Source: Fidelibacterota bacterium (GTDB lineage Bacteria > Fidelibacterota > SORT01). From it: a stretch of 64,000 nt of DNA. Positions 1 through 64,000 of the stretch are shown piece by piece. The notes under the pieces were generated by a model. The model was not told the DNA's origin. It made no database searches and saw nothing but the letters and a program-made list of their open reading frames with translations. Location of the stretch: contig JACZYG010000015.1 of NCBI GenBank assembly GCA_022571215.1, positions 63-64,062 of the forward strand, in the 5' to 3' direction. Position 1 is the first letter of the stretch, and every line of letters begins with the position of its first letter. The translations under genes were made by a program, and so were the position numbers.

Positions 1-106
1 ATATAACCATCAATTAACGCCGTAAATCCAATCTTAGATTTCCAGCGACGGTATTCGTGCCGTTACTTTTCTTTCGATATTCAGGAAGACTTAATAGTTA
101 CAAATC

Positions 107-718
107 CTAAAATACATTTATCGCCTTAGCCATCGCATCCGCACCTGGGAACCCGGCAAGCGGCCCGTTGCATTCGACCATGAGCTTGCTGATGTCTTCG
201 GGACCATCGTGCCTTCCGGCTGTTACCTTTTCAAATACCATTATCATGTTGAGTCCTTTGGCTACAAGGTCATCACCTTCCCGATATTCGAGCGTACCAC
301 CCCCTTTATCGTCCATCTCAATATCTCCCAAACTGTACCATTGGCTTATTAAACCTGCTACGTCACCAAAGGGCGGCGGTTCAGGTACAATCCCTTTTTC
401 CGGATTGCCGTCAACGAACATCATTGACATATATGCCATTACGTCAATTTCAAAGAGAAATGCCTCATATCCTGTTTCCGAGAGCGGGAAGTTTATTACT
501 TCAACCCTGGCTTCTCCCTTTTCCCAATCGCCAACTACATAACCCTTTGCGCCAACGAGCGGCTTGTCAATGTAGGTTCTCCTTACAGTTCCCTCATTAA
601 TCTCCGAAACAGCCCGAGAGCTTTTCGCAACCGGTTTTTTCTCTTCCATGGAACTACACGAGATTACAGTCATGATGCATATAAGCGCTACCGTGATAAA
701 TAAAGGATTGATTCGCAT
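107..718 (-). CDS. hypothetical secreted lipoprotein
   Basis: 203-aa ORF; N-terminal hydrophobic signal with a lipobox-like VISC motif; no recognisable catalytic motifs. Confidence 0.45.
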   Translation of the reverse strand: MRINPLFITVALICIMTVISCSSMEEKKPVAKSSRAVSEINEGTVRRTYIDKPLVGAKGYVVGDWEKGEARVEVINFPLSETGYEAFLFEIDVMAYMSMMFVDGNPEKGIVPEPPPFGDVAGLISQWYSLGDIEMDDKGGGTLEYREGDDLVAKGLNMIMVFEKVTAGRHDGPEDISKLMVECNGPLAGFPGADAMAKAINVF

Positions 719-1117
719 ACCTGTCTCCTATTTGATGTGTGAATTAGTAATTACTCCATTCGACCTAACGTATTGAACTGACATCCAGAATGACCTGCCC
801 GGTTTTATCATTGAATTAAGCCATATGGAATTTTGCTATGAATAATATAGGATTAATTAGTCACAATAACAATAAAAACTTCATGAAAAGCAGCTTATCC
901 CATAAAATACGGCGCTCCTTATGAATACAACTATCAAAGCTCTGACTATTTTGTTTCGCATAGGAAGAGAAAACACTTGTTGACGATATTCTAATTTGTT
1001 ATCTTAGCTACGATATTAGCCGATATTCCGTTGAGGAATAGTTAAGCAAAGTTAGCAACACATTACCTAAAGGAACCGGTAATCGAAAGATCCGCTCATA
1101 AATTTCACATCCCTGTA

Positions 1118-2887
1118 ATGGGAACCGGATTCACCATTGATACGCCAATTCGGATTGCCAAGCTTGGTATCTCATCAGTTATTTCAATTATTGACGATAT
1201 GCTCATGGAACAGATGAGAAAATACCATGCCGAGCGTGTCGGCGAACCTTACGAGGAGATTCCCCGCAAAAGCAAAGACTCACGTGTTCGTAGAATAAGG
1301 GAATATCTGAACCTTGTTCACCGTATTGTTAATAAAGAGATGGACTCTTTACGTAAATCTCCTTTTGAACCGGGCAGCGACATCACTCGTTATTACGATA
1401 TGCTTCCGGACTCGCCCCTAAAAGACGAATATCTAAAGATGCTTAATGAAAAAGACTTGGGACACAGAGAACGAATGCAGGACGAACTCCGCGATAAGGC
1501 TGTTCCGGGGAGCGTTGATGTCAATATAATGACTAAGATCGACAGAAATGGAGCGAGGGGCAATGAAGACCTTCCTAAAGGTCAAAGTGACGCGCTTCTT
1601 GCTCTCAGAGGTTACGCGGAGAGCACACTGAATTCATCGGTTATCTTCTCCGCGGGTCTTAACCCGAGACTGTACGCATACATAGCCAATTTCGCCGACT
1701 TCTTTCCCAACAAGCTCGGAGAGATAAAAAAGAAGATAACGCTCAAAATAAGCGACTTCAGATCGGGCGCCATTCAGGGTAAATTCCTTGCGAAAAAGGG
1801 ACTCTGGGTATCCGAATTCAGAATTGAGTCGGGACTCAATTGCGGCGGGCACGCTTTCGCCACAAAAGGTAATCTGATGGGTCCGATATTAGAGGAGTTT
1901 AAAGAGCAGCGGGAGATTCTTAAAGAAAAGCTATTTGATATTTACACCAAGGCGCTTAATAAGTTCGATAAAATCGTGCCATCCTCCCCGCCTGAGGTCA
2001 GCCTTACAGTTCAAGGCGGAATCGGCACAAATGAGGAGAGGAATCTGCTTCATGATCATTACAAGGTTGACACCACCGGCTGGGCTACCCCCTTCCTTCT
2101 CGTATCTGAAGTAACCAATTTGGATGACGACCATCGGAAAAGGCTTGCTGACGCGGGCGATGATGATGTGTATCTTAGCGATGCCTCGCCTTTAGGGTTA
2201 CCCTTCTGGGTGCTAAGAAATTCAGCAGCCACGGAGGAACAACACAGGCTGATCGAAATAGGGAAACCGGGAAGCGATTGCCCCAAAGGCTTTCTAATTT
2301 CTAACACAGAATTTACAAAACATCATATTTGTTCAGCTTCAAGAAATTTTATGAGAAGAAAGCTAAATACGCTTGAAACGAATGGATCTTCCAATGGTCT
2401 CGCCGAAAAACAAAAAGAAAATGTTCTTGCGAAAGCGTGTTTATGCCGTGACTTGGCAGCATCCGCCACACAAAATTTAAATGTTAAAAGAAACGGCAAA
2501 ATATTGATCTGCTGCGGACCGGGAATAATTAATTACTCTAAAAAATCCACGCTTGAAGAAATGGTCGATCATATTTACGGCAGGAAGTCGCTTCTCACAA
2601 AATCCTACAGACCGCACATGTTCATAAAAGAACTCAGCCTCTACGTTGAATACATACGAAAAGAAGCGGAGCAATATAGTTTTGAACTATCGAACAGAAC
2701 GCCAAAATATTTCCGCGAGTTCAAAGAAAATATTAAAGAAGGAATTGAGTACTACAGAACTCTCGTAGAAGAATTTATAGAAGAACAACGGGAACGATTT
2801 CTTTCCGAACTCGACGCTCTCAGCGCGGAATTTGACGCCATTCTGACCGATAAGTTACTTGAGCTTCAGCCTGCTGAAGTTTCGTAG
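1118..2887 (+). CDS. large conserved hypothetical protein (589 aa) with Cys-rich and GGH motifs
   Basis: Long uninterrupted ORF; motifs GTGFTIDTP, SGLNCGGHAF, QGGIGT and CLC..17..CCGPG; no signal peptide; family not assignable by eye. Confidence 0.55.
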   Translation: MGTGFTIDTPIRIAKLGISSVISIIDDMLMEQMRKYHAERVGEPYEEIPRKSKDSRVRRIREYLNLVHRIVNKEMDSLRKSPFEPGSDITRYYDMLPDSPLKDEYLKMLNEKDLGHRERMQDELRDKAVPGSVDVNIMTKIDRNGARGNEDLPKGQSDALLALRGYAESTLNSSVIFSAGLNPRLYAYIANFADFFPNKLGEIKKKITLKISDFRSGAIQGKFLAKKGLWVSEFRIESGLNCGGHAFATKGNLMGPILEEFKEQREILKEKLFDIYTKALNKFDKIVPSSPPEVSLTVQGGIGTNEERNLLHDHYKVDTTGWATPFLLVSEVTNLDDDHRKRLADAGDDDVYLSDASPLGLPFWVLRNSAATEEQHRLIEIGKPGSDCPKGFLISNTEFTKHHICSASRNFMRRKLNTLETNGSSNGLAEKQKENVLAKACLCRDLAASATQNLNVKRNGKILICCGPGIINYSKKSTLEEMVDHIYGRKSLLTKSYRPHMFIKELSLYVEYIRKEAEQYSFELSNRTPKYFREFKENIKEGIEYYRTLVEEFIEEQRERFLSELDALSAEFDAILTDKLLELQPAEVS

Positions 2888-2949
2888 TATACAGCTGCTT
2901 TCTTAATATTCAGTTTTTAAAGTAACAGATCCGAACCGGCATGACGATT

Positions 2950-4722
2950 TCATTTGATAAGCAGCATTTTTCTGGTTTGAGAAAAATTACCGGACAATAA
3001 TCTGTAAAAATATATTCCCGACGGCTGTTCGGACGCATCCCAACTGAGTTGATGACTGCCTGCCGATTGCATCCCTCCATCCAGCAGAGCGACTGTCTCA
3101 CCACTCAAGTTGAAAATTGAGATTTTTACTTCTCCATAAATAGGCAGTTCATAGTTTATGGTTGTTACAGGATTAAAAGGGTTGGGATAGTTTTGTGATA
3201 ATAAATACGAACGAGGCAGCTCCATAATTTTTTCTGCGGATACAATAAATCCTGCCGATTCGTTTATTCTCAAAACGCGGTTGACGGCAATATCGCTGAA
3301 TTCCTGTATCACTCCTGATGGCCAATAAACAGTGATATTATCTACTGTTTCCGCTTTGCCGAGACCGAATCCTATCACGAGTGAATTCATCGACGCAAAA
3401 CTCGCTCCGGCAGCCACCTCTTTATATTGAGTTATGCCACCGGATTCCACTTTAATTTTGGCTCCCACTCCGCTCCTGTTACTTTCTGTGCCTTCTAATT
3501 TCACTTTTATCCAATTATTACCTGAATTCGGATTAATGAATAATTTTAATTCGCTTCTTAATACATTGATAAAGAGCAAATCGCCATAACCGTCGTCGTT
3601 GAAATCAGCGCACACGCTCGCTCTCCCGTCTCCGGCGTCCGCGAGTCCTATGCTTGACGCTATCTCCGAAAAACCGGCTGTTCCCTTATTTTTATAGAAA
3701 ACATTGACTTCGCTGTATAGCGAGTCCCAGGACATGGCTCCGTTCACTACATAAATATCCTCATCGCCATCGTTATCGTAATCAAAAAAATTCACTCCCC
3801 ATGCCATTGTTTTATTCAAGATCCCTAATCTTTCGCCGCTGTCTTCGAATGTTCCATCGCCATTATTCGTAAATAGAAAATCTCTTGCAAGATTTGAAAC
3901 ATAGATGTCTATATCGCCATCATTATCGTAATCGGAAAAATCCACTCCCATACCCGCGCCGACGGGAATATTCAATTCAGCTGCCAAATTAGTGAATGTG
4001 CCATCGCCGTTATTATGATATAGAGCGTCCCGTCCGAACTCATTTACTACGTAAATATCAGGGTAATTATCGTTATCATAGTCAAAAACCCCAACCGCTA
4101 AATCCGTTCCCGTATACCCGGTGCCCGATGATTCGGTGACATCACTAAATGTGCCGTCACCGTTATTGCGATAGAGCCTGTTGGCATAATCTATGATAGC
4201 CTGCGAGCGGTTTAAAACGTAAATATCAAGATTTCCGTCATTGTCGAAATCCATCAATGCCGCGCTTGTGCTTGGTCCGGTATCCCCTACTCCCGCCTCT
4301 TCCGTCGCGTCATAAAAAACAGCCGCTCCGTTGTTCAGGAATAGTTTGTTCTCCCCGAAATAATTCGTCAGATAGATGTCCGCATCGCCGTCGTTATCTA
4401 TATCGCTGCATACAGCTCCCCATCCTTCAGAAAGATCAGCCACACCGGACTCTTGACCAACTTCCGAAAACGTCCCATCTTTATTATTCAGGTAAAGCTG
4501 ATTTGGAGAGCCCGCGCCATTTGTGATATAAAAGTCTTCACTACCGTCCCCGTCGAAATCGCACAAAGCTATTCCGCCAATATACATGAATCCAACGTGC
4601 TGATAATCTATGCCGGCCGATAGCGCTATTTCCTGAAATGTTTTTTGACTCCGAGCGTCGTCGTAGCAAAGCAGCAACAAAATTATTAATGATATATTAC
4701 GCGGTATCGTCATTTCCGGCAA
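2950..4722 (-). CDS. FG-GAP/VCBS-repeat (ASPIC/UnbV-like) secreted protein with T9SS C-terminal sorting domain
   Basis: Repeated D-x-D-x-DG-x-x-D-hyd-Y/F calcium-binding FG-GAP-type repeats; signal peptide; C-terminus NYPNPFNP...KISIFNLSGETVALL matches the T9SS (Por) CTD. Confidence 0.75.
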   Translation of the reverse strand: MPEMTIPRNISLIILLLLCYDDARSQKTFQEIALSAGIDYQHVGFMYIGGIALCDFDGDGSEDFYITNGAGSPNQLYLNNKDGTFSEVGQESGVADLSEGWGAVCSDIDNDGDADIYLTNYFGENKLFLNNGAAVFYDATEEAGVGDTGPSTSAALMDFDNDGNLDIYVLNRSQAIIDYANRLYRNNGDGTFSDVTESSGTGYTGTDLAVGVFDYDNDNYPDIYVVNEFGRDALYHNNGDGTFTNLAAELNIPVGAGMGVDFSDYDNDGDIDIYVSNLARDFLFTNNGDGTFEDSGERLGILNKTMAWGVNFFDYDNDGDEDIYVVNGAMSWDSLYSEVNVFYKNKGTAGFSEIASSIGLADAGDGRASVCADFNDDGYGDLLFINVLRSELKLFINPNSGNNWIKVKLEGTESNRSGVGAKIKVESGGITQYKEVAAGASFASMNSLVIGFGLGKAETVDNITVYWPSGVIQEFSDIAVNRVLRINESAGFIVSAEKIMELPRSYLLSQNYPNPFNPVTTINYELPIYGEVKISIFNLSGETVALLDGGMQSAGSHQLSWDASEQPSGIYFYRLLSGNFSQTRKMLLIK

Positions 4723-4842
4723 CTCTATAATAAGTATAAGCTTATATTGATCTTATTAACTCTTATGAACCATAACATAAAAGCTAATGATATAATATAC
4801 TATCCCTAATTAATAAATAATTTGACGATTTATATAAAACAG

Positions 4843-4872
4843 AAAAGCAGCTGACCAAAGTCAGCTGCTTCC
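4843..4872 (-). terminator. rho-independent terminator downstream of the HU gene
   Basis: Perfect 10-bp stem (agcagctgac caaa gtcagctgct) followed by a T-rich tract on the minus strand. Confidence 0.6.
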
Positions 4873-4892
4873 CAATAGTAAGTTTAGCTCGA

Positions 4893-5165
4893 CTATCTAA
4901 TAGCGTTAATTAGATCATTAGTCGGCTCGAAATGTGGCACTCGAGTCGTTTCTAATCTTGTAGAGCCGTTTGCAATTGAGCTCGCTTCCATCTCTCTTGG
5001 AATTCGCGAAGTTGTAAAGGTACCAATCCCCGCGAGATATACCTCTTCATTGTTCCTTAGTGCATTGACTACGTTTGCGGCTAATGCGCTTAACGCTTTA
5101 TCAGCCTGGATACTTGTTAATCCGCTTTCCGCAGCAATGGCATTTGCTAGATCTTGAGTGGTCAT
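4893..5165 (-). CDS. hup: HU/IHF-family nucleoid DNA-binding protein
   Basis: 90 aa; N-terminal helix MTTQDLANAIAAESGLT.ADKAL and an arm motif IGTFTTSRIPRE typical of HU/IHF. Confidence 0.65.
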   Translation of the reverse strand: MTTQDLANAIAAESGLTSIQADKALSALAANVVNALRNNEEVYLAGIGTFTTSRIPREMEASSIANGSTRLETTRVPHFEPTNDLINAIR

Positions 5166-5463
5166 ATGCGCGCCTCCTATCTATTAGTTATCCGCGTCTG
5201 ATGAGATTTATTGCAATTCTTGTACCAAAATGGAGTATTTGCCTGTTTCATTGGTTTACAGCGGTTTTGGACATCATCAATAACTGCGGCAGGATAAGAT
5301 TACGGTGGTATATCGCCATTTTAATCGCATATATTATTTGAATGAAAACAAAGTATATGAATGGCACCGCTTATTAAAACAATCGGATAATTTTTACGTA
5401 TGCTTTTTATGCCAACTATTTTACAGGTGACAGGTCATACTTTTAGGGAGAATGCGAATTTAA

Positions 5464-6039
5464 ATGAAGGATAGGGAGATTGAATTGATTCACAAAGCTC
5501 AAAATGGGGACAGTTTCGCGTTTGAGCAACTTGTCAGCGGCTATGACAGACAAGTTCTGAGTCTCGCTTATTCTATAGTGGGAAATCCGGACGATGCTCA
5601 AGATATTTATCAGGAAGCTCTAATCGCTGCCTATAGAGCGCTCCCAAAATTTCGTATAGAGAGCAATTTCTTCACATGGCTCTATCGTATCGCGGTGAAC
5701 AAAGCCATAAATTTCAAAAGGAAGAATTTAAAATATCAGGTTGAATCAATTACAAAATCAGGTTCAGACTCTTACGCTCCCGACCATGATTTACGAATTT
5801 CTCTCTCGGATACACCCGAAGAAGTGACCGTAAGAAAAGAATTGAAAACTATCATAGATGAAGCTGTTTTGCTTCTGTCAACACGGGAGAGGATGGCGTT
5901 TGTATTATGCCATCAAGAAGGATATAAACTTCGTGAAGCAGCAGAACTCATGAATTGCTCCCTTGGCTCGGTGAAGAGCTATCTATTCCGTTCAAGGGAA
6001 AAACTTAAAGCCCATTTAAAACCGTACATGGAGAATTAG
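5464..6039 (+). CDS. ECF-type RNA polymerase sigma factor (sigma-70 family, group 4)
   Basis: Region 2 motif AQDIYQEALIAAYRALPKF...FTWLYRIAVNKAIN and a region 4 HTH; 191 aa. Confidence 0.85.
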   Translation: MKDREIELIHKAQNGDSFAFEQLVSGYDRQVLSLAYSIVGNPDDAQDIYQEALIAAYRALPKFRIESNFFTWLYRIAVNKAINFKRKNLKYQVESITKSGSDSYAPDHDLRISLSDTPEEVTVRKELKTIIDEAVLLLSTRERMAFVLCHQEGYKLREAAELMNCSLGSVKSYLFRSREKLKAHLKPYMEN

Positions 6040-6040
6040 A

Positions 6041-7015
6041 ATGTCCGCAGACAAACTTAAAGAACAGGTATTGTTATATCTCTATGGAGAATTATCTGAT
6101 GATGACAATCTTTTATTTGAGGAAGACCTCGCAAAATACGATAATCTCCGAACAATATATGAGGAAGAAAAAAAATTACACGAGCTATACTCACTCAGAT
6201 CCGATAAAACGATCCCGGATTCGCTATTGCAAGCGAGCAGGTCTGAACTCCGCGAGCGGTTAAGAGAGGAAAACACCGGCTCGACCGCCAAATCACGCTT
6301 GTCAAAAGGTATAATCTATATTCTTTTCGGCTCCCCCGTCAAGACGATGGTCGCGCTCTCCATGCTGACAATCGGTATCCTTTTGGGAAAGTATGTCTCT
6401 ATAGAAGTGGATTTTGATGACGGCATAGAAGTCCATCAGCGAACAGCTTTGATGGATGGAAATATATCAAGCGAACTTTTGGGTTCTGATGCATTGGAGA
6501 TAGCCGACATGAAGATTATAGCCTACGACGCCGATTCGGAAGAGATAACAATTTCGGTTGATGCGGTTGCAAGCGTTAGTATCAGAGGGAATATCAGTAA
6601 TAATAAAATTCAGACCATTTTGGCAGCCGCTCTTCAAAGTGATTTAGGTCCGTCAATTAGGTTGAAATCCATTGAATTGCTTAAAATGAATATTGAAAAG
6701 AAAGAGATAGTGAATGCCTTGATACAGGCGCTTCAAGGTGATGATAATCCGGGCGTCAGGCTGAAAGCCGTAGAAGCGCTCGCTCCGTACACGGATAATA
6801 CGGACGTAAAGAACGCATTATTGAATACGCTGAAAAGAGACGGGAATGCCGGTGTGCGTATTCAGGCTATTCTTGCCTTGAAGGACAATAAGGATCCAAA
6901 AGTATTGGAAGTTTTAAAACATAAGATGGAATCAGATGAAAATGAATATATCAGACACCAGTCAAAGGAATCGGTATCCGGTTGGACAATAGATAAAACA
7001 GGACGCGAGATCTGA
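6041..7015 (+). CDS. putative anti-sigma factor, single-pass membrane protein with HEAT (PBS-lyase type) repeats
   Basis: Starts 2 nt after the sigma-factor stop; cytoplasmic N-terminus, one TM segment (MVALSMLTIGILLG), C-terminal repeats ...DDNPGVRLKAVEALA...DGNAGVRIQAILAL... Confidence 0.55.
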   Translation: MSADKLKEQVLLYLYGELSDDDNLLFEEDLAKYDNLRTIYEEEKKLHELYSLRSDKTIPDSLLQASRSELRERLREENTGSTAKSRLSKGIIYILFGSPVKTMVALSMLTIGILLGKYVSIEVDFDDGIEVHQRTALMDGNISSELLGSDALEIADMKIIAYDADSEEITISVDAVASVSIRGNISNNKIQTILAAALQSDLGPSIRLKSIELLKMNIEKKEIVNALIQALQGDDNPGVRLKAVEALAPYTDNTDVKNALLNTLKRDGNAGVRIQAILALKDNKDPKVLEVLKHKMESDENEYIRHQSKESVSGWTIDKTGREI

Positions 7016-7033
7016 TCGCGCAGGAGAAACATA

Positions 7034-8365
7034 ATGAAATCACTGAAAATCACGCTCGTTCTTTTATTATCGCTATCAACGCAGGTTGTCGCTTTATCTC
7101 AAGAAAGAGGAAAAATAACCAGAGAACGGGGCGAATTTATTGAAACGATCGACAAAACTTACAAAGTAAAAAAAGGAGGTTCGCTTTTTCTCAGCTCCGA
7201 CCAGGGTCCTATCTATGTTGAAACATGGTTTGAGGATAAAGTGCGTGTTGTTGTAATCAAGAGGGCTGACGTTAGAAACGAGTCGCGCGCTGAAGAGATA
7301 TTCGAAGAGATTGAGGTAACCATAACCAAATCGGGCAAAGACGTTACGGTCAAGGCTAGAACGCCATGGAGGCGAAGAAAAAGAAGTTCCGTCCTCTCTT
7401 TTGAAATTACCGTACCATATAAATATAACGTGGATGTTGAAACCGACGGCGGCAGCATACGAATAGCTGATCTTGAAGGCAACCTAAACGCGGAAACTGC
7501 CGGTGGCAGTATTAAAGTCGGGCAAATATCGAATGGTGACCTAAATGTTGAGACTGCGGGCGGCAGCATCAAGATAGTTGGGATTAAAAATGGCAACGGA
7601 ATAGCAAGTACAGCAGGCGGCAGCATAAAAGTAGGCGATGTATCCGGTGATCTTAAAGTTCATACTTCCGGCGGCAGCATCGAATTGGGCATAATCGGAG
7701 GCAAAGCGAAGGCTCATACTTCCGGTGGCAGCATTAAGGTCAAGGAAGGCGGCATTGACTTAGACGCCTCCACTTCCGGCGGAAGCATCTCTGTTAATTA
7801 CGCAAACGGTCCCGTGAAAGTTCGCACGTCCGGCGGAAGCATTTCCATTGGCGACACAAAAGGTGATATTGACGCAAGTACAGCCGGAGGGAGTATCCAC
7901 ATAGGTGAATCCGGCGGTCGGGTCAACGCAAGCACTGCCGGCGGCGGCATAAGCGTCGAAGGTTCGCAAGGACCGGTAATAGTTGAAACAGCCGGCGGAA
8001 GCATAGAAATCACCAATGCCCGGGGATTCATAGAAGCGGTAACAGCGGGTGGAGATGTGGAAGCTGAACTGATCGTCAGCGACAAGAATATAGATACTCA
8101 TGTCACTCTTGAAACAGCCGGAGGAGATATAACGCTCTATCTTCCCGCCGAACTCTCAGCCACTTTTGATGTTGAACTTGAGATTACACGTCGCGCCTGG
8201 AGAGATTACAAGATATATTCGGATTTTCCGCTTAGCATAAGCGACGATGCTGATGGGTGGCGAGGAAATAAAATCATAATTGCCGAAGGTGATATAAACG
8301 GCGGTGGTGATAAGATCAAAATAAGAACTAAGAACGGTGATATTCGTATCAAAAAGATCAGATAA
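7034..8365 (+). CDS. DUF4097 (putative adhesin / LiaG-like beta-helix) repeat protein
   Basis: Signal peptide; more than 14 tandem ~20-aa repeats of (E)T(A/S)GGSI(K/E/S)V...; sits directly downstream of the sigma/anti-sigma pair, as LiaG-like genes do. Confidence 0.7.
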   Translation: MKSLKITLVLLLSLSTQVVALSQERGKITRERGEFIETIDKTYKVKKGGSLFLSSDQGPIYVETWFEDKVRVVVIKRADVRNESRAEEIFEEIEVTITKSGKDVTVKARTPWRRRKRSSVLSFEITVPYKYNVDVETDGGSIRIADLEGNLNAETAGGSIKVGQISNGDLNVETAGGSIKIVGIKNGNGIASTAGGSIKVGDVSGDLKVHTSGGSIELGIIGGKAKAHTSGGSIKVKEGGIDLDASTSGGSISVNYANGPVKVRTSGGSISIGDTKGDIDASTAGGSIHIGESGGRVNASTAGGGISVEGSQGPVIVETAGGSIEITNARGFIEAVTAGGDVEAELIVSDKNIDTHVTLETAGGDITLYLPAELSATFDVELEITRRAWRDYKIYSDFPLSISDDADGWRGNKIIIAEGDINGGGDKIKIRTKNGDIRIKKIR

Positions 8366-8383
8366 CTTATTCACGCCCAATTT

Positions 8384-8420
8384 TGAAGCCCCGTATCTGT
8401 TGATCGATTCGGGGCTTTTT
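8384..8420 (+). terminator. rho-independent terminator after the DUF4097 gene
   Basis: aagccccg...cggggctt stem followed by a TTTTT run. Confidence 0.6.
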
Positions 8421-8837
8421 AATTGATGTCAACCACCTTCCGCCTTAATTCCCCGCCATACCGATGCCGTGTCCGGCTTTGCCGTACGGACGGCGCGGAC
8501 TGCTGCCTCTTCGAGACTTCCCCTCCTATTTATAATGGGGAGATGAAAAATTCCCCTCTATCGGAACCCTACCCGACATCGGTTAAGCGGGCAAAGACGA
8601 CGAATCTCCCCTCCTTACAAAGGAGGGGATAAAGGGGTGGTTGTATTATAATTTGCACCGTGATGTGTGGTCGGCTTTTTAGCGTGCGGTCAGGGCAAGC
8701 CCTAACTCGCACAATAAGACTAAGCGGGTTTTTATGGAGTGCTCCCAACGGTGTTCCTACGGAACATCAACTGTGTGCTGATTAGGCAACAAGCCTCTCA
8801 ACCGCCACGAATCAATTATTCCTAAGCACAAAAAAAT

Positions 8838-8862
8838 CCCCTCGTGGGGATTGTCGGGAAAA
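8838..8862 (-). terminator. terminator downstream of the TPR gene
   Basis: atcccc acga ggggat hairpin followed by T7 on the minus strand. Confidence 0.5.
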
Positions 8863-8881
8863 AGTGTTACCGGGGGAGTGA

Positions 8882-10117
8882 TTAAAGCGCTTTGGCGCTC
8901 ATCTCTTTGGCGACCATCGCTATCTTCTGCTGCGCTTCGATAGATGTAAAGCATTCGAGCGCTTTGCCGTAATCAACTTCAGCCTGTTCCGCGTCTTTCG
9001 TCTCTCTGTGCAGACGCGCTATCTCAAGGTGGGTCTCGCCCTTATTGAGGGAGTTGTCGTGACGCTCGTTGATCCTGAGTGAGTTGCCAAGATAGACCTC
9101 GGCAAGGTCGAACCTGCCGTTCTTCTTATGGTTCATGCCCATAAGCTTGTAAACCTCTGCTACGCCGAGCCTGTCCTTCATCTCACTGAATATCTTGAAT
9201 GCCTTGGTGGCAAGAAGAACAGACTCGTCTATCTCGTTCTTCTTATGATAGATCTCTGCCTTCTCCAGGTAAGAGAGACCGGCGATACGTTCGTCGCCCG
9301 CGCGCTCGGAGAACCTGAGACCGTCATCAAGTTTACGCTCCGCCGCTTCAAGGTTGCCCTTGTTCTTATAGGCGATGCCGATATTATGATGTATCAGAGC
9401 TCTCAGAGGATCGTTGTTCATGTTGCCGAGTGTCTTGAGAGCAGAGTTGTAAGACTCCAGGGCGCTGTCATGGTCGCCGCGGATATTGAGTATGTTGCCG
9501 AGGTTCATGTAGATCTTGAGCAGAAGTTCACGATCCTTGTTCGCTACGGCTAACTTCTTGGATGATTCAAACGACTCTAACGCGTTAGAGAGTCTGCCCG
9601 TCTCGGCATAAAGAATACCAAGTGTGTTGAGGGTAGCGGATAACGCTTTGGTGTCACCCGAGTCTCTTAAGTATGACTCTGCCGTGTTGAACTCCTCAAG
9701 AGCTCTCGACCAGTTAGCCTGCTTGGCGAATATCTCGCCTAAGAAGCGGCTCGCGGAACCCTTGAGACTCTTGTTCGTCTCGCTGTCGGGACGACTCTTG
9801 ATCTCGTCTAAAAGGTTCATCGCGCGGTCAAACTGATTAGCGGCTATAGACGCTTCCGCTATCGCTAACAGCAACGCGTCATAAGAATCTCCGCTTAACT
9901 GTTCCTGTGATACGCTTAAGATGATTTCAAATTTGGTGTCTATGGTAAGGTTGCTACGGTCATTCTTGGTAAGGTCTGTCGGTAGGATAGTCCGCCATGT
10001 CTCTCGCAGCCCGGTTTCGTTACTCTTAAGAAGCTTCGTAACCTTCCGGCTGAAACCTCTGCCGCAAGCCTTAGAAGCGATCTTTAAAACGTCTGCTGTG
10101 AAAGTCTCGGTAGCCAT
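8882..10117 (-). CDS. tetratricopeptide (TPR) repeat protein
   Basis: Multiple 34-aa TPR-like repeats (..A...Y..A..L...G....A...Y..AL); 411 aa; no signal peptide. Confidence 0.7.
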   Translation of the reverse strand: MATETFTADVLKIASKACGRGFSRKVTKLLKSNETGLRETWRTILPTDLTKNDRSNLTIDTKFEIILSVSQEQLSGDSYDALLLAIAEASIAANQFDRAMNLLDEIKSRPDSETNKSLKGSASRFLGEIFAKQANWSRALEEFNTAESYLRDSGDTKALSATLNTLGILYAETGRLSNALESFESSKKLAVANKDRELLLKIYMNLGNILNIRGDHDSALESYNSALKTLGNMNNDPLRALIHHNIGIAYKNKGNLEAAERKLDDGLRFSERAGDERIAGLSYLEKAEIYHKKNEIDESVLLATKAFKIFSEMKDRLGVAEVYKLMGMNHKKNGRFDLAEVYLGNSLRINERHDNSLNKGETHLEIARLHRETKDAEQAEVDYGKALECFTSIEAQQKIAMVAKEMSAKAL

Positions 10118-10236
10118 AACTATCTAACCGTGCTCCCCGTTGTCAATGAAATGATGGACGCGGTAAGTATCATTGTCAATGATAACAGTTCGCTCATGTC
10201 GCTTACCTTATATGCCGTAAGATTCAACATCTTACC

Positions 10237-10830
10237 TTAGTATGCCCATCCGTAACGTGTGAAATGATTGATGTAGAATACGAGTGTCTTTTCCTCTTCG
10301 TTTACAGTGTACTCTACTACCTCACCACCCGTACCGTCATCTAATATGAAGTAGACCTGTATCAGGTAGGGATCACCGTCAAAACCAAGAGCATCATAAT
10401 TCAACGTGACCTTTACATCGGTGTTGAATGTTATGCTCGGTAAGAACTCTACCTCGGCTGAACAGGGATTCTTTCCATCCATACAGGTTACCTGTACCGA
10501 TATCGTTGTGTTGTCGTCAACCGCTCCGGCAGGTATCTCTACCGTGTTGCCAAATGTCTTCTGACCGCCGACCGAACCACCGGCGCTAACCGTGATCGTC
10601 TTCTCCGCCACATTTGATTTGTTGAGCGCAGTCAACTTCGCCATTGATTTCGGGCTCCACTTTAGAAAGTTCACACCTTCTAATGATGTAGCCGCTCCTG
10701 CTACCGAAGCAGATGTCTTAGCCGATTCCGGCGCCGTCGTCGCTGCGTAATCGCAAGCAACGCTCAGCAACATCGCTACTACTGTTAACGGTAAAAGCAG
10801 GTTTCTGAAGTGCTTTCTGCTTGTATTCAT
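10237..10830 (-). CDS. hypothetical lipoprotein
   Basis: The predicted ORF extends to 10926, but the likely start is the internal Met (MNTSRKHFRNLLLPLTVVAMLLSVAC), which gives a signal peptide plus lipobox; beta-rich C-terminus. Confidence 0.45.
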   Translation of the reverse strand: MNTSRKHFRNLLLPLTVVAMLLSVACDYAATTAPESAKTSASVAGAATSLEGVNFLKWSPKSMAKLTALNKSNVAEKTITVSAGGSVGGQKTFGNTVEIPAGAVDDNTTISVQVTCMDGKNPCSAEVEFLPSITFNTDVKVTLNYDALGFDGDPYLIQVYFILDDGTGGEVVEYTVNEEEKTLVFYINHFTRYGWAY

Positions 10831-11043
10831 TGTTCGTACCTCCGCGTCCTTTATTTTAATAGTCAATTTTTTGAAAATAGTTTTGATTGTGCTTCCCTCT
10901 CCCATAACGTCAATAATATACGACATGCCTGAATATTGTCCGTGATGACTGTCACAATTTGTATAAAAATTATATATTCCCTACTGCATTGTTAATTAAA
11001 GAGTTACAGCGCGTATATATATAGTTCAGGTCAGCTGTATGCT

Positions 11044-11631
11044 TTAATTCCCGTTCAAACCGAGTAAAATCGTTACTTCTTCTTTTAATTCTGAAAGTTT
11101 AAAAGGTTTTTTTAAATATTTTGATACACCGATGTCCATAAGTTTCTTCTCCGTTTCCTCATTCAGAGTGGAAGAAACCACCATAATTTCTGCAGATTTG
11201 TAATCATCAGTATCTTTCACCCTCTTGATCACCTCATATCCATCGATTTTTGGCATGTTTAAGTCTATTATTAACAGATTTGGAACCGAGTTTCCTATCT
11301 TCATAAGACCATCATAGCCGTCTGTGGCTGTATCTACCTTGAGATCACGGTTGAGACTCTCGAGGGTAAGGACAATAGTTTTTATCATTCCGGGATCGTC
11401 ATCTATAACGAGCACTTTTAATTCTGTACTGCCTAAAATTGACTCGTCGATAGGCATATGGTTTTCTTTCAAAAAGCTGATAAAATCACTTTTTGTAACC
11501 TTAAAATGACCCATAGGAGTCTGAAAACCTGAAAGGTGACCTTCTCGTATCCACCGTTTCACGGTAGTAACGTTTACCTCGCAATAACCCGCTATATCCC
11601 CCGTTGATAAGTATTTTTTGTCCATCATCAT
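11044..11631 (-). CDS. response regulator with N-terminal excisionase/MerR-type HTH and C-terminal CheY-like receiver
   Basis: N-terminus YLSTGDIAGYCEVNVTTVKRWIREGHL (excisionase-family HTH); C-terminal receiver (VLVIDDD..., DLNMPKIDGYEV, phospho-acceptor Asp context). Confidence 0.75.
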   Translation of the reverse strand: MMMDKKYLSTGDIAGYCEVNVTTVKRWIREGHLSGFQTPMGHFKVTKSDFISFLKENHMPIDESILGSTELKVLVIDDDPGMIKTIVLTLESLNRDLKVDTATDGYDGLMKIGNSVPNLLIIDLNMPKIDGYEVIKRVKDTDDYKSAEIMVVSSTLNEETEKKLMDIGVSKYLKKPFKLSELKEEVTILLGLNGN

Positions 11632-11932
11632 AATATTAGAACGCTCGATTTACCTCTTTGTTCCTATTTGTACGATATAATTACTTTTCTCAAATTGCCC
11701 TATAGACTTGGGAATATAGCATTTGCCTCATTCAATTACAACCTATTTTTTAAAGTAATGAAGCAATTTCAATGGTTACACGATATTTATCTAATACAAT
11801 AAATTTCATATTCAGTAGGTATTTCTTGCTTGACTTGGAGCGTATCAGGATATACTTTTCAATTTCTGGGAATTATCCTTTTTCTAAAGACAGATTAGGC
11901 GGCAGATATTTTAATTATAACTGATTTTATAG

Positions 11933-14413
11933 ATGTTATCCCTACCTAAATTTGCTCGAATAACCGTCTTCTCGGTTGTAGCTTTTATCACCGTTTTCCT
12001 TGCTACTATTAACTCAGGAAGGTTATCCGATTGGCCGCAAGTCGGCGCGGTGTTTTCTTTCGAAAACAAGCAGGCTGTTGTCCTTGAAATCAATGAAAAC
12101 GAGAAAGACATAAGAATTGGGGACACCTTACTCTCCATAGACGGGAATAGTGTTGATAATAAATTCAATTTATTAAGAGAGTTATGGGCGAAACCTCTTA
12201 CAACCGAAAGAACTTTCCTCATCAAACGCAATGGAGAGACGCTCTCACTGTATATAACGCTCAGGAATCGTTTTTCGAACACGGAAATAATCCTTAGAAT
12301 TCTTTTAGCAGCGCTGTTATTGGCGTTAGGTATGTTTATTTTTTACAAACGTATGTTGATCCATTCTGTCCGCAATCTGTCGTATATATTTATGCTTCTC
12401 GCGTTCTCTGTGAGTGTACCCATAAGTGAGCGTTCGGGGATTGACCTGTTCAGTATAGTTATTCCTTTATGGTGGTCGGTACTCTTTGCTATGATTCCTC
12501 CCATAACTCTGAATTTTGCTCTACGGTTTCCCTATAAAAAGGAAATACTAAAAAAGCGGCCTTATATCGCTTTTCTAATTTATCTGCCTACCGTGATTTT
12601 CATTCCCATTCTTTTATCCGCGCTCCTTGAAGGAGGTCTTTATCAGGAACTCGTAGCCTATCCTCTGTATGACATAACTTATAAGCTGTTCACCGGCTAT
12701 ATGCTCATTTACATACTGATCGCTTACTTTATTTTATTCAAGGTCCTGCGTAATCCGATGGAAAGAAAGCAGAAGATGCAGGTACTTTGGTTTATCTACG
12801 GGTCCGCTGTCGGTCTATTTCCATATTTGTTTCTGCGTGTATTACCTAAAATATTAGGATTCGAAACTCTTATATCGTGGGAAGTGGTTCTTCTGACGCT
12901 ATTTGCGGTGCCGATTTCGTGGGCTATTTCCGTCTTTGGCTACCAGCTCTTCGACGTCGAAGTCGTCATCAACAGAAGTTTAGTCTATTTCACCGTGTTA
13001 TCCTCTCTCGTAACAGTATATATAATTATAATTTATCTTTCTTCCTTATATTTAGGCACTTTTTATGATCTGAATGACAGGATGTTCACGACTCTGACCA
13101 TCGTTGGAGCCGCGTTGTTGTTTGAGCCGGCGCGAAGAAGGATACAATATCTCATAGACAGATTCTTTTACCGCGATTGGTACAGCTATCGAAACACACT
13201 CCTTCAACTCGGCAGACAGCTCTCCTCTATCTCAGACCCACACGCTCTTTACGCGGAATTAGTCAAACAACTTGTTGAAATACTTTATCTTCACAACGCT
13301 TTCTTTTTTGAACTTATAGAGGAAAAACCGGGTAACATTCACACCTTCCGTCTTTCTACGGCTCAAGGCTTGACCGAAGAAGAGATTTCGAGCAGTGACA
13401 ACCTAAGCGGCGGTATTGATTTAGAGATGTCTTCACCGATAATGACACGGTTCGTCGAGAAATTAGATCCGATACATGTTGACCAGATTTGGATATTTCC
13501 CGATCTGCCCGAAGGCTTAAAAGCGCTTCGCCGGGATATGGACAATTTCCACTCTCAGCTGTTTGTGCCTATCGCGCTCAACAATAAGCTGATAGGCATT
13601 ATGTGCTTAGGGAAAAAACGTTCCGGCGCGAGCTTCTCTTTCAAAGACATTCAGCTGCTGAAATCGCTGCAACACGAAGTAAACATAGCCTTGAAGAACT
13701 CGGACCTCATTCGGGGTCTTATCGAAGCTGAACGACTCGCATCTCTTGGCGAAATGTCCGCGAAGATAGCCCATGAAATAAATAACCCGCTCACCGTTAT
13801 AATAATGAACGCTCAATTGGAGCTTGAAAAGGAGCAAAACTCGGCAATGAGCGACACTCTTAATCTTATCGTCAAACATTCTAAAAATATAAAGGAATTG
13901 ACCAGAGGTTATATGAACCTCGGCAAATCCGTAGAATTTGAAAAGAAAAACTTGCTTCTCAGCGAGGTACTACACGCTACGGTTAATTCATTAAAGCCGC
14001 TCGGACAACTTAAATATGTAACTTTGGAAGAATCCTATGCCGACGGTGAACCGGAAGTTTTTGCTGATTTTTCAAGCCTCGAGCAAGTATTCAGGAATCT
14101 TTTGCTGAATGCGGTTCACGCTTCAGCCGCTAATCCGATGAGGAAAATAGTCGTCGGCGTTAATCCCTTTGAAAATGGTGAATTTGTTGAGGCTTTTGTC
14201 TCTGATAACGGTACCGGGATCGAGCCCGAAATAATCGGTAAGATTTTTGACCAATATTTTTCCACCAAAAAAGAAGATATGGGCACCGGACTCGGTCTTT
14301 CTGTTGTCAAAGAGATAATCGAGACAGTTCACAATGGTAAAATATCCGTTGAATCCGAGATCGGTAAAGGAACCGTGTTCAAAATACTGCTTCCGGCGGT
14401 AAGTCCGGCATAA
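11933..14413 (+). CDS. sensor histidine kinase: periplasmic PDZ-like domain, multi-TM (7TMR-DISM-like), GAF, HisKA, HATPase_c
   Basis: N-terminal TM and PDZ-like segment (GDTLLSIDGNSV...), about 7 TM helices, H-box AHEINNPLTVI, N/G1/G2 boxes (NLLLNAVHA, DNGTGI, GTGLGLS). Confidence 0.85.
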   Translation: MLSLPKFARITVFSVVAFITVFLATINSGRLSDWPQVGAVFSFENKQAVVLEINENEKDIRIGDTLLSIDGNSVDNKFNLLRELWAKPLTTERTFLIKRNGETLSLYITLRNRFSNTEIILRILLAALLLALGMFIFYKRMLIHSVRNLSYIFMLLAFSVSVPISERSGIDLFSIVIPLWWSVLFAMIPPITLNFALRFPYKKEILKKRPYIAFLIYLPTVIFIPILLSALLEGGLYQELVAYPLYDITYKLFTGYMLIYILIAYFILFKVLRNPMERKQKMQVLWFIYGSAVGLFPYLFLRVLPKILGFETLISWEVVLLTLFAVPISWAISVFGYQLFDVEVVINRSLVYFTVLSSLVTVYIIIIYLSSLYLGTFYDLNDRMFTTLTIVGAALLFEPARRRIQYLIDRFFYRDWYSYRNTLLQLGRQLSSISDPHALYAELVKQLVEILYLHNAFFFELIEEKPGNIHTFRLSTAQGLTEEEISSSDNLSGGIDLEMSSPIMTRFVEKLDPIHVDQIWIFPDLPEGLKALRRDMDNFHSQLFVPIALNNKLIGIMCLGKKRSGASFSFKDIQLLKSLQHEVNIALKNSDLIRGLIEAERLASLGEMSAKIAHEINNPLTVIIMNAQLELEKEQNSAMSDTLNLIVKHSKNIKELTRGYMNLGKSVEFEKKNLLLSEVLHATVNSLKPLGQLKYVTLEESYADGEPEVFADFSSLEQVFRNLLLNAVHASAANPMRKIVVGVNPFENGEFVEAFVSDNGTGIEPEIIGKIFDQYFSTKKEDMGTGLGLSVVKEIIETVHNGKISVESEIGKGTVFKILLPAVSPA

Positions 14414-14447
14414 TTATAGCTGAAATGACTTAGGGAATATAAATCCT

Positions 14448-15071
14448 CTAATACTTGTAATCTAAAGCGTTTTGCAACGCCGCATTACAACCGTCAGCCG
14501 TCGGCTCAGCATGTCCGGGACACAATGCAGTCGCGGAAAGTTCAAGAAGTCTTTTCACCTCTTCTCTTGCCTGTTCATACGGAGGCATATTTTCTCCTAT
14601 CGGAAAGCGATACGGTCCTCCCTCGCTCTGAGTAATCAGGTCTCCGCAAAATAGAACCGTTGTGTCGTCGGTGTGAGTGTATAGAAGGTGACATGTATTT
14701 TTGAACCAGTTGCCCGCAACCGCTTTTATTCCGGCAGGAAGCTTATCTCCCTCACCGTACCAATGGTCCGGCTCTTCGTCGAGTCCTTTAGAACCGACCG
14801 GCGCATAAACCGTAGCGCCAAATTCTTTCCGATAACGCCATGATGAGCGTTGGTGACCACCGGCGCTGAGTATGACATATTTGGTTTCCGCTACTTCATG
14901 GGTTATCTCATCTTCAAGCGTTACAGGATCGATGACGACCAATCCGTCACTGCTCTTTAACGCATAGCCGTCACCTCTAAAATCACCTATCCGCTCATCG
15001 TTGATTCTGAAATGAAGTAACCACGGAAATACGTAATTTACTTCACTCGCGCGCGCTTTAGGTTCCGACAT
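14448..15071 (-). CDS. MBL-fold metallo-hydrolase (divergent)
   Basis: Motifs VVIDPV, THTDDTTVLFCGDLI, CPGH resemble MBL motifs 1, 3/4 and 5; the canonical HxHxDH motif is degenerate. Confidence 0.45.
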   Translation of the reverse strand: MSEPKARASEVNYVFPWLLHFRINDERIGDFRGDGYALKSSDGLVVIDPVTLEDEITHEVAETKYVILSAGGHQRSSWRYRKEFGATVYAPVGSKGLDEEPDHWYGEGDKLPAGIKAVAGNWFKNTCHLLYTHTDDTTVLFCGDLITQSEGGPYRFPIGENMPPYEQAREEVKRLLELSATALCPGHAEPTADGCNAALQNALDYKY

Positions 15072-15094
15072 TCAACACTCCTTTTTATTGTTAT

Positions 15095-16321
15095 TTATTT
15101 TTCTTCATCTTGATAAGACGGTCTTCTCCCCCGCCCCATAAAACGCCTGATCAACAGAAAGAACAACAGCAGCGCCGTCCCCTGATATAGAAGCGAATAC
15201 TTGCTGTTGAAGAATCCTTCAGACTCTTTTTCCACTATCGTAAGATTCGCTGAGAAAAAAGGCAAAACGCTCTTCGTGATACGGTTGTGTATCCGATTCA
15301 AGTTGTCCCCGTCATACAACTCGAACCGGTGGTTGATATTCCACTCCTTGAGCTTAACGGAAAATTGTCCGTTAGAGTTCATATGCTTGTCAGCAAAACC
15401 CAAATCGAATTTCAACGCTTTCGGATGACCGTCAATTTCGATTATAGCGTTCATATATTTTATCAGCAATTCGTCATTTGTAAGAGAGAACGAAAGCCAC
15501 TTTTCCCAGGCCATTTCGTTCAAAACTTCTTCGCCGTTTTCATAAACATAAGGCAGGTCGCCCATGAAAGGCTTATTCTGAGCGTTCGGAGAGAATGCAG
15601 CCGCTTTCGAGATCATAATTCGCGTAGAATAACTGAGTGAGTCGAACGAAGAGAGTTCGCTCATCGTTGAAGCTTTCAGCATCCGCTCCTTATTACTTTC
15701 GAGAAAACCGGAACCTATATAAGGTTCGGCAACGCTCATTCCGTAAACGGCGCCGAACTTGTCGGGATTATTCAATCCGATCCAAAGCGCTCCGAATCCG
15801 CCCATCGAATGACCCGCGATTCCCCTTCCCAATGGACTTTTCACCGTTCGATAATTTTTATCTATCTCAGAAACGAGGTCTTTAACGATAAAATCCTCCC
15901 AGCCGCCCGCCACTCCGGAATTGACGTACCAACTCCCGCCGTATCTGTTCTTCGCGCCCGGCATAATTATCAGCATCGGTTGGATAGTCCCCTCCTCAAC
16001 AAGATAATCCGCTACATCCGCAATGCTCCACCCCCTTCCAAGCCACTCCTTGCCCGAAGTCCACAGTTGATAATCCGCATCATAGCCGTGCAGCAGGTAG
16101 ATAACGGGATACTCTTTTTCTTTGTTTTCCTCATCGTGATATCCGGGAGGGAGATAAACGATGACATTTCTGAGGGGCGAATCACCAAGCAGGTTCCCTT
16201 CTAACGAAGGACTATTTACGGTGATGGGCTGGAGCCTATCCGCTTTTTCACTCTGCGCAAAGATGGAAGCCGAAAATGAAAAAGAGAGCATGATTATTTT
16301 GATCAGTGAATTATTGGTCAT
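15095..16321 (-). CDS. secreted esterase (alpha/beta hydrolase, putative esterase family)
   Basis: Signal peptide; LHGYDAD and the nucleophile elbow GHSMGGFGAL (GxSxG). Confidence 0.75.
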   Translation of the reverse strand: MTNNSLIKIIMLSFSFSASIFAQSEKADRLQPITVNSPSLEGNLLGDSPLRNVIVYLPPGYHDEENKEKEYPVIYLLHGYDADYQLWTSGKEWLGRGWSIADVADYLVEEGTIQPMLIIMPGAKNRYGGSWYVNSGVAGGWEDFIVKDLVSEIDKNYRTVKSPLGRGIAGHSMGGFGALWIGLNNPDKFGAVYGMSVAEPYIGSGFLESNKERMLKASTMSELSSFDSLSYSTRIMISKAAAFSPNAQNKPFMGDLPYVYENGEEVLNEMAWEKWLSFSLTNDELLIKYMNAIIEIDGHPKALKFDLGFADKHMNSNGQFSVKLKEWNINHRFELYDGDNLNRIHNRITKSVLPFFSANLTIVEKESEGFFNSKYSLLYQGTALLLFFLLIRRFMGRGRRPSYQDEEK

Positions 16322-16480
16322 GCGGTAACTTAACGGTTTTTCACTTTGACGGCAAGAAATTCATGCGGGTCGGAATTTTTACAATCCCGCCTTAGGCGGC
16401 GACAGACTTACCGTGCTCACAAGTCAACCACCCCTGCCTCTTCGAGGCTTCCCCTCCTTAAAAAGGAGGGGGAAAGTCAC

Positions 16481-16530
16481 CGTCATTGCGAGACTTAATT
16501 CATTAGGTCGAAGCAACCTTATAATCGCAA
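16481..16530. repeat. MITE-like palindromic element, GTCATTGCGAG family (short copy)
   Basis: gtcattgcgag ... aatcgcaat inverted termini; shares a core with copies at 23311, 33112, 36576, 41635, 55451 and 55757. Confidence 0.6.
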
Positions 16531-16602
16531 TACAGAAAGACCCGAGTTTACTTCGTCGTTTCTCTCCTCGTAAAGACGGCACATTATACCACTCTTAATA
16601 CG

Positions 16603-16720
16603 CCCTGACCGCACTCACGAGTCAACCACCCCTGCCTCTTCGAGGCTTCCCCTCCTTCAAAAGGAGGGGAAAATAATGCTCCGCAGGAGCGGGCCTGCCC
16701 GACTAATGTCAGGCGGGGGA
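16603..16720. repeat. composite intergenic repeat (gccctgaccgcac module, CCCCTCCTT hairpin, gcctgcccgactaatgtcaggcggg module)
   Basis: The same modules recur at 16400-16475, 41834-41880, 48623-48680, 55665-55815 and 8684-8712. Confidence 0.6.
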
Positions 16721-16816
16721 TATTATCTATCGGTAATTTCTAATTTAACCAAATAGGATAAATCACACCCCTCGTCCGTCAGATGACGGACACTTCCCTC
16801 AAGGGGAGAGGTTGAT

Positions 16817-16852
16817 CGTCTTTGCGAGGATTGGACTCCTCGCAAAGACACG
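16817..16852. repeat. perfect hairpin of the GTCTTTGCGAGGA family
   Basis: cgtctttgcgagga ttgg actcctcgcaaagacacg. Confidence 0.6.
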
Positions 16853-16963
16853 GAACTGAGCTCGGGTCTTGCCCTGACCGCACTCATAAAACAACCTCCC
16901 ACATTTCCCTTGATTACACCACTTCTTCCTTAGTATCATACTATTCACTCATCGTTTGAATCG

Positions 16964-19825
16964 ATGAAAAATTGGAGAACAAGAATGAAACAACTACGCC
17001 TTTTTGCAGCATTACTACTGCTGATTACTTTTTCTACCTGCTCCACCCGGCAGGCAGGAAAACAAACTTCCGAATCCTTTGAACCTCCTTTAACCGCAAC
17101 CATTCCGATTAACCCGAACGTCATAAAGGGAGAATTGGAAAACGGTATCAAGTATCTAATCCTTGTGAACAAAAAGCCTGAAAATCGAGCGGAATTGAGG
17201 CTTGTCGTAAATGTAGGTTCCGTGTTAGAAGCTGATGACCAGCAAGGACTTGCGCATTTCACCGAGCACATGGCTTTCAACGGTACCGAGCACTTTGCGA
17301 AGCATGAAATCATCGATTATCTCGAGTCAATAGGCACACGTTTCGGGGCTGACTTGAACGCATATACGAGTTTTGATGAAACTGTTTATAAGTTAAGAGT
17401 CCCGACCGACAGCATCGCGATAGTTGAAAAAGCGTTTCTAATACTTGAGGACTGGGCAAAGGGAATCACCTTCTCCGATGAAGAGATAGATAAGGAAAGA
17501 GGTGTCGTTATTGAAGAGTGGCGTCGTGGTCAGGGCGCCGAAATGAGGATGTTCAATAAGCAGCTCCCTATTCTCTTCAAAGATTCGCGCTATGCCGAAC
17601 GCTTACCCATAGGGAAGAAGGAAATTTTGGAGAGCTTCCCGTATGAAGCCGTAAAACGTTTTTATAAGGATTGGTATCGCCCGGAACTGATGTCGGTCAT
17701 CGCCGTCGGGGATTTTGACCCCGAATGGATCGAGGGTTTGATTCATGAGCATTTCAGCCGTATTCCCGCAAGCGAAACCGTGAAAACACGTGAGATATTC
17801 CGTATTCCGGATCACGCGGAAACTCTCACCGCCATAGCATCAGACCCTGAGGCTACAGGTTCCAGAATAGCTATCTACTACAAGGTCGAGCCGAAAGAAC
17901 AAAACAGTCACGGCGCGTATCGCGAAGGAATCATAACCAATCTCTACAATAACATGCTGAACAATCGGTTTCAAGAATTGCTGACCGAGCCGGATGCGCC
18001 CTTCTTATATGGATTTTCCGCGCAAGGCAGATTCGTCCGAACCAAAGAGGTTTACTATCTCGGCGCGGGTGTCGGCGACAATGGAATCGAGAGAGGTGTG
18101 GAAGCGCTGCTCACGGAAGCGGAACGGATTGCAAGATACGGGTTTACCGAATCTGAACTCGAACGGAATAAAGTCAGCATCATGCGCAGCATGGAAAAGG
18201 CATATTTGGAGCGGGACAAAACCAATTCACGTTCGTATGCGGCTGAATATATCAGGCACTTTCTCGTTGGAGAACCGATTCCCGGTATCGAGTATGAATA
18301 TAATCTTTACAAGCAATATCTCCCCGGCATCTCAATCGAGGAGATTAACGCGCTTGCCCGCAGCTGGCTGCCCGACGAAAATCGTGTAGTGCTGATAAAC
18401 CTGCCCGAGAAAGAAGGTATCAACGAGGTGAGAGAATCAGATCTGCTTGCCATCTTCAGCAGTGTTGAATCATCCGATCTCGAACCATACGTAGATGCGG
18501 TATCCGACGCTCCTTTACTGCCCGACTTAGCAGAACCTTCCGGCGTCTTATCCACACGCTTCATAGAGGAGATCAACGTCCACGAACTGACGTTGACTAA
18601 TAACGTTCGCATCTTGATGAAGAAAACCGATTTCAAGAACGATGAGATACTTTTCAGGGCATACAGCAGGGGCGGCAGATCCCTCCTCAGCGATGAGGAT
18701 ATAGTAGCGGGCAGAACGGCAACCGATATTGTCGGTGAAAGCGGATATGGAACTTTTAATTATATCCAACTTAAAAAACGGTTGGCGGGTAAGATTGTCA
18801 GCGTATCCCCTTACATCGGTTCGATGATGGAAGGGATCACAGGTTCATCCTCGCCCGAAGATTTAGAGACGATGTTTCAACTTATACATCTTATCTTCCA
18901 ATCTCCACGCAAGGACACTACCGCTTTTTTAGCGTATAAAGAACGGATGACGGGGTTTCTCCAAAATCTCAGAGCGCGTCCTGAAGCAGCATTCCGGGAC
19001 ACCGTATCGGCGATACTGACACAGCGGAGTCCCCGCTACCGTCCATGGTCTATAGACTTCATAGACGAGTTCGACCACGACAGGTCGTTTGAGATTTTCC
19101 GCGACCGGTTCGCGGATGTAGACGGCTTCACATTCATTTTTGTCGGCAATTTCGAGATAGACGAACTGACCGAACTGGCTCAAACGTATCTCGGTAGTCT
19201 GCCGGCGCTAAACAGAAACGAAAATTGGCGGGACGACGGAGTTGACCCCCCTGTCGGAGTCATCAAGCGGAGCGTGTTCAAGGGACAGGAACCGAAAAGT
19301 TTTACGCGATTCGCTTTCACGGGTGATTTTAAATGGAATCGCCAAAACAGATACGAGTTAGCTTCAATGGCGAAAGTACTTGGTATCAAGCTGCGGGAAG
19401 TGCTGCGGGAAGATCTCGGCGGAACATACGGCGCGCGGGTACGGGCGACAGCGCAAGAGTTTCCGGATCAGGAATACCGCGTGGATATTTCATTCGGAAG
19501 CGCTCCCGAACGAGTCAGCGAACTTTCCGAAGCCGTGCTTTTGCAGATAGACAGCCTGAAGAACTTCGGCACTACCGATAAATATCTCACAAAGGTCAAG
19601 GAGATTCAGCTTCGCAGTCGCGAGACAGACCTGAAGGAAAACGGGTTTTGGGTCAGCGCTCTCGAAAACATCGCTAAACATAACGGGGATTTTTCTGATA
19701 TGAACAGCTATGACGAGCTTGTGGAATCACTCTCCCTCGAAACCATCCAAAATGCCGCACGAAAATATCTCAATGATAATAATTACGTGCAGGTTTCACT
19801 CTATCCTGAGGGATTCGAAGAATGA
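16964..19825 (+). CDS. M16-family zinc metallopeptidase (pitrilysin/insulinase-like, tandem M16 units)
   Basis: Inverted zinc motif HFTEHMAFNGTEH (HxxEH); 953 aa, consistent with active plus inactive M16 halves; signal peptide. Confidence 0.85.
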   Translation: MKNWRTRMKQLRLFAALLLLITFSTCSTRQAGKQTSESFEPPLTATIPINPNVIKGELENGIKYLILVNKKPENRAELRLVVNVGSVLEADDQQGLAHFTEHMAFNGTEHFAKHEIIDYLESIGTRFGADLNAYTSFDETVYKLRVPTDSIAIVEKAFLILEDWAKGITFSDEEIDKERGVVIEEWRRGQGAEMRMFNKQLPILFKDSRYAERLPIGKKEILESFPYEAVKRFYKDWYRPELMSVIAVGDFDPEWIEGLIHEHFSRIPASETVKTREIFRIPDHAETLTAIASDPEATGSRIAIYYKVEPKEQNSHGAYREGIITNLYNNMLNNRFQELLTEPDAPFLYGFSAQGRFVRTKEVYYLGAGVGDNGIERGVEALLTEAERIARYGFTESELERNKVSIMRSMEKAYLERDKTNSRSYAAEYIRHFLVGEPIPGIEYEYNLYKQYLPGISIEEINALARSWLPDENRVVLINLPEKEGINEVRESDLLAIFSSVESSDLEPYVDAVSDAPLLPDLAEPSGVLSTRFIEEINVHELTLTNNVRILMKKTDFKNDEILFRAYSRGGRSLLSDEDIVAGRTATDIVGESGYGTFNYIQLKKRLAGKIVSVSPYIGSMMEGITGSSSPEDLETMFQLIHLIFQSPRKDTTAFLAYKERMTGFLQNLRARPEAAFRDTVSAILTQRSPRYRPWSIDFIDEFDHDRSFEIFRDRFADVDGFTFIFVGNFEIDELTELAQTYLGSLPALNRNENWRDDGVDPPVGVIKRSVFKGQEPKSFTRFAFTGDFKWNRQNRYELASMAKVLGIKLREVLREDLGGTYGARVRATAQEFPDQEYRVDISFGSAPERVSELSEAVLLQIDSLKNFGTTDKYLTKVKEIQLRSRETDLKENGFWVSALENIAKHNGDFSDMNSYDELVESLSLETIQNAARKYLNDNNYVQVSLYPEGFEE

Positions 19826-19914
19826 CGATTTATTAGGCTCATCTACGAGCCAGAATTTGCAACGAAGTTCCTACGGAGCAAAGACAGGTATAGGTGAGGC
19901 TGCCTGCATTATGT

Positions 19915-20004
19915 AACTCTTGACACACCCCGCCCTTCGGGCACCCCTCTTAATAGAGGGGTGGATTCGAATCCAAAGGATGAGAAGACGGGGTGTGTCA
20001 AGAG
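19915..20004. repeat. about 90-bp composite hairpin element (module B: CACCCCTCT-loop-AGAGGGGTG with long outer arms)
   Basis: ctcttgacacaccccg...cacccctcttaatagaggggtg...cggggtgtgtcaagag; partial copies at 22125, 23497, 25511, 25948 and 48431. Confidence 0.65.
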
Positions 20005-20140
20005 TTGAAGATTAACGTCATTGCTAAAAACAGACTACACTGATAAATATTTAGTCGTTTCCAATTTGCGCGTTTAATAGTACATTCTACATTAAACGCA
20101 CTACTCGCAATTAAATAGAATTCAAAACGGAGGCAACACC

Positions 20141-21928
20141 TTGAAAAGAAGACTCACTATTTATTCAGCGCTACTTGCGCTTTTAACACTCTCATGTTCT
20201 GCTGAGGTCATAACGGATGACGCAACACAGGAGAATCCCGCTGTCGCCGAGCTTCACCGACTCTTTGATGACGATTGGGAACTGACACTGATAGAGAATC
20301 CTATCTTTGCGACTATGCTCGGAGACAAGCGTTACAGTGATAGGCTATCAGTTGTTTCTGTCGCTCACAGCGAAGAGCTCAATCAGATAAACAAAGAGTT
20401 TCTTGCGCGTTTGGAAGCGATAGACCGCTCCGCCCTCCCTAAGAACGAAAAGCTGAACTACGACATCTATAAGCTGCTGACCGAAGACGCGGTTGAGAGC
20501 GCTGAATTCAAATCCTACCTCCGACCGATAACGAATAGAGGCGGATTTCATATTTCTTTTCCGGAACTGCCTAACAGGATTCCCCTGAACAATGTAGAGG
20601 ATTACTCGAACTATATCGCTCGTCTGAATGCGTTCAAGGAATATACCGAATCACATATCGCGGTGATGCGTGTCGGAATGGAAGGCGGATACGTCCTTCC
20701 CAAGATAGTTCTTGAGGGCGCCGAGGAGACCATCGAACCGCACATAGTCACCGACGCAACCGAGTCCCTTCTTTACAAACCATTTGAAAAATATCCGAAA
20801 GGAATAGATGAATCCGATCAAGCGCGGTTGACCGGAGCGGGTGTGGACGCTATCATGAACTCGGTCGTTCCCGGTTATAAATTGTTCCTCGATTTCATGG
20901 AGAACGAATATCTGCCCGCATCAAGCGATGAGATCGCCGCTTCCTCCCTGCCGAACGGAAAAGCGTATTACGAATATCGCGTCCGCTCCTTCACCACTTT
21001 AGACGTGACACCGCAGGAGGTTCACGACAGAGGACTGTCGGAGGTCGCGCGTATCCGAGCCGAGATGGACGAGGTTATCAAAGAATCAGGGTTTGAGGGA
21101 GATTTCAAAGCGTTCGTTGAATTCCTCCGCACCGATGACCAATTCTACGTTGACTCGCCCGAACAACTTATGAAGGAAGTCGCCGTCGTTCTTAAAAAAA
21201 TGGACGGGCAACTGCCGAGCCTCTTCGGGAAGCTGCCGAGGATGCCTTACGGAATAAAAAAAGTGCCGGATTTCATCGCGCCGAAAACAACAACCGCATA
21301 TTATAATCGTCCCTCAGGCGACGGCACGAAGGCGGGCTTCTATTTCGTGAATACGTACGATCTGCGTAGCCGACCGACTTACGAAATTCAGGCTCTCTCT
21401 CTGCACGAGGCTGTACCCGGACATCATCTCCAGATAGCGATTCAACAGGAACTTGAGAACCTGCCGACTTTCCGGCTCTACAGCGGTTTTACGGCTTTCA
21501 CAGAAGGTTGGGCGCTCTACGCCGAACGGCTTGGTCTTGAGGTCGGCTTCTACGAGGACCCTTACTCCGATTTCGGTCGACTGACCTACGAGATGTGGCG
21601 GGCGCTCCGTCTCGTCGTTGATACAGGGATGCACTACTTCGGCTGGTCACGACAGCAAGCCATCGACTATATGGCGGAAAACTCCGCCCTGACTCTACAT
21701 AACATCACCACGGAAGTCGACAGGTACATCTCCTGGCCCGGACAGGCGCTTGCCTACAAAACAGGCGAACTGAAAATCCGCGAACTGCGCGCCCGCGCCG
21801 AAGACAAACTTGGCAAATCTTTCGATGTCCGCGCCTTCCACGATGTCGTCCTCGGAAGCGGCTCCGTCCCACTCATGGTCCTTGAAGCCAATGTGGATGA
21901 ATGGATTGCGAGTGAGATGGGGAGGTAG
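20141..21928 (+). CDS. DUF885-family lipoprotein (putative metallopeptidase-like)
   Basis: Signal peptide plus Cys; conserved DUF885 motif LHEAVPGHHLQ; 595 aa. Confidence 0.75.
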   Translation: MKRRLTIYSALLALLTLSCSAEVITDDATQENPAVAELHRLFDDDWELTLIENPIFATMLGDKRYSDRLSVVSVAHSEELNQINKEFLARLEAIDRSALPKNEKLNYDIYKLLTEDAVESAEFKSYLRPITNRGGFHISFPELPNRIPLNNVEDYSNYIARLNAFKEYTESHIAVMRVGMEGGYVLPKIVLEGAEETIEPHIVTDATESLLYKPFEKYPKGIDESDQARLTGAGVDAIMNSVVPGYKLFLDFMENEYLPASSDEIAASSLPNGKAYYEYRVRSFTTLDVTPQEVHDRGLSEVARIRAEMDEVIKESGFEGDFKAFVEFLRTDDQFYVDSPEQLMKEVAVVLKKMDGQLPSLFGKLPRMPYGIKKVPDFIAPKTTTAYYNRPSGDGTKAGFYFVNTYDLRSRPTYEIQALSLHEAVPGHHLQIAIQQELENLPTFRLYSGFTAFTEGWALYAERLGLEVGFYEDPYSDFGRLTYEMWRALRLVVDTGMHYFGWSRQQAIDYMAENSALTLHNITTEVDRYISWPGQALAYKTGELKIRELRARAEDKLGKSFDVRAFHDVVLGSGSVPLMVLEANVDEWIASEMGR

Positions 21929-22124
21929 GAACAAGTGGGTAATAAATCTTCAGTGGCAGTCAGGACTTGTGAAGTCTCGCCATTGTGGTGGTCCTGACGC
22001 TGTTTGGCATTTTATTGCGGTCAGGATGAATCCTGACTCGCACACGGGAGGGGAATCTAAGGAAAATATTTTTGAAACGTAGGCCGCCTTTTTTAAATGA
22101 GAGTTCCAGGATATTTTCTATTAT

Positions 22125-22192
22125 GAGCACACCCCGTCCTTCGGACACCCCTCTTTTTAGAGGGGAACTTTAATCCCATCTTCGATGGGATA
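22125..22192. repeat. conserved double-hairpin element (hairpin B plus aatcccatcttcgatgggata)
   Basis: gaggggaactttaatcccatcttcgatgggata is 33/33 identical to 48474-48506. Confidence 0.7.
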
Positions 22193-22250
22193 CACGCTGC
22201 TGGGATGAGATGTCAGGCGAGGGGTGTAATCGTTCGGTAACGATAATTTT

Positions 22251-22303
22251 GGAGTGCATTTACTGCGTCAATGCAACATCAACACAGTTGATGTACTCCA
22301 TAT
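22251..22303. repeat. 53-bp nested-palindrome element (ggagtgcat...catcaacNNagttgatg...atgcactcc), copy 1
   Basis: Four copies in the window (22251, 33231, 41904, 50442) at roughly 85-90% identity; each has outer and inner inverted repeats. Confidence 0.8.
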
Positions 22304-22387
22304 ATCACACACTCCATTTTGCCCCGGTGGCAATGCCACACTCAAGGGATGAGGCTTTCCCTGACCCGCACCTTACCGTCTTTCCGA

Positions 22388-22485
22388 ACCTCGATTTATT
22401 GAGGTGAAGGAATCTCAGAACTATCCTCAATCGCAATTATGAGATTGCCGCGTCGCTATGCTCCTCGCAATGACAATCGCAAGCG
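22388..22485. repeat. MITE-like element (ccttgatttat...gaatctcag / gagattgcc ... ctcctcgcaatgac)
   Basis: Related to the copy at 33112-33190 and to the GTCATTGCGAG family termini. Confidence 0.55.
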
Positions 22486-22522
22486 GTCGCAGTACCTATT
22501 CTAACTCGCGCATTGTTAACTA

Positions 22523-23272
22523 TCATCCCTCCCGCGGTTCCCGCCTTTTTAGCATGAGGTAGAGATAGTAAACGGCGAGGGCGGAAAGAATGTGTTTCAG
22601 CGTGTGACCGCTTAGTAGACCATAGTTGACAGAATAGAGCTCCCGGTCGCTTAATTCGGTGAATTTGGAGAGCATGAATAATCCGAACGCGTAAAGCAGA
22701 TAGCGACCGAGCGTGTACCGTCCCTTATACATAAGGAGAACCGCCGTGATGGCAAGGAATGTGACAGATTGCAAATAGATATAAATTCTCAGGTCGTCCG
22801 TGTAGCGCCAATACAAAACGCTGAGCATTCCGATAACCACTGCCGGAACGAGCAAAAACTTTTCGATTTTAGGGTTCACGAACTCTGTCAGCACGGCGCT
22901 GAATAGCCCCATAAATCCTATCATCATAGGCAATCTGTCCCAGACGAGAGCGGCATCGTTAGGGTTCCAATGGTAATATCCGGAACCGAACGAAACGATA
23001 GTGACGCCAGCGAACATCGTTGTCCATGAGTAGCGCGCCTCACTACTGAGATGTGTGATAGCGAAAACGGAACCAATCATTCCGACTATGAAGAATAGAA
23101 GATTCGAGCTGACGTCGAAGAAATTAGGGATGCCGAAGAACGTTCTGTTATCCGCGAAATTGTGATATGGCTGATACTGCTCGATCTCACCGATGAGCAT
23201 CACCGCAATAAGTAAAACGGCGAAGAGCGATAGGAGTATGATGATCTTCTTATGTTCGTCAAGTTCTTTCAA
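22523..23272 (-). CDS. alkaline-ceramidase-like polytopic membrane protein
   Basis: About 7 TM segments; N-terminal motif YHNFADNRTFFGIPNFFDVSSNL resembles bacterial ceramidase-family (PF05875-like) proteins. Confidence 0.45.
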   Translation of the reverse strand: MKELDEHKKIIILLSLFAVLLIAVMLIGEIEQYQPYHNFADNRTFFGIPNFFDVSSNLLFFIVGMIGSVFAITHLSSEARYSWTTMFAGVTIVSFGSGYYHWNPNDAALVWDRLPMMIGFMGLFSAVLTEFVNPKIEKFLLVPAVVIGMLSVLYWRYTDDLRIYIYLQSVTFLAITAVLLMYKGRYTLGRYLLYAFGLFMLSKFTELSDRELYSVNYGLLSGHTLKHILSALAVYYLYLMLKRREPREG

Positions 23273-23310
23273 CTTTTATCAACCCCTAACCCCCACATAC
23301 CATTAATTAC

Positions 23311-23441
23311 CGTCTTTGCGAGACCTGATTTATCAGGGCGAAGCAATCTCAGATTTTGGGGTAGCAGGAAAGAGATGAGATTGCTTTGTCATCCGTCAAC
23401 TGACGGACGAGGGGTGTCATAGCTCGATGACAATAATTCTG
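23311..23441. repeat. MITE-like element, GTCTTTGCGAG family
   Basis: cgtctttgcgagacctgatttatcagggcgaagcaatctcag is about 90% identical to 36576-36618; internal gcaatctca/tgagattgc inverted repeat. Confidence 0.65.
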
Positions 23442-23570
23442 GAAAGAACATCAAAATCACACATCCGTCACTCTGTGCCTCCTCCCTCGAGGGAGGAGGT
23501 TTACACACCCCGCCCGCCAGCCAGACATCGGTCTGGTTGATAGAGGGAAACATTAATCCCCGTTTGTGAA

Positions 23571-25295
23571 TTAAAACAAATTTCCTTCATCGCCCAACAT
23601 CGCCTTACGGATGAGAGGTATCGGAGGTCCACCGAACGACAGGAATTTATCGTGAAATTCCTTCCACGTTCCATTCGTCCCCTTTGCCGCCATCCAATCT
23701 TCACGAAGTTTCCTTATCATCAGTTTGCCCATCGTATAATTCAAATACGGCGGATCGTAAGTACCCCGCGCCGATTGCTGTTCGGCGTTTCCATGATCCT
23801 GATATGCCATTTCTCTGAACATCGTATAAGATTCTTCAACCGTCATCCCTTCAGTGTGCATTCCGATAGAAGAAATTAATCGAACGTTTCGGAGCAGCGC
23901 GTTTTGCAATTGACCGATATGAATTTCCGGATCTCCATCGCTAAATCCCGCTTCCCACATCATCTCCTCGGTGTAGTGCGCCCATCCTTCAGCAAACGCA
24001 TAGCCCACAAAAACCTGACCGAACCTGGATTTTGAGCGATTTGAATGGAGGAACTGCAAAAAATGACCGGGCCATATTTCATGTACGGACACAAATAGCA
24101 GATCGGCGTTTCCGGGAAGGTAATCGTTTTTCTCCTCTTCCGACCATGATTCGTCAGGCGGCGCTATGTAATAGGTGGAGGGTAATCCTTCCTCATATGG
24201 TCCTGGAATATTTATGTAGGCGAAATTCCACGAGGCGTAAGACGGCGCTTCGTCCACTAACGCTATTTCAGTGCCGGGTATTGAAATCAATTCGTTCTCT
24301 ATCAAAAATGTTCTGAGACCCTCTAGCTGTTCTCTCGCTCCTTCGACAGGCCCACCCTTATTTTTGACCGACCGCATTTTGGCGATGCAATCGTATATAG
24401 TAACATCAGGGGCGTATTCATCGCATGCTTCTTGAAGGGCATCGAGATTTCGCCGAAGGTCAGCCTCTCCGACTATTTTCAATTCGGCGAGAGACACGTC
24501 TACCCTTTCGGTCGCCCACAACATCTCTTGATACAGCTCCGCTCCAAGCGCGAAATCCTCAGTCGCATCAGGCAGTTGAGCGACTACCCAATCGTCCAAT
24601 TTTGTCATCGCTGTAATGGCAAGTCCGTTTGCCGCCTTGAATTCCGACTGCAAAACCGGGTCACTGACTTCAGCGAAAACCGTCGGAACATCATCTCGAT
24701 AATATTTCGCTAAGCCGCCAAAAGCTGTGTGCGCAAGATTGGCGAACGTTCTCGGCATCGGTGTTTTGAGATTTGCCATTGCCTGCTCAACCGCTTTGGG
24801 AAGGGCATTCGCGTATTTTGTATATGCTTTCATGCGAACCTCAAGAGGCGCGTATTCACGTGAGATATATACATCCGGATCAAATTGCCAGTAATAGTAA
24901 AGTGGATTATTGTACGGCAGCCGCGCTCTATCCAACTGAAAAAGTTCCTTGTCTATAATACTCACAAGATATTCACGCTCAAAACGCTGCTCTTCGCTTA
25001 GATTGGAAGATTCAAATGCCATAGCGGTATGACGCTGAGAACGCAGCATCGCAATGTTAGCGTTTAAAGACTCGGGACTCCAATCGGGTAAAATCCCGTC
25101 AAATTCATGGCGTCCGGCGCTGACTCCGAATGTCGGATTAGCAACGAAATAACTCTCCATGAAATCGGCTACGAATGAATCCCATTCGGTCGAGGTCAGT
25201 GGTTCAGTCTTCATTGTTTCTTTCTGACACCCAAGACTCAAAAGCGCGCCGGCAAGCAATATGCCGATAAGAAAATTTTGTTTCATCCATTTCAT
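23571..25295 (-). CDS. DUF885-family lipoprotein (paralog)
   Basis: Signal peptide plus lipobox (SLGC); DUF885 motif VHEIWPGHFLQ; 574 aa. Confidence 0.75.
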   Translation of the reverse strand: MKWMKQNFLIGILLAGALLSLGCQKETMKTEPLTSTEWDSFVADFMESYFVANPTFGVSAGRHEFDGILPDWSPESLNANIAMLRSQRHTAMAFESSNLSEEQRFEREYLVSIIDKELFQLDRARLPYNNPLYYYWQFDPDVYISREYAPLEVRMKAYTKYANALPKAVEQAMANLKTPMPRTFANLAHTAFGGLAKYYRDDVPTVFAEVSDPVLQSEFKAANGLAITAMTKLDDWVVAQLPDATEDFALGAELYQEMLWATERVDVSLAELKIVGEADLRRNLDALQEACDEYAPDVTIYDCIAKMRSVKNKGGPVEGAREQLEGLRTFLIENELISIPGTEIALVDEAPSYASWNFAYINIPGPYEEGLPSTYYIAPPDESWSEEEKNDYLPGNADLLFVSVHEIWPGHFLQFLHSNRSKSRFGQVFVGYAFAEGWAHYTEEMMWEAGFSDGDPEIHIGQLQNALLRNVRLISSIGMHTEGMTVEESYTMFREMAYQDHGNAEQQSARGTYDPPYLNYTMGKLMIRKLREDWMAAKGTNGTWKEFHDKFLSFGGPPIPLIRKAMLGDEGNLF

Positions 25296-25385
25296 CCTTT
25301 TTTTAACTATTTAATATTTGGTAACTCAGTACAGATAAAGCGGGGCGAACATTCCGCATCGCTCTCATCCTGCCTAAACAATTTG

Positions 25386-25456
25386 CTGGGGAACAGGGAT
25401 TCGAACCCCGACCTACGATTCCAGAGACCGCTGTCCTGCCATTAGACTATTCCCCA
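25386..25456 (-). tRNA. tRNA-Gln (anticodon CUG)
   Basis: Folds as a cloverleaf by hand: acceptor UGGGGAA/UUCCCCA with U1-A72 and discriminator G as in bacterial tRNA-Gln; D-stem GUCU/GGAC; anticodon stem GCGGU/AUCGU with loop CUCUGGA; T-arm CGGGG-UUCGAAU-CCCUG. Confidence 0.8.
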
Positions 25457-25510
25457 ATGTCCAAATAAAATTATATTCTCACCCCGTCAGAGTCAAGTTG
25501 ATTTGATATT

Positions 25511-25575
25511 AATCCCCTCTTGAGAGGGGTGGATTCGAGACTCTTTTGAGTCGAGAAGACGGGGGGTGTCAGGAG
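25511..25575. repeat. partial module-B element (hairpin plus right arm) flanking the DUF559 gene
   Basis: atcccctcttgagaggggtg is the exact reverse complement of 25973-25992 on the other side of the gene. Confidence 0.65.
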
Positions 25576-25943
25576 TTCTCAATATTTTTTATCATCCAAT
25601 CGTTTATGACTTCCACAACCGCATTTAAATTCTTTCTTACATCAGAATCCTGAAAGCGCAAAACGGTCAAAGGAATTGATTCCAAAATCTTTTGCCTTTT
25701 CATGTCCTGCTCCTGTTTATATGCATGAGTAATGCCATCAATCTCGATAACTAACCTTAAATCGGGAGAAAAGAAATCAACTATAAAGTTACCAATAGGC
25801 TTCTGCCTATGGAAATCTATTCCCATCAACTTTTTCCCTTTTAATTCATTCCAAAGCAATACCTCAGATAACGTGGAATTTTTTCTCAGCATTCGTGCTA
25901 CACGTTTTAACTTGGGATTATATTTGAGATCAATTTTTACCAT
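25569..25943 (-). CDS. DUF559 (Vsr-like endonuclease fold) domain protein
   Basis: RMLRKNSTLSEVLLWNELKGKKLMGIDFHRQKPIGNFIVDFFSPDLRLVIEIDG is the typical DUF559 core; start placed at the internal Met (MVKIDL) because the 5 upstream codons overlap a repeat module. Confidence 0.65.
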   Translation of the reverse strand: MVKIDLKYNPKLKRVARMLRKNSTLSEVLLWNELKGKKLMGIDFHRQKPIGNFIVDFFSPDLRLVIEIDGITHAYKQEQDMKRQKILESIPLTVLRFQDSDVRKNLNAVVEVINDWMIKNIENS

Positions 25944-25947
25944 GATA

Positions 25948-26018
25948 TAGTTACACACCCCGCCCTTCGGGCACCCCTCTCAAGAGGGGATCTTTTATCC
26001 CATCCTTGATGTGATATA
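25948..26018. repeat. module-B element (left arm plus hairpin plus atcccatccttgatgtgatat hairpin)
   Basis: cacaccccgcccttcgggcacccctct is identical to the 19924 copy. Confidence 0.65.
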
Positions 26019-26031
26019 TAATTCTAAAGAA

Positions 26032-27522
26032 TCAATTTCCCCGTGAATAGTTGGATAGAATAACGCCGATACGATTCTGAAGTTCGTTCGCCATACTTGT
26101 CGGGACAGCATAATTATTCACGATGAAACTGAAAATAATGTCCTCACCGTCTGCCGTCGTGATATAGCCCGACAGCGACCTGACATAACTGACGTACCCC
26201 GTCTTCGCTCTCATATTCCGTTGAGCATTGGTTCCCCGCATGCGACGACCGATACTTCCGTCAACTCCCGCTATCGGTAGAGAATCATAATAACTGTCAA
26301 AATACTTATGCCCTCTCATGTAACGCAGAAGTGTCGCTACCTGTCGGGTGCTCACAAGGTTCATCCTCGACAGTCCCGAACCGTCCACTATCTTGATACC
26401 GTTTGCATCGATACCGATTCCGCTCAAAAGGGACTTAACAGATTTAATTCCTGCACTCGCGCTCCCCTCATGATTGTATTCCCTGCCGATTGTTTTGAGC
26501 AGTTGCTCCGCGTAAAAATTCTGGCTCGATTTATTCACAGTCCGAATCATCCTGCTCATCGGCGGTGACGTATAAACCGCTACAGTTTGTAATTTATCAT
26601 AATTCGGCTTACGCTTCAGATCGTCACCGTCCTTCGCTTTTCCACCCACAGATATTCCCGCCGACTCAAAGGTTTCTTTGACAACCGTCGCCGTATAAAG
26701 AGTCGGATTTCTGACCGATATCCAATCCGTTTTCGCTTTTTTATTGATCGGAAATTTTCCCCAAAACGTAAACAGATTGCCGGCTGCCGATCTGCTGAAA
26801 TCATAATAAAGAGTAGAATCAGGCAGTGTCGTTTTAATATTATTTTTTATGGTGACGTATTTTGTCGGCGGATCGAGTTCGATAACAGCCTTATCCCCCA
26901 CATTTTCGCCCGGTTTGATACGTACTTTTACGGTATTATCATTGAACGATAGACCGCTAATGCGAGCGGAATAGTAATACGGCTCATCGTCCCAACTCCA
27001 ACCGTACCCCATAGCGACATCGTCGAAATAGTCGTCATCCCCGATGACATCTCCCGTGATTTTTCTGATGCCCATCGCTTTTAGGGAGTCAGCCCACTCC
27101 TGAAAAGTTCCTGTAATATTATTGCCGTTATACCTGCCCGAAATGGTCGGATCACCCGAACCGCGAACGATAAGATTACCGTTAAGAGTTCCATTCGAGA
27201 CGGTTCCGTCATAGTACAATCTGGTTTTATACGTGAAGTTCGGACCGAACCGAACCAACGCCGTTGCCGTGGTAAAGAGCTTTATATTGGATGCCGGAAT
27301 CAGCAGTTTATCCTCGTTATGTCTGTAAAGCACCTCCCTCGTATCAGGAGCTTCGATATAAACTCCCCAACTCGCCGAAGCGAAAGCGGGATCCGCGATG
27401 AGGTGGTCAACTTCCGCTTTGAGCCTCTCTAACGGAGTATCGTTTCCGACTTTGCCCGCCGCGCAGCCAAAAGAGATAGTTAGTAAGAATAACATTATAA
27501 TAGGCATAAACTTGTTCATCAA
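26032..27522 (-). CDS. dacB: D-alanyl-D-alanine carboxypeptidase/endopeptidase (PBP4, peptidase S13)
   Basis: Signal peptide; SxxK (PASNIKL), SxN-like and KTG (AKTGYV) motifs; 496 aa, typical of PBP4. Confidence 0.8.
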   Translation of the reverse strand: MMNKFMPIIMLFLLTISFGCAAGKVGNDTPLERLKAEVDHLIADPAFASASWGVYIEAPDTREVLYRHNEDKLLIPASNIKLFTTATALVRFGPNFTYKTRLYYDGTVSNGTLNGNLIVRGSGDPTISGRYNGNNITGTFQEWADSLKAMGIRKITGDVIGDDDYFDDVAMGYGWSWDDEPYYYSARISGLSFNDNTVKVRIKPGENVGDKAVIELDPPTKYVTIKNNIKTTLPDSTLYYDFSRSAAGNLFTFWGKFPINKKAKTDWISVRNPTLYTATVVKETFESAGISVGGKAKDGDDLKRKPNYDKLQTVAVYTSPPMSRMIRTVNKSSQNFYAEQLLKTIGREYNHEGSASAGIKSVKSLLSGIGIDANGIKIVDGSGLSRMNLVSTRQVATLLRYMRGHKYFDSYYDSLPIAGVDGSIGRRMRGTNAQRNMRAKTGYVSYVRSLSGYITTADGEDIIFSFIVNNYAVPTSMANELQNRIGVILSNYSRGN

Positions 27523-28544
27523 TCAACTCCGATAGGTTCGACTCCGATGCCCGGTTTGTCGGGGAGGAGCAGTTTTCCGTCTTTAATATCAATTCCTCTA
27601 AACGGGTCGTTAGAAAGAAGCAGGTTTCCATCGAGGTCCGCCCAATCAGCAAGCGGCGACAGATGCGCAGCCGCTCCGATAGCGATAGAACTCTCGCACA
27701 TGCAGCCGAGCATTATCTTTAATCCGTAAGAGCGCGCGGTGTGAATCATTTTCAACGCTTCAGTAGGACCTCCGCACTTCATCAACTTAATATTCAGAGC
27801 GTCAAACGCATAAGCTATCTTCGGAATGTCCTCTTTGACAATGCTATTCTCATCAGCGACTATGGGCAGAGGCGAACGTTCCTTCAGCCAGGCGGTGTCA
27901 TCCAATTTATCAGCGGGAAGCGGCTGTTCGATAAATTCAACGTTTTGTCCCGCGAGCCATTCTATCTTCTCAAGCGCTTCCTCTTTGCTCCAACCCTCAT
28001 TCGCATCAACCCGGATCGGCTTGTCGGTCAGCTCACGTATAGCCAGTATTATCTCTTTGTCGTTATCAAGACCTTGTTTTACCTTTAAAATCGGATAGAT
28101 TTCAGCCTCTTTTACCTTCTGTTTGATAACATCGATCTCGTCAATGCCTATGGTGAATGTAGAAACAAGCGATTTCATCGGGTCCAAACCCCATAAACGA
28201 TATAACGGCTGCCCCAAAAGTTTCCCCTGCAAATCCCAATACGCGATGTTTATGGCGGCGATAGCCGATGGAGTCATAAGTGGATTCGTTCGGCAAGCTG
28301 AGTCAATATCTTCCAGTTTGAACGGGTCGCTAAACGGTTCTGAGTCAAAATCGATGCTTGCGAGAGCCGCGTTCACCTTTCCGGCATCTTCGTCATACCT
28401 CAAGGTCGGAACCGCTTCACCATAGGCGGTTACACCGTTATATTCAAGTGTCAGTATAATAGAATCGTAGTGTGTCCGAGTGCTTCTAGCTATGGTAAAC
28501 GGGTGTATCAGGTTCAGTCTGACGTCTTTCCACTCCGCTTTCAA
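27519..28544 (-). CDS. enolase-superfamily dipeptide epimerase / N-acyl-amino-acid racemase-like (DgcA/YcjG-like)
   Basis: MR/MLE-type motifs KVKQG...IRVDANEGW...EQPL...; 341 aa; 4-nt overlaps with both neighbouring genes. Confidence 0.75.
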   Translation of the reverse strand: MKAEWKDVRLNLIHPFTIARSTRTHYDSIILTLEYNGVTAYGEAVPTLRYDEDAGKVNAALASIDFDSEPFSDPFKLEDIDSACRTNPLMTPSAIAAINIAYWDLQGKLLGQPLYRLWGLDPMKSLVSTFTIGIDEIDVIKQKVKEAEIYPILKVKQGLDNDKEIILAIRELTDKPIRVDANEGWSKEEALEKIEWLAGQNVEFIEQPLPADKLDDTAWLKERSPLPIVADENSIVKEDIPKIAYAFDALNIKLMKCGGPTEALKMIHTARSYGLKIMLGCMCESSIAIGAAAHLSPLADWADLDGNLLLSNDPFRGIDIKDGKLLLPDKPGIGVEPIGVD

Positions 28545-29596
28545 TTTTTCCCCCTCACGCCATCTAAAATTGCCCCTCCCAATTTATCAGGACCGAACCT
28601 TACCGGGTCATCCACCGGGAGACCCGTTTCCTCTTCCGCATCTTTAATGGCAATTCGAGCCTCATCCTCGGATAGCTCTGAGGTATCGAGACTTACTCCG
28701 ATAACATCAATCTCTCTAAAAGGTTTCATGACCGCTTTATGAAGCTCTATCGCCTCCGTCAGAGTAGGCAGGTTCGTGCCGTAATCGTTCACTTTTCTTG
28801 AAGGTTCGTGACATAGTATGATCCCGTCGGGCATCGAGCCGTGTATAAGTCCCAATGTAACACCGCTGTATCCCTGATGAAAGAGTGAACCTTGTCCCTC
28901 AATAAGCAGTAGATCAAAATCTTTATCTACTTTCATGATCTCCGATTCAATCGAACCCGCTATAAAATCACTTACTACAGCATCGACACATACTCCTTTA
29001 TCGGTAAATAGGAGACCGGTCTGTCCTGTGGCGATGAACACACTATTTAGTGTACTCTTATCCAAAAAGCCTATAAGTTGTATAAGTGTGGTCATTTTCC
29101 CGATTGCGACATCGGTTCCGACAGTGAGCAGAACATATGACGAACGTTCCCGCCACTTGTCTTCCGATACGACAAGGTCAGCTGGTGGTTTACGCAGATC
29201 AATGATCTCTACCTTATTTGCTCTTGCAGCTGCAGCGAATTCATTATCATCGTTTAGAAAAGCGTGTAATCCGCTAACTATATCAAGTCCTTCTCCTATG
29301 GCATCGAGCACTATAGGCCGCCATTCATCGGGGAGATCGCCGCCAATCGGAGCAATACCAATTAAAAGAGCGTTTGGTGAATACTTAAGAGTTTCTTGAA
29401 ACGATGAAACAACCGGTGTATCACCGCCATACCCTATCAGTTCCTCCGCGGTTTTACCCGCTTGAGTGCTGTCAATCAGCGCCGCGGCAGAATCAGGAAT
29501 GAACCTGAGCACCGCATTTGCGGTTTTTGATTCTTTCGGATTGAATTTTCCTTCCGCAAGTATGGCGTATCGGACACTGCTTCTCTTTATAGTCAA
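28541..29596 (-). CDS. DUF1611-domain protein (DgcN-like putative N-acetyltransferase)
   Basis: N-terminal Rossmann-like region (RYAILAEGKF...ALLIGIAPIGGDLP) plus a C-terminal P-loop-like domain; commonly paired with enolase-superfamily epimerases. Confidence 0.65.
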   Translation of the reverse strand: MTIKRSSVRYAILAEGKFNPKESKTANAVLRFIPDSAAALIDSTQAGKTAEELIGYGGDTPVVSSFQETLKYSPNALLIGIAPIGGDLPDEWRPIVLDAIGEGLDIVSGLHAFLNDDNEFAAAARANKVEIIDLRKPPADLVVSEDKWRERSSYVLLTVGTDVAIGKMTTLIQLIGFLDKSTLNSVFIATGQTGLLFTDKGVCVDAVVSDFIAGSIESEIMKVDKDFDLLLIEGQGSLFHQGYSGVTLGLIHGSMPDGIILCHEPSRKVNDYGTNLPTLTEAIELHKAVMKPFREIDVIGVSLDTSELSEDEARIAIKDAEEETGLPVDDPVRFGPDKLGGAILDGVRGKN

Positions 29597-30834
29597 TTAC
29601 TGACACGCTCCACGACCGTCATTATTTCATCTTTTGTGAGGATCCTATCCGACTCTTTTGCGATTCTAAATAGTTCATCCACAAGTTCATCTGACGGCTC
29701 TATATTGTTATTATTAAGCCAATAAATGACGTTTGATTTTCCCGACATCGGTCCTATATCTATAGTCTGATGTCGCCCTACCATTCCCGCCGGCACACCG
29801 GAATATATCCTATCGGCGAGCCAATCGTCGCCCTTCGATTCGGCTTTGATAACAGCCGCCGCATGAACTCCTGTCGCCGTCCTGAAAGCGTCCTCTCCAA
29901 TCACGGGATAGTTCGGAGGTAGCGGGATTCCGGTATATTCGGAAGTTTTTTGAACGTATTCGGGCAGCTTGGTCAGATCATTATTTATCAATCCTAACAG
30001 TCTGAGATTGACCAAAAGCGTGTCCATCGGGAGGTTGCCGATGCGTTCGCCTATTCCCATTGCCGTTCCGTGCACTCTGTCAACCCCCGCTTCGATAGCC
30101 GCAAGAGCGTTTGGCAGCGCCAATCCTCTATCTCTGTGACCGTGCCAGTCGAGTTTCAGATCAACGTCCTTTGACTTGAGGTACTCCCTTGTCCAGTTCA
30201 CGAGGTTTTTAACTCCTTCAGGAGTCGCATGACCGCATGTGTCACATAGACAAAGCCGCGCCGCGCCTGAGTCTATGGCGGCATCAAAAAGTGTTTTGAG
30301 AGTATCGGGGGTCGCGCGAACCGTATCCTCGGTAACGAACATGACAGGTAAGCCTTCTTTCACGGCAAAACTAACGGACTCCACAGTGTGACTCACCATC
30401 TTCTCCAAGGTCCATTCCTCTGCGTATACGCGAATCGGACTGCTTCCTATGAACGTGCAAACTTCGACCGGCAGCCCCACTTTCTGAGAAATTTCGACCA
30501 CCGGAGTAACATCAGCAATAAGAGTCCGAGCGGCGCAATTCGGAGTTATGTTCATCTTGTTGTCCGCTATTTCCTTGACGAGAGCGAGAACGTCTTCTCT
30601 TGCTCTCGGTCCCGCGCCCGGAAGACCGACATCCGCCGTATGAATACCAAGCTCTTCCATCAGGTGCAGCAGTTCTTTCTTCTGCCCGATTGTCGGGTCC
30701 TGAACGGATGGCGATTGAAGACCGTCACGCAAGGTCTCATCGTCAAATTCTATATCTATAAGCCCTGACGGACTGGAATTCCCCTCCGTGTTCCAATCGT
30801 ATATAAGCTCGCCGATATCTTTCTCATCACTCAT
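29593..30834 (-). CDS. DRE-TIM metallolyase, 2-isopropylmalate/homocitrate/citramalate synthase-like (HMGL-like) protein
   Basis: ETLRDGLQ..., HGHRDRGLALPNALAAIEAGVDRVHGTAMGIGERIGN (HxH metal motif); 413 aa, without the LeuA regulatory domain. Confidence 0.7.
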   Translation of the reverse strand: MSDEKDIGELIYDWNTEGNSSPSGLIDIEFDDETLRDGLQSPSVQDPTIGQKKELLHLMEELGIHTADVGLPGAGPRAREDVLALVKEIADNKMNITPNCAARTLIADVTPVVEISQKVGLPVEVCTFIGSSPIRVYAEEWTLEKMVSHTVESVSFAVKEGLPVMFVTEDTVRATPDTLKTLFDAAIDSGAARLCLCDTCGHATPEGVKNLVNWTREYLKSKDVDLKLDWHGHRDRGLALPNALAAIEAGVDRVHGTAMGIGERIGNLPMDTLLVNLRLLGLINNDLTKLPEYVQKTSEYTGIPLPPNYPVIGEDAFRTATGVHAAAVIKAESKGDDWLADRIYSGVPAGMVGRHQTIDIGPMSGKSNVIYWLNNNNIEPSDELVDELFRIAKESDRILTKDEIMTVVERVSN

Positions 30835-30849
30835 CAGAAGTGTCCTCTC

Positions 30850-31644
30850 TCAGCTGCCTTTGAATTTCGGCTCTCTTTTCCCAAGAAACGCATTCATACC
30901 TTCTTTCATATCTTCTGTTCCGCAAAGAATCCCGAACCGGTCGGATTCTATTGCAAGTCCTTCGTCAAGCGTCATGTTCATCCCTCTGTTGACAGCTTCG
31001 ATACACATTTTTATAGAAACAGGCGCTTTGGATAGAATAACTTTCATCATTTCTATTGCTGATTCAAGGGATTTACCTTCAGGCACCACTTTACTTAATA
31101 GTCCAATATCCATTGCTTCTTGAGCGCTTATGGTTTTTCCTGTGAGTATAAGTTCCAAAGCTCTTGAACTGCCGATCAGCCGTGGAAGCCGCTGCGAACC
31201 GCCAAATCCGGGCATGATCCCAAGTCCTACCTCCGGCAGTCCCATCTTCGCGTTTTCCGCCGCAATACGGATATGACATCCAAGAGCGAGCTCGAACCCG
31301 CCGCCGAGGGCATAACCGTTTATTGCCGCTATTACCGGTTTTCCCATTAGCTCAAGGACTTGTAGAGTCTCCTGTCCCCGAATGGATGTTTCTCTTCCAC
31401 TCAAAACGCTTTCCCTTGCAAGCTCGTTTATATCAGCGCCCGCCACGAATGCCTTCTCACCCATTCCGGTAATTATCATACCGCCTATCGAACTGTCGTC
31501 TCTAACGGAGAGCGCAGCTGCCTTTAGCTCTTTGACGGTCTCTTGATTCAGCGCATTCATAACTTCCGGACGGTTTACGGTCACAACCGCAATTTTATCT
31601 TTCACTTCAAACAGCAAATTTTTATACGGCATCTTTTCTCCCAA
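30850..31644 (-). CDS. enoyl-CoA hydratase/isomerase (crotonase family)
   Basis: AFVAGADINE...INGYALGGGFELALGCHIRIA oxyanion-hole motifs; 264 aa. Confidence 0.85.
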   Translation of the reverse strand: MGEKMPYKNLLFEVKDKIAVVTVNRPEVMNALNQETVKELKAAALSVRDDSSIGGMIITGMGEKAFVAGADINELARESVLSGRETSIRGQETLQVLELMGKPVIAAINGYALGGGFELALGCHIRIAAENAKMGLPEVGLGIMPGFGGSQRLPRLIGSSRALELILTGKTISAQEAMDIGLLSKVVPEGKSLESAIEMMKVILSKAPVSIKMCIEAVNRGMNMTLDEGLAIESDRFGILCGTEDMKEGMNAFLGKREPKFKGS

Positions 31645-31647
31645 TTC

Positions 31648-33093
31648 TCATTTTCTCTTCCAGAAAGTCCTGCTAAACAATACTATAACGGTAAAAAGTT
31701 CAAGTCTTCCAAGAAGCATACAAAAGTTCAAAAGCAATTTAGCCGCCGCCGGCAGATGGGAATAATTGTCCGTTGGTCCTAAACTCCCGAGGGCGGGACC
31801 AATATTGCCGAGAGCTGACGCGGTTACCGAGACGGCGCTGACTATATCCAACCCCAATCCTGCCATAATAATGCTTACCGCAACGAAAATAGCCATATAA
31901 AATAAGAAAAAACCGAGAACGTTTTTTATAATGTCATCTGATATTATCCGGTCGCCCAATTTAACGGGATAGACAGCGGTCGGATGAACCAGCTTCCTTA
32001 TCTCATATACGGCGTGCTTAAAAAGGATAACCACTCTTATCACCTTCATTGAACCGCCCGTTGAACTTGCGCAAGCTCCTACAAACATCAATGCGACTAT
32101 CAATAATTGTCCTACCGGCAGCCAAAGTTCATAATCCGCGGTTATATAACCGGTTGTGGTCACTATAGAGACTACCTGAAAGAGAGAATGTCTCAATGCC
32201 AATTCGGGGGAGATTGTTTCACTCAGATATACGATTCCGAGAACAATAACGGTGATAACAGAAATTATGCCTAAATAAAATTTGAATTCCTTATCATGTA
32301 TATGCGCTTTGATATCTCCATTGAACATTCGGAAATGAAGAGCGAAATTCGAACCCGCAAGAATCATAAAAAATATTATCACATAATCGAAATATGCGCT
32401 GTTGTAGTGCGCTATGCTCGCATTCTTGGTCGAAAATCCTCCGGTTGCCATCGTACCGAAAGTATGACAGACGGAATCGAAGAGATCCATGCCACCCGCC
32501 CAAAGCATCGTGGCTTCAACAACGCTTATGAGTATGTATGTGATCCATAACAATTTTGCCGTCTCTCTAATCCGGGGAGTAAAACGGTCTTTCGTAGGAC
32601 CGGGCGCTTCCGCCTTGAAAAGTTGTGAAGCCCCTATGCCCAACATCGGTAATATCGCAAGAGAAAAGACTATAATGCCCATCCCTCCGAGCCAATGAGT
32701 CAGAGAGCGCCAGAAAAGTATACCATGAGGTAACGCCTCTATATCGGTGAGAATAGAGGCTCCGGTCGTCGTAAATCCCGACATCGACTCAAAAAATGCG
32801 TCTACCGGAGACTGTATCGCGGAAGACAAGAGAAAAGGAAGCATTCCGAATAAAGCGCTCGTTATCCAGCCGAACGTTACTATGGCGAAACCGTCTCTAA
32901 CCCTGATATCAGAGCCGCCCCGGGTACTTACCCATAGAAGGAATCCTGTACCGATGGTTATTCCCGCCGATAGAAGAATAGCTTTTGTATCACCGTCACC
33001 GTAGTAAATGGAAAAAGGCAGCGCGAGAAGCATTGTTGTCCCGAGGAAGATCCATAACGCCCCGAGAACATTTAATATTTGTTTCAGATGCAT
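31648..33093 (-). CDS. trkH: TrkH/KtrB-family K+ uptake permease
   Basis: Repeated M-P-M segments with selectivity-filter-like MSGFTTTGAS and TTTGY; 481 aa. Confidence 0.9.
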   Translation of the reverse strand: MHLKQILNVLGALWIFLGTTMLLALPFSIYYGDGDTKAILLSAGITIGTGFLLWVSTRGGSDIRVRDGFAIVTFGWITSALFGMLPFLLSSAIQSPVDAFFESMSGFTTTGASILTDIEALPHGILFWRSLTHWLGGMGIIVFSLAILPMLGIGASQLFKAEAPGPTKDRFTPRIRETAKLLWITYILISVVEATMLWAGGMDLFDSVCHTFGTMATGGFSTKNASIAHYNSAYFDYVIIFFMILAGSNFALHFRMFNGDIKAHIHDKEFKFYLGIISVITVIVLGIVYLSETISPELALRHSLFQVVSIVTTTGYITADYELWLPVGQLLIVALMFVGACASSTGGSMKVIRVVILFKHAVYEIRKLVHPTAVYPVKLGDRIISDDIIKNVLGFFLFYMAIFVAVSIIMAGLGLDIVSAVSVTASALGNIGPALGSLGPTDNYSHLPAAAKLLLNFCMLLGRLELFTVIVLFSRTFWKRK

Positions 33094-33111
33094 TTTACAT
33101 ACTCAACCGTA

Positions 33112-33190
33112 GTCATTCCGAACCTTGATTTATCGAAGTGAAAGAATCTCATATTTATCCAATCGGTAGTATGAGATTGCCCGCCTGTCA
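33112..33190. repeat. MITE-like element (gtcattccgaaccttgatttatcgaagtgaaagaatctcat...atgagattgcc)
   Basis: Same architecture as 22388-22485, 23311 and 36576. Confidence 0.55.
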
Positions 33191-33230
33191 GTCGGAGTGT
33201 ATGATCGCCTTTTACGTTAACGGCCCTTTT

Positions 33231-33283
33231 GGAGTGCATTGACTGTGTCAATGCCGCATCAACATAGTTGATGCACTCCATAT
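33231..33283. repeat. 53-bp nested-palindrome element, copy 2
   Basis: ggagtgcattgactgtgtcaatgccgcatcaacatagttgatgcactccatat. Confidence 0.8.
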
Positions 33284-33520
33284 AAAAACACGCCGTCTTC
33301 TCATCCCTTAGGGATTTGAATCCTCCATAGGAGTTCCTTCGGAACACCCCTCTTGATGAGGGAAATTTCTCCTTCCATCCTTTAATAAAGGAAGGAAACG
33401 TCATCGTCAATTTCATATTTTCATGTTGCCTCGGCTCTGATTAAACCAGAGAACTCTATAGTGTATTGCAGTGTTTATCAGGCAGTAGTATAATTCATCT
33501 AAAGTAAAATATTAATATTA

Positions 33521-34864
33521 TTAAGGGCTGAAAAGTTTCTCTAAATCAGAGATCGCCTCAGTACGGGTGAAGACTATTACCTTGTCTCCCGGAACTATCA
33601 TGCTGTCACCTGTGGGAATCGTTATCTCGTTCACATGAATTTGAGCGCCTACAATCGAACCGGCAGGGAAATTGCAATCCTTGATCGGTTTTTTAGTCAC
33701 CTTGCTGTCTAATTGAGGAATGAGTTCTATCGCCTCGACGTCAGTCCCTTCAAGCGAGATAACTGAAACCACTTCTCCTTTGCGAATATATTTCAATATT
33801 GCGTCAACGGTCGCAGCGCTCTTACTGACGACCGATTCGATTCCTATCTGATTCACGACAGGTATAAGGTCGTTCCGGGTAACGTGAACTATAGCCTTTT
33901 TTACTCCCAGGTCTTTTGCGAGGATACCCGAAATGACGTTCTTCTCATCGGTTTGGGTGACTGCAATAAATGCGTCAACCTCACTGATCCCTTCATCTTT
34001 CAAAAGATCTATATCGGTGCCGTCACCTTTTATGATCAATGTATTCTTGAGCATTTTCGCAGCTTTTTCTGTCTTCGCCGAATTCATTTCAATTAGTTTG
34101 ACGGAGATCTTGTCCTCCAACATTTGCGCAACACGCCTGCCAATCTTGCCGGCGCCGAGTATCATAATATTATTGGCGGGTTGCTGCTCTTTACCCGCAA
34201 ATTTTAGTACTTCAGGAATATCCTCCGACTTAGCAATAATATAAACATGATCCTTGAGGTTGAATGTATCCGCTCCTGACGGCATAATGGTCTCTCCGTC
34301 CCTGCTGATAGCAACTGTTCTATATTGAATATCCGGATGTTCCAGGGCAATTTTTTGCAGCGATTTCCCTATAATCGGGGACTCCTCTCTGAGTTTGATT
34401 CCGACAAGCTGTATCCTTCCTCCTGAAAATTCGGCTACTTCGCTTGCGGCAGAACGTCTGATGAGATTTTTTATCTGCTTTGAAGCCTCCTCTTCGGGGT
34501 GAATCATTTTATCGATACCGAGCTGCGAAGGCGTTATAAGAGCTCGCGGTTTGGAATATTCAGCGTTTCTGACCCTCGCTACCTTGGTTTCAACTCCGAG
34601 TCTGTTAGCGAACATACATGACATTATGTTCACTTCATCAATACTTGTTACGGCTATCAGCATGTCCATTTTTTTTATTCCGGCATCAGAGAGTGTTTGC
34701 GCGCTCCCCCCGTTTCCTTCGAGCACAAGAACATCGAGATGCTCCCTCGCGTGCTGGCATTTCTCAGAATCTATATCGAGCAGAGTGACATCATGATTTT
34801 CTTCCGATAACATTTTAGCAAGGTGAAAACCTACCTCACCGGCTCCTATAATGATTATTTTCAT
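33521..34864 (-). CDS. trkA: Trk system K+ uptake NAD-binding protein TrkA (two RCK/TrkA-N plus TrkA-C units)
   Basis: MKIIIIGAGEVGFHLAKML Rossmann motif, repeated at IMILGAGKIGRRVAQML; 447 aa. Confidence 0.9.
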   Translation of the reverse strand: MKIIIIGAGEVGFHLAKMLSEENHDVTLLDIDSEKCQHAREHLDVLVLEGNGGSAQTLSDAGIKKMDMLIAVTSIDEVNIMSCMFANRLGVETKVARVRNAEYSKPRALITPSQLGIDKMIHPEEEASKQIKNLIRRSAASEVAEFSGGRIQLVGIKLREESPIIGKSLQKIALEHPDIQYRTVAISRDGETIMPSGADTFNLKDHVYIIAKSEDIPEVLKFAGKEQQPANNIMILGAGKIGRRVAQMLEDKISVKLIEMNSAKTEKAAKMLKNTLIIKGDGTDIDLLKDEGISEVDAFIAVTQTDEKNVISGILAKDLGVKKAIVHVTRNDLIPVVNQIGIESVVSKSAATVDAILKYIRKGEVVSVISLEGTDVEAIELIPQLDSKVTKKPIKDCNFPAGSIVGAQIHVNEITIPTGDSMIVPGDKVIVFTRTEAISDLEKLFSP

Positions 34865-35916
34865 ACGGCAATTCCTACTTTTTTCATTCTTATTTCATGA
34901 ACATCGCAAAATTTGGTCAGAGCATCGGCGGTCTCTTCTGAACTTACATCAAGGTGAAACACCGCGCGAAGTCGTTGAGGAGATGTTGATAAAATTGCTA
35001 TTCCCGCTTCGGCTAAATCCAGTATCCAATCAGCGGCGCTGCCGAGCGATTCATCAATATCTATCATAATTATGTTCGTTTGAACCCAATCAAGCTCGAT
35101 ATTTATACCTTCAAGAGAAGCGATTCCCTCCGCAAATGTACGGGCATTGGAATGGTCGTCCGACAACCGCTCAACGTTATTCTCAAGCGCATATTTTCCC
35201 GCCGCCGCCAATAAGCCTGCCTGCCGCATTCCGCCGCCGTAAATTTTCCTGTAACGGTGCGCCCTTTCAATAAATCCTTTGGTGCCGGCAACTACAGAAC
35301 CGACAGGCGCTCCAAGCCCCTTTGACAGACAGATACTGACGGAATCGAAATACGATGCCCATTCCGCCGCCTCGACAGCCGTGGCAACAACGGCATTCAT
35401 CAGTCTCGCGCCGTCAAGATGCATCTTAATATTATGCTTCTTAGCAACTTGTGAAATCTCTTTTATCTGCTCGATTGGAAATATCGTTCCTCCCGCCCTG
35501 TTATGTGTATTTTCGAGGGCGATAAGAGTTGTCTGAGCGAAATGGGCATTGGTCGGACGTATATTGGCTTCCACCTGTTCAGCGGTGATGGAGCCCATAA
35601 CTCCCTCTATCGTCCGTAACATAACTCCCGAAAGGAGCGCCGGAGCGCCGGATTCATAATTATACAGATGACACCCCGCCTCGCATATCACTTCATTGCC
35701 GGGTTGCGTATGAGCATTTATGCTGACCTGATTCGCCATCGTTCCACTGGGAACATAAAGGGCGGATTCTTTTCCGAAAAGTTTTGCGACCGATAACTGT
35801 AGCTCATTGACATTCGGATCCTCTCCGAAGACATCATCGCCAACCTCCGCCCTTGAAATCACATCCCTCATCTCATCGGAGGGTTTTGTGACTGTATCGC
35901 TCCTTATATCGATCAT
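34861..35916 (-). CDS. ltaE: low-specificity L-threonine aldolase
   Basis: MIDIRSDTVTKP...GDDVFGEDP...; PLP-lysine context; 351 aa. Confidence 0.85.
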   Translation of the reverse strand: MIDIRSDTVTKPSDEMRDVISRAEVGDDVFGEDPNVNELQLSVAKLFGKESALYVPSGTMANQVSINAHTQPGNEVICEAGCHLYNYESGAPALLSGVMLRTIEGVMGSITAEQVEANIRPTNAHFAQTTLIALENTHNRAGGTIFPIEQIKEISQVAKKHNIKMHLDGARLMNAVVATAVEAAEWASYFDSVSICLSKGLGAPVGSVVAGTKGFIERAHRYRKIYGGGMRQAGLLAAAGKYALENNVERLSDDHSNARTFAEGIASLEGINIELDWVQTNIIMIDIDESLGSAADWILDLAEAGIAILSTSPQRLRAVFHLDVSSEETADALTKFCDVHEIRMKKVGIAV

Positions 35917-36114
35917 TATGAGCTTTTTTCATCCACAGTGCGTAAAGTTTATTACGCCTTGAATTAAAAGGCAAGAGATTCGACAGAGAAAGAAAACATT
36001 TTATATTCTGCTATAAGAAGCTCTGTAACTAATAGTGGAAGATCGTACATGGAACTTGATTGGAACTGAGAACATTTAGGATTATTTTTGAGCTGTAACA
36101 GGGAATGAATTGAT

Positions 36115-36546
36115 ATGATCAGAAAATATGAAGAAAAGGATATTGATGAACTTATCAAGGTATGGTACCATGCATCGAAATTCGCGCACCATTTCTTAAA
36201 TGAAGATTTTTTCGAACGCGAGAGAAAGAAATTCACTCATCCTAACTTACAGAGAACTGAAACATTGGTTTATGAAAAAGATAATAAGGTAGTCGGTTTC
36301 ATTACGCTTATGGACGAATTAGTCTATGCATTTTTCGTCGATATTGATTTTCAGCACAGTGGAATCGGAAGAGCATTGATGGATTATGCGAAATCAATAC
36401 GACCGTTTTTGGAACTTTATGTTTTTAAAGATAATGAGATAGGTAGAACTTTTTACGATAAATTTGGATTCATAGAGTTGTCGGAGCATCCACACGATGA
36501 AACAGGTTTTACGCAGCTGAAACTGAAACTAAAACTTACCTACTGA
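36115..36546 (+). CDS. GNAT-family N-acetyltransferase
   Basis: 143 aa; motif A-like QHSGIGRALM. Confidence 0.7.
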   Translation: MIRKYEEKDIDELIKVWYHASKFAHHFLNEDFFERERKKFTHPNLQRTETLVYEKDNKVVGFITLMDELVYAFFVDIDFQHSGIGRALMDYAKSIRPFLELYVFKDNEIGRTFYDKFGFIELSEHPHDETGFTQLKLKLKLTY

Positions 36547-36575
36547 CAGACAATCCCGACACGCTTCCAATTCAC

Positions 36576-36679
36576 TGTCTTTGCGAGAGCTGATTTATCA
36601 GGTCGAAGCAATCTCATGTCCGGTTAAACGATGAATACTGAATTGATTCGGATCAACACTCCTCGCAATGACAATAATC
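36576..36679. repeat. MITE-like element with terminal inverted repeats gtctttgcgagag / ctcctcgcaatgac
   Basis: About 104 bp; internal gcaatctca; its 5-prime half is about 90% identical to 23311-23352. Confidence 0.7.
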
Positions 36680-36732
36680 TACAACTTTTGACACACCTCA
36701 GCCTTATGCTATAAGATTTCTAAAGGATCGGC

Positions 36733-36930
36733 TTTCCCCTCTTAATTAGAGGGGAATTTTTCGCATCAGAGATGCGATGAGTGATTATTACACACTCCGT
36801 CACTTTGAAACCACCCCGTCTTTCGGCTCCGCCTAAATCCACCCCTCCTTCTTAAGGAGGGGATAAATGGGTGCCCCGCTTTCAGCGTGATTAGTCCCGC
36901 ATCGGCGCGGAAATGCACAGGCGGGAGTTG
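36733..36930. repeat. cluster of G/C-rich hairpins (cccctcttaattagagggg; cccctccttcttaaggagggg; gcatcagagatgc)
   Basis: Consecutive palindromes between the GNAT and tolC genes. Confidence 0.6.
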
Positions 36931-36996
36931 ACTTAACTCATCATAACAGTTATTTTACCTGCTCAATAATTTCTAAAACATTTAGGGAAAAACGAT

Positions 36997-38463
36997 ATGA
37001 AAAAGAAAGAAGTAATTTCCATTCGGTACAAATTTACCATAATTCTGCTCGCTACATTCATGAGCGGCCTGAACATGGTAAACGCCCAGGAAAGCGAGCA
37101 ATTGCGAACCGTTACGCTGGCAGAATTTTTAAATCAATTAAAGAATGAGCATCCTCTCTTCATTAAAGAGAGTTTGACCTCTGAACTGTTCCGAACCCGG
37201 CAACAAAGTTTAGCGGGGGTTCAAGACTGGAATATTACCTCTTCAATCGGCTACTTTTCCCGGGAGCCCGTCATAAATTTTTCGGGTCCCGATAAGACAG
37301 TCGGCAGCACCTTTAACGGCGGCATAGAGAAGATATTTTGGGCTACGGGTGGACGATTATCTACAACTCTCACTACAACAAGACTAAAATTCACTCTGCC
37401 GAACCTACCGGAATTCGGAGCGTTCCCTACCGACTGGTATCAAAGCGAGGTTGCTCTTACCTACATCCACCCTCTTATGAAAAACAGAAAGGGCTTCCTC
37501 GACAGGCTGCAATATAATCTCATGCAGTTCGATATTGACGCCTCTGAAATCAACGCTCTTGAAAACGAGGAAAACTTCCTTACGGAATCCGCGAGTAAAT
37601 TTCTTAATTGGGTGTTCCTCGTCGAACAACGGAATATAATCGAAGAGAGGCTCAACCTCAGCAGAACAGAGCTCGAACGGACAGAGCGGAAACGGAAAGC
37701 CAATCTTGTTGAAAAGGTTGATCTCATGCGGGCGGGCGACGCTGTCCGGATAGCGGAGCAGAACTTGCTCTTAACTGAATCAAGGTTAAAGGGACTGAAA
37801 GCCGAATTGTCTGTCCTTACTCAGCAAAAAGACTACGACAGCAGAACCCCTTTGTATGAGCTGTACAAAACGGAATCGCTTCCGCCATTGGATGAAGTGT
37901 CGGCAAAAATAGAAACAGATTCTCGTATTGTTAAAATTTTGAGCATCCGTATAGGACAATTAAATCTCGCCCGAAGAGGTTTCAAGGAAACCGCCAAACC
38001 GAATTTAGGCTTGGTCGCGCAAGTCAGCAAGAAAGAGCTGGATGAAGGATTGGGCGGAAGTTTCGGCTTGGAAAAGACAGACGCGCTGGTCGCTATTCAG
38101 TTCAGCGTTCCGTTAGGAAATAAGACGGCAAAATCGAATATCAGCAAGACCGATGTTCAGATAGCGCAACTTCAAAGCCAGATAAGGGAAGTGGTTATCG
38201 GATTGACATCGATAATCTCCAATCTGCATACGCAAATGATCGGGATGGAAAATGTGCTTCGGCTTAATGTCGAGCAGATAAACTCTTCGCGCGAAAAAAC
38301 CGAAGAAGAATTGAAACTATATAATCAGGGACGGGGTGATCTTACTTTTGTTATTCAGAGCCGGGATAATGAACAGAATGCCAAGTTGCTTCATGCGGTA
38401 AACGCGTTTACGTATCACAGTTTGCTCATCCAATACCGCTCACTTACCGACCAACTTTTATGA
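36997..38463 (+). CDS. TolC-family outer-membrane efflux protein
   Basis: Signal peptide; two tandem OEP repeats with coiled-coil heptads; 488 aa. Confidence 0.8.
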   Translation: MKKKEVISIRYKFTIILLATFMSGLNMVNAQESEQLRTVTLAEFLNQLKNEHPLFIKESLTSELFRTRQQSLAGVQDWNITSSIGYFSREPVINFSGPDKTVGSTFNGGIEKIFWATGGRLSTTLTTTRLKFTLPNLPEFGAFPTDWYQSEVALTYIHPLMKNRKGFLDRLQYNLMQFDIDASEINALENEENFLTESASKFLNWVFLVEQRNIIEERLNLSRTELERTERKRKANLVEKVDLMRAGDAVRIAEQNLLLTESRLKGLKAELSVLTQQKDYDSRTPLYELYKTESLPPLDEVSAKIETDSRIVKILSIRIGQLNLARRGFKETAKPNLGLVAQVSKKELDEGLGGSFGLEKTDALVAIQFSVPLGNKTAKSNISKTDVQIAQLQSQIREVVIGLTSIISNLHTQMIGMENVLRLNVEQINSSREKTEEELKLYNQGRGDLTFVIQSRDNEQNAKLLHAVNAFTYHSLLIQYRSLTDQLL

Positions 38464-38499
38464 CTATTTTCAGATATTAAACGTAATGGAGCATCATAA

Positions 38500-41400
38500 A
38501 TGAAGAGAGTTATTCGATTTTTTGCCGAACGCCATCTACTTGCCAATTTACTGATAGTTGTTATTCTAATAATTGGTTTAGGTTCTGCCCGAACCATCAA
38601 AAGAAATATGTTCCCATCCGTGGACTTTGGTCAGTTGATGATCACGACCCGCTATCCCGGCGCCTCACCGGAAGATGTTGAACTCAATGTAACGAATCCG
38701 CTTGAAAAGGAACTCAGCAGTGTCGACGGAATAGACCTGATGACATCGTATTCTATGGAGAATATATCAGTGATCAGCATAAACATTGATACTGATGTAG
38801 ATGATAGCGAAAAAGTTAAAAGAGATATCAGAGATGCCGTTAACAGGGTTACGAAATTCCCCCCGGAGGTAACCGAATCACCATATATATTCGAGATTAC
38901 AACTGATAATATAGAAATTATCTGGATCGGAGTTGCCGGTGAAGTGCCTTACCCGGAACTGAGAGAATACGCCAAAGGGTTCAGGAAAAAACTTGAAAAC
39001 GTCAATGGTGTATCTCGTGTTGATGAAAAAGGGCTTCATGACCGCGAGATAAAAGTTGAGGTCTCAACCGCGGCGATTGAGGCATATCAAATTCCACTCA
39101 AAGATTTTGTATCTGCTATCCAAGGACGAAACGTACGCGCTACGGGTGGGTCGTTTGAATCATACACAAGCGATAAGAATATCGTCACGTTGGCTCAATT
39201 CAGAACACCCGAAGAGGTAGGCGAGGTTATAGTCCGTTCAACATTTGAGGGCCCGCATATCACGGTCAACGATCTCGCGACAATTTATGACGGCTTCGAA
39301 CCTGAAAAAGTGCGATTCAGAATGAACGGTAAACAGGCTATCGGATTCACCGTTTTCAAAAAAGGGAATTCCGATATCATCCGTGTAACAGATTCAATAT
39401 TGCAATTGATGGAAGACGAAAGAGATAAAGTTCCTCAGGGAATCGAGCTGCTTCACGCGTCTGAAAAATCACGATTTGTAAAGAACAGACTTAGTATTCT
39501 CGCTAATAACGGAATTATAGGTCTGATATTGGTCAGCGTTGTACTTGTGTTATTCCTTAATTTCACCACCGCTTTCTGGGTAGCGATGGGAATACCACTT
39601 GCCATGTTGAGCGTACTCTTTTTAGCGCCATTTTTTGATGTAACTATTGAACTTATATCGCTGATGGGAATGGTCATAGTCATCGGACTGATAGTGGATG
39701 ATGCCATCGTCATCGCTGAAAACATACACCGGCACCGTGAAAAGGGTAAATCGGCTCTCGATTCGGCAGTTGACGGGGTCTACGGAGTCATTAAACCTGT
39801 CTTTGCTACTATCATCACAACAGCGCTTGCATTCGGAACAATGTTTTTTATGTCAGGTATAATGGGCAAATTTATCGTTTCCATCCCCATCGTTATCATA
39901 CTCGCTTTAGGAGTTTCATTCTTTGAATCACTCATTATTCTTCCATCCCACATTATGAAAGGGATGGAAAAAAGGGAGAAGAAACGGTTGGCGAAGACAG
40001 GCTCAGCTGATAATCCCAATCTTAAAAATGACTGGTTTCACAGGGTAAGAGATAAGTTTCAGCGGTTAATGGCGGCTATACTGTCTTACAGGTACGTCAT
40101 TTTCTTAGTGTTTATAGTTATGTTGATCGGGGCGGTCAGTTTTGCATATCTGCATATGCAATTTATCTTGTTTCCGGGCAATACCGCCGAAAACTTCTTC
40201 ATCACGGTTGAGCTCCCTACAGGTTCCTCTCTCGATGCGACTGAAGACAAGATAAAAGAGATAGAAGCTGTCTTACAAGCTCTGCCTGAAGATGAAATAC
40301 AGTCGCATATGGCAATTCTCGGAAGTCTCGGAGGCGGCGGATTCTTTACACCGGGTGAAAGCGAAAACTGGGCATTCATAATCGTAACGTTGACTCCTTA
40401 TAACGAGCGAAAAAGAAATGCCAACATGATAGTGGCGGATCTTAGGGAGCAGACAGACAAATTAGAAGGTTTCGATGCCGTAAGATATAGGGTAGACGCA
40501 GGAGGTCCTCCCGTCGGTCGCCCGATCGCCATTCGTGTAATTGGCGCAGACAATGATATGAGAACTTCGCTCGCCGATTCTGTGACCGCATATTTAGCGA
40601 GCATCAAAGGCGTTACGGATATTGACAGAGACGATAAACTCGGTAAAGAGCAAGTAGAGATAAAGATTAACTATCAAAGGCTTTCGGAATTAGGACTCAC
40701 AGTTGCCGATATAGCCCAGAACGTCCGGCTCGCATACGACGGACAGGTCGTTACGAGAGTTCGATACGGTGACGAAGATGTCGGTTTCCGCGTCATCCTC
40801 GAAGAATCTACCCGCAACAGACCTGATTACCTTAGCGAGCTGAAGATCCCCAACAGGCGCGGCAGATTGATTCAACTGAAAGAAGTGGCGCAATTTGAAA
40901 TTGGACCGGGTCCCTCCCGTTATTTTCATTACGAGGAGGAACGCACTGTCACTATCACCGCAGACATCGCTTTGGGTGATTTAACACCTCTTCAGGCAAC
41001 TCAAAAAGCCGTCGACCATTTTGATCTCACTACAGACTGGCCCGGTATGCGGTTCGTAATCGGCGGAGAAGCCGAAAAGACACAGGAATCAATCGTCAGT
41101 CTCGGCATTACCATGTTGACGGCTGTGATTGGAATTTACTTTGTTCTGATACTGCTCTTTAACTCCGTGACACAGCCGTTATTAGTTATCATAGCAATCC
41201 CGTTCGGACTCATCGGAGTCATCGCCGCATTCGCAATGCACGGAGAACCGTTAGGCTTCCTGGCAATAATGGGAGTCATCGGTCTTATGGGCGTTGTCGT
41301 GAACGATTCGCTTATACTTGTAAACTATATCAACGTCCATCGTGAATCCGAGCCGGATAAGAACGTCAAGCGGATAGTCGCCGAAGGCACCGCTACGCGC

Positions 41401-41628
41401 TTGCGTCCGATAATTCTTACATCAATAACGACCATCGCGGGTATTCTTCCGCTTGCTTACGGACTTGGCGGTTCTGATCCATTCCTGGCTCCGATGGCAT
41501 TGGCGCTCGGATACGGCATACTTTTCGCAACACCACTTACTCTTCTGCTCCTTCCCTGTCTCTATATGATATTGGACGATATAGGCAGAGGATTCCGGTT
41601 TATGAATAGGCTTGTTTTTAGAGGGTAG
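38500..41628 (+). CDS. RND efflux transporter permease (AcrB/HAE1-like)
   Basis: 1042 aa, 12-TM topology with two large periplasmic loops; conserved TM4 motif GLIVDDAIVIAENI. Confidence 0.9.
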   Translation: MKRVIRFFAERHLLANLLIVVILIIGLGSARTIKRNMFPSVDFGQLMITTRYPGASPEDVELNVTNPLEKELSSVDGIDLMTSYSMENISVISINIDTDVDDSEKVKRDIRDAVNRVTKFPPEVTESPYIFEITTDNIEIIWIGVAGEVPYPELREYAKGFRKKLENVNGVSRVDEKGLHDREIKVEVSTAAIEAYQIPLKDFVSAIQGRNVRATGGSFESYTSDKNIVTLAQFRTPEEVGEVIVRSTFEGPHITVNDLATIYDGFEPEKVRFRMNGKQAIGFTVFKKGNSDIIRVTDSILQLMEDERDKVPQGIELLHASEKSRFVKNRLSILANNGIIGLILVSVVLVLFLNFTTAFWVAMGIPLAMLSVLFLAPFFDVTIELISLMGMVIVIGLIVDDAIVIAENIHRHREKGKSALDSAVDGVYGVIKPVFATIITTALAFGTMFFMSGIMGKFIVSIPIVIILALGVSFFESLIILPSHIMKGMEKREKKRLAKTGSADNPNLKNDWFHRVRDKFQRLMAAILSYRYVIFLVFIVMLIGAVSFAYLHMQFILFPGNTAENFFITVELPTGSSLDATEDKIKEIEAVLQALPEDEIQSHMAILGSLGGGGFFTPGESENWAFIIVTLTPYNERKRNANMIVADLREQTDKLEGFDAVRYRVDAGGPPVGRPIAIRVIGADNDMRTSLADSVTAYLASIKGVTDIDRDDKLGKEQVEIKINYQRLSELGLTVADIAQNVRLAYDGQVVTRVRYGDEDVGFRVILEESTRNRPDYLSELKIPNRRGRLIQLKEVAQFEIGPGPSRYFHYEEERTVTITADIALGDLTPLQATQKAVDHFDLTTDWPGMRFVIGGEAEKTQESIVSLGITMLTAVIGIYFVLILLFNSVTQPLLVIIAIPFGLIGVIAAFAMHGEPLGFLAIMGVIGLMGVVVNDSLILVNYINVHRESEPDKNVKRIVAEGTATRLRPIILTSITTIAGILPLAYGLGGSDPFLAPMALALGYGILFATPLTLLLLPCLYMILDDIGRGFRFMNRLVFRG

Positions 41629-41634
41629 AGATTC

Positions 41635-41736
41635 TGTCATTGCGAGGAGTCGAAGACGACGCGGCAATCTCAATGCTATCGGTATCACAATTACGAGATT
41701 GCTTCTCCCGATAAATCGGGATCGCAAAGACGATAG
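41635..41736. repeat. MITE-like element, GTCATTGCGAGG family
   Basis: tgtcattgcgaggag...gcggcaatctca...gagattgc...atcgcaaagacgatag. Confidence 0.6.
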
Positions 41737-41903
41737 TTCGTGCGAGTTAGGATTTCAAAACCACGCCATCTGCTGTGGTTCTGACTGCCACAGAATCCTG
41801 ACCAGCACGGTTTTCCTCCCCCTTTGAAGGGGGTGCTCCGAAGGAGCGGGCCTGCCCGACTAATGTCAGGCGGGGGATGTTATTGTTCGGTATCGACAAT
41901 TTT

Positions 41904-41956
41904 GGAGTGCTTTGACTGTGTCAATGCAGCATCAACTCAGTTGATGCACTCCATAC
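41904..41956. repeat. 53-bp nested-palindrome element, copy 3
   Basis: ggagtgctttgactgtgtcaatgcagcatcaactcagttgatgcactccatac. Confidence 0.8.
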
Positions 41957-41981
41957 AATCCTGACTCGCACGCACCCTCCA

Positions 41982-43244
41982 TCAAACCTCCGGGCCGCTC
42001 TCCCTCTTGATGTCGGCGCCGATACCGCGTAATTTATTCTCCATATCCTCATATCCTCTATCCAGATGATAGACGCGATGAAGTTCCGTTCGCCCTTCAG
42101 CCATCAGCCCGGCGATCACCATGCTGGCGCTCGCCCTGATATCCGTTGACATGATAGGCGCTCCCTTCAACTTTTCAACGCCGTTGACGACAGCGGAATT
42201 CCCTTTAAGCTTCACGTCAATACCGAGCCTCACCAGTTCAGCCACATGAGTAAAACGGTCTTCGTAAACAGTGTCCGTAACTACGCTTTTGCCTTTTGCC
42301 GTAGCCATCAACGCAATCCATTGCGCTTGCATATCTGTCGGATAACCGGGATAGATGTCGGTTCTGACGTCCGTGGCTTTGAGCCGACCGCCGGAAGTGA
42401 TTCTGATGCTCTTCTCATTCACTTCTAAATTAACACCCGCTTCCGTCATCTTGTCCGTCACCGCCGTCAGATGATTCGGGTCAAGACCGTCAACCAGGAC
42501 GTCGCCGCCGACAGCCGCAGCCGTGAGCAGATATGTGCCCGCTTCTATCCTGTCGGGAATCACTTCAAACTCGACCGGACGGAGTTCGCTGACACCGTTG
42601 ATACGCAGGACGTTCGTCTCTCTTCCCTTGATATCCGCTCCCATTTTATTCAGAAAATCGATCAGACAGACTATCTCCGGCTCACGGGCGGCGTTTTCTA
42701 TCACCGTCTCCCCGTCAGCCAATACAGACGCCATCAGAAGATTCCCTGTCGCTCCTACGCTTGAAATATCGAGATGAAGCAACGCTCCTTTCAGCCCGTC
42801 CGTTTCTATATTGATGTAGCCTTCTTCGAGCGTGACATTACCCCCTAATTTTTCTATACCTTTGAGATGGAGGTCAACGGGTCTCGGTCCCCAGGCGCAT
42901 CCGCCGGGAAGGCTTATCCTCGCTTTTCCGAAGCGCGCGGTAAGCGGTCCGAGCGCATAAAAGGATGCTCTCATGGTTTTAACCAGTTCGTACGGAGCTT
43001 CGGGATTGTCCGCCTTCGTTGCGTCTATCTCCATCACGCCGTTCTCGAAAACCACATCAGCGCCGATTATCCTGAGCAATTTCGCCATCGTCCGCGTATC
43101 ACGAAGGTTCGGAACGTTACGAATCACGTTCTTCCCCTTAACGAGAATAGAAGCTGCCATCAGAGGCAGACACGCATTTTTCGCCCCGCTGACATTGATA
43201 GAGCCGTTCAGCTCCTTCCCGCCGTGAATTACGAATTTATCCAT
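41982..43244 (-). CDS. murA: UDP-N-acetylglucosamine 1-carboxyvinyltransferase
   Basis: MDKFVIHGGKELNGSINVSGAKNA...; 420 aa EPT family. Confidence 0.9.
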   Translation of the reverse strand: MDKFVIHGGKELNGSINVSGAKNACLPLMAASILVKGKNVIRNVPNLRDTRTMAKLLRIIGADVVFENGVMEIDATKADNPEAPYELVKTMRASFYALGPLTARFGKARISLPGGCAWGPRPVDLHLKGIEKLGGNVTLEEGYINIETDGLKGALLHLDISSVGATGNLLMASVLADGETVIENAAREPEIVCLIDFLNKMGADIKGRETNVLRINGVSELRPVEFEVIPDRIEAGTYLLTAAAVGGDVLVDGLDPNHLTAVTDKMTEAGVNLEVNEKSIRITSGGRLKATDVRTDIYPGYPTDMQAQWIALMATAKGKSVVTDTVYEDRFTHVAELVRLGIDVKLKGNSAVVNGVEKLKGAPIMSTDIRASASMVIAGLMAEGRTELHRVYHLDRGYEDMENKLRGIGADIKRESGPEV

Positions 43245-43256
43245 TGGCTCCGGCTC

Positions 43257-44936
43257 TCAACTTATCATCTCTTCCGCCTGTTTCCGGGCGGCAGCTGTAA
43301 TCTCGCTTCCCGCCAACAGCGTGGCGACCGCTTCCTTTCGCTGCCCCTCGTCCAACTCCCGGACGGTCGCGAATGTTCTTCCCTTTTTAACGTGTTTTTC
43401 CACTAAATAATGGTTATCAGCCTTGCCCGCTATCTGAGGAAGATGGGTAATGCAAATCAATTGGTGGTACTTCGACAGCTCCTTCAGCCTGTTGCCGACA
43501 GCCTCCGCCACCCTTCCCGATATCCCTATATCTATTTCATCGAAAATGAGAACGGGTATTTTATCCTTGTCGGCGAGTATCGCTTTTATGGCGAGCATTA
43601 TTCGCGATATTTCCCCGCCTGAGGCTACTTTGGATAAAGGCTTCAAGTCCTCGCCCGGATTGGTAGAGATCAGAAATTCCATGTTGTCCATACCCTGCTC
43701 GTTGACCAGAAAACTCTTTCCGGCAGCCTCGACCCATCCTTTCTCGTCTTCGCTATAACTGTTTTTCACTCTGAAACGGGAATTCTCAATGCCGAGTCCC
43801 TTCATAGACTCCACAATAGCGGAAGAGAGCTGCTTCGACGCTTTGGCTCTTCTCGTGGAAAGATTTAGACACAGACCGGAAAGTTCACTCTTTAACTGTC
43901 TGAACGTCTCTTCCGCTTCTTTGGATTCTTCCCCCACGCTTTCTATGGATTCGTACTCGCTGCGCGTCTTTTCATATTCCAACAGCATAGAGGCTTCGTT
44001 GCCGCCGTATTTCCGCGCGAGCGATATAAGAGCGCTCAGCCTTTCCCGCGCCTGCTCAAGCCGGGCGGGGTCAAGGTCTACTCTGTCCGCATAATTCGTG
44101 AAAAAACCCGCTATCTCTTTCAATGTGATTGACGCATTCGCGGCTTCTTTGGACTGCTCATTCAAACTATCGTCAATCCGCGAAAGCTCCTGAATTTCAC
44201 CCCTTACGGATTCTATCTGCTCGTACAGCGAACGGTCCTTTTCATAAAGAATCTCGGCTAACTCCCTGCTCTTGCTCACGAGAGTCTCGCCGTGCTCGAG
44301 CAGTCTTACCTCCTCCTCCAAGGCGTCCGTTTCACCCTCTTGAGGAGCTGCTTCGTTGAACTCCTTCATCTTGAATTCCAACAGCTCCCGTTTTTCCTCT
44401 ATCAGACGTTTCCGCTCCAGGAGCAGGTCAAGAGCGGCTTTCGCCGATTTCGTCTCAAGATATTTGAACTTCATTTTGCCTGCGAGTTCATTGAGTTCCC
44501 CGCTCGCATCTACAAACTCAACATGGCGTTTTGAGTCCAACAGCGATTGATGCTCATGCTGTCCGTGAAGGTCTATCAGATGCTTTGAAATTGCCTGAAC
44601 AGTTCCCGCGGTGATGCTCTTTCCGTTCAGACTCGATTTGGACCCGCCTGCCGCATTTACGATTCGCGAGAGATAGAGTTTCTTACCGTTCAGCTCCATA
44701 TCCAGGTCAGCTGCCAGTCCGGAAGAGAGGCTGAACTCGGCTGTGACGCTTGACTCTCCGGCGCCTTTACGCACAACATCCGTGCTTGCCCGTTTTCCGA
44801 GCAGAACGTTGATGGCGTTGATGAGCATGGATTTTCCGGAGCCTGTCTCACCCGTGATGACGTTCAAACCCGAGCCGAATTCTATATCAGCGGACTCGAA
44901 GAGCTGGAAATCTTTTATCTTCAGCCGTTTGAGCAT
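43257..44936 (-). CDS. recN: DNA repair protein RecN
   Basis: N-terminal Walker A GETGSGKS, long coiled coil, C-terminal signature/Walker B; 559 aa. Confidence 0.9.
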   Translation of the reverse strand: MLKRLKIKDFQLFESADIEFGSGLNVITGETGSGKSMLINAINVLLGKRASTDVVRKGAGESSVTAEFSLSSGLAADLDMELNGKKLYLSRIVNAAGGSKSSLNGKSITAGTVQAISKHLIDLHGQHEHQSLLDSKRHVEFVDASGELNELAGKMKFKYLETKSAKAALDLLLERKRLIEEKRELLEFKMKEFNEAAPQEGETDALEEEVRLLEHGETLVSKSRELAEILYEKDRSLYEQIESVRGEIQELSRIDDSLNEQSKEAANASITLKEIAGFFTNYADRVDLDPARLEQARERLSALISLARKYGGNEASMLLEYEKTRSEYESIESVGEESKEAEETFRQLKSELSGLCLNLSTRRAKASKQLSSAIVESMKGLGIENSRFRVKNSYSEDEKGWVEAAGKSFLVNEQGMDNMEFLISTNPGEDLKPLSKVASGGEISRIMLAIKAILADKDKIPVLIFDEIDIGISGRVAEAVGNRLKELSKYHQLICITHLPQIAGKADNHYLVEKHVKKGRTFATVRELDEGQRKEAVATLLAGSEITAAARKQAEEMIS

Positions 44937-45323
44937 CTAACTCTTATCTCTGAGGTATTTTTCATAATAAATCGCTAAAATAAATATCCCGATCGTTACC
45001 CCGGAGAGGTCAGCGAGAACATCGAACCAGCTCGAATACCGTCCCGGAATCAGGCTTTGATAAAGCTCGTCCACTATGGGAAATACGATCCCGATTCTCA
45101 ATGTATAGGGAATCCACTTCATTCGCAACCGTCTCTTATCGGAAGTTATGTAAGACATTCCGACGAGCAGTATGAATATAAAATATTCTATCGTATGGTA
45201 GACCTTATCCCATGAGAAAAACATCCTTTGAGGCATATAATCCGCCGGAATACTTGACAATGCCAAGATTAATACTGCAAACGCCGCGCTTAATTTTTGG
45301 TAGTTATATTTTTCTATGTTCAT
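44937..45323 (-). CDS. VanZ-like family membrane protein
   Basis: 128 aa, 3-4 TM segments; DKxxH...DExxQ...PGR.S...DVxADxxG pattern. Confidence 0.55.
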   Translation of the reverse strand: MNIEKYNYQKLSAAFAVLILALSSIPADYMPQRMFFSWDKVYHTIEYFIFILLVGMSYITSDKRRLRMKWIPYTLRIGIVFPIVDELYQSLIPGRYSSWFDVLADLSGVTIGIFILAIYYEKYLRDKS

Positions 45324-46858
45324 TTCAGACTCTCATACATTTCAGGAAAGTGACTTATCAAATCAGAGGCTTTCATCGCCCTCTCTCCCATTTTATTTGA
45401 CGCAATATCTCCCGCGAGACCGTGAAGGTAACTCCCCGCGTACGCGGCATCCTTGGGAGAGATGCCTTGTGACATAAGCGAGCCTATCATTCCCGTCAAG
45501 ACATCGCCGGAACCCGCGGTAGCCAATCCCGGATTGCCCGTGCTGTTTATGTAAACATTACCGTCCGGGTCGGCGGTGACGGTCGGCGCGCCTTTCAAGA
45601 CGATATTTATTCCGTATTTAATCGCCGTCTCTCTTGCGATTGAGACGGGATCCTTTTTTATCATCTCAATGTCGCAATCAAACAGATTTGCGAATTCAGC
45701 CCAATGCGGGGTCAATACCGCCGCAGTTCCGAGATGAGCGAGAAGAGAGGTCCGGTCATGAAAAGCTGCAAGCGCATCCGCGTCTATCACCATCGGTATA
45801 CGCGTCGCTTCCGCTATCCTGATTATAAATTCGGCTGTTTTCGGATTGCCACCCATGCCCGGTCCTATCAGCATCACATCAGCCCATTCATAAAAATCGA
45901 GAAGTTGAGCGCTTGACTCAGCGGTGAAATAACCCTTAGAATCGTCCTTCAAGGGAAGCGTCATCTCCTCGGTAAGTTTAATTTCAAAGATCGGATTGAG
46001 GCTTGCGGGCACGGCTGTTATCACCAACCCGCTACCCATGGAAAGAGCGGCTCGGCTTGAAAGCACAATCGCCCCCGTCATTCCCCGCGAACCGCCTACC
46101 GCCAGCACCTTGCCTCTTTTATGCTTATAACTGTCCTTCGGTAGATCGGGAATCAACTTTCTGATGTCGGCAACTTCGGGAATAAAACTGTTTATCGCGT
46201 CATCTTCCATCGCCGAAGCGGGAAATCCGATATGGGCTACCCTGACCTCGCCGCAAAGTTCTCTGCCGGGAGAGAAGCGCTGTCCCATTTTCGGCAATCC
46301 CATCGTAATGGTGGCATCCGCTTTTACATAATCCTCGCCCACCGACCCGTTGTCTGAGCTGACTCCCGTAGGCATGTCTACGGCTAACACCTTTGCGGAT
46401 AAATTCGCGAATTGCTTGACCACGGATTTGGCAGGCTCCCTCAACGCGCCTGAACTCCCCGTGCCAAGTATGGCGTCAACGACTATATCAAAAGAATCCA
46501 GCGCCATCTCTTCCGGTTTTGTGACGAATTCCACCGTCTCGGGCTGGGTTTTCAGCAGTATCTCGAGATTGGCGAGAGCGTCTCCTTTCATTGCTTCCTT
46601 CTTGCTGATAAGAAAAACCTTGTTTGATATTCCGGTCGCCGTAAGATGTCTTGCCGCTACAAGAGCATCGCCCCCGTTGTTCCCTTTTCCGCAAACAAGG
46701 GCGACGTTCGGGTTATCCAATCCGTTCGTCAGATCCCTCACAGCCTCGGCGATCTTAAGACCCGCCGCTTCCATCAAGGCGGTTATGGTGATTTTCTGCG
46801 ACTCGATAGAACGCCGTTCTACGATCATCATCTGCTCAGAATTGACTACCGGTATCAA
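45320..46858 (-). CDS. nnr: bifunctional NAD(P)H-hydrate epimerase / ADP-dependent dehydratase (YjeF N and C domains)
   Basis: N-terminal domain GKGNNGGDALVAARHL; C-terminal carbohydrate-kinase-like GSGDVLTG. Confidence 0.85.
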   Translation of the reverse strand: MIPVVNSEQMMIVERRSIESQKITITALMEAAGLKIAEAVRDLTNGLDNPNVALVCGKGNNGGDALVAARHLTATGISNKVFLISKKEAMKGDALANLEILLKTQPETVEFVTKPEEMALDSFDIVVDAILGTGSSGALREPAKSVVKQFANLSAKVLAVDMPTGVSSDNGSVGEDYVKADATITMGLPKMGQRFSPGRELCGEVRVAHIGFPASAMEDDAINSFIPEVADIRKLIPDLPKDSYKHKRGKVLAVGGSRGMTGAIVLSSRAALSMGSGLVITAVPASLNPIFEIKLTEEMTLPLKDDSKGYFTAESSAQLLDFYEWADVMLIGPGMGGNPKTAEFIIRIAEATRIPMVIDADALAAFHDRTSLLAHLGTAAVLTPHWAEFANLFDCDIEMIKKDPVSIARETAIKYGINIVLKGAPTVTADPDGNVYINSTGNPGLATAGSGDVLTGMIGSLMSQGISPKDAAYAGSYLHGLAGDIASNKMGERAMKASDLISHFPEMYESLK

Positions 46859-46865
46859 CAGCTTC

Positions 46866-47231
46866 TCAATCCGTCAGCAGCGCTATCGCTATTGCTGATC
46901 TGTTGGAATGAGAAAGGCTCACCGAAAGCTTGGAGCCGCTGAAAAGATTTTCAGCCTCACCGTGAAGAACGACCGTAGGAGCGCCGTTGCCGTCCGATAT
47001 TATCTCAACGTCCGTCCACTTCAAGAAAACCGGTTTGTGCGATTTCAAGGCTTTGGCGACGGCTTCCTTTGCGGCGAAACGCGCCGCGTAATGCTGAACG
47101 GGATTGGAGCGAGCCTCACAAAACTCTACTTCCGAAGCTAGGAATACCAAGTTTCTGAACCTGTTCTCCCATCGCGACAGCGCCGCTCCGATTCGGTCTA
47201 TCTCGATAATATCAATGCCGACTTCCGTCAA
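46866..47231 (-). CDS. acpS: holo-[acyl-carrier-protein] synthase
   Basis: GIDIIEIDRI...; 121 aa 4-PPTase. Confidence 0.8.
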   Translation of the reverse strand: MTEVGIDIIEIDRIGAALSRWENRFRNLVFLASEVEFCEARSNPVQHYAARFAAKEAVAKALKSHKPVFLKWTDVEIISDGNGAPTVVLHGEAENLFSGSKLSVSLSHSNRSAIAIALLTD

Positions 47232-47914
47232 CTCTCGTTTTCCCTGTCGATAATATCGAGTATCTCGTTAAAATCGTCTATCACATAATCAGCGCCGGAA
47301 TCTACTGTGTCGAACGAATCGCCATAGCGGGCAAAGACCGATTTCATTCCCACAGCTGCCGCTCCGACCATATCGCGCTCGGGCCAGTCACCAATCATCA
47401 AGGCCTCATCAGCGCTGACCTGAAGACGTCTTAGTATCTCTTTGAACGGTTCGGGGGCAGGTTTTAATTTTCCCGTGTCAGTTGAAGTGACCACCTCATC
47501 GAATACATTGTGAAGATTAAGATAACACAGACGAAGCCATGCCTCGCGGCTTGGAGCATCCGTTACTATGCCGAGTTTCAGACCTCTTTTCGCGAGTTTA
47601 AAGAGAGTGGATGTCACCTGCGGATAAGGGACGAGCGATACTTCCTTCGCTCTTCGGTACCCGACTATCCCTGATGCGAGGAATTTATAATCAAGAATAC
47701 CGTTATTAGTCTCGAGTATAAAATCGTTGAACACCTCTTGATACTCCCAGCCTTTTTCCTCGTATATTTCCATAATTCGCTTCTGGGCTTCTTCTTTGTC
47801 GAATATCATTCCTGCCTCCGCCATCGAAGACAAACCCGAGTCAATCGCGTTCCTCTTCAGCCGGACGAAGTCTATAATTGTATTATCGAGGTCTAATATT
47901 AAGGCGCGTATCAT
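47228..47914 (-). CDS. HAD-superfamily hydrolase
   Basis: Motif I LILDLDNTIID; motifs III/IV K...GDxxxD. Confidence 0.75.
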   Translation of the reverse strand: MIRALILDLDNTIIDFVRLKRNAIDSGLSSMAEAGMIFDKEEAQKRIMEIYEEKGWEYQEVFNDFILETNNGILDYKFLASGIVGYRRAKEVSLVPYPQVTSTLFKLAKRGLKLGIVTDAPSREAWLRLCYLNLHNVFDEVVTSTDTGKLKPAPEPFKEILRRLQVSADEALMIGDWPERDMVGAAAVGMKSVFARYGDSFDTVDSGADYVIDDFNEILDIIDRENES

Positions 47915-48116
47915 CTATTCTACTGAGTTTATAATAATATACAACTTTGAAAATTAACTTCAACTTGTGGATTATTCAAGTGCAAAGTGCGTGAACGCAT
48001 AGTTTCTTTTACGCTATTGAGGAGGAGTTCTGTTCCCCTCTCCTTTTTAAGGAGGCGAAGTATCGAAGAGGCGGGCAGAGTCCCGCCCTAAACCGGTGTA
48101 GTTGATCATCGAATAA

Positions 48117-48370
48117 AACCGTTAAAACGGTTTCAGAAAGGGCCTTGCAACTTCATGTCCCCCGATTAAAATCGGGGGTTAATCCCGCCCCGGCGAGATA
48201 AGCATAATAGATTCAACAACTTATTAACCCCTGGATTAATCCAGGGGATTTGATATAAATCATAGTAAATTAACCGTTTTAACGGTTTCTCTTAACAGTT
48301 CGTATCAGTAACCCCTGGATTTATACAGTGGTTATCGAGAGAGGTAAAATATTTTAACCATTTTAATGGT
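48117..48370. promoter_or_regulatory. array of AT-rich dyads (AACCGTT-NN-AACGGTT three times; CCCCTGGATT-AATCCAGGGG twice) upstream of the ECF sigma gene
   Basis: aaccgttaaaacggtt 48117-48132, cccccgattaaaatcggggg 48159-48178, cccctggattaatccagggg 48228-48247, aaccgttttaacggtt 48272-48287, aaccattttaatggtt 48355-48370. Confidence 0.45.
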
Positions 48371-48430
48371 TTTCATATTGAAATCAGGGAGGAGGAGACA
48401 CGACACACCCTCCCGATGGATCGGGATAAA

Positions 48431-48506
48431 CTTCCTCCGAAGGAGTTCCTTCGGAACACCCCTCTTAATATAGAGGGGAACTTTAATCCCATCTTCGATG
48501 GGATAT
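48431..48506. repeat. conserved double/triple hairpin element (tccgaagg...ccttcgga; cacccctcttaatatagagggg; atcccatcttcgatgggat)
   Basis: Its 3-prime 33 nt are identical to 22160-22192. Confidence 0.7.
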
Positions 48507-48793
48507 GTGCAGTCACAGGACTCCGAAGGAGTTTTTTGTGGCAGTCAGGACTTGTCCTGACGCCTTTAGAACGATACTATGCGGTCAGGATAAATCCTGA
48601 CTCGCACCCGCTCTCTTTGCGCATCCGCCTGCCGGCGGATGAAGCCTGTCCAACTGATGTCAGGCGTGGATTTCAGGCGGGTCGTGGTTTTTTCTACTCG
48701 TCCGTTTCCCTCGCTATCTTGACTCTTACTTGCTTTCAAGGTATCTTTGTTCGGTTTAAACGCAACATTTAGGACGCCTGACCGTATATTTAT

Positions 48794-49375
48794 ATGAACA
48801 GTGAAGAGAAAACCGATTACGAATTGATAGATGAAGCGATCGATGGTAACGAGGCGTCATATGGCATTATCATGGAGCGGTACAAGAATTCGCTTCATGG
48901 AATCATATACAGGATGGTTCGAAACCAGGAAGAGACGCAAGACCTGGTTCAGGAGGCTTTTATCAAGGCGTATAAGGCTCTTAGAACTTTTAATAAGCAG
49001 TATTCCTTCAGCACATGGCTCTTTAAGATAGCGTCGAACAATTGTATCGATCATCTGAGGAAAAAGCGTTTAAGCACAATCTCGATAGATGCGCCTATCG
49101 AAACGATGGATGGAAGCATAACACAGGATATTCCGGATAGCACTTACAATCCGGAGAAAGACATAATAAGGAATGAGGTGATCAATACAATTCATCATAC
49201 TATTGATCAACTCCCGAAGAAATACAGAGAGGTTATAAATTTGAGGCACAAGCAGGACAAGAGCTATGAAGAGATCGCCACGGAGCTGGATCTGCCGATC
49301 GGCACGGTTAAAGCCCGCATCTTTCGCGCTCGTGAGATTCTGAAAAAGTCGCTCAGGGAATTGAATCTAAGATGA
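48794..49375 (+). CDS. ECF-type RNA polymerase sigma factor
   Basis: Region 2 DLVQEAFIKAYKALRTF...STWLFKIASNNCIDHLRKK; region 4 HTH; 193 aa. Confidence 0.85.
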   Translation: MNSEEKTDYELIDEAIDGNEASYGIIMERYKNSLHGIIYRMVRNQEETQDLVQEAFIKAYKALRTFNKQYSFSTWLFKIASNNCIDHLRKKRLSTISIDAPIETMDGSITQDIPDSTYNPEKDIIRNEVINTIHHTIDQLPKKYREVINLRHKQDKSYEEIATELDLPIGTVKARIFRAREILKKSLRELNLR

Positions 49376-50274
49376 ATCTCCGCGTGCCCATTATAAACGC
49401 TGTCATTTTTCTGTTGCTCATAACCGGAAACAGTTTCGCCCAGCGTATGTCAGTCTTTTCCAAGGAAGAAGATCTGACCGATCAGGAAAGCCTTGAGATC
49501 AATTTGAGGCTGAGCGGCGGGAAGGTTTGGTTCACCAAATCACCGCACAATAAACTCTTCATGATAGAGGTCGAATATAACAGTGAAGAGTTACGACCGA
49601 GATACCGGTATGAAGATGACGATCCATCACTCTCCTTCGGACTTCAATCAAAAAACGACATATTCGACGATGATGACTGGACAAGTTTCCTGTTTGATGA
49701 TGATGACTTCAACATCGGAATATCGTCAGTAAAAAAGACCTCCTGGGATCTGAAATTCACCGACAAAGTTCCCCTAAATATTAACCTGTCCGCAGGCGCC
49801 ATAAAAGGGAATTTTGATTTCACGGGCATGATGATAAGAAACCTGAACATAGCAACAGGCGTAAGTAAGACATTCATCAGTTTTGATGAACCGAATCCCA
49901 TCAGGATGGAAGAATTCAATATAGAACTCGGATTGGCAAAGTTCAGAGGGAAACATCTCCTTAACGCAAATTTCGAGAAGATGACGATCGAAGGCGGTAT
50001 CGGCAAAAGTACTTTGGATTTCACAGGTGAGGTGATTGATAAATTTTATGTAGAGATTGAACTCGGTATCAGTTCCACAACAATAATACTGCCTACCAAT
50101 ATCGGAGTAAAAATTTACGCCGAAGTATCGCCTTTCACCTCCTTTGACACTAACGGGCTTATCGAGGTTGATGAGGACGAATACGAAAGTCCGAATTGGG
50201 GCAGTACGGAAGGCGAACTGGTCATTGAAATCGATACAGCTATCGGCTTCGTAAAGTTCATCTTCGAGGATTGA
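49372..50274 (+). CDS. putative membrane-anchored anti-sigma/accessory protein with a beta-rich (DUF4097/toastrack-like) C-terminal domain
   Basis: Translationally coupled (ATGA overlap) to the sigma-factor gene; N-terminal hydrophobic anchor; acidic linker (DDDD); repetitive beta-strand C-terminus. Confidence 0.45.
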   Translation: MNLRVPIINAVIFLLLITGNSFAQRMSVFSKEEDLTDQESLEINLRLSGGKVWFTKSPHNKLFMIEVEYNSEELRPRYRYEDDDPSLSFGLQSKNDIFDDDDWTSFLFDDDDFNIGISSVKKTSWDLKFTDKVPLNINLSAGAIKGNFDFTGMMIRNLNIATGVSKTFISFDEPNPIRMEEFNIELGLAKFRGKHLLNANFEKMTIEGGIGKSTLDFTGEVIDKFYVEIELGISSTTIILPTNIGVKIYAEVSPFTSFDTNGLIEVDEDEYESPNWGSTEGELVIEIDTAIGFVKFIFED

Positions 50275-50441
50275 TTCGCTGAAAATCTAATTTAGTTTTC
50301 TTGTTTCTTTAACTTCAAAACATAATCCATGCTGTCCGATCTCTTAAAATGTATCGAGATTGGCCGTCAGACCGATGTTGGGCAGGTTATTAGAGGGGAA
50401 TTTATTCTCTCCTCCTTTTTAAGGAGGGGAAACGATGTTAT

Positions 50442-50495
50442 ATGGAGTGCTTCAACTGAGTTGATGCAGCATTGACACAGTCAATGCACTCCAAA
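50442..50495. repeat. 53-bp nested-palindrome element, copy 4 (opposite orientation)
   Basis: tggagtgcttcaactgagttgatgcagcattgacacagtcaatgcactcca; preceded by the hairpin ctcctcctttttaaggagggg (50411-50430). Confidence 0.8.
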
Positions 50496-50606
50496 TAGAT
50501 CGTAATTGCGAAAAACCTAATCGGCACTTTCATATGCCGGCTGACAATTCAAATAAAAACGGCGATCCGCAAGGACCGCCGCTCTTACTTCACCTAAGAT
50601 CTGAGA

Positions 50607-51725
50607 CTATTCGTCTAATTTATATTTAGACTTATTTACGATAATGTCAATATTGTAAGCAGCTAGTTCTCTCCACCGACTGTCACGTTTGGCTTTTTCG
50701 AATGCCGCAATGGCTTCCGCTTCCATCGTGAGGCATTTGTAAGCCAACCCGAGTTCTATCCATGAACCGCCGTTGGTCGCTTTTATTCCCGTGGCCGCAA
50801 GAGCCGCATCCCTCGCGCTCTCACAATTGTTCAATTGATTATACGCTTCGGCGAGATGAAAGAAGGCTCTCGAATCTCTTTTGTTGAGAGAGGTCGCCTT
50901 TTCTTGAAGCGAAACAGCTTTTGTCCAATTACCCTGTTTGGAATACGCTATGCCCTGATCTCTGTATGCCCTTGCCATTTTCGGATTGGCATCCATCGCT
51001 TTCTGCGTGACTCTGATTACCCTGTCGTAGTTTTTACGATTGAGTTCAATTGCGCCGATATTCGTCCATGCTTTCGCATCCATTGGATTAAGCGAGGTCG
51101 CTGTCTCAAAATCTTTGATCGCCTCGTCATAATTCCGATCGGAAAGATATGAATTACCGCGCGCATAGTAGGCTTTGGACATCGTGGAATTGGCTTTAAT
51201 TGCCAGAGTAAATTGTTTGATAGACTCTTTATTGTTTCGTTGACGCTTCGCGATTATGCCCTTCATGTAATAAGCGCTTGAGTAGCCGGAATCAAAGTTT
51301 AAAACTGTATCATATTTCTTCAACGCCTTGGCATAATTGCCCTTTTTATATTCAAGATTCCCATCGTTGTAGTTTATACCGATGATGTTTTTGAGCTCTT
51401 TTCTGTACTTTACATTTTCCGGATCAAGTTCAATCGAGCGGCGAATATTTCTGCCCGCTTCAGCGTATTTCTTTTCCCTGACGTTTATCTTGCCGTGGAG
51501 GAAATATGCAGAGGCAAATTGTGAATCCAATGCAAGAAGATTTTTCAGCGAATCTTTGGCGACGGCGATGTTTCCATCTGTAAACGCTCTATTCGCTCCT
51601 ACCATAAGATTATTGATTATCCGCTGTTTCGCCTCTTCATCCGTTTCACCGCCCTGCGCGAAAAGCGCGTTTCCCGACAGTAATAGCATTACTCCGTAGA
51701 TAACTAATTTTGTGGTGATTTTCAT
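50607..51725 (-). CDS. TPR-repeat protein, secreted
   Basis: Signal peptide; at least 8 TPR-like repeats (AYY.KG.....Y..A...Y..A..L.P). Confidence 0.7.
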   Translation of the reverse strand: MKITTKLVIYGVMLLLSGNALFAQGGETDEEAKQRIINNLMVGANRAFTDGNIAVAKDSLKNLLALDSQFASAYFLHGKINVREKKYAEAGRNIRRSIELDPENVKYRKELKNIIGINYNDGNLEYKKGNYAKALKKYDTVLNFDSGYSSAYYMKGIIAKRQRNNKESIKQFTLAIKANSTMSKAYYARGNSYLSDRNYDEAIKDFETATSLNPMDAKAWTNIGAIELNRKNYDRVIRVTQKAMDANPKMARAYRDQGIAYSKQGNWTKAVSLQEKATSLNKRDSRAFFHLAEAYNQLNNCESARDAALAATGIKATNGGSWIELGLAYKCLTMEAEAIAAFEKAKRDSRWRELAAYNIDIIVNKSKYKLDE

Positions 51726-51764
51726 TCCAAATTATCCCTTATAATTATCGTTTCTCCAATTACG

Positions 51765-51848
51765 TGCCGAAGGCGGGATTCGAACCCGCACACCCGTTAG
51801 AGCACTGCCCCCTCAAGACAGCGTGTCTACCAGTTCCACCACTTCGGC
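51765..51848 (-). tRNA. tRNA-Leu (anticodon GAG)
   Basis: GCCGAAGTGGTGGAA...D-arm; anticodon stem CUGUC/GGCAG with loop UUGAGGG; long variable arm; T-arm GCGGG-UUCGAAU-CCCGC; acceptor GCCGAAG/CUUCGGC, discriminator A. Confidence 0.8.
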
Positions 51849-51857
51849 TACTCTCAC

Positions 51858-52205
51858 TCAATTACCGGAGTTCGGGTCATCTGATAGCGCGGGAGTTGAT
51901 GGAGCAGGCAAGGTTGCGCCCGGTCCCGGTGTTTGTTCCCTCGCGGCTTCCTGAATAAGACTGACACTCCCCTTATCAGGATTTGACATGAAACCAATCA
52001 TGATGGCTACGACCATAAAAGCCGCTACAAGACCAACTGTCAATTTTTGAAGGAAACTTGCGGCTCCTCTGCCGCCGAAAACCGCGCTTGTTCCCGCTCC
52101 GCCAAAAGCGCCGGCAAGACCCCCGCCTTTACTCGACTGCATTAAGATCGTGATCACAAGAGTCAAACTGACACAGATGTGAATCGTCACTAAAATTCCG
52201 TACAA
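51858..52205 (-). CDS. secG: preprotein translocase subunit SecG
   Basis: MYGILVTIHICVSLTLVITILMQSSKGGGLAGAFGG...FGGRGAASFLQKLT has two TM segments and the Gly-rich loop typical of SecG; a tRNA-Leu lies immediately downstream, as in many bacteria. Confidence 0.8.
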   Translation of the reverse strand: MYGILVTIHICVSLTLVITILMQSSKGGGLAGAFGGAGTSAVFGGRGAASFLQKLTVGLVAAFMVVAIMIGFMSNPDKGSVSLIQEAAREQTPGPGATLPAPSTPALSDDPNSGN

Positions 52206-52212
52206 ATTATCA

Positions 52213-52989
52213 TTACTCCTTACTTATATCTTCCGCAATAGCTGCAATACCGTTAAACGATTCCTGTTTCAAGCTTGCGCCGCCAATAAGCGCTCCGTCT
52301 ATATCCTGTTGACCGAGCAACTCTTCGGCATTCGTCAAAGATACACTGCCACCATACAAAATCAAAATACTTTCTCCCGCTTCTTCTCCCGCGTTCCCGT
52401 TCACGATATTTCTTATCTGTTTATGCATCTCCTCCGCCTGTTCGGGAGAAGCGACCTTCCCCGTACCAATCGCCCAGACAGGCTCGTACGCTATAACGAG
52501 ATTCTTTAGTTCGTTCTCAGAGAGGTTTTGAAGAAACGCCTCTACTTGTGTCTTTACGACCTTCTCCTGCTCCCCGTTTTCCCTCTGTTCGAGCGATTCC
52601 CCTACGCATCCGATAACGTGGAATCCGTTTGAAAGCGCATGTTTTACTTTCTTCGCGACTATCTCATCGGTTTCGCCAAAGATGGCGCGCCTCTCCGAAT
52701 GTCCGATAATGACCCAATCCACTCCGGTAGAGCGTATCATATCCAAGGAAATCTCACCCGTGTACGCCCCTGAGTCCTCGTAGTGGCAGTTTTGAGCGGC
52801 GATCAGCAAGTTTGAATCTTTAAATTTTTGACCCACAACGCCGAGAGAGATGAAAGCCGGGCTTATCAGTACATCTATATTCTTAAAGGATTCAACGCCT
52901 TCCGCTACCGCTTTGGCAAGTTGATAGGACTCATAAAGATCCAAATTCATCTTCCAGTTACCCGCTATGAGCAAACGCCTACCCATCAT
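52213..52989 (-). CDS. tpiA: triosephosphate isomerase
   Basis: AGNWKMN, IGHSERR, AYEPVWAIGTG, YGGSV. Confidence 0.9.
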   Translation of the reverse strand: MMGRRLLIAGNWKMNLDLYESYQLAKAVAEGVESFKNIDVLISPAFISLGVVGQKFKDSNLLIAAQNCHYEDSGAYTGEISLDMIRSTGVDWVIIGHSERRAIFGETDEIVAKKVKHALSNGFHVIGCVGESLEQRENGEQEKVVKTQVEAFLQNLSENELKNLVIAYEPVWAIGTGKVASPEQAEEMHKQIRNIVNGNAGEEAGESILILYGGSVSLTNAEELLGQQDIDGALIGGASLKQESFNGIAAIAEDISKE

Positions 52990-54185
52990 TCTTTCTCCTC
53001 CAGCATCTCAAGACCGGGCAGTGGATTCCCGGATAGAATCTCTAATGTCGCGCCCCCGCCCGTCGAAATATGAGAGACATCGTTTGAGAGATTCATCTGC
53101 TTCATAGCCGACGCGGAATCTCCGCCGCCTACTACCGTTGTGGCTCCCGCCTTTGTCAGCTCCACAAGTTTTCTACCGATGGAGACGGTACCGTTAGACC
53201 AATAAGGAACCTCGAAGATACCCATAGGACCGTTCCATATCACCGTTTTTGCTCCTTCAAGCACATGATCGAACTCCGCAACCGTCATCGGACCAATATC
53301 AACTCCCATTTTGTCGTCGCCGAGTTCGTCTATGAGACATACATCGCCCAACTCCGGTGAATCAACGGAGCTGACCGCTACACAATCCGTAGGGAGATGA
53401 TAATTTATCCCCTTTTTGCTCAACTCTCTCAATATTTCCTTGCAGGTGTCTACCAGGTTATCATCAACCAACGACTTCCCTACCGGATGCCCCAAAGCTT
53501 TCAGAAAGGTAAACGCCATTCCTCCACCTATGAGAAAAGCGTCGGCAAGTTTTGAAAGATTTTTTATCACCGGTATCTTATCCGAAACTTTCGCTCCGCC
53601 GAGAACCACCACCATAGGTATCCTCGGGTTTTCCACCAATTCACTCATATATTTTACTTCGGATTCCATCAAATAACCCGCAACCGCTGTATCCATAAAC
53701 TCCGGTACTCCGTACGTAGAAGCATGTTTCCTGTGAGCCGTACCGAAGGCGTCGTTGACATAAATATCGCCGTGAGCCGCCAATGCCTGAGCAAACTCGC
53801 TGTCATTCTCCGTTTCTTCCTTATGAAACCGGAGATTCTCCAAGAGCAACAGCTCGCCTGCCGCAAGCGATGATGACAGAGCGAGAGAATCGGCTCCAAT
53901 ACAATCGTCAGCAAACTTTACCTCCCTCGATAGAATTTTTGAAAGTGACTCGGCAACAGGTTTGAGGCTCAGCTTAGGCACAACCTCCCCGCCGGGTCTG
54001 CCGAGATGACTCATTAAGATGAGACTCCCCCCATCCTCCAACACTTTATCTATGCTCGGAATCGCCGCCTTGATACGCAGATCATCCTCTATCTTGCCTT
54101 CGGGGGAGAGAGGCACATTAAAATCAGCGCGCATCAGCACTCGCTTATTCAATAGTTTCAGATCATCGAGAGTGCGTTTAGTCAT
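52986..54185 (-). CDS. pgk: phosphoglycerate kinase
   Basis: RADFNVP, LMSHLGRPGG, GGGMAFTFLKA, STGGGATLE. Confidence 0.9.
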   Translation of the reverse strand: MTKRTLDDLKLLNKRVLMRADFNVPLSPEGKIEDDLRIKAAIPSIDKVLEDGGSLILMSHLGRPGGEVVPKLSLKPVAESLSKILSREVKFADDCIGADSLALSSSLAAGELLLLENLRFHKEETENDSEFAQALAAHGDIYVNDAFGTAHRKHASTYGVPEFMDTAVAGYLMESEVKYMSELVENPRIPMVVVLGGAKVSDKIPVIKNLSKLADAFLIGGGMAFTFLKALGHPVGKSLVDDNLVDTCKEILRELSKKGINYHLPTDCVAVSSVDSPELGDVCLIDELGDDKMGVDIGPMTVAEFDHVLEGAKTVIWNGPMGIFEVPYWSNGTVSIGRKLVELTKAGATTVVGGGDSASAMKQMNLSNDVSHISTGGGATLEILSGNPLPGLEMLEEKE

Positions 54186-54187
54186 CG

Positions 54188-55219
54188 TTAACCGAAGAAC
54201 GTTTTTGCGAGGTTATACAGTTCCGCCGGCACGAGCTTCAGCTCGCTCGTAGCGTCCGAAAGCGGAACGGGTACTATTTCATTACCCCTGAGCGCGGCCA
54301 TCTTGCCGAAATCGCCGTCATTCACATAATCCGCCGCCGCTAAACCGAAACGGGTCGCCAACATCCTGTCGTATGCCGTGGGCGAACCGCCTCTCTGAGT
54401 ATGACCGAGCACGACCGTCCTAATTTCGTCGCCCGTCTGCTTGGCGATTTCCTTACCGACATACTCGCCTATGCCGCCAAGCCGTACATGCCCGAACTCG
54501 TCCAAAGAATCATCTTGAGTTACCGCACTCTCATCGCCCTCGATAGCCGCTCCTTCCGATACGACGATAATATGGAATTTCTTTCCCGCCTCTTTCCGCT
54601 TATTGATAATAGCCACAACCTCGGAGATAGACATTTTAAACTCGGGAAGCATTATGCAGTGAGCGCTTCCGGCAATTCCCGCGTGAAGAGCTATCCACCC
54701 GGCATGTCTCCCCATGACCTCCACGACTATGGTTCTGTGATGCGATCTTGCGGTGGTAGTCAACCGGTCTATGGCATCTACGGCAATTGTCAGAGCGGTG
54801 TCGAATCCGAATGTCGCGTCTGTCGCCGACAGGTCATTGTCTATAGTTTTCGGCACTCCGACGCACGCTATTCCATCCTCCGAGAGTTTAGTGGCGACCG
54901 ACAGAGTATCGTCTCCGCCGATAGCGATAATAGCGTCAAACTCGAATCGCTTAATATTCTCTTTTACGCTTTTAAGCTGTTCTTCATCCTTGTAAGGATT
55001 GGTGCGGGAGGTACCGAGAATAGTTCCGCCCTCACGAATTAATCCAGCCATATCAGATGATTCCAACCGATAAACGTCGCCTTCGACCAGTCCCCTCCAT
55101 CCGTCCCGGATTCCGTACACTTCGTGACCATGAGCATCTATAGAACGCCTGACAATTGCCCTAATGGCGGCGTTCAATCCCGGGCAATCTCCTCCACCCG
55201 TTAAGATCCCGATTCGCAT
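54188..55219 (-). CDS. pfk: 6-phosphofructokinase, likely pyrophosphate-dependent (short PfkA-type)
   Basis: GILTGGGDCPGLNAAIR, MGRHAGW; GGDDT replaces GGDGS and PKTIDND replaces PGTIDND, which are the Asp104/Lys124 signatures of PPi-PFKs. Confidence 0.8.
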   Translation of the reverse strand: MRIGILTGGGDCPGLNAAIRAIVRRSIDAHGHEVYGIRDGWRGLVEGDVYRLESSDMAGLIREGGTILGTSRTNPYKDEEQLKSVKENIKRFEFDAIIAIGGDDTLSVATKLSEDGIACVGVPKTIDNDLSATDATFGFDTALTIAVDAIDRLTTTARSHHRTIVVEVMGRHAGWIALHAGIAGSAHCIMLPEFKMSISEVVAIINKRKEAGKKFHIIVVSEGAAIEGDESAVTQDDSLDEFGHVRLGGIGEYVGKEIAKQTGDEIRTVVLGHTQRGGSPTAYDRMLATRFGLAAADYVNDGDFGKMAALRGNEIVPVPLSDATSELKLVPAELYNLAKTFFG

Positions 55220-55391
55220 TGTTCAGTTCCCTCGCTCTTTTAATAGTCTATCAATAATGTCGATTTCTCGAAGAAAAATATTACAGCAACAATCAAAAAC
55301 ATGCAAGAGTTATATTAGGAATTAGCGAACTCGAACCGGATAGTGAGATATTGACCGAATCTTAACTCTTAACACACCTCGTCCTGCGAGC

Positions 55392-55444
55392 GCCCCTCTT
55401 ACACAGAGGGGAATTTATAATCCCTCCTTATCTAAGGAGGGGAA
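55392..55444. repeat. tandem G/C hairpins (cccctcttacacagagggg; ccctccttatctaaggaggg)
   Basis: Module A and B family members. Confidence 0.6.
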
Positions 55445-55450
55445 ATTCAT

Positions 55451-55570
55451 CGTCATTGCGAGGAGCAGCGAACCCAGCCGTTGGCGGGGTATGCTGTGAC
55501 GTGGCAATCTCATAATTGCGGTTGTGGATAGATTTGAGATTGCTTCGTTGCTACGCTCCTCGCAAATACA
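55451..55570. repeat. MITE-like element with terminal inverted repeats tcattgcgaggagc / gctcctcgcaaat
   Basis: About 115 bp; internal ggcaatctca/tgagattgc inverted repeat; its leader ggaggggaaattcatcgtcattgcga is 26/26 identical to 55742-55767. Confidence 0.7.
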
Positions 55571-55756
55571 GGTGTTAGCTGGGTCTGACTGAATTCTGGC
55601 GGGGGAGGAACACGGTAAGTGTCAATAGAATCAACCGAAAGTGACGTACTATTTGTCAATTATGTGCGAGTCAGGGCTTGCCCTGACCGCCACAAAATAA
55701 GTCAACCACCCCCGCGCTTACAGCGCGTCCCCTCCTTTCAAGGAGGGGAAATTCAT

Positions 55757-55900
55757 CGTCATTGCGAATCCACCAACTGGCGGATGAAGCCTGCCCGACT
55801 TTGGTCAGGCGGGCAATCTCAGAACCTATTTACGAGAATATTACAATTGAACTGAATCATCATTGTGAAATTGCTTCGACGCCATGCGGGCAATGACATC
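55757..55900. repeat. MITE-like element (gtcattgcgaat...gcaatctcag...gcgggcaatgacatc)
   Basis: Same termini family; contains the gcctgcccgacttggtcaggcggg module shared with 16690, 41855 and 48650. Confidence 0.6.
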
Positions 55901-55966
55901 TAAAGAGTATTCAAATATTCCCTTGTCGGGGCTTAACCGCCTGAGTATATTTAACGGAGGAGTTCA

Positions 55967-56185
55967 ATGACAGTAATACTCGTACTCGTTTACATCACCC
56001 TAACTCGTTTGGTAATGTGGGTGTTCGAAGACACAATTTTCAAATGGGGTGTCAAACTGTTTTTTATTATTCTCCTCAATGCCGCCGCTACTTATTTCAT
56101 GTACGATTTCATTGATGATCAATTTCAGCACGTCAGAGACACTTCTAAGAATTATTATAAGCGTTACGATAACTTGGTAGAATAA
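55967..56185 (+). CDS. small hypothetical membrane protein
   Basis: 72 aa, two predicted TM helices; no homology recognisable. Confidence 0.3.
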   Translation: MTVILVLVYITLTRLVMWVFEDTIFKWGVKLFFIILLNAAATYFMYDFIDDQFQHVRDTSKNYYKRYDNLVE

Positions 56186-56202
56186 AAGAGCTCTCAATCT
56201 CT

Positions 56203-56991
56203 CTAAATCAGACCGCTGCCAAGCAGTAGAGCGACGACAAGCAACATCCCTCCAACTAAGTTCCGGACGTAACGCATCTTTACCTTCTTCATCAGACGAC
56301 TCCCTATAAAAGAACCGAGAAACGCCGTCAGCACAGCGGCGGATATAAGATTCAACCCTCCCGAATCAACGATAGTAGTGAGAGTTCCTCCGAAAAACAG
56401 AGTGCCGTAGACAGCGACTCTCGACAGATCAACCGCCACAGAACAAACGACTCCCGTGCCTATGAACTTAGTTTTATCATCAATAGAACGGATGAGAAAC
56501 GCGCTGCGAAGAGCGCCCTGATGACCCGAAAGTCCGCCGAAAAACCCCGAAAGAGCGCCGCCTAACGGCAGATACTTTTTTGGAAAGGAGAGCTCATCGA
56601 ATCGTTTGGACAACTCCAGCAGAGCAAAAAGCAGCATGAGCAGACCGACTACCAATTTGAGAATCGTCAATTCACGGACACCATAGAATTCGTAAGAATA
56701 CAGCGGCTCTGACGTTGCCATCCGGGTCAATAAATAAGCGCCGAACGCAGAAAAGACGAGTCCCGGAATTATAAAACGAACGGCTATCTTCCAATCCGCG
56801 TATCTCCCGACAAGCGTCAGTTTGAACAGATTATTGGAGAGATGCACAACAGCGGTCATCGCTACCGCCGCCTCAAGAGGAAAGAAGATCGCAAAGACGG
56901 GCATCAGCAGCGTTCCGATGCCAAACCCGGAAAAGAGAGTCAAAGCAGCCACTAAAAGCGCGGCAGCCATTACGGTCAGATACATTAACAT
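56203..56991 (-). CDS. TauE/SafE (DUF81) family anion exporter
   Basis: Internally duplicated 4+4 TM protein with GFGIGTLLMP and a G-rich helix. Confidence 0.75.
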   Translation of the reverse strand: MLMYLTVMAAALLVAALTLFSGFGIGTLLMPVFAIFFPLEAAVAMTAVVHLSNNLFKLTLVGRYADWKIAVRFIIPGLVFSAFGAYLLTRMATSEPLYSYEFYGVRELTILKLVVGLLMLLFALLELSKRFDELSFPKKYLPLGGALSGFFGGLSGHQGALRSAFLIRSIDDKTKFIGTGVVCSVAVDLSRVAVYGTLFFGGTLTTIVDSGGLNLISAAVLTAFLGSFIGSRLMKKVKMRYVRNLVGGMLLVVALLLGSGLI

Positions 56992-57050
56992 CGGTTCATT
57001 CTCATAAAATATTAATTAGAGAATGAATATATGTCTGCTACAATAAAATA

Positions 57051-57085
57051 AAAAGCCCCGAGTTTCCTCAGGGCTTTATTTTTCT
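57051..57085 (-). terminator. bidirectional rho-independent terminator
   Basis: aaagccc-N12-gggcttt with T-runs on both strands; lies downstream of the Tal-like gene on the minus strand. Confidence 0.6.
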
Positions 57086-57416
57086 CTTTTATCATTAAAT
57101 ACGGGTCAGTGTGCCCACCCGTATGCTGTCCATTCCATTATCTTTATCCTCACTATTCGTTTGCATGAGTATATACGTAAATGTAGAATATTTGTTCCAT
57201 GATGGTTGATTTTTAGCAATTAAATAATTGAATCCTCTAAGTTCTTATTTCCGCATTCATTTCCTGCTCAATTTCTTAATTTTACCGCTATTTAACAGCT
57301 TATAACCAAATTTGATTACTTTCCATTTCCGCTTCTATTTCCACTGTGATTTCCGTGGTAATGATAACAAATTAAGACTTTTTATGATTTAGGATAGACT
57401 AACCGAGAGGTAGAAA

Positions 57417-59330
57417 CTATTGAATCTGCGGATTCTCCCGCACATTCACGATAAGCGCGGTCTCTTCTAATTGACGGTCGTTCACCCTTCTGCCCATAAG
57501 GTTTGAGATGTATGTAGCGGTATCGTTTCGATTTTTGTTTTCTTTTTTAAAAATGCGCGGCAGCCTGTCAGTGAAATTATCTATTTCAAGCTCCGCGCTC
57601 CATGGTTCGAGCAGATTCCAACGTTTCGATCGAATCCTGGCTCTTATGTCTATCCCGATTTCGTCATCCTGTAACGTAATGGTATCACCGACTTCAAGCT
57701 TATCATACGGATACCCGTCCGGATCCGCCTCATACAGGTCAATTGCTGAAACGGCATACTTAATCTTCGTGTTCTTAGCCGATTGAAGGGCGTCAAATCC
57801 CTCATCCCAGAGGATTCTGGCTCCGCTTATCGGATAAAATTCGTTGGGAACGCTAAGTTTAGTGGACTTTTCGAGAATCACCGAATCTATATAGAAGTCA
57901 GTGTCAATTGAATTGGAGAGTATCTTAACGATTCCTCCGGTACCCTGCGCCGTGATTCCCTCTATTAGAAGTTGAGTCCAGACTCCGGTCAAGCTTGTTT
58001 GAGCGGTTTTTCCCGAGTTCGACGGTTGGTCAGCGACACCGTCATACAGCTCGAGTTTTACATTACCTTGAGATACATATACCCATACATATAAGGAATA
58101 TACGCTATCCACCTCGAGTGTCACGGATTGCTTCATTCCCTCTCCCGGATCCGCCTCGGTGATCAGCTGACTCTTGGAGCCGTATTTGATGAAATCAGTG
58201 TTTATGTTTTCTGTAACGGGGAACGCCGCCCCGAGCGTTACTACCGACCAGTTATCCGCTATTCCGGAGCTGTAATTTCCCGAAAAATCGGTGTTAAAAA
58301 GTAAATTTCTCGCCTCGACCCTTGATCTGTTAAAATACGTTGATTCTATCCTTCCGAAGGAATCTATCGAACCCGCATCCCTGATCTGTTTAATATCGCT
58401 CCCGGAAGCATCGGCGACTATCTTAAAGTAATCTCCCACGCTGAGTCCCGAAAACACCGTAGTGACAACCAGTTGACCCCCTGCTATCGAGTCCGTTATA
58501 AGCCTTCTCGCTCCGATTGTGGCGCTGCCTAATGCTCTTGTAATTTCCATATAGTAGTTGTTCCAGGAGTCGTCCGAAGGTACCAACCGCTGATGCGAGG
58601 AGAGTGTCGCGCCTGAAATGGAGAAAATGATATGTTCTGCGGCTTCTGTGCCGAGAACAGCATCGCCGCCTATATCCGCTGGCGGTTCTCCGCCGCCGAC
58701 AGGATACACCACGTTGAATAGTTCCCTTGTATCAATATTCCTGCGTATGCCTTTGAGGTTCCGCGCATAACGGATACGAGCCTCCTTCAGACTCCCACGC
58801 CTCTTTATGCTGACCGTTTTGTCGTTATTTACAATCAGATCGGTTCCGAGTCTCTCCCTAACCACATTAAGAAGGTCAAGAACGGAATTGTAACTTAAAA
58901 CCAGATCCAATTTGGTTGCGGGGCTTATCGTTCCCACGGAAAAAGACGATTCTCCGAGAATTTCATTTATAACCGTTGAAGGTTCCGCCTGCGCGTATGG
59001 AGTCCATTTCGGATAGACCTCGTCAAGCATATCGTATTTCAGATGTTCGCATTCAAGCCGTCCTTCCGGGGAATTGTTCCCTCTTCGCAGCTCAAGCTTT
59101 TGCCGAATCCTGAACGACTCGTAGCTCTCATCATCGAGGTTCACGACTCGAATCACTTCAAGCGGGTTTATCGAACTCCACAGCTCACTACTGAGCGTTA
59201 TCCCGATGGATAAGGTGTTTATACCGTTTAGTTCATCTACTCGTTTAGCATAGATAAGATCTGCCGTCGGAAAGATCGAACGGCGGGCGCTGTCTGATCT
59301 ATCGAAAAGTTCAAGCCTATGCTTTGTCAT
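57417..59330 (-). CDS. phage tail-tip protein, Tal-like (prophage-endopeptidase-tail N-terminal domain)
   Basis: N-terminus LELFDRS...VDELNGINTLSIGI...ESFRIRQ follows the conserved siphophage Tal/gp21 N-terminal pattern; 637 aa; immediately follows the Dit-like gene. Confidence 0.5.
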   Translation of the reverse strand: MTKHRLELFDRSDSARRSIFPTADLIYAKRVDELNGINTLSIGITLSSELWSSINPLEVIRVVNLDDESYESFRIRQKLELRRGNNSPEGRLECEHLKYDMLDEVYPKWTPYAQAEPSTVINEILGESSFSVGTISPATKLDLVLSYNSVLDLLNVVRERLGTDLIVNNDKTVSIKRRGSLKEARIRYARNLKGIRRNIDTRELFNVVYPVGGGEPPADIGGDAVLGTEAAEHIIFSISGATLSSHQRLVPSDDSWNNYYMEITRALGSATIGARRLITDSIAGGQLVVTTVFSGLSVGDYFKIVADASGSDIKQIRDAGSIDSFGRIESTYFNRSRVEARNLLFNTDFSGNYSSGIADNWSVVTLGAAFPVTENINTDFIKYGSKSQLITEADPGEGMKQSVTLEVDSVYSLYVWVYVSQGNVKLELYDGVADQPSNSGKTAQTSLTGVWTQLLIEGITAQGTGGIVKILSNSIDTDFYIDSVILEKSTKLSVPNEFYPISGARILWDEGFDALQSAKNTKIKYAVSAIDLYEADPDGYPYDKLEVGDTITLQDDEIGIDIRARIRSKRWNLLEPWSAELEIDNFTDRLPRIFKKENKNRNDTATYISNLMGRRVNDRQLEETALIVNVRENPQIQ

Positions 59331-59331
59331 A

Positions 59332-62300
59332 TTAGAGCCACTTCTTATTATAATTTAACTTTATTCCGGCGTTGGCAACTTTGTTGAACAAAACCGACTT
59401 ATTGCTATCCATATTCGGGAAGAAGGAACCTGAATCCATTGACGCTATCGCGTTCGTAAACGTGTTCGCCGTGGAATCAGCAAACTCAATCGTTTCTTTC
59501 TCGCTGTCTATCAATAACTTATCACCGTCAGATAAAGTTTTGGTCAGGCTGATTTTTGCATTGTTATTTTTAACAGGTTTGCTCTGATTCGAGTATTTCA
59601 GCGCCTCGGCAGCAGATAATTCTCTTGATAACAGATAAATTTCATCGTATATGGCATCAGGAATATTTGGCTCCGAGTTACCCACAAAATTTAATACGTT
59701 CGGATTATTTAAAAGAGCATCGGTGTTGCTGTGCGCGGCGCCAGCCACTCCGTTAATATATATCTGAACGCCGTTCATACTGCCCCAAGTGCAGACCATA
59801 CAGATTCGGTCGCCGGCATTATGAGTTGAGGCGAATATTGCTTCCCTGTTCACGCTTGCCACCCTTTTTCTAAAAGTCCAGAAATCGCCCGTAAAATCAT
59901 AATAAGCCTTCAGATAATTACTTACGTTTGCGAACAGCTCGAATATCATCGGTTCGTTTGTATCGTCAACCCAGTCAGATCCAAACATCGGCTTGAACCA
60001 TACAATAACGCTACCCTCGTTCTTATTTCCCGTCACGCTCCACGAAAGCGTGTCTCCGCCGTCTATACGCAACCCCTGACCGAACTTTTCTTGTGAATAG
60101 GAGACGATTTCGGGAGTCGCTTGTGAGGCAGCGTTTGCCGTCACAATGTCGAGTTCGATTAGGTTTACATTATCAAGAGAAAGCGTCCCTCCCGTTGTCC
60201 TGAATTGCAGGTTTTTCTTATTTCCTCCGGTAGAAGCACTCTTTATTAAGACAATATGTTTCCTAACGGTGGTTGCAAGAATGACGGACGCAATAGTTAT
60301 ATTTCCATCTTCCAACCTTAAGTCAGGAGTCCCGGAAATCGCTGTAATTTCGTAATTTAGCATATACCATGTATCATCAGTAACGCTTGAAATCACCTGA
60401 GACAATCTTATTGTGCCATCAACGTAAGTAAAGTTTGCCGTTCCGCCCGAGATTGTGAGAGTAGATGAACCGACCGGGGCTTTATCCCAGTCTGTATCAG
60501 AGCCGAAATATCCGTTTTGAACAAGGCTTGGCTGACAATCCATCTGGTCTATATATACTGTTGCGTCACCGTTAGCATTTAGTTTCCTTATTCTGAATTG
60601 GTGAGAGGAGCCGCCGTCTGCCTCAAAAGTTCCCTCAAAATAAAGCCACTTTCCCGTTGCGAAACTGACACCCATATCATCTGCGCCCGTATCGAGTCTG
60701 CGAGTCAAAACAATTGTGTTACCCACGATATCAAGTTGCAATTCGTCAGAAGCGTGAAGGGTAGATACATAGACCCAAAATCTATAAAAGTAATCCTGGT
60801 TATCTATGAGGGTGCTTGTAGGATTTTGGGCATATGCGCCGCTTGGGTCGCCCACCCAATCTAACTTAGCGGATTGAGTATCATATTTAACAATAGTAGT
60901 TTCATTGGTAATGTCAACATTTGAAGAAATCCACTCGCCAGCGGGGTTGGTCTCTTGATTGCCCGTTGAAAGTTTATTATCAACCCACGGATATTGAACG
61001 CTAACGGGTTCACCGCTTGACAGTTCACCTACCGAGAGAAGCTTTGTGTCAGGCGTAACGTAAGGCTCTGCGCCTGCGCCTGAATTGTAGAGAGCTGCTA
61101 CTTCGGCATCGGTCAACGCCCGCTCGAATATCTGCCAGTGAATTAAACCGTCAAATAACAAACCGGCATCCAAGCCGGTGTCCTGTCCCATTGATAGCGT
61201 GGAGTCCACCGCAGCGACAGCCCCTAACGCGCCCGTATCGCCGCCCTCAGCCGCATTGAGATCTATCTGAACACTGTTCGAGGAACTGTCAATATTATTA
61301 TTCAGGTCCCATCTACACAGTATAAAATACCAACTTCCCGCCGCAAAGTTCGCGGAGGTAACGGTAATTGAAGCGTTCCTATTTGTTCCTGCGGCTTTTA
61401 CATCAATGGCTAAGAGATCCGAATCGTGCTTGCGAATAACAATACTATTATTTGCATCGCCCACTTCTTCAAACAGAGAATGATTTACTCCGTCATCACC
61501 GTCAAAATAAGGCTTAACCCATAAAACTATTGTTCCCTGATATGGATTAAAATTAGCGTAATTCTGACCGTTGACATTATTCCCTCTGTCGTAATACAGA
61601 TTGTCATTATTGACTAACTGTATCGCTTTTGATCGCTGAGACGTGAGAGCTTTTCGGGTCCTATACCCGAATTTATTGGTGAAATTTCCTGATACGGTCG
61701 AGAGAGTAACATCGCTGAGGTTATCGTTATAGTCGAAGTGCGCTACTCCAACCTTGTCCCCTTCAATCAGCATAGGATTTGTGACCGCTCCGCTCACCTC
61801 GATGACCGGTTTACTCCGTACATTGCCGGTAGTGAAAACCTTGAACTCATCCGCTTTTCCCGCCATCGTAGCCTCCGTAAGCGTATTGGAAATTGCGAAC
61901 GGATCGTCACATCGGAAGCGCGCGCGGAAAAGTTTCATCTCGTTACTCATCCACTGATGGGAAATATCCGGCAATTCAAATATACCGTCAAAGACCGCAT
62001 TGTAATGCCTGTCCGGTTCATCACCGAATTCCAGCTTACCGTATTTGATTCCATCCGTTATGGACTCTTCACCGGGCGGCAGCAGCTCATCTTCCATGGC
62101 GAATAGAGACTTCAGATTCTCAATATTACTCATCAAAGTCGCATGGGAAACACCCTCGACGGTTCCCTCGATCTCAATAATTCTCGGCTTATACGTCTGC
62201 TTGAACGCCATCCTTCCATGCCGCCCGGGGATGGCGACGCTTTTAACCTCGATCGAAGGCTTACCACGCCCGCTGACATTCGTTATCTCGGTAAAGAGGT

Positions 62301-62346
62301 CACGAATAGATTTGCCGTTCCACTTGATTGAATCGGTGAATGCCAT
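59332..62346 (-). CDS. phage distal tail protein (Dit-like, Sipho_tail) extended by two LamG/concanavalin-like modules
   Basis: N-terminal ...VKSVAIPGRHGRMAF... resembles the Dit IPGRDG signature; two segments GTIVLWVKPYF...WYFILCRW and GSVIVWFKPMF...ICMVCTW look like LamG-type jelly-rolls; 1004 aa, no signal peptide. Confidence 0.5.
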   Translation of the reverse strand: MAFTDSIKWNGKSIRDLFTEITNVSGRGKPSIEVKSVAIPGRHGRMAFKQTYKPRIIEIEGTVEGVSHATLMSNIENLKSLFAMEDELLPPGEESITDGIKYGKLEFGDEPDRHYNAVFDGIFELPDISHQWMSNEMKLFRARFRCDDPFAISNTLTEATMAGKADEFKVFTTGNVRSKPVIEVSGAVTNPMLIEGDKVGVAHFDYNDNLSDVTLSTVSGNFTNKFGYRTRKALTSQRSKAIQLVNNDNLYYDRGNNVNGQNYANFNPYQGTIVLWVKPYFDGDDGVNHSLFEEVGDANNSIVIRKHDSDLLAIDVKAAGTNRNASITVTSANFAAGSWYFILCRWDLNNNIDSSSNSVQIDLNAAEGGDTGALGAVAAVDSTLSMGQDTGLDAGLLFDGLIHWQIFERALTDAEVAALYNSGAGAEPYVTPDTKLLSVGELSSGEPVSVQYPWVDNKLSTGNQETNPAGEWISSNVDITNETTIVKYDTQSAKLDWVGDPSGAYAQNPTSTLIDNQDYFYRFWVYVSTLHASDELQLDIVGNTIVLTRRLDTGADDMGVSFATGKWLYFEGTFEADGGSSHQFRIRKLNANGDATVYIDQMDCQPSLVQNGYFGSDTDWDKAPVGSSTLTISGGTANFTYVDGTIRLSQVISSVTDDTWYMLNYEITAISGTPDLRLEDGNITIASVILATTVRKHIVLIKSASTGGNKKNLQFRTTGGTLSLDNVNLIELDIVTANAASQATPEIVSYSQEKFGQGLRIDGGDTLSWSVTGNKNEGSVIVWFKPMFGSDWVDDTNEPMIFELFANVSNYLKAYYDFTGDFWTFRKRVASVNREAIFASTHNAGDRICMVCTWGSMNGVQIYINGVAGAAHSNTDALLNNPNVLNFVGNSEPNIPDAIYDEIYLLSRELSAAEALKYSNQSKPVKNNNAKISLTKTLSDGDKLLIDSEKETIEFADSTANTFTNAIASMDSGSFFPNMDSNKSVLFNKVANAGIKLNYNKKWL

Positions 62347-62478
62347 TTACACCCCTACATTAATACTGTTGATTAAGTGCTTTCACTCTCTGGTAAATTG
62401 TCAGGTTGATAAAATCAAATTGCCTTCTCATAGAACTTTAATGTAAATTTGAAAGTTAAAATAGATCATGGATAAATT

Positions 62479-63363
62479 ATGAAACAAGGCACTGAGTTTG
62501 AATTATTAACAACAGACCTCTTCTCACAGCTATCGAAGGATAGAGAGTTTGAATCAGTTCAGCATGATGTTATGCTTGATGGTCTTGATGGAAAAAGGCA
62601 GATTGATGTTTTACTGACAGGAAAAGTTGGTCCATTTGAAGTTAAAACAATAATCGAGTGTAAAGATTATTCTAAAAATTTGAATATCATGGAAATAGAT
62701 GCGCTTCATTCAAAGATGCTTGATGTTAAGGCTCAAAAAGCTGTGTTAGTAGCAAGAAAAGGTTTTTCACGAAAAGCAGTAATAAAGGCCAAAAGATTAG
62801 GCATTTCTCTATGCACAGCCCATAGCGCTTCAAAAGAAAAATGGAAATTTGCTCTTGAACTTCCTCTTGTAATTACGGAGTATGCCTGTGAGAAATCATC
62901 ACCAAGTTTTGAATTTACTGCAATTGGAAATTCGCTTAACTTACAATCAATAACAAATTTTAATGATATTCCACTTGCTAAAATAATTGCAAACTACTGG
63001 AATGATACAGAAATAGAGTGTGAAGATGGCATGAATAAGCATAAATTTTACCCTGATATTCCCAAGCCTCAGTGGATAACTGTCCCTGATGGTAGAAAAA
63101 TGGAGATTAAAAATTTTCACATAACTTTGCACATACAAAAATCCTATTATTTTGGATACTTCAATAATATTGTGTCAGCTAAATATCTTCAATTTCACGA
63201 TGAAAATAAACGCCATGTCATTTTTAATCCAAGAGACTTGTCAGATTACCGAAAAACCTTTGCGAGATTTACTAATAGAATAGAATTACCTCCAATCAAA
63301 AACATCATGTTTATTGGCGTTAAATTATTGTACAACCCCAACGCAGAAATCAAACTTAAGTAA
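62479..63363 (+). CDS. Mrr-cat-type restriction endonuclease domain protein (AT-rich, likely horizontally acquired)
   Basis: KRQIDVLL...EVKTIIECKDYSKNLNIMEIDALHSKMLDVKAQKAVLVARKGFS matches the PD-(D/E)xK Mrr N-terminal fold (D...ExK); the gene is about 33% GC against about 48% for its flanks. Confidence 0.55.
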   Translation: MKQGTEFELLTTDLFSQLSKDREFESVQHDVMLDGLDGKRQIDVLLTGKVGPFEVKTIIECKDYSKNLNIMEIDALHSKMLDVKAQKAVLVARKGFSRKAVIKAKRLGISLCTAHSASKEKWKFALELPLVITEYACEKSSPSFEFTAIGNSLNLQSITNFNDIPLAKIIANYWNDTEIECEDGMNKHKFYPDIPKPQWITVPDGRKMEIKNFHITLHIQKSYYFGYFNNIVSAKYLQFHDENKRHVIFNPRDLSDYRKTFARFTNRIELPPIKNIMFIGVKLLYNPNAEIKLK

Positions 63364-63468
63364 TACTTCATTATTAGTTACTAAACGCAAAAGTAGCAAA
63401 TGACCGTCATTGCCTAACAGCCAATTGTGGACGAAGTAATCCCAATGTTGCAGTTTGAGAAATCCCGC

Positions 63469-64000
63469 TTACCGTCTCATTGAGTTCGCCAATTCTAAGT
63501 TATTCAGATAGACTTGCAGCGCGTTTTTCTTCCGGGTTACAGGTCCGAGCCTGTCGCTAAGTTTTTTCAGCCGCGCGTCACGAAGTTTCCTGAATTTATC
63601 CTCGATGACCTGCATAGATGCGCTATCCTTCTCCATGTCGCCCACCGCTAACGGATTGCTCTTCAGCTTCACGGTTGGCCAGACCGATTCGAAATAGTTG
63701 ATTAGCCGGGTATTGTTCTCCGCAAGCGCGGTTTTATACTTCTCTATTGCCTCGAGCGGGTAGTGCCGTATCTGTTTGGTGAGTTCACGCTGTTCCTCTA
63801 TCTGAGCGATCTTCCGCAGGTTCATAGCCGTCTCCAACGCAAGCTTCCGGCTGACCTTATCGTCTGTCAGCACCGCGTCTCTGATTGACGTTTGCGCTTC
63901 TTTCAGAAGATTCCGATACGCCCCTTCTTCTTCATCATCGGCGTAGATGATAGACTGCTCCTCCGCGCGCAACGCCGTGAGACTGTTTTGTATCGCTGCG
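63469..64000 (-). CDS. hypothetical alpha-helical/coiled-coil protein, partial (runs off the window end)
   Basis: The reading frame stays open upstream of the annotated TTG start to position 64000, so it is probably the C-terminal part of a longer protein. Confidence 0.35.
   Translation of the reverse strand, partial: AAIQNSLTALRAEEQSIIYADDEEEGAYRNLLKEAQTSIRDAVLTDDKVSRKLALETAMNLRKIAQIEEQRELTKQIRHYPLEAIEKYKTALAENNTRLINYFESVWPTVKLKSNPLAVGDMEKDSASMQVIEDKFRKLRDARLKKLSDRLGPVTRKKNALQVYLNNLELANSMRR

Follow-up and report, generated by a model that had tools for sequence, protein, structure and literature searches.

The conserved multi-hairpin element that recurs in the 64,000-nt stretch of Fidelibacterota DNA analysed here (the window) is probably a DNA-level repeat of the BoxC/PIT/TM family that forms the ends of DUF559 cassettes, as opposed to an RNA gene or a terminator. 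Repeats of this family (BoxC; PIT, potential intrastrand triplex; TM, triplex motif) were recognised in E. coli in the 1990s (Bachellier, 1990s; Hoyne 2000; both cited after Holder 2015, NAR, PMC4666352), occur in >260 genomes and form triplexes in vitro. Within the window the element is a repeat, not a regulator of adjoining genes, and it probably acts as selfish DNA, not as a small RNA or terminator. The preliminary description of this DNA, made from the sequence alone, had reported a conserved, repeated, multi-hairpin element, and this we confirm; its RNA-level readings of the element fared worse, as detailed below.

The sequence GAGGGGAACTTTAATCCCATCTTCGATGGGATA occurs exactly twice in the window, at 22160-22192 and 48473-48505, both times on the + strand and with 33/33 identical positions; 100 dinucleotide-preserving shuffles of the sequence gave zero matches. 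This identity had been noticed correctly, with the second copy placed one nucleotide too far (48474-48506). As also described earlier, the hairpin CCTTCGGA(A)CACCCCTCT-loop-AGAGGGG precedes both copies, and each 33-nt copy is part of a three-hairpin module (Table 1). The related versions that had been pointed out at 25948-26018 and 19915-20004 are genuine members (repeat families D9 and D12). Further hairpins listed as CCCCTCCTT-loop-AAGGAGGGG were recovered at 8607-8629, 16451-16471, 16647-16671, 36842-36862, 55422-55441 and 55728-55749, and the one at 50409-50432 proved imperfect. Intergenic DNA of the window, a Candidatus Marinimicrobia chromosome, is crowded with such mosaic hairpin modules: h2-type hairpins were all intergenic in both censuses of the window (n=11; n=15), intergenic DNA making up 12.5% of it. 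Among the orientable modules 13/15 read the same way on the + strand, GC skew being negative throughout the window.

On its purine-rich strand the module reads CCCCTCT-loop-AGAGGGG-(minihairpin)-GGGGTGTG, CCCCTCT being the pyrimidine block, AGAGGGG the purine block complementary to it and GGGGTGTG a G/T-rich mirror of the latter. Loop 1 has a length of 2-6 nt; loop 2 spans 11-45 nt and holds one or more minihairpins (h1). The h1 triloops are mostly TTC/TGC/TAC, equivalent to GAA/GCA/GTA on the opposite strand (the counts do not tell the strands apart), and C-GNA-G is a hyperstable DNA minihairpin. The module at 8607..8639 is devoid of h1 and therefore has the classical short-loop BoxC/TM layout. 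For the copy with h2 at 48459 the third block is only degenerate and 45 nt distant. The solo module at 22125..22192 matches, in layout and orientation, the gene-start flank of a DUF559 cassette that fills the orthologous intergenic region in the relative L201, and the version at 19915..20004 corresponds to both kinds of cassette flank joined on one single h2.

Table 1. Modules, DUF559 gene and cassette in the window (coordinates are positions of the window).
Coordinates	Strand	Feature	Blocks and hairpins
22125..22192	+	Solo three-hairpin module, copy 1 of the 33-nt repeat	third-block complement CACACCCC 22128-22135; h1 minihairpin GTCC-TTC-GGAC 22136-22146; h2 CCCCTCT-TTTT-AGAGGGG 22148-22165; spacer AACTTTA; h3 ATCCCATC-TTC-GATGGGAT 22173-22191
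48403..48505	+	Module with copy 2 of the 33-nt repeat	degenerate third-block complement ACACACCC 48403-48410; additional minihairpins TCCCGAT-GGA-TCGGGA and CTCC-GAA-GGAG; h1 GTTCC-TTC-GGAAC 48445-48457; h2 48459-48478; h3 48486-48504
25948..26018	+	Gene-start flank of DUF559 cassette	ACACACCCC 25953-25961; h1 GCCC-TTC-GGGC 25962-25972; h2 25974-25989; h3 25997-26015
25505..25575	+	Gene-end flank of DUF559 cassette, orientation opposite to gene-start flank	h2 CCCCTCT-TG-AGAGGGG 25514-25529; hairpin-rich linker 25530-25559; third block CGGGGGGTGTC 25560-25570
19915..20004	+	Complete palindromic version	18-bp outer stem AACTCTTGACACACCCCG / CGGGGTGTGTCAAGAGTT around h1, h2 and a third hairpin
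55372..55445	+	Degenerate copy	ACACACCTCG-TCCTGCGAGCG-CCCCTCT..AGAGGGG, then CCCTCCTTA..TAAGGAGGG hairpin
16422..16473	+	GGAGGGG-variant module; second copy 16620-16671 (families D5, D15)	ACCACCCC; h1 CCTC-TTC-GAGG; CCCCTCCTT-AAA-AAGGAGGGG
36813..36873	+	GGAGGGG-variant module	ACCACCCCG; linker; CCCCTCCTT-CTT-AAGGAGGGG
36734-36785		h2-h3 unit without third block, just upstream of 36813..36873	
55700..55751	+	GGAGGGG-variant module	ACCACCCCC; h1 GCGCT-TAC-AGCGC; TCCCCTCCTT-TC-AAGGAGGGGA
8607..8639	-	GGAGGGG-variant module, reverse orientation	TCCCCTCCTT-ACA-AAGGAGGGGA-TAAA-GGGGTGGTT
25569..25958	-	DUF559 gene (YcjD-like, Vsr-fold PD-(D/E)XK endonuclease)	probable start ATG 25943
25505..26031	.	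Whole DUF559 cassette, 527-nt insertion between S13 peptidase stop codon and region upstream of tRNA-Gln	

Nearest-neighbour hairpin folding of the 71-nt element as single-stranded DNA produced three separate hairpins with -16 kcal/mol (z = -6.3 for the + strand and z = -5.1 for the - strand), and the palindromic version at 19915..20004 folds with -34 kcal/mol (z = -9.8). Compensatory changes preserve the stems, as the preliminary description had anticipated: an h1 position pair that was left free in the search is C..G in 89 cases, T..A in 33 and mismatched in 2, and for a set chosen independently of sequence 94.9% of the cells are paired, with 19 double-sided changes and 0/500 shuffles as high. 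Hairpin covariation in DNA palindromes can come from intrastrand correction, no selection being needed. The third block mirrors the purine block (A replaced by T/A) in 42/44 distinct modules; the mean mirror score is 6.93 of 7, whereas 1000 permutations averaged 6.25 and never exceeded 6.48. Two block variants coexist in the window, each paired with its own matching third block, and the own-variant third block is kept at 8607, 16451, 16647, 19942, 22148, 25514, 25974, 36842 and 55728. This three-block mirror covariation fits a purine-motif DNA triplex, a structure that cannot form in RNA (PMC4666352). For the E. coli version, the first two blocks were found in vitro to form a hairpin onto which the third folds back as a purine-motif third strand (Holder 2015, PMC4666352).

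The cassette gene of the window was identified by matches to Pfam PF04480 (E=1.4e-31) and PDB 3HRL (E=9e-15), with NCBIfam NF007294 staying below cutoff. Residues D56, E67 and H73 are invariant in the DUF559 alignment (A1), their catalytic role being assumed from the fold; in fold and conserved residues the gene agrees with the nuclease fold of Vsr/PD-(D/E)XK homing endonuclease genes. The third block of the downstream flank shares nucleotides with the stop codon of the gene. DUF559 adjoins 10/119 element loci; no other ORF family recurs in their neighbourhood. The association was also seen in the reverse direction, for 74 metagenomic DUF559 loci picked by protein alone (the locus scan used a five-sequence alignment, a nine-sequence one being too diverse). 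An h2 hairpin is present upstream in 62/74 of these loci, downstream in 61/74 and on either side in 72/74 (97%), compared with 7/106 control windows, and a gene-proximal third block was detected upstream in 56/74 and downstream in 59/74. Flanks of the same locus are more mutually complementary than flanks of different loci (p = 8e-7), reaching 111-nt arms in locus L129. In 14/29 free-standing DUF559 genes, 2-8 nt separate the end of the third block from the ATG; the block may therefore play a double role in the translation start region. Taken together, DUF559 genes are near-universally flanked by inverted modules with the third block on the gene side. The association is apparently new: the literature searched contained no account of a link between DUF559 and repeats, and a 2026 Minerva preprint turned out to be unrelated to it. 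At the E. coli locus, a degenerate TM lies across the stop codon of ycjD, and TM_ECO no. 9 follows after about 170 nt. The gene is present in 3377/5426 E. coli genomes; in the others the eef island fills the site, and because of this no clean empty site is found in genomes without ycjD.

A footprint such as homing would leave is visible when relatives are compared, and a recurrent in-frame position in hsdR-like genes belongs to it as well. Relatives L200 and L201 have the empty site GTCAGAGTCAAGATGATT/TCAATT (the slash marks the insertion point), which is filled at the same position in the window and in L209-L212; L201 does have a DUF559 cassette, at another locus than that of the window. No target-site duplication was observed at 25505..26031, the one clean junction. 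The insertion includes additional non-hairpin sequence at both ends, and the ends are not alike in the window and L212; recombinational capture therefore fits as well as transposition. From h2 up to the DUF559 ATG the window and L212 agree in 53/53 nt, against 83% identity in the DUF559 coding sequence. More generally, modules are present in some and absent from other close relatives, the centres of orthologous intergenic regions are unlike in every relative compared (for the region around 48403..48505, a central ~690 nt is wholly unlike three relatives), and h1 and h3 are swapped for unrelated hairpins in orthologous copies. In L201 and L200 the orthologous intergenic region lacks the version at 19915-20004; the sequence there has diverged too far for an insertion boundary to be drawn cleanly.

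Beyond these relatives, a 25-nt core of the module was found in >119 species from many phyla, as the sole sequence that these loci have in common with the window; the core is not lineage-specific. For 22/122 copies, at least 100 open codons extend on both sides (same orientation, 12 copies; opposite orientation, 10). Pfam domains recognised on both sides of the insert include those of LigA, UvrA, an NRPS C domain, an ATP-grasp acyl-CoA synthetase, a RumA-like protein, PMT_2 and APH+RapZ_C. Only 2 of 2.9 million viral contigs contain the core, neither of them with DUF559, and we rejected viral contigs as its vector. Also rejected was a replication-strand rule: at 102 loci the module orientation was split 52 versus 50 relative to local GC skew, and there is therefore no general sign of replication-coupled single-strand transposition.

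The order of pyrimidine block, complementary purine block and G/T mirror block is what unites the modules with BoxC/PIT/TM_ECO, and the sequence flavour is shared too (CCCTCTCCC..GGGAGAGGG..GGGTGAGGG there versus CCCCTCT..AGAGGGG..GGGGTGTG here). Both are multi-copy and intergenic (here, in the window), form inverted pairs, mark hypervariable loci and are spread across phyla, BoxC/PIT/TM being found in Enterobacteria, Cyanobacteria and others. The TM definition (ITxF) specifies loops of 1-6 nt, whereas loop 2 of the modules has 11-45 nt and a minihairpin; the h3 hairpin after the module belongs to the lineage of the window, not to BoxC/PIT/TM; and TM_ECO are 'always intergenic', whereas module copies in other genomes also reside in frame inside genes. 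The last systematic TM study, Holder 2015, sought mobility genes near E. coli TMs and found none, nor did it detect an in vivo triplex signal in duplex DNA (PMC4666352). By contrast, the modules described here flank DUF559 genes, making DUF559 a candidate enzyme.

If the element is such a repeat, blocks 1 and 2 would form a hairpin in single-stranded DNA and the third block would fold back as a purine-motif third strand, with loop 2 carrying the GC minihairpin h1 (TTC/GAA triloop) and h3 following in the lineage of the window. The module would be the terminal repeat of small DUF559 cassettes, in which two modules are inverted with their third blocks next to the gene, and solo modules, including both copies of the 33-nt repeat, would be dispersed copies or remnants. 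By analogy with REP/RAYT, it is conceivable, if short of an even chance, that recognition and cleavage of the folded module by the DUF559 nuclease is what causes cassettes and solo modules to be copied or transposed. On its own, a Vsr-like nuclease of ~120 aa cannot perform strand transfer. More doubtful is the broader proposal that DUF559/YcjD nucleases are the missing partners of BoxC/PIT/TM, and possibly of 'orphan' CGTC REPs, which cut the triplex-plus-minihairpin and maintain or spread cassettes and solo modules across phyla. Under that proposal, the system would resemble REP/RAYT while being built on a PD-(D/E)XK nuclease, and its cassettes and solo modules would also sit in frame in hsdR, ligA and uvrA as translated inserts.

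It is unlikely, but deserves the most serious hearing among the alternatives, that the element is a REP-like repeat moved in trans by an HUH tyrosine transposase (RAYT/TIRYT) or another enzyme, with DUF559 as a passenger or as a gene that preferentially lands between repeats. Like REPs, the modules are short GC-rich palindromes scattered over intergenic DNA, singly or as inverted doublets; in both systems the repeats flank a single small nuclease-type gene, and in E. coli that gene is single-copy while the repeats are many. REPs flank RAYT genes, occurring there as inverted doublets (Bertels and Rainey 2011, PMC3116915), and intragenic REPs have already been described in uvrA and ligase genes, where some module copies reside too. 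In addition, the terminal inverted repeats by TIRYT genes have a GGGGWSAS motif, which the E. coli/cyanobacterial third block GGGGTGAG fits (PMC3733652), although GGGGTGTG of the window does not match it. The h1 minihairpins have a CGTC tag in 17/38, a CCA tail in 20/38 and a CA tail in 38/38 cases, recalling the CGTC-tagged REPs that 'lack a dedicated transposase', but their stems measure 4-7 bp and those of CGTC REPs 8-9 bp. The modules are also without the GTAG tag, three-block mirror symmetry is not a REP feature, and the core is near-identical across phyla whereas many REP families are species-specific. Moreover, the flanked gene encodes a PD-(D/E)XK Vsr-fold DUF559 protein, not an HUH Y1 transposase; no Y1 transposase, DDE transposase or integrase was found among the window genes, nor any such enzyme among the families commonest near the 119 elements. 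DUF559 is the sole enriched neighbour and 97% of its loci have oriented modules, which would hardly be expected of a mere passenger.

Other mobile elements share individual traits with the modules. RPE (Rickettsia palindromic elements) were reportedly described by Ogata in 2000 as lying in frame in protein-coding genes and being translated as short inserts, and we know of no transposase for them. By layout, in-frame palindromes and a CGTC...CCA pattern in about half of the h1 minihairpins resemble RPE, of which RPE-4 and RPE-6 are CGTC-tagged REPs (Di Nocera 2013, PMC3733652); the h1 stems are shorter, however, and the modules occur in many phyla and are tied to DUF559. Another parallel comes from Vsr-like (EDxHD) homing endonuclease genes that are free-standing and have hairpins in the 5' UTR (Dassa 2009, PMC2677866; I-Bth0305I, PMC3239194), namely a small Vsr-fold nuclease gene that invades genes, conserved hairpins just before the start codon and some copies in frame inside host genes. 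EDxHD genes, however, are phage-associated, reside between split-intein halves or in introns and have AT-rich hairpins carrying late promoters, whereas the flanks described here consist of GC-rich triplex-type repeats in inverted orientation, of which hundreds of solo copies exist as well. The palindromic 19915-20004 version and the inverted ends of the cassettes are reminiscent of MITEs, and the hairpin-rich ends and lack of target duplication are reminiscent of IS200/IS605; here, in contrast, there is no DDE or HUH transposase and no target-site duplication, and across loci the module orientation is not biased with respect to GC skew. Integron attC sites and 23S intervening-sequence cassettes were rejected, neither an integrase nor an rRNA context being present.

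Holder 2015 proposed for TMs a fragile-site role that generates variation (PMC4666352). The modules could accordingly be host-beneficial structural DNA sites that do not spread selfishly, either bound by nucleoid or topology proteins or acting as programmed fragile sites that vary intergenic regions, which we regard as improbable. TM loci are rearranged more among E. coli strains than control loci, module-bearing intergenic regions are hypervariable between relatives, and an HU-like gene at 4893-5165 of the window lends this reading weak support. It leaves unexplained the in-frame copies in essential genes, the near-identical cores in different phyla, the matched inverted copies around one gene family and the precise cassette insertion.

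Lower still we place a cis element acting on transcripts as an intrinsic terminator, an mRNA-protecting 3' hairpin or a hairpin that sequesters the Shine-Dalgarno sequence. Terminator function and Shine-Dalgarno sequestration had both been raised in the preliminary description. The hairpins are indeed stable and intergenic, one variant has AAGGAGG in its 3' arm, REPs in some genomes are believed to work in this way, and the position of the third block before DUF559 start codons would also suit such a role. Yet neither copy coincides with a terminator-like site, the hairpins being followed by AAC/AAT and not by a T-run, and copies occupy intergenic regions of all three kinds, convergent, tandem and divergent, the last offering nothing to terminate. 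All AAGGAGG hairpins are more than 100 nt away from the start of any long ORF; distances from modules to ORF starts are not fixed and range from 130 to about 500 nt, and the triplex motif accounts for the GGAGGGG arm as its purine block, which covaries with the third block. PIT elements have neither promoter nor terminator activity (as cited in PMC4666352), copies in other genomes are situated inside ORFs in both orientations, and RNA secondary structure does not explain the covariation of the mirror block. Covariation and preferences of strand and position, on which the original proposal had been staked, were observed, and the preferences differ from those of a terminator.

A gene for a small structured RNA, likewise suggested at first, is very improbable: three conserved hairpins with compensatory changes would be expected of it, but the element has no Rfam match (two tRNAs only at the gathering score, and nothing relevant at E<=10 over 19800-26100), folds about equally on both strands, is devoid of a conserved promoter or terminator, has h1 and h3 replaced by unrelated hairpins in orthologous copies and lies in either orientation inside coding regions, and its mirror covariation fits a DNA triplex. 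A protein-binding role, the remaining suggestion, is still plausible because the element flanks a nuclease gene.

The DUF559-module link is oriented, holds for nearly all DUF559 loci examined and extends from Marinimicrobia to E. coli ycjD; the question is therefore directly testable in E. coli. A 953-aa M16 peptidase ORF of the window yielded no record in a search for encoding contigs. The modules also bear on annotation: they give rise to spurious ORFs (e.g. 48416-48772 in the window), add 13-30 aa to real proteins and break assemblies, and the number of 'programmed inversions' predicted at DUF559, methylase and NRPS genes (PMC9881135) may be too high because of them.

The 33-mer GAGGGGAACTTTAATCCCATCTTCGATGGGATA occurs exactly twice in the window, at 22160-22192 and 48473-48505, with no match in 100 shuffles, and the repeat is real, far beyond chance. 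The preliminary description had correctly reported the two identical copies, but placed the second one base off. It had also noted that CCTTCGGA(A)CACCCCTCT-loop-AGAGGGG precedes each copy and that related versions and CCCCTCCTT..AAGGAGGGG hairpins lie elsewhere in the window; repeat finding bore this out, returning the former as family D9 (19923, 25953 and 55372) and family D12 (25969), and the latter where they had been placed. Folded as a single strand, 22125-22195 gives three independent hairpins, namely, a minihairpin (h1), a pyrimidine/purine hairpin (h2) and a further hairpin (h3), with an energy of -16 kcal/mol (z = -6.3 for the + strand and z = -5.1 for the complementary strand).

The window, a chromosomal contig of a Candidatus Marinimicrobia MAG with close homologues named Marinimicrobia, encodes two tRNAs and a set of ordinary housekeeping genes along with a prophage-tail remnant; a search of its genes found no transposase, RAYT (tyrosine transposase of REP-type repeats) or integrase. 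Long ORFs cover ~87% of the window and every h2-type hairpin falls in the other 12.5%, where several intergenic regions are mosaics of many distinct small hairpin families. Thirteen of the 15 orientable modules point in the same direction on the + strand, however the neighbouring genes are oriented. The window has a negative GC skew throughout; across 102 loci of other genomes, module orientation showed no correspondence with local GC skew.

Hairpins, modules and repeat families of the window, and the E. coli K-12 ycjD locus
Feature	Coordinates	Sequence or remark
h1 of 22125-22195		GTCC-TTC-GGAC
h2 of 22125-22195		CCCCTCT-TTTT-AGAGGGG
h3 of 22125-22195		ATCCCATC-TTC-GATGGGAT
Modules, majority orientation	8491, 16451, 16647, 22148, 23507, 25974, 33335, 36734, 36842, 48459, 50392, 55393, 55728	+ strand
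Modules, opposite orientation	8607, 25514	
Second repeat family (CGTC-tagged)	16479-16578, 22375-22475, 23309-23400, 36574-36673, 41631-41730, 55447-55570	
Family D2	22210-22302, 33190-33282, 41863-41955, 50443-50495	50443-50495 in reverse orientation
Family D18	8685-8715, 22016-22046, 48580-48610	reverse copies near 55660-55690, 41735-41800
ycjD (DUF559 gene, K-12)	1351407-1351760	degenerate TM overlaps stop codon
TM_ECO no. 9 (Holder Table 1, PMC4666352)	1351204-1351239	~170 nt downstream of ycjD

The behaviour of the module is that of DNA rather than of an RNA signal. The suggestion of a terminator fails, as neither copy has a terminator-like site or T-run and modules also lie in divergent intergenic regions; that of a small structured RNA is contradicted by the lack of an Rfam match for the element and by copies inside ORFs of other genomes in either orientation. 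The element as terminator, SD-sequestering switch or sRNA was rejected. The intergenic regions with modules are convergent, divergent or tandem, and ORF starts lie 130 to ~500 nt away. In other genomes, a single frame stays open for at least 100 codons on both sides of the copy in 22 of 122 cases, with 12 copies oriented along the gene and 10 against it. Pfam domains flank the insert on both sides in, for example, the LigA adenylation domain, UvrA, ATP-grasp acyl-CoA synthetase, a RumA-like methyltransferase, PMT_2 and APH+RapZ_C, as well as in an NRPS condensation domain, where the positions differ in two homologues. Typical peptides encoded by the inserts are HTPPFGHPSQEG, TPRPSGTPLxRG and SPLLRGVPEGRGV. 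By eye, a T9SS-tail-like motif could be read on the reverse strand beside the module at several Ignavibacteria loci. Within the window, ORFs 48416-48772 (+, 118 aa) and 33084-33416 (-, 110 aa) lie wholly within DNA made up of mosaic repeats and are, almost certainly, not real genes; since most reading frames of the repeats are open, false gene calls result.

Structure-preserving covariation of the hairpins is observed directly: stem-preserving compensatory changes are found across copies, and the objection of 'no compensatory changes' foreseen in the preliminary description does not apply. Two h1 positions were unconstrained in the genome scan; they form C..G in 89 copies and T..A in 33, and just 2 copies have a mismatch. 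Among 34 distinct 11-nt h1 sequences of an unbiased set, 94.9% of cells are paired, with both-side changes in 19 cells; none of 500 shuffles attains the observed pairing statistic, and with shifted partner columns pairing drops to 13-46%. Longer h1 versions are unrelated in sequence yet foldable (48 distinct h1 sequences, median z = -2.95). The type of h3 also differs in orthologous copies, being ATCACATC..GATGGGAT in the window versus CGCATC..GATGCG in three relatives (L212, L200 and L208). Palindromic DNA is capable of self-correction, and hairpin covariation is therefore no proof of RNA function.

The purine strand of the window module reads CCCCTCT-loop-AGAGGGG-TG-[h1]-C-GGGGTGTG. The same three-block layout is found in BoxC/PIT/TM, a known family of triplex-motif repeats, whose 23 TM copies in E. 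coli K-12 have the form CCCTCKCCCC-loop-GGGGAGAGGG-TTA|CCG-GGGTGAGGGG (Holder et al. 2015, PMC4666352), whereas the loop-2 minihairpin is an addition of the window module. The TM motif is present in >260 genomes, the isolated TM strand forms an intrastrand purine-motif triplex by CD and NMR, TM loci are tied to genomic instability, and, according to earlier work cited there, BoxC/PIT/TM elements have no promoter or terminator activity (PMC4666352). In a set not chosen by module sequence, consisting of flanks of DUF559 nuclease genes from a protein search, the window and its relatives, the third block mirrors the purine block (G stays G, A becomes T or A) in 42 of 44 distinct modules. The purine/third block pairs are GGAGGGG / GGGGTGG (28 modules), AGAGGGG / GGGGTGT or GGGGTGA (6), GAAGGGG / GGGGTAG (5), AAAGGGG / GGGGTAT (2) and GAGAGGG / GGGTGAG (1). 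The mirror score averages 6.93 of 7, compared with 6.25 when pairs are permuted, and 1000 permutations reach at most 6.48. Two variants coexist in the window, each with a third block matching its own purine block; the AAGGAGG arm, which had been likened to a Shine-Dalgarno sequence, is thereby explained as the purine block belonging to the GGAGGGG variant. The element is a Marinimicrobia variant of the known BoxC/PIT/TM repeats that has a minihairpin in loop 2 and an additional third hairpin. The published TM search covered loops of 1-6 nt only (PMC4666352), and hairpin-bearing variants would therefore have gone unseen.

A scan of the 25-nt core CACCCCGYCCTTCGGRCACCCCTCT against one genome per species gave at least 119 loci. 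Among the matches listed are Ignavibacteria, Cyanobacteria, Bacteroidota, Chloroflexota, Verrucomicrobiota, Alphaproteobacteria, Patescibacteria, Thermotogae, Fibrobacteres and even archaeal MAGs, as well as isolates of Cyanobacteria (Scytonema HK-05, Calothrix NIES-267) and Bacteroidota (Pedobacter, Daejeonia). The ~40-nt module is the sole sequence common to the window and the at least 119 listed loci. Only 2 of 2.9 million viral contigs contain the core.

DUF559 is the only recurrent family among ORFs adjoining the at least 119 listed loci, being directly adjacent in at least 10; a Pfam scan of 119 neighbouring ORFs ranked it first with 6 hits, followed by PIN with 3, with no Y1 transposase among the families listed. 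In the reverse test we used 80 metagenomic DUF559 loci picked by protein similarity alone, 74 of them with sufficient flank. Of these 74, 72 (97%) had an h2 hairpin on at least one side (62 upstream, 61 downstream, 51 on both), and the gene-proximal third block was present upstream in 56 and downstream in 59, so that the oriented flanking of DUF559 is directly supported; control windows 600-1200 nt off at the same loci had the hairpin in 7/106. Complementarity between upstream and downstream flanks is higher within one gene than between loci (Mann-Whitney p = 8e-7), and at one locus (L129) the arms reach 111 nt. The genes are free-standing at 51 of the 80 loci and in frame with an upstream ORF of at least 300 nt at 29, 25 of which are open for at least 300 nt downstream too. 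Hosts of the latter are typically hsdR-like, Eco57I-like and N6-methylase genes; at L033 the entire cassette lies in frame within a 1265-aa restriction-modification gene. In many unrelated samples (L135-L142, L173 and L191), an in-frame cassette recurs at one shared position of hsdR-like genes (...AYHQYYAVNxAVESTLRAxG|NSPPLEGW...), a pattern that site-specific homing or an old, domesticated insertion could explain. Among the products enriched for predicted programmed inversions are DUF559, 'endonuclease domain-containing', Eco57I methylase, N-6 DNA methylase and NRPS/PKS (Milman 2023, PMC9881135); these gene classes are those bearing inverted modules, and part of the inversion signal may therefore stem from the repeats.

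The DUF559 protein of the window belongs to a Vsr-fold family (PF04480; PDB 3HRL, E = 9e-15), and the family alignment has invariant D, E and H residues. Between the window and its relative L212, the stretch from h2 to the DUF559 start codon is 53/53 identical and the neighbouring tRNA 67/67, with identities of 83.2% for the coding sequence, 71% for the gene-end flank and 67% for h3. In 14 of 29 free-standing DUF559 genes, 2-8 nt separate the end of the third block from the ATG, and the block may also serve translation initiation; such a role, if real, would help to account for the perfectly conserved gene-start flank. In a single case read by eye, the Parcubacteria locus L020 (994-2681), a small GIY-YIG (UPF0213-like) nuclease ORF adjoins a module, which suggests that other small nuclease genes may employ module flanks.

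Comparison of orthologous contigs of relatives at ~83% nucleotide identity directly revealed indel polymorphism. A clean insertion of 527 nt (25505-26031), between the stop codon of the S13 peptidase gene and the tRNA-Gln upstream region, is composed of an inverted module, the DUF559 gene and a module with h3. The site is empty in L200 and L201 (GTCAGAGTCAAGATGATT|TCAATT), occupied in the closer relatives L209-L212, and has no target duplication. L201 carries a different DUF559 cassette in the DUF885/ceramidase intergenic region, the orthologue of the region with 22125-22192. Its gene-start flank, CACACACCCCG-[h1 variant]-CACCCCTCTTAATAGAGGGGAATTTAT-[h3 variant], matches 22125-22192 in architecture and orientation. 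Thus, the element corresponds to the gene-start flank of a DUF559 endonuclease cassette, and 22125-22192 is best read as a solo copy or remnant of such a flank. In the intergenic region of the second copy, ends of ~110 nt are conserved and the centre is wholly different in each of four genomes; its orthologue in L208 holds another h1-h2-h3 unit with different h1 and h3. Beside the DUF559 cassette, at 25476-25484, comparison with L200, L201 and L212 revealed one case of ancestral GACTCTGAC-TCAACG-AGA versus GACTCTGAC-GGGGTG-AGA in the window and L209-L211. The 6-nt patch may reflect short-patch conversion; it gives rise to a new GACGGGGTG, third-block-like and able to pair with CACCCCCCGTC ~80 nt off.

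In the proposed mechanism, the DUF559 nuclease would recognise the folded module (hairpin, third strand and minihairpin) and would nick or cut it, favouring the copying of cassettes and solo modules. The nearest working analogy is REP/REPIN with RAYT (PMC3116915), but the DUF559 system would use a PD-(D/E)XK enzyme instead. Alternatively, modules could possibly be moved by a trans-acting RAYT/TIRYT, since h1 minihairpins partly match the CGTC...CCA format of 'orphan' REPs (17/38 and 20/38) and the GGGGTGAG variant matches the GGGGWSAS motif of TIRYT repeats (PMC3733652). A simple transposon is argued against by the lack of target duplication, the variable, non-hairpin ends of the single clean insertion, the absence of a strand-transfer enzyme and an orientation uncorrelated with GC skew. 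The BoxC/PIT/TM element class is not new in itself. What appears to be unreported in the searchable literature is the variant with hairpins, its in-frame copies across many phyla and, most importantly, the systematic link to DUF559; together they provide a concrete, testable candidate enzyme for these repeats.

At the ycjD locus of E. coli K-12 (L213, 1351040-1351406), a partial duplicate of the ycjD 3' end (GGAGACGGTGCTGGAGAATATTC...) lies between the degenerate TM and TM_ECO no. 9, and resembles a vestige of a second cassette or a rearrangement. Given 23 TMs in 4.6 Mb, the chance of such TM-ycjD proximity is estimated at ~0.002. Of 5426 complete E. coli genomes, 3377 have ycjD; in the others, the fabI-sapF site is taken up by the eefRABCD island. 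A 2026 study inferred that eef was lost independently at least 2 times, with ycjD replacing it each time (PMC12817139). Holder et al. mention neither ycjD nor any endonuclease, and state that their work never turned up mobility functions near TMs (PMC4666352).

Other repeat families occur in the window. A second family with long inverted ends, (A)CCGTC(A/T)TTGCGAG...CTCGCAA(A/T)GAC(A/G), often directly adjoins triplex-type modules and, like CGTC-type REPs (PMC3733652), has a CGTC tag followed by AT. Family D2 is a 93-nt repeat, GGAGTGC...GCACTCC around two inner hairpins (CATTGACnnnGTCAATG and CATCAACnnnGTTGATG), a three-way-junction-like palindrome with no match in Rfam. The small repeat D18, TGCGGTCAGG-loop-CCTGACTCGCAC, is also found in L200, L201 and L202 at non-orthologous positions. 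As for genes, the prophage-tail remnant in the 57417-63363 region comprises Prophage_tail and Sipho_tail/Dit domains in ORFs 57417-59330 and 59332-62346, followed by a Mrr_cat restriction-endonuclease-like ORF (62479-63363). Coding tandem repeats are present at 7424-8005 (54-nt period, within the DUF4097 'toastrack' ORF 7034-8365) and at 3749-4420 (~150-nt period, FG-GAP repeats within the T9SS-tailed ORF 2950-4722).

Follow-up and report, generated by a model that had tools for sequence, protein, structure and literature searches.

A 55-nt intergenic repeat of uncultured FCB-group bacteria, very probably a compact head-to-head REP doublet associated with RAYT genes

The analysed stretch of DNA, referred to as the window, comprises 64,000 nucleotides of a Fidelibacterota contig. 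Proteins almost identical to its MurA are named Candidatus Marinimicrobia, and the window accordingly belongs to a Marinimicrobia MAG. A short palindromic element occurs in it four times, among ordinary chromosomal genes that share no common functional theme in Pfam searches. The four copies, and a second repeat module that adjoins one of them, are located as follows.

22248–22302, forward strand: copy 1 of the 55-nt element, a probable REP doublet (repeat-family grouping, family D4; nhmmer; single-stranded DNA fold)
33228–33282, forward strand: copy 2 (consensus match, nhmmer, single-stranded DNA fold)
41901–41955, forward strand: copy 3 (consensus match, nhmmer)
50441–50495, reverse strand, in inverted orientation: copy 4 (consensus match, nhmmer)
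22211–22247, forward strand: D7 repeat module, TGTCAGGCG..GTTCGGTA..AATTT, abutting copy 1 (repeat-family grouping, D2 and D7)

The original prediction described four near-identical copies in intergenic spacers. All four are present, 1–3 nt from the positions it gave, and all four are intergenic according to Pfam annotation of the neighboring ORFs. Three of them lie between convergent genes: copy 1 between a DUF885 gene (20141–21928, forward strand) and a ceramidase-like gene (22523–23272, reverse strand), copy 3 between an acrB-like gene (38500–41628, forward strand) and murA (41982–43244, reverse strand), and copy 4 between a toast-rack/LiaF-like gene (49372–50274, forward strand) and a TPR gene (50607–51725, reverse strand). 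Copy 2 occupies the spacer between trkA and trkH, both on the reverse strand. An ORF overlapping copy 2 (33084–33416, reverse strand) is very probably not a gene, as the block that contains it is missing in a related strain (L044).

A search with a 49-nt consensus, allowing up to three mismatches, matches the window at 33231–33279 and 41904–41952 on the forward strand and at 50444–50492 on the reverse strand. The same search yields no match in 100 dinucleotide-preserving shuffles of the window. The diverged copy 1 was recovered by repeat-family grouping (family D4, 89% identity) and by an nhmmer profile (E = 6e-18). Identities within family D4 range from 76 to 100%.

The flanks of the four copies are unrelated rather than paralogous. 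The sole exception is the D7 module of about 40 nt, which precedes copy 1 and also abuts copy 3 (41864–41900). D7 is found without the element at 16707–16749 and 23401–23443, and is an independent neighbor in the spacer mosaic, not part of the 55-nt element. Segmental duplication, named by the original prediction as the alternative to a dispersed repeat, was rejected in view of the unrelated flanks, and the element is dispersed in several genomes.

The conserved unit is 55 nt long (TTTGGAGTGCATTGACTGTGTCAATGCnGCATCAACAnAGTTGATGCACTCCATA). An outer 6-bp inverted repeat, TGGAGT/ACTCCA, here called the foot, encloses two adjacent 19-nt palindromes that are 1 nt apart. Each palindrome consists of an 8-bp stem and a 3-nt loop. 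Hairpin 1 is GCATTGAC-YGT-GTCAATGC and hairpin 2 is GCATCAAC-ACR-GTTGATGC, the loop of hairpin 2 being also given as AnA. The element had been described as a 53-bp nested palindrome with a 9-bp outer repeat; the nested inverted repeats hold, but the unit measures 55 nt and the outer foot 6 bp. Copy 2 is a perfect example, with the foot TGGAGT/ACTCCA, hairpin 1 GCATTGAC-TGT-GTCAATGC, and hairpin 2 GCATCAAC-ATA-GTTGATGC. Copy 1 contains one mismatch in hairpin 1 (TTTAC), and the closing pair of its hairpin 2 is a compensated A-T.

Reverse-complementing the left half of the element yields the right half, save for four transitions. Through these the stem core changes from TTGA to its flipped form TCAA, while both halves stay self-complementary. 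The element thus consists of two inverted copies of a unit of about 25 nt, composed of foot, 8-bp stem, 3-nt loop and 8-bp stem, with the feet outward. Unit 1 is read on one strand, unit 2 on its complement, and the outward feet pair together. The unit of about 25 nt is taken as the basic module because solo half-units, consisting of the foot and one hairpin, occur next to the RAYT genes described below (L035, 10666–10812; L032, 9729–9756). Foot positions T3, G4, G5, A6, and T8 are invariant in all copies, whereas column 7 can be G, A, T, or C, giving the foot consensus TGGAnT-GC. Across the copies there is no conserved GT[AG]G tag, and no CGTC tag at the hairpin foot.

The fold of the element was evaluated on an alignment of 22 distinct copies with 55 columns. 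In two TA06 copies, one nucleotide of a 2-nt linker was deleted by hand; the linker column is unpaired in both models compared, and no pair is affected. A model of two hairpins plus foot pairs 95.2% of the cells, and 11 of its 22 pairs show compensatory double changes, which occupy 32 cells. These values are reached in none of 500 column shuffles of the alignment, and slid controls pair 25–43% of the cells. A long-hairpin model pairs 90.1% with seven compensated pairs, and its breaks fall precisely at the positions where the two arms of hairpin 2 covary with each other. The two models rank in the same order on an earlier set of 24 copies.

Compensated stems are seen in window copy 1 (ACATCAAC/GTTGATGT), in the Marinimicrobia locus L036 (GCTTTAAC/GTTAAAGC), in TA06 (GCAATGAC/GTCATTGC and GCAACGAG/CTCGTTGC), and in L009 (CCATCAAC/GTTGATGG). 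The hairpins are under selection, and the covariation favors the two-hairpin fold over one long hairpin. Stem changes tend to run parallel in the two hairpins, as with the T to A change at stem position 4 in TA06. The loops covary as well: columns 17 and 39 hold U-A in 12 copies and C-G in 8, and both units, each read on its own strand, therefore carry the same YGT loop. Parallel stem changes and covarying loops are what would be expected of two units read by one protein.

Folding with DNA parameters gives a Y-shaped two-hairpin structure for all seven stretches folded, namely the four window copies on the element strand, the complement of copy 2, one TA06 copy, and one L036 copy. The energies range from −12 to −19 kcal/mol and the z values from −4 to −8. 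In RNA folding, one long hairpin using G-U pairs is preferred on the forward strand. Copy 2 adopts the two-hairpin fold on the reverse strand, and the opposite strand of the other three copies also forms a long, bulged hairpin. The stem-loop or cruciform of the original prediction was right in that the element is structured; covariation and single-stranded DNA folds support a Y-shaped pair of short hairpins over a single long imperfect stem-loop. The relevant molecule is most likely single-stranded DNA recognized by an HUH enzyme, rather than a stable RNA.

A structured RNA, serving as a 3′-UTR stabilizer, a terminator, or a small RNA and only secondarily close to RAYT genes, appears highly improbable. 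The three copies between convergent genes would likely fall in 3′ UTRs, and the element folds strongly as RNA (−23 to −30 kcal/mol, z −4 to −8). The long hairpin of the forward strand uses G-U pairs, which become A-C mismatches on the other strand, and E. coli REPs are known to affect mRNA 3′ ends. However, the orientation of the copies relative to the neighboring genes is inconsistent, and the covariation backs a symmetric fold, adopted by both DNA strands of copy 2, over a strand-specific long hairpin. An RNA role would also leave unexplained the arrays that flank and interrupt RAYT genes. An intrinsic terminator was rejected, since neither strand has a run of T after the hairpin and a terminator scan is silent at copies 1–3. 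The covariance-model search suggested with the original prediction matches the element to no Rfam family in the window or in six related loci. At gathering scores, Rfam recognizes only two tRNAs in the window and nothing in the six loci, and at E values up to 10 it returns only chance miRNA-like hairpins.

The distribution of the element was surveyed with a 21-base pattern in one genome per species. The scan detects the same element, with unrelated flanks, in SAGs and MAGs of Marinimicrobia and in MAGs of Ignavibacteria (L001–L009). A looser pattern applied to metagenome contigs recovered true copies in L013, L016, and L019, most of the 20 stretches being chance matches inside genes. The pattern scan of viral contigs returned two chance matches and no true copy. 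TA06 carries the same element, and a KSB1-type locus carries a looser form. The element sequence is about 90% conserved across these phylum-level groups.

In the Ignavibacteria L002 and L005, the element occupies one orthologous site (outer-membrane gene/SpoU-type methylase gene), and L016 shows the same flank. The element there remains about 95% identical, although the adjacent spacer has diverged. The copy density is four intergenic copies in the 64 kb of the window and two in 21 kb of L038. In other MAGs, leaving aside the arrays at the RAYT locus of L009, the strict 21-base pattern, which misses variants, detects one or two dispersed copies per genome. REP copy numbers are typically tens to hundreds per genome, and the one or two copies detected by this strict, variant-blind pattern are below classical REP abundance.

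The two 19-bp palindromes, with their related half-sites, could also be read as a double operator to which a nucleoid protein or a dimeric transcription factor binds in duplex DNA, and the L002 and L005 copies, which lie about 30 bp upstream of a gene start, would suit this reading. Such a site is nevertheless hardly credible here. Three of the four window copies are at the 3′ ends of convergent genes, and the neighboring genes lack a common functional theme. The stems change freely as long as pairing is kept (TTGAC to TTAAC, AATGAC, or AACGAG), which is typical of structure recognition and not of base-specific binding to a duplex. Moreover, no regulator gene co-occurs with the element, whereas RAYT does. 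Sigma-70, sigma-54, and Bacteroidetes-type promoters, sought by eye and by scan, were rejected, with no consistent −10/−7 element and only 9/12 matches arising from the stem TTGAC. An integron attC site was rejected too: judged by eye, CATCAAC/GTTGATG misfits RYYYAAC/GTTRRRY, and the neighbors are housekeeping genes, not cassettes.

Relatives of the window differ in the content of the corresponding spacers. In L038/39 (91% MurA identity to the window), the element is present at both orthologous spacers examined, next to different modules; the orthologue of copy 3 lies at 11304–11358 of L038 and that of copy 4 at 3180–3234. In L040–42 (73–76% MurA identity), the spacers are short and without the element: the trkA–trkH spacer measures 100 bp, and the one that separates the TPR gene from the toast-rack gene only 63 bp. 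The 63-bp spacer, which corresponds to copy 4, is that of L041 (76% MurA identity). In L044, which is about 98.5% identical to the window in DNA sequence, the 216-bp block holding copy 2 is replaced by 68 unrelated bp. The murA–acrB spacer is expanded in both L043 and L044, by about 430 bp made up of other modules. The spacers are fast-evolving mosaics with strain-level turnover.

The comparison with relatives proposed in the original prediction did reveal presence and absence between them, but no clean gain or loss of a single unit. The differences consist of retained presence (L038), short spacers (L040–42), and changes of multi-module blocks (L043 and L044), with no clean pair of empty and filled sites among the relatives. 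"Empty" fused feet (TGGAnT...AnTCCA) match the window twice against 0.8 expected, which is not significant.

The element is physically coupled to a family of protein genes. In L009 (Neomarinimicrobiota), tandem arrays of the element with a period of 66 nt lie on both sides of a reverse-strand ORF, and one more copy lies inside it. The encoded protein contains an HuH motif (NHYH) and a tyrosine motif (YIWYNPVKHG) and matches Pfam Y1_Tnp weakly. Without the internal copy it is 180 residues long, and it has 312 homologues of about 180 residues. Their named sources are Marinimicrobia, Ignavibacteria, KSB1, Zixibacteria, TA06, Cloacimonetes, and others (FCB group). Five proteins, including genes of four of the seven loci considered below, were scanned against the NCBIfam model NF047646, "REP-associated tyrosine transposase" (RAYT), and all five pass it with 87–102 bits against a cutoff of 80. 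The one PDB hit is E. coli TnpAREP (4ER8), the only relative whose structure has been solved.

In all seven distinct RAYT loci fetched, which were reached from the single seed locus L009 and are not a random sample of the family, both gene ends are abutted by the element or by a variant with compensating stem changes. The arrangement at the six loci other than L009 is as follows.

L035, Ignavibacteria: RAYT gene at 10001–10591, elements at 9868–9962 and 10602–10812
L036/37, Marinimicrobia: RAYT gene at 2829–3422, elements at 2703–2820 and 3436–3549, and one inside the gene at 3134–3193
L032–34, FCB group: RAYT gene at 10001–10564, elements at 9729–9875 and 10608–10800
L047, TA06: RAYT gene at 3001–3555, full doublets on both sides
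L048, KSB1 type: RAYT gene at 3001–3537, feet and hairpin 2 kept, other hairpins replaced
L049–51, metagenome contigs: RAYT gene at 3765–4304 in L049, units set apart by longer spacers

The physical coupling of element and RAYT genes is tight and extends over several phylum-level lineages. The flanks are variable arrays of two to six units and half-units. A tblastn search for RAYT found none in the 64-kb window or in the loci with dispersed copies, and the cognate RAYT is assumed to be encoded elsewhere in the window's genome.

The hairpins could alternatively be the ends of an autonomous insertion sequence of the IS200/IS605 type. The protein would then be a true transposase that mobilizes itself, as opposed to a domesticated single-copy RAYT, and the solo 55-nt copies would be MITEs or PATEs derived from that sequence. 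The protein does share the Y1 HUH superfamily with such transposases, with weak Pfam Y1_Tnp matches, and the hairpins stand on both sides of the gene, mostly in one orientation, much as the two ends of IS608 do. Yet we regard an insertion sequence as very unlikely on several grounds. All five proteins pass the RAYT model, whereas the IS200 transposase model finds no match in three of them and reaches only 26–27 bits against a cutoff of 55 in the other two. The gene tables of the RAYT loci list no adjacent tnpB/orfB, and the variable flanking arrays do not form two defined ends. Among the places listed for a given RAYT protein, those from different samples have the same housekeeping neighbors (L032–34; L049–51). 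The identity of RAYT proteins across phyla, 52–67% compared with 61–65% for MurA, fits a resident gene; conservation near the MurA level fits long residence, and transfer is also compatible with it. In the MAG fragments examined, the shared neighborhoods and this level of divergence are consistent with a RAYT that is single-copy and passed on vertically.

By an operational definition, the element, being palindromic, extragenic, dispersed, found beside RAYT genes and built as an inverted doublet, is a previously undescribed family of a known repeat class, REP/REPIN. The dispersed REP/MITE-like family of the original prediction is narrowed to the REP class specifically by the RAYT flanking in seven of seven loci and by dispersal in unrelated contexts. 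Very probably, it is a compact head-to-head REP doublet, REPIN-like, that is served by a RAYT encoded outside the window.

To our knowledge, work on REP/RAYT systems has been confined almost entirely to Proteobacteria, with some in Cyanobacteria. Within the library searched, no paper joins RAYT or REP terms with Marinimicrobia or Ignavibacteria. The closest known system is the REPtron, formed by REP or REPIN sequences and a RAYT in E. coli, Pseudomonas, and Stenotrophomonas (Nunvar 2010, PMC2817692; Bertels & Rainey 2011, PMC3116915; Quentin 2018, PMC6006769; Corneloup 2021, PMC8266576). As in the REPtron, the palindromes are short, intergenic, dispersed, often located at convergent 3′ ends, and arranged as inverted doublets. 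Their arrays likewise flank a Y1 HUH gene that passes the RAYT model, the stems are kept by compensatory change, and repeat and protein appear to co-evolve.

The two systems also differ. The foot is TGGAnT here and GT[AG]G in REPtron REPs. The stems are short, perfect, and 8 bp long with 3-nt loops, in contrast to long imperfect or bulged palindromes. The two units of the doublet are 1 nt apart and have flipped stem cores (TTGA versus TCAA), so that each half folds on itself. Like a REPIN, the element has inverted units able to pair into a long hairpin (90% paired), but its 1-nt spacer compares with the usual tens of nucleotides. Described REP families seldom extend beyond one species or genus, whereas this sequence keeps about 90% identity between groups of phylum level. 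That conservation, the missing GTAG tag, and the 1-nt spacer are the unusual traits of the family.

By motif comparison alone, the RAYT proteins, with NHYH, a proline-rich HNPPH N terminus, and YIWYNP, seem closest to TnpAREP subclass 2.8 (PMC6006769). In that paper's sample, subclass 2.8 is confined to Cyanobacteria, with close relatives in unrelated phyla in nr. The W motif of the proteins studied here is WD in place of W[YH]. The REPs of subclasses 2.7 and 2.8 are long and canonical with a 5′ GT[AG]G, and the element here is neither. It resembles the "double foot" REPs of subclass 2.4 (PMC6006769).

Similar in architecture are head-to-head REP heterodimers (Di Nocera 2013, PMC3733652), for which spacers of 1–2 bp are reported in GTAG-17 of Opitutus terrae; in the terms of that survey, the element is such a heterodimer with a 1-bp spacer. 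They resemble the element in their outward tags, their 1–2 bp separation, their differing stems, and their ability to fold as two hairpins or as a long stem-loop. Most REPs of that survey fall into GTAG- or CGTC-tagged superfamilies, whereas the element carries neither tag (PMC3733652). IS608 and ISDra2, of the IS200/IS605 family, likewise have small perfect hairpins that a Y1 HUH enzyme recognizes in single-stranded DNA, and the hairpins on the two sides of the gene share one orientation. The present system departs from them in the failed IS200 model, the missing tnpB, the variable multi-copy flanking arrays, and the dispersed solo copies.

A mechanism can be proposed for the doublet and its RAYT. 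Either strand, once single-stranded, would fold into a Y of two hairpins. By homology, the cognate RAYT/TnpAREP, a Y1 HUH enzyme, would bind the folded hairpin together with the adjacent foot. Binding could take place, for example, on the lagging-strand template, the element probably being transiently single-stranded at replication forks. The catalytic tyrosine would then cut and rejoin the DNA next to the foot, and this cleavage and joining may be how copies spread and are kept in intergenic spacers. We infer cleavage and joining of single-stranded DNA by RAYT on the element from analogy to TnpAREP and IS200/IS605 enzymes (PMC8266576, PMC3479197, PMC6006769). RAYT cleavage and rejoining have been shown only for the enzymes of E. 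coli, S. maltophilia, and Marinomonas (PMC8266576). The choice of guide and cleavage-site nucleotides, the presence of a RAYT in the window's own genome, and any influence on mRNA 3′ ends are likewise inferred.

It is conceivable, though in our judgment doubtful, that the REP–RAYT partnership is ancient and vertically inherited across much of the FCB group, and that a slowly evolving, domesticated enzyme reading the foot, stems, and loops has kept the sequence, not just the fold, at about 90% identity. This wide reading would cover at least Marinimicrobia, Ignavibacteria, and TA06, and more loosely the KSB1 type; Zixibacteria and Cloacimonetes would enter it only as named sources of RAYT homologues. 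If such a partnership exists, no known REP family would come close to this one in depth of conservation, and a function for the host, for example in structuring the genome or in processing linked to replication, would be favored over mere selfish spread. On this reading, the stem cores may be flipped (TTGA/TCAA) so that the Y-shaped form prevails over a long REPIN hairpin.

The doublet and its RAYT provide uncultured FCB-group bacteria with a clearly defined REP family and a cognate RAYT clade, and explain a conspicuous repeat of Marinimicrobia. The foot TGGAnT followed by two 8-bp hairpins can serve as an annotation signature and reduce spurious ORF calls in repeat-filled spacers. The family also offers a test case for RAYT recognition of perfect short hairpins without a GTAG guide.

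In two of the seven RAYT loci, the element is inserted in frame within the RAYT gene itself. Similar in-frame REP insertions occur in tnpAREP genes of subclasses 2.4 and 2.8 (PMC6006769), and head-to-head REP dimers also form in-frame intragenic insertions, which encode about 20 residues (PMC3733652). Together with the deep sequence conservation, the in-frame copies could bear on the domestication of RAYT for a host function. The internal insertions of six proteins (P0001, P0002, P0004, P0005, P0008, and P0017) always follow the FTALWIKKN segment.

The 55-nt element is found not only beside RAYT genes but also within them, at a Neomarinimicrobiota locus (L009) and a Marinimicrobia locus (L036):

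L009, 1837-1891: copy of the 55-nt-element type inside the RAYT gene
L036, 3134-3193: copy of the 55-nt-element type inside the RAYT gene

Insertions are present in the RAYT-family proteins P0001, P0002, P0004, P0005, P0008, and P0017, and lengthen the protein by 18-55 aa (for example, ...ESINRVDG..TRL..SK...). The insertions agree with the in-frame REP insertions described in TnpAREP subclasses 2.4 and 2.8 (PMC6006769). In one Marinimicrobia genome, a diversity-generating-retroelement-like cluster, composed of a bAvd accessory protein and an RVT_1 reverse transcriptase, is situated directly upstream of the RAYT gene and repeat array (L036 909-2618 and L037 83-1481).

The arrays of L009 are adjoined at 2190-2206 and 1573-1588 by sequences that resemble two feet joined directly (TTTGGACTCCATA and TTTGGATTCCATA). 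The start codon region of the RAYT gene comes from one such fused-feet sequence (ATGGAGTCCAAA on the coding strand). The fused-feet sequences of L009 may represent either target sites that are empty or scars left by excision. A search of the window found no enrichment of such sites.

The orthologous murA-acrB spacer of a relative with 91% MurA identity (L038) carries an element at 11304-11358 that corresponds to window 41901-41955. Relative to the adjoining D7-like module, the order of hairpins 1 and 2 is reversed, as would be expected from an inversion of the segment enclosed by the feet or from an independent insertion of the element in the other orientation.

Two strains close to the window, L043 and L044 (~98.5% DNA identity), differ from it by whole repeat-module blocks in two spacers. 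The murA-acrB spacer displays a ~430-bp expansion between duplicated modules (L043 11469-11798 versus window 41794-41891). In the trkA-trkH spacer, a 216-bp window block including copy 2 (33185-33400) is replaced by 68 unrelated bp in L044 (13329-13396). Both spacers are hypervariable. Copy 2 and adjoining repeat modules are covered by a 110-aa ORF on the reverse strand (33084-33416), whose counterpart in L043 (20286-20606) is annotated as a hypothetical gene; the block is absent from L044. The ORF is very likely spurious and generated by the repeats.

At least ten further families of short hairpin repeats fill the long intergenic spacers of the window in a mosaic-like manner:

16330-16940: mosaic spacer
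19900-20030: mosaic spacer
22000-22520: mosaic spacer
23280-23570: mosaic spacer
25940-26020: mosaic spacer
33094-33520: mosaic spacer
36570-36880: mosaic spacer
41629-41981: mosaic spacer
48020-48610: mosaic spacer
50275-50606: mosaic spacer
55360-55770: mosaic spacer

Example modules are CCCCTCCTTnAAAGGAGGGG; ACACACCCCGCCCTTCGGGCACCCCTCT..; ACCGTCTTTGCGAGACCTGATTTATCAGG..GAAGCAATCTCA; and GCGGTCAGGAT..ATCCTGACTCGCAC. None of these families shows sequence kinship to the 55-nt element, and the layout of the mosaics is like that of BIMEs. Some of the modules are present in a relative with 73% MurA identity (L040), from which the 55-nt element is absent.

Searching the whole window against Rfam at gathering score yielded no matches beyond two tRNA genes. 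The window also contains two coding tandem repeats:

25386-25456, reverse strand: tRNA gene
51765-51848, reverse strand: tRNA gene
3749-4420, reverse strand: coding tandem repeat in ORF 2950-4722(-), five copies with a ~150-nt period
7477-8011, forward strand: coding tandem repeat in ORF 7034-8365(+), seven copies with a 54/57-nt period

The last two ORFs look like repeat-domain proteins with no relation to the 55-nt element.

Follow-up and report, generated by a model that had tools for sequence, protein, structure and literature searches.

A conserved DUF1611-epimerase gene pair of Marinisomatota as a candidate for D-glutamate salvage

The N-succinylamino-acid racemase route of Geobacillus, which converts D- to L-amino acids irreversibly, combines a GNAT acyltransferase, an enolase-superfamily racemase of the OSBS/NSAR group and an M20 deacylase. 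For D-glutamate, DgcN has been described as a D-glutamate N-acetyltransferase (EC 2.3.1.312) and DgcA as an N-acetyl-D-glutamate racemase (EC 5.1.1.25) (Yu et al., ISME J 2023, as relayed by PMC10845958, PMC11747546 and PMC12363236). Marinisomatia are among the dgcN carriers in Mariana Trench metagenomes, and the presence of dgcN in this group was thus already known from a published survey (PMC12363236). A second relevant system is murein-peptide recycling in Bacteroides, where BT1313, a YkfB-like L-Ala-D/L-Glu epimerase, is encoded next to BT1314, the YkfC gamma-D-Glu-A2pm amidase (PMC4600125).

The window analysed here is a 64,000-nucleotide stretch of contig from a marine Marinisomatota (Marinimicrobia/SAR406) organism with a genome of 2.56 Mb. 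The original prediction had placed five genes on its minus strand; all five open reading frames were found where they had been placed, and Pfam and NCBIfam matches agreed with the families proposed for each (crotonase, LeuA-like, DUF1611, enolase-superfamily epimerase and PBP4). The features of the locus are:

31648..33093, minus strand: trkH (K+ uptake), Pfam TrkH 246 bits; first gene of a six-gene string, outside the proposed D-Glu module
30850..31632, minus strand: crotonase / short-chain enoyl-CoA hydratase, ECH_1 238 bits; longest open reading frame extends to TTG 31644
29593..30834, minus strand: short LeuA-family (DRE-TIM) Claisen-type synthase, 413 aa, HMGL-like 138 bits
28541..29596, minus strand: DUF1611 protein, PF17396 (DUF1611_N) and PF07755 (DUF1611_C), with a Rossmann-like N domain and a P-loop-like C domain
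27519..28544, minus strand: enolase-superfamily epimerase, MR_MLE_N and MR_MLE_C
26032..27519, minus strand: PBP4-type DD-carboxypeptidase/endopeptidase, exported, Peptidase_S13, TIGR00666 330 bits (cut-off 108)
25973..25992, no strand assigned: G+C-rich palindrome read from the sequence, a repeat arm bracketing a DUF559 gene, 3' of the PBP4 stop

The crotonase most likely starts at ATG 31632, to judge from the GGGAG that precedes it and the retention of this start in relatives. With that start, the gap to trkH is 15 nt rather than the 3 bp proposed earlier, and trkH falls within the same tight string, which then comprises six co-directional genes (trkH-crotonase-LeuA-like-DUF1611-epimerase-PBP4) with gaps of no more than 15 nt. 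The three 4-nt overlaps, previously described as ATGA-type, all read TTGA in the DNA (TTG start codon overlapping a TGA stop codon). At the epimerase/PBP4 junction, however, an ATG at 27519 that overlaps the stop by 1 nt is a likelier start than the TTG, and relatives show ATGA there. Start/stop overlaps or abutments are preserved in two further genomes of the window's family (f1). Close gene packing is usual for small genomes and, by itself, no proof of a common pathway.

Within this string, the functional module is most likely the two-gene unit DUF1611-epimerase only. DUF1611 is present in 57 of 151 genomes of the phylum and the epimerase in 114; the two co-occur in 54 of the 57, are directly adjacent in 48, always in the order DUF1611 to epimerase, and lie no more than 2 kb apart in three more. 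The pairing noticed in the original prediction is therefore real and strongly conserved among the DUF1611-bearing genomes of the phylum, whereas all five genes occur together in the window's family only. The epimerase is found without DUF1611 in 60 genomes of the phylum, and it therefore has some role independent of DUF1611. The surrounding backbone (recN, a murA-like gene, trkA, trkH, (crotonase), (DUF1611), epimerase, (PBP4), a gene for a glyoxalase-fold protein, uvrC) recurs across the phylum, with trkA-trkH-(crotonase)-DUF1611-epimerase conserved across families, and mixes unrelated functions. This phylum-wide gene order accounts for the presence of the crotonase and PBP4 beside the pair, and they are syntenic only in some families, though retention of the crotonase-DUF1611-epimerase-PBP4 order between families whose proteins share a mere 41-47% identity may reflect some functional coupling among these four.

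The crotonase is of the ordinary Crt type; its translation shows both catalytic Glu motifs, and it scores 319 bits on PRK05809, under the cut-off of 394. The LeuA-like protein resembles the LeuA/CimA/homocitrate synthase family in its HMGL-like TIM barrel, RDG..Q and HxH motifs and downstream His, and its best solved relative is homocitrate synthase 6KTQ (134 bits). Unlike that family, it has no regulatory domain, scores below every NCBIfam equivalog cut-off and has beta-oxidation genes as recurrent neighbours. The window's genome has no other HMGL-like gene; IlvD gave no match there, LysX none above cut-off, and LysA is present, such that the family's usual roles, in the synthesis of leucine, isoleucine or (by the AAA pathway) lysine, do not fit. 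Proteins 55-63% identical to it occur in Acidobacteriota, Gemmatimonadota, Zixibacteria, Planctomycetota and others. Inside the phylum, the gene is carried by five of six f1 genomes and by none of 145 genomes from 24 other families, although 52 of the 145 carry DUF1611, and it reads as a family-specific insertion between crotonase and DUF1611. Its neighbours in other phyla are crotonase, thiolase, HBD or LeuCD-like genes and, across 80 loci, never DUF1611 or the epimerase. Searched with the window's DUF1611 protein, five LeuA-like-bearing genomes from other phyla yielded a match in one, 3.9 Mb from its LeuA-like gene, and none in the other four. The conserved partner of the LeuA-like gene outside the phylum is the crotonase/thiolase/HBD set rather than the D-Glu pair.

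It is possible, and we raise it tentatively, that crotonase and LeuA-like gene make up a two-gene module of their own, which reached f1 by joint lateral transfer, displaced the resident crotonase and couples a 2-oxoacid condensation to acetyl-CoA derived from beta-oxidation or butyryl-CoA metabolism. Crotonase orthologs of other phyla (46-56% identity) adjoin thiolase, HBD and the LeuA-like gene; one lies within ~6 kb of the LeuA-like gene at 18 of the 80 loci, in several phyla, and at 8 of those it immediately precedes the LeuA-like gene in the same orientation, often accompanied by thiolase and HBD. The f1 crotonases also group with those of Acidobacteriota, Eisenbacteria and Planctomycetota rather than with other Marinisomatota (86/95), but this support is below the thresholds for a star, and the clade of other Marinisomatota crotonases stands at 83/47. 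The LeuA-like tree places f1 in a polytomy with no identifiable donor, and gene composition shows nothing distinctive. Moreover, families that have no LeuA-like gene likewise carry a crotonase at this position, and 62 of the 80 loci have no crotonase nearby.

As for the pair itself, the calls "DgcN-like" and "DgcA-like" made earlier hold to the extent that the pairs are similar; strict orthology does not, as both proteins score under the NCBIfam equivalog cut-offs. The annotated dgcN-dgcA genes of Pantoea and Vibrio (PGAP) show the same order, strand and start/stop coupling as the window's pair. The DUF1611 protein scores 251 bits on the DgcN model (cut-off 480) and is 39-41% identical to annotated DgcN, only across the C-terminal 270 residues; identity to DUF1611 proteins of Bacteroidota and Longimicrobium is 49%. 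In the tree, its clade is sister to a clade of DgcN and one Burkholderia DUF1611 protein (support 97*), which includes the sole characterised members of the family, all N-acetyltransferases. It matches PDB entries 2OBN, 7XRJ and 2G0T and retains the core motifs common to 7XRJ and 2OBN. From these comparisons, we regard it as a sister subfamily of DgcN rather than a strict ortholog.

The epimerase diverges further from its counterpart. Annotated DgcA proteins are 32-34% identical to it, FCB-group proteins named "dipeptide epimerase" by NCBI 53-55%. Its score on the DgcA model is 232 bits (cut-off 400), and the model also gives 207 to an epimerase that is Tat-exported, linked to YkfC and drawn from a genome family lacking DUF1611, which makes a sub-threshold score non-discriminating. 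The best solved relative is BT1313 (3IJI/3IJL/3IJQ; 314 bits, full length), a characterised L-Ala-D/L-Glu epimerase much closer to it than annotated DgcA; aligned to 3IJI, its catalytic and metal-binding motifs (KxK, D, E, D, K and DxD) and its Arg-containing 20s loop all match. By sequence, then, it is of the BT1313 dipeptide-epimerase type and no DgcA ortholog, and falls in that group rather than among the o-succinylbenzoate synthases or muconate cycloisomerases, the placements that would have spoken against the original prediction. As in DgcA, all catalytic motifs and the Glu-type 20s-loop Arg are kept, and family membership suggests that the substrate would be an N-acyl- or aminoacyl-D/L-Glu.

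On balance, we favour a cytoplasmic role in which the pair would work like DgcN/DgcA, turning N-acyl-D-Glu into N-acyl-L-Glu; the D-glutamate so salvaged probably stems from cell-wall debris. The DUF1611 protein would N-acylate D-Glu from an acyl-CoA; the epimerase would then invert the Glu alpha-carbon of the product, the acyl group being acetyl, or L-alanyl if the substrate is a murein dipeptide. Lastly, a hydrolase encoded away from this locus would free L-Glu, and one of several M20 peptidases could fill this role; no deacylase or dipeptidase gene adjoins the pair. No ArgB above cut-off was found in the window's genome, which makes it unlikely that N-acetyl-L-Glu feeds arginine synthesis here. 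The logic, in which a D-amino acid is first acylated, then racemised as its N-acyl form by an enolase-superfamily enzyme and finally deacylated, is that of the Geobacillus route, from which the window's pair differs in that DUF1611 is not a GNAT enzyme and the epimerase has no OSBS/NSAR match. DUF1611-linked epimerases, the window's included, lack signal peptides and would therefore be cytoplasmic enzymes, with access to CoA thioesters.

A rather doubtful alternative is that the epimerase is a mere L-Ala-D/L-Glu dipeptide epimerase of murein-peptide recycling, like BT1313 or B. subtilis YkfB, with PBP4 a related neighbour and DUF1611 doing something other than N-acetylating D-Glu, such as acting on the dipeptide or another D-amino acid, or catalysing a ligase-type step through its P-loop-like domain. 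The kinship with BT1313, whose structure holds bound L-Ala-D-Glu, and the names of close homologs agree with this, as does the absence of DUF1611 from the B. thetaiotaomicron genome; other DUF1611 paralogs of the phylum partner a different, Orr-like racemase, so that DUF1611 partners are not bound to one substrate. Sister epimerases of the phylum share with BT1313 a YkfC-like NlpC/P60 amidase neighbour, but they are unlinked to DUF1611, carry Tat signals and form a separate clade (91/87). Unlike BT1313, the window's epimerase has a DUF1611 partner and no YkfC-like gene, and no murein peptidase of the YkfC, MpaA or LdcA type was found beside DUF1611-linked epimerases in the phylum. The near-obligate adjacency of the two genes would call for a substrate-product relationship, and the N-acetyltransferases to which the DUF1611 clade is sister argue for the salvage role that we favour.

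PBP4 carries the SxxK, SxN and KTG motifs; its N terminus has a signal with Cys, and it is probably a lipoprotein. Only families f1, f3 and f11 have it 3' of the epimerase, as does a genome without DUF1611 at the locus, which both fits a loose peptidoglycan theme and accords with a dipeptide epimerase; the proposed peptidoglycan link thus stands as synteny, not as a pathway step. That the five genes make up a single salvage pathway, with PBP4 freeing peptides or D-amino acids, the pair converting them, and the LeuA-like enzyme and crotonase channelling the carbon through an acyl-CoA/keto-acid route, is highly improbable despite the start/stop coupling or short gaps, their retention in the other f1 genomes searched and the order of all but the LeuA-like gene in f3: the LeuA-like gene is confined to f1, trkH is packed equally tightly in an order that extends into recN, murA-like and uvrC and so is no sign of a pathway, the products of periplasmic PBP4 (D-Ala, cleaved cross-links) are no substrates for the pair, no connecting chemistry leads from L-Glu or N-acyl-Glu to the crotonase, and nothing ties either enzyme to D-Glu or murein-peptide carbon. 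The comparisons accordingly give no support to a new five-enzyme pathway.

Beyond the PBP4 stop, the palindrome gave a terminator-like match on the plus strand only, and may mark the end of the transcription unit.

The neighbouring genes for a DUF1611 protein and an enolase-superfamily epimerase form a conserved pair, most likely a divergent relative of a known kind of D-glutamate salvage module, that of the D-glutamate N-acetyltransferase DgcN and the N-acetyl-D-Glu racemase DgcA. The original prediction had joined this pair with a crotonase, a LeuA-like synthase and the peptidase PBP4 in one five-enzyme pathway; such a pathway would have been new, if true, and it is not supported by the evidence. 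The gene string itself was correctly located, with five minus-strand ORFs at 26032–31644 and coordinates that match exactly, and the family calls of all five genes are borne out by Pfam and NCBIfam. The junctions, as read from the DNA, differ in detail. All three 4-nt overlaps, described before as ATGA, are TTGA, in which a TTG start codon overlaps a TGA stop, and at the last of them (epimerase/PBP4) the likelier PBP4 start is an ATG one codon downstream. The most likely crotonase start is the ATG at 31632, with GGGAG before it; trkH thus ends 15 nt upstream of the crotonase rather than the claimed 3 bp, making it part of the same tight string. Coupled junctions are kept in two other genomes of the window's own family, where some are true ATGA or TAATG. 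A scan for sigma-70 promoter and terminator consensus sequences returned nothing usable inside the string, but such consensus sequences may not hold for this phylum. For each of the three proteins searched, close homologs belong to Candidatus Marinimicrobia, a Mariana Trench single-cell genome among them; the assembly studied here is 2.56 Mb and 96.7% complete. Further upstream, the repeat-filled trkA-trkH spacer holds a 110-aa ORF (33084–33416) without a Pfam or NCBIfam match, which is unlikely to be a gene; the two trk genes of relatives in this family are separated by 40–45 nt. Directly downstream of PBP4, a DUF559 (Vsr-like) gene (25511–25992) lies between the arms of a G+C-rich palindromic repeat.

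The predicted pairing of DUF1611 with an enolase-superfamily epimerase is real. Among 151 genomes of the phylum, DUF1611 was found in 57 and the epimerase in 114. Comparison of coordinates showed that 54 of the 57 genomes with DUF1611 also carry an epimerase; the pair is immediately adjacent in 48 of these 57, always in the order DUF1611→epimerase, and lie within 2 kb of each other in three more. Where no epimerase match was found, DUF1611 stands at a contig end (two genomes) or is represented by a distant paralog alone (the third). In the window the two genes overlap by 4 nt, and their order is that of annotated dgcN-dgcA at two retrieved loci (L160 and L161). The five genes as a set are not co-conserved, which by the original prediction's own account speaks against it. 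What is shared across the phylum is a longer backbone of recN, a murA-like gene, a beta-eliminating lyase, trkA, trkH, (crotonase), (DUF1611), epimerase, (PBP4), a 135-aa glyoxalase-fold protein and uvrC, in which the bracketed genes are optional. The backbone includes the crotonase in the window's own family (f1) and in families f3, f9, f19 and f22; PBP4 comes after the epimerase in f1, f3 and f11, and the LeuA-like gene is confined to f1. Three loci (L152, L154 and L155) keep the backbone and the epimerase, with DUF1611 missing at that spot. Because this backbone also holds genes for K+ transport and DNA repair, its conserved order is no evidence of a shared pathway.

The DUF1611 protein has the two-domain architecture of DgcN (DUF1611_N, PF17396, 103 bits; DUF1611_C, PF07755, 216 bits), and motifs common to structures 2OBN and 7XRJ are conserved in it. 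On the DgcN model NF041892 it reaches 251 of the 480 bits required for equivalog level. Its identity to annotated DgcN of Pantoea, Vibrio and Sinorhizobium is 39–41%, counted over the C-terminal ~270 residues, and that to DUF1611 proteins of Bacteroidota and Longimicrobium is 49%; close homologs carry no NCBI name other than 'DUF1611 domain-containing protein'. In the tree its clade is not inside that of DgcN but is sister to DgcN plus a Burkholderia DUF1611 protein (97*). A second DUF1611 subfamily, ~36% identical to that of the window, occurs at L158:4966–7781, L157:3165–5980 and L129:8037–10852, where it is directly followed by a 579-aa protein whose N-terminal 350 residues match the ornithine racemase Orr (394 bits against 480). 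With this Orr-like partner, DUF1611 proteins seemingly pair with different racemase folds. At one of the annotated loci, on the Vibrio tritonius plasmid pMA35 (L161, 3845–8813), dgcN-dgcA is preceded by an alanine racemase and followed by genes for a D-amino-acid transaminase, a mechanosensitive channel, TrkA and TrkH; this trk adjacency echoes the Marinisomatota order and may be either coincidence or a link between K+ and glutamate.

The epimerase consists of MR_MLE_N and MR_MLE_C domains (Pfam). Among solved structures its best match is the dipeptide epimerase BT1313 of Bacteroides thetaiotaomicron (PDB 3IJI, 3IJL and 3IJQ), with 314 bits along the full length. The KxK motif and second catalytic Lys, the D/E/D metal ligands, the DxD motif and the 20s-loop Arg assigned to the Glu side chain are all aligned and conserved relative to 3IJI (HMMER). 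The protein is 53–55% identical to FCB-group proteins named 'dipeptide epimerase' by NCBI and 32–34% identical to the PGAP-annotated DgcA of Pantoea and Vibrio; it is not an ortholog of DgcA but a dipeptide epimerase of the BT1313 type. Its top NCBIfam match is the DgcA model NF042940, below equivalog level (232 bits, cut-off 400). A Tat-exported epimerase encoded beside a YkfC-like amidase, from a family lacking DUF1611, reaches 207 bits on the same model, so that a sub-threshold DgcA match is generic to the clade and does not discriminate. The cut-offs of the YcjG (158 against 343) and Thermotoga (124 against 500) models were missed, as expected for a different subclade. Membership in the o-succinylbenzoate synthase or muconate cycloisomerase subgroup, which had been named as the outcome that would undo the assignment, did not emerge: scores on menC (96 against 201) and muconate cycloisomerase (102 against 335) are far below the dipeptide-epimerase matches.

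The main rival explanation takes this protein to be a plain L-Ala-D/L-Glu epimerase, with some different role for DUF1611. Active-site motifs and sequence kinship are indeed shared with the BT1313/YkfB type, but the murein-peptide context is not. BT1313 adjoins BT1314, a YkfC amidase, in a pathway proposed for murein peptides (PMC4600125), whereas no murein peptidase of the YkfC, MpaA or LdcA type was found beside the DUF1611-linked epimerases; a control search, in turn, found no DUF1611 in B. thetaiotaomicron. Within the phylum, the epimerase tree separates the DUF1611-linked and trk-syntenic forms from a clade of YkfC-linked or otherwise unlinked forms (support 91/87). Nearly all members of this second clade have twin-arginine signal peptides, and the YkfC-linked, Tat-exported form looks like a periplasmic enzyme acting on murein peptides. 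Signal peptides are absent from the DUF1611-linked epimerases, including that of the window, which places their action in the cytoplasm, the compartment that can supply acyl-CoA. Having a cytoplasmic DUF1611-linked and a Tat-exported YkfC-linked epimerase in one phylum provides a clean pair for probing what DUF1611 contributes. Tat-signal orthologs of the epimerase at L147:6019–8427, L148:4793–7093, L153, L149 and L151 (families f13, f20, f25 and f9) adjoin a YkfC-like NlpC/P60 plus SH3 amidase, a GNAT protein and a PLP-dependent (PALP) enzyme, an arrangement suggestive of a BT1313/BT1314-like module for murein peptides in the periplasm.

By analogy, the best-supported reading is that DUF1611 and the epimerase are a cytoplasmic pair that would work like DgcN and DgcA. 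D-Glu would be N-acylated by the DUF1611 protein, and the epimerase would then invert the Glu alpha-carbon of the resulting N-acyl-D-Glu; it would probably accept L-Ala-D-Glu as well. L-Glu might finally be released by an unlinked hydrolase, and the same genome carries at least five M20 peptidase genes at other sites. We also considered whether N-acetyl-L-Glu feeds arginine synthesis, which is unlikely given that no ArgB above its cut-off was found in this genome.

In the deep ocean, where Marinisomatota are abundant, D-glutamate from peptidoglycan belongs to the pool of organic nitrogen that is broken down slowly. Metagenome surveys count Marinisomatota DUF1611 genes as dgcN, while the gene described here belongs to a sister subfamily of DgcN and has a BT1313-type partner. 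As both proteins score below the curated cut-offs, such dgcN counts rest on a presumed transfer of function. The general idea is not new, since Marinisomatia were already listed among dgcN carriers in a Mariana Trench metagenome study (PMC12363236).

The flanking genes have associations of their own. PBP4 belongs to Peptidase_S13 and passes the equivalog model TIGR00666 (330 bits, cut-off 108); its translation, read by eye, has SxxK, SxN and KTG motifs and an N-terminal hydrophobic signal with a Cys, and judged from these features it is an ordinary, predicted periplasmic DD-peptidase. The crotonase matches ECH_1 with 238 bits, has both catalytic Glu motifs in its translation, and does not reach the cut-off of PRK05809 (319 against 394). 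It is orthologous to crotonases of clusters with thiolase and 3-hydroxybutyryl-CoA dehydrogenase, and a tree hints (86/95) that the crotonase of the window's family is nearer to its LeuA-associated counterparts in other phyla than to the remaining crotonases of Marinisomatota. Co-transfer with the LeuA-like gene is suggested, though not more than suggested, by this picture. The LeuA-like tree itself is a polytomy that points to no donor, and the composition of the gene is not distinctive, so that the search for a lateral-transfer donor gave no candidate.

The LeuA-like protein (413 aa) belongs to the HMGL-like/LeuA family, lacks the LeuA_dimer regulatory domain (Pfam), and in alignment has retained the residues that are invariant in Claisen-condensing DRE-TIM enzymes. 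Its best NCBIfam match is the subfamily model NF002085 (206 against 517), and no equivalog cut-off is reached; ESM Atlas matches are confined to generic '2-isopropylmalate synthase family' clusters, and a search of the literature brought up no relevant account of a short LeuA-like enzyme that has been characterised. Orthologs are present in five of six genomes of the window's family and in none of 145 genomes from 24 other families of the phylum. More than 587 relatives with 55–63% identity occur in GTDB genomes of Acidobacteriota, Gemmatimonadota, Zixibacteria, Eisenbacteria, Planctomycetota, Chloroflexota and others. In the best 80 of these >587 loci, searched by tblastn up to 10 kb on each side, neither DUF1611 nor the epimerase was found beside the LeuA-like gene. 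Of the same 80, five have PBP4, 4–7 kb off and on the opposite strand, and 18 have a crotonase ortholog (46–56% identity) within ~6 kb, in eight cases immediately upstream in the same orientation. Genes that recur nearby encode thiolase, 3-hydroxybutyryl-CoA dehydrogenase, archaeal-type LeuC/LeuD-like subunits, or an M20 peptidase. One of five LeuA-like-bearing genomes from other phyla gave a match to the window's DUF1611, 3.9 Mb from the LeuA-like gene and with no epimerase beside it.

In its own genome the LeuA-like gene is the only HMGL-like gene, with LeuCD/HacAB-like genes and five Iso_dh genes elsewhere. A role as Re-citrate synthase was rejected, as a normal citrate synthase is present, as was that of homocitrate synthase in AAA-pathway lysine synthesis, LysA being present and LysX below its cut-off. 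Leucine/isoleucine synthesis was rejected in turn because no IlvD was found; at 96.7% completeness, the lack of IlvD and of ArgB above its cut-off suggests that synthesis of branched-chain amino acids and of arginine is absent. A possible but rather doubtful assignment is that of an uncharacterised acetyl-CoA:2-oxoacid condensing enzyme outside leucine, isoleucine and lysine synthesis, tied to the set of crotonase, thiolase and 3-hydroxybutyryl-CoA dehydrogenase. Elsewhere in the genome, a cluster at C27:78354–89749 (L131) encodes succinyl-CoA-ligase-like subunits, a citryl-CoA lyase (281 bits, above cut-off), HacA/LeuC-like and HacB/LeuD-like subunits, a homoisocitrate/isopropylmalate-dehydrogenase-like protein and an MmgE/PrpD-family protein, and might be a downstream partner of the LeuA-like enzyme. 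In other genomes, an M20 (DapE/ArgE-like) peptidase directly follows the LeuA-like gene at loci of Pyrinomonadaceae/Blastocatellia (L038, L046, L065, L066, L071–L073, L076 and L077) and at L018; the same Acidobacteriota loci have a PBP4 homolog 4–7 kb downstream, on the opposite strand.

Follow-up and report, generated by a model that had tools for sequence, protein, structure and literature searches.

Head-to-head hairpin repeats resembling Ssn-related motifs in the intergenic spacers of a Fidelibacterota bacterium

The stretch of 64,000 nucleotides from a Fidelibacterota bacterium that is considered here (the window) contains nine intergenic elements which are probably gene-less, head-to-head pairs of the kind called Ssn-related motifs (SRM) or, in Neisseria, NTS; as such they would belong to the superfamily of CGTC/TGTC-tagged REPs and would be tied to the nuclease Ssn. 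By their sequence they are of the SRM/Ssn type and form a divergent class, set apart by the published search motif, in an uncultured lineage. The association between GIY-YIG genes and hairpin repeats is itself already published (PMC11893778).

Boxes of the GTCATTGCGAG type, with at most one mismatch, occur 11 times in the window, compared to 1.0 on average, and never more than 4, in 100 shuffles that preserve the dinucleotides. The nine elements (A to I, Table 1) are spread over six spacers and are all intergenic in a window which is 86% coding. The repeats described in an earlier, sequence-only reading of this DNA are real, as the motif is present at 9/9 of the sites listed there and the boxes far exceed expectation. 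Its intervals hold in that all nine sites contain the motif, but the start of C was about 10 nt off and, in D, the remainder of the interval up to 23441 belongs to a different repeat family. The identity of about 90% that had been claimed for the copies at 23313 and 36576 is borne out by the left arms of D and F, which are 93% identical across 43 nt, as is the identical leader before the two copies near 55 kb, where the same 28 nt are found at 55434 and 55740, upstream of H and I. The loops are unrelated between the window copies, with the boxes common to all of them.

Table 1. The nine repeat elements of the window, their arms and the loops between the arms
Copy	Extent	Strand	Left arm	Loop	Right arm	Description
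A	16482..16577	+	16482-16519, GTCATTGCGAG...GCAACCT		16545-16577, degenerate	head-to-head dimer
B	16818..16849	.				32-nt perfect palindrome GTCTTTGCGAGGA-ttgga-CTCCTCGCAAAGAC, outer boxes only
C	22378..22474	+	22378-22417, TTTCC/GGAAT stem, ATTTAT-loop hairpin	22 nt	22440-22474, canonical	heterodimer
D	23312..23384	+	23312-23351	24 nt	23376-23384, inner box TGAGATTGC only	outer half of right arm replaced by other repeat module
E	33112..33180	+	33112-33151, ATTCC/AGAAT stem	20 nt	inner box 33172-33180	right arm truncated, as in D
F	36577..36672	+	36577-36616	22 nt	end at 36672 with CTCGCAATGAC, degenerate	
G	41636..41732	-	41636-41672		41694-41732	complete dimer, orientation opposite to other copies
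H	55452..55570	+	55452-55512, long variable insert	22 nt	55535-55570	interval named in the sequence-only reading
I	55758..55897	+	55758-55821, nested GCCTGCCCGAC..GTCAGGCGGGC hairpin (another module, ~55790-55816)	44 nt	55866-55897	

In the common orientation, an element reads Y-GTC(A/T)TTGCGA(G/A), a variable segment and (G)AAGCAATCTCA on the left, followed, after a loop of 20-24 nt (44 nt in I), by TGAGATTGC, a variable segment and CTCGCAATGAC-R on the right. It thus consists of two inverted arms with their tags pointing outward, i.e. in a head-to-head arrangement; within each arm, Y-GTC and ATTGC come first, next an internal loop rich in GA and a variable stem-loop, and GCAAT with its CTC tail comes last. 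The internal gcaatctca/tgagattgc inverted repeat that had been noted before is present, but each instance is simply the 3' half of an arm. The tag YGTC precedes the stem in 9/9 window copies, giving the general form (C/T)GTC-AT...AT-CTC with outward-facing tags, and a C lies directly 3' of GCAAT in the window arms; in arms from other genomes this C was built into the search pattern and is therefore no independent evidence. Those arms come from a scan of one genome per species with the exact arm pattern, which gave at least 120 stretches, 164 arms being recovered from the matches listed. A pyrimidine occupies position -1 in 148 of these 164 arms and the outer flank is otherwise unconserved; the arm boundary has been placed at the tag because conservation stops beyond this pyrimidine.

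The middle of an arm is usually a short stem-loop whose stem is free to vary, and across the 164 arms these stem-loops are dominated by GNA triloops closed by a C:G pair. Such a closed GNA triloop is an exceptionally stable DNA mini-hairpin, d(GCGAAGC) being an example. The halves of the ATTGC/GCAAT stem covary within the arm: the 5' half-stem is non-canonical in 66 arms, and in 19 of these the 3' half is its exact complement, where permutation gives an expectation of 0.93 and never more than 5 in 2000 rounds. The variants include ATCGC/GCGAT, ACTGC/GCAGT and ATTCT/AGAAT, and the stems of copies C and E in the window approximate ATTCC/GGAAT. This covariation implies that each arm forms its own hairpin. 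In nearest-neighbour DNA folding, hairpin-type arms take on the expected shape, with a basal stem of 4-5 bp followed by the internal loop and the variable distal hairpin, although these folds are weakly stable (z -0.6 to -2.5). As single-arm folding is not significant by thermodynamics, with arms of the GAGCRTAGCGAC type having no fold at all in the model, it is the covariation that carries the case for hairpins in the arms.

A strong fold of the whole element is restricted to copies whose two arms are of the same type, namely G, H, I and F (H at -31.1 kcal/mol, z -5.5); the palindrome B folds at -14.5 kcal/mol with a z of -7.1. By contrast, no single long hairpin forms in the DNA model for the heterodimers C and A, whose arms are unable to pair mutually. 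This restriction of strong folds to same-type arms means that the selected unit is the arm and not a long cruciform. Intra-arm covariation and the existence of heterodimers together show that the individual hairpin arm is the unit under selection.

Hairpins with this layout have been described in two lines of work. Chenal et al. 2025 (PMC11893778) named the repeats NTS in Neisseria and SRM in general, and linked them to ssnA, a single-domain GIY-YIG gene of family cd10448; at least one SRM lies near 71% of the homologs, and both flanks carry one in 42% of them. Binding by SsnA is confined to the hairpin as single-stranded DNA, with double-stranded DNA, RNA and the reverse strand left unbound, and Ssn is a site-specific ssDNA endonuclease which cuts a few nucleotides upstream of the hairpin. 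Binding depends most critically on the C just 3' of the palindrome and cleavage is governed by the three nucleotides just 5' of it, while the NTS/SsnA system as a whole modulates natural transformation in N. meningitidis. The authors also point out the IS-like NTS-ssnA-NTS layout and the parallel to REP/RAYT (PMC11893778). Di Nocera et al. 2013 (PMC3733652) described CGTC/TGTC-tagged REPs, in which the tag is unpaired, the stem begins with A-T and the tail is 3 nt long; CGTC REPs are mostly head-to-head dimers, often heterodimers, have no transposase linked to them and include dRS3 of Neisseria and RPE-4/6 of Rickettsia.

The window elements share with SRM/NTS the oriented hairpin whose palindrome begins with A-T, is immediately preceded by an (H)GTC tag and is immediately followed by a C, a repeat length of 20-50 nt, the many gene-less copies in spacers, the wide range of phyla and, in loci outside the window, inverted copies which bracket a single-domain GIY-YIG gene of about 90-95 aa whose product is homologous to that of the Neisseria locus. 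They differ in that the stem of the window class is bipartite (5 bp of ATTGC/GCAAT, the GA-rich loop and the distal hairpin), in contrast to the uninterrupted 8-9 bp of NTS, in that the tail is CTC(A) and not CYRG, and in that the window has no ssn gene and comes from an uncultured Marinimicrobia-like lineage. Owing to this interrupted stem, the published SRM motif HGTCWYN(0-2)YYVSBRHN(0-5)WNVSBRGN(0-2)RNCYNB matches none of the window arms and 0/164 of the ATTGCGAG-type arms, whereas the control repeats of Neisseria, Azospirillum, Rhizobium, Aeromonas, Sphingobium and S. meliloti do match. The elements are accordingly regarded as a sequence class that diverges within a system already known. 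The likeness to CGTC REPs covers the unpaired CGTC/TGTC tag, the A-T start of the stem, the short unpaired tail, the head-to-head dimers including heterodimers, the mostly intergenic location and the missing transposase. Here the published families have a continuous stem of 8-9 bp, a loop of 4-5 nt and a CCA tail, compared to the interrupted stems, variable loops and CTC tail of the window arms, and no GIY-YIG partner was identified in that work (PMC3733652).

The link to such a partner comes from the genes that lie next to arms in other genomes. When the 1147 ORFs lying within 600 nt of arms in the genome loci were clustered, the recurrent coding family was a GIY-YIG protein of about 90 aa; the remaining recurrent clusters were made up of repeat translations and, in four loci, of response regulators. 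In loci from Planctomycetota (L044), Oscillospiraceae (L042) and Omnitrophota (L090), a GIY-YIG ORF (PF01541, 88-96 aa) is located exactly between inverted arms, where it occupies the position of the 20-24 nt loop in the window copies. A decayed copy of this arm-bracketed arrangement is seen in Falkowbacteria (L079), and in the Oscillospiraceae locus a gene-less dimer directly adjoins the full element. Full elements of the arm-gene-arm type measure 353-578 bp. The partner protein matches PF01541 and its closest solved structure is 1ZG2, a UPF0213 protein. In a tblastn search of plasmid-collection records with the protein from Planctomycetota, a N. gonorrhoeae locus surrounded by NTS was found (44% identity, E 9e-17), as were genes of S. 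meliloti, A. lipoferum and N. aromaticivorans, which like Neisseria are among the species listed for CGTC REPs (PMC3733652), and genes of Aeromonas, Rhizobium and Sphingobium; the matched genes are bracketed by, or embedded among, inverted CGTC REPs/NTS.

The association was then approached from the protein, with 80 metagenome loci fetched by protein similarity alone; as these are the closest relatives of arm-adjacent proteins, the flanking fraction may be inflated. With a relaxed pattern, inward-facing arms lie on both sides in 53 of 71 testable loci, a pattern whose background is high at about 31 chance matches per 64 kb. Because of this noise the association was re-tested with exact boxes and a positional control: arms were found on both sides in 27/59 protein-chosen loci and on at least one side in 46/59, while random windows of the same metagenome loci have them on both sides in 0/1259 and on one side in 39/1259 cases.

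No GIY-YIG or ssn homolog was found within the 64-kb window, and the protein search for a cognate ssn of the Fidelibacterota lineage gave only Deltaproteobacteria and Dehalococcoidales names. In that search for Ssn-like proteins nearly all of the 8000 scored candidates passed E 1e-10, most of them on contigs shorter than 2 kb. Three of the proteins (P0255, P0261 and P0315), which by name come from Deltaproteobacteria, Desulfatiglandales and Dehalococcoidales MAGs, are 78-89% identical to one query, and an identity of this degree across MAGs of different phyla implies recent cross-phylum transfer. Cassettes of the ssn-like type are located between sufB and sufC on A. lipoferum AZO_p3 (L219), between gltA and lpxB in S. 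meliloti (L221) and, on Planktothrix p1 (L222), between an MmeI-type R-M gene and the DISARM gene drmA.

The genes next to arms bear on the label of miniature transposable element which had been attached to the repeats. Classical MITEs such as Correia, Nezha and MITEAba12 are deletion derivatives of an IS which a transposase, of the DDE type or another, mobilises in trans by reading their termini, and the window elements do resemble them in being small (30-150 bp), non-coding, multicopy and confined to spacers, with inverted termini, presence that differs between relatives, whose orthologous spacers lack them, and a gene-carrying form elsewhere. Target-site duplications, which were to be sought around the copies, are nevertheless absent from the nine window copies and from 56 full-length elements, the flanks being simply Y|GTC...GAC|R. 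The autonomous IS with the same termini that was to be sought as a partner has not been found either, as no transposase recurs among the 1147 arm-neighbouring ORFs and the recurrent family is the GIY-YIG protein of about 90 aa. Further, the boxes are shared between copies while the loops are unrelated, covariation is found within arms and not between termini, with selection acting on the intra-arm hairpins, and CGTC REPs are likewise without a linked transposase (PMC3733652). An origin as classical MITEs is for these reasons highly improbable, and the label is right only in part. Group I introns with a homing endonuclease, ribozymes, CRISPR repeats and integron attC sites were rejected as well, the arms being too short and having neither a catalytic core nor a matching consensus.

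A closer parallel is found in the REPIN-RAYT systems, which were reportedly described by Nunvar in 2010, by Bertels and Rainey in 2011 and by Ton-Hoang in 2012. In both cases two inverted hairpin repeats make up a non-autonomous doublet, the enzyme gene is flanked by repeats, target-site duplications are lacking and spacers are mosaics, with recognition in the REPIN system directed at a ssDNA hairpin with an unpaired tag. The tag is GTC in the window elements and GTAG in REPINs, the boxes are conserved across phyla as opposed to the lineage-specific REPs, and the partner is a GIY-YIG nuclease without a covalent HUH/Y1 intermediate. A Y1/HUH transposase of the RAYT type was not found among the 1147 ORFs neighbouring arms. 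To our knowledge, strand-transfer activity has not been described for any GIY-YIG nuclease.

By homology with the characterised SRM/Ssn system, the following model can be proposed for the SRM/NTS-like pairs. When arms become single-stranded, e.g. during replication, transformation or conjugation, each would fold to a hairpin with an unpaired Y-GTC tag and a 5-bp basal stem of ATTGC/GCAAT, followed by the purine-rich internal loop and the variable distal stem-loop and terminated by the C and a short tail. An Ssn of the cd10448 GIY-YIG family, with its gene at another place in the genome, would bind to the hairpin of one strand but not of the other and then nick the single-stranded DNA a few nucleotides 5' of the tag. 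The arrangement arm-ssn-arm would be the autonomous-looking form, of which the window copies would be the version without the gene, similar to REPINs in relation to RAYTs. A cognate Ssn is presumably encoded by the source genome, and it may spread or maintain the gene-less copies, as has been proposed for REPINs and RAYTs, or have a host-level role, e.g. in restricting incoming ssDNA or in modulating recombination.

Alternatively, the elements could act in cis on RNA or transcription as terminators, attenuators or mRNA stabilisers which are conserved by the host and have no link to a nuclease. This reading is suggested by the location of some copies, with G beginning 7 nt past the acrB stop codon, F lying 30 nt after a small ORF and D and E just before start codons, by the stable folding of the long dimers and by the known co-option of REP-type repeats for such purposes. 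Across the window, however, positions vary between upstream, downstream and the spacers between divergent or convergent genes, and relatives lack the elements in their orthologous spacers, so that the regulatory or terminator motif which the sequence-only reading had named as its alternative is not supported. No Rfam family was found for the arms, with the window scanned at gathering thresholds and nine arm-rich loci at E values up to 1; matches in these scans were limited to tRNAs, a 6S RNA and one chance snoRNA. In addition, near-identical boxes occur in more than 20 phyla among the matches listed and track the encoded protein, not a regulated gene, the loops are DNA-type GNA triloops and SsnA does not bind RNA (PMC11893778). 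A role as host-conserved RNA or transcription elements is therefore quite unlikely.

The phyla among the matches listed include Chloroflexota, Planctomycetota, Nitrospirota, Patescibacteria, Bacteroidota and Firmicutes, with several Proteobacteria classes, Atribacterota, Omnitrophota, Zixibacteria and others as further carriers of arms. The exact arm pattern was also found in at least 120 stretches of IMG/VR contigs classified as viral (L230-L349), which may be true phage DNA or the host flanks of proviruses. Translation of arms elsewhere yields recurrent peptides, e.g. CHCEERSDEAIS and SLRGAKRRSNL.

Comparison of the window to its relatives shows that the spacers turn over. The closest named relatives of the window AcrB are from Candidatus Marinimicrobia MAGs and SAGs, with identities of 94% and 89%. 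Contigs from several metagenomes that are more than 99% identical to the window have no indels, while a strain of about 98% identity (L006) has lost or never had the interior of copy I. In the window, the spacer between trkA and trkH measures 427 bp and holds copy E and other modules, compared to 40 bp (L212, L213) or about 100 bp (L211, L214) in relatives with 77-80% identical TrkA; a further contig with 92% identical TrkA (L215) ends 35 nt into this spacer and is uninformative. Downstream of acrB, neither of the two close relatives with 94% and 89% identical AcrB (L216 and L217) has copy G, and the whole spacer is non-homologous. Relatives bear arms at other positions, and two related metagenome loci differ by a composite insertion of 262 nt which contains arms. 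The comparison of orthologous spacers that had been suggested for the elements has thus given relatives without them, but no clean single-element empty site in the relatives compared, as the differences are whole mosaic blocks or composite insertions.

Two observations on these spacers concern material outside the arms. At the trkA-side edge, window positions 33420-33480 weakly resemble the minus strand of 33050-33100, which comprises about the first 50 nt of trkH and the ancestral spacer end; the inserted block of the 427-bp spacer may therefore be flanked by a long degenerate target duplication. Two contigs of about 97-98% identity (L006 3544-3644 and L008 803-903) contain an additional module, about 90 nt long, that belongs to the GTCAGGA..TCCTGAC hairpin family; it is 88% identical to window 48534-48607 and missing from the corresponding window site at 56188-56200.

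Turnover of this kind must be considered when asking whether the SRM/NTS-like pairs are selfish or have been domesticated. In a domesticated host system, the arms would be marks for an Ssn-type nuclease which restricts or shapes recombination or the ssDNA that enters by transformation, conjugation or ssDNA phages, a role that has been proposed for NTS in Neisseria, and they would no longer be mobile. This is consistent with the modulation of natural transformation by NTS/SsnA (PMC11893778), with a full cassette that has been kept at the same locus in three related metagenome loci, L184, L207 and L210 (82-88% nucleotide identity), and with the state of the window copies, which are old and diverged outside the boxes. 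It is less easily reconciled with the total turnover of spacers between relatives whose proteins are 89-94% identical, the cassettes inside operons and defence loci (sufB/sufC, MmeI/DrmA), the closely similar Ssn-like proteins across phyla (78-89% identical) and the arms on contigs classified as viral. These four features look like selfish spread and are at the same time compatible with domestication, which is a possible, if less probable, state of the system.

The point with real upside is whether Ssn mobilises gene-less dimers. That such dimers are copied or moved in trans by Ssn through single-stranded DNA, which would make arm-ssn-arm a class of transposon with a GIY-YIG nuclease instead of a known transposase, is a tentative and rather doubtful proposal. 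If it were true, the ATTGCGAG...GCAATCTC class, with more than 20 phyla listed and its presence on contigs classified as viral, would be the main horizontally spreading form of this transposon class, and the half-arms found 16-39 nt upstream of full arms (32/724) could be footprints of that movement.

These truncated 5' half-arms consist of GTCATTGCGAG plus about 10-28 nt and directly precede a full arm, most often at a spacing of 24 nt, at 32 of the 724 box-1 sites. Examples are L044 5022-5070, L085 844-887, L141, L160, L334-L342 and L222 935-1003, and the Planktothrix plasmid has three tandem units of 23 nt. The half-arms may have been left behind where the tag was nicked and repaired.

Assigning this repeat family to a system with a known enzyme makes specific experiments possible. 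The published SRM motif misses a very widespread class of arms with interrupted stems, and censuses of Ssn-linked repeats are therefore probably underestimates. The Fidelibacterota lineage, with its dense and fast-turning-over mosaic spacers, is a usable case for comparative work. On the practical side, such repeats break metagenome assemblies and create spurious ORFs. In the window, this probably applies to the ORFs at 33084-33416 (-), of 110 aa, and 41422-41727 (-), of 101 aa, which run largely and partly, respectively, through repeat modules.

The spacers of the window are mosaics of at least six repeat families, reminiscent of BIMEs and NIMEs. A separate hairpin family of the form CCCCTCCTT-N3-5-AAGGAGGGG is found at 8608-8639, 16451-16482, 16649-16680, 36842-36873, 50409-50440, 55420-55445 and 55730-55751. 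The beginning of 4/9 SRM copies (A, B, H and I) lies 9-10 nt downstream of such a hairpin, an adjacency that points to a composite unit or else to a favoured context for insertion. A double-hairpin repeat of 55 nt (TGGAGTGCATTGAC..GTCAATGC..CATCAAC..GTTGATGCACTCCA) occurs at 22250-22304, 33230-33284, 41903-41957 and 50443-50497; its copies are 76-91% identical and the inner palindromes are swapped in the copy at 50443. Two further families are ACACACCCCGCCCTTCGGGCACCCCTC..., at 19923-19959, 22127-22163, 25953-25989 and 55372-55408, and GCCTGCCCGAC-N3-GTCAGGCGGG..., at 16697-16749, 22211-22253, 23401-23443 and 41864-41906, the latter also being nested in copy I.

Adjoining the spacer of H and I, positions 57417-62346 hold two large minus-strand ORFs whose counterparts in L006 have Pfam matches to Prophage_tail and, weakly, to SPP1_Dit; the region looks like a prophage remnant. 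Periodic repeats are also present within coding sequence, where ORF 7034-8365 has units of 54-57 nt (at 7477-8011) and ORF 2950-4722 has units of about 150 nt (at 3743-4420); both ORFs encode repeat-domain proteins which are unrelated to the SRM-like elements.
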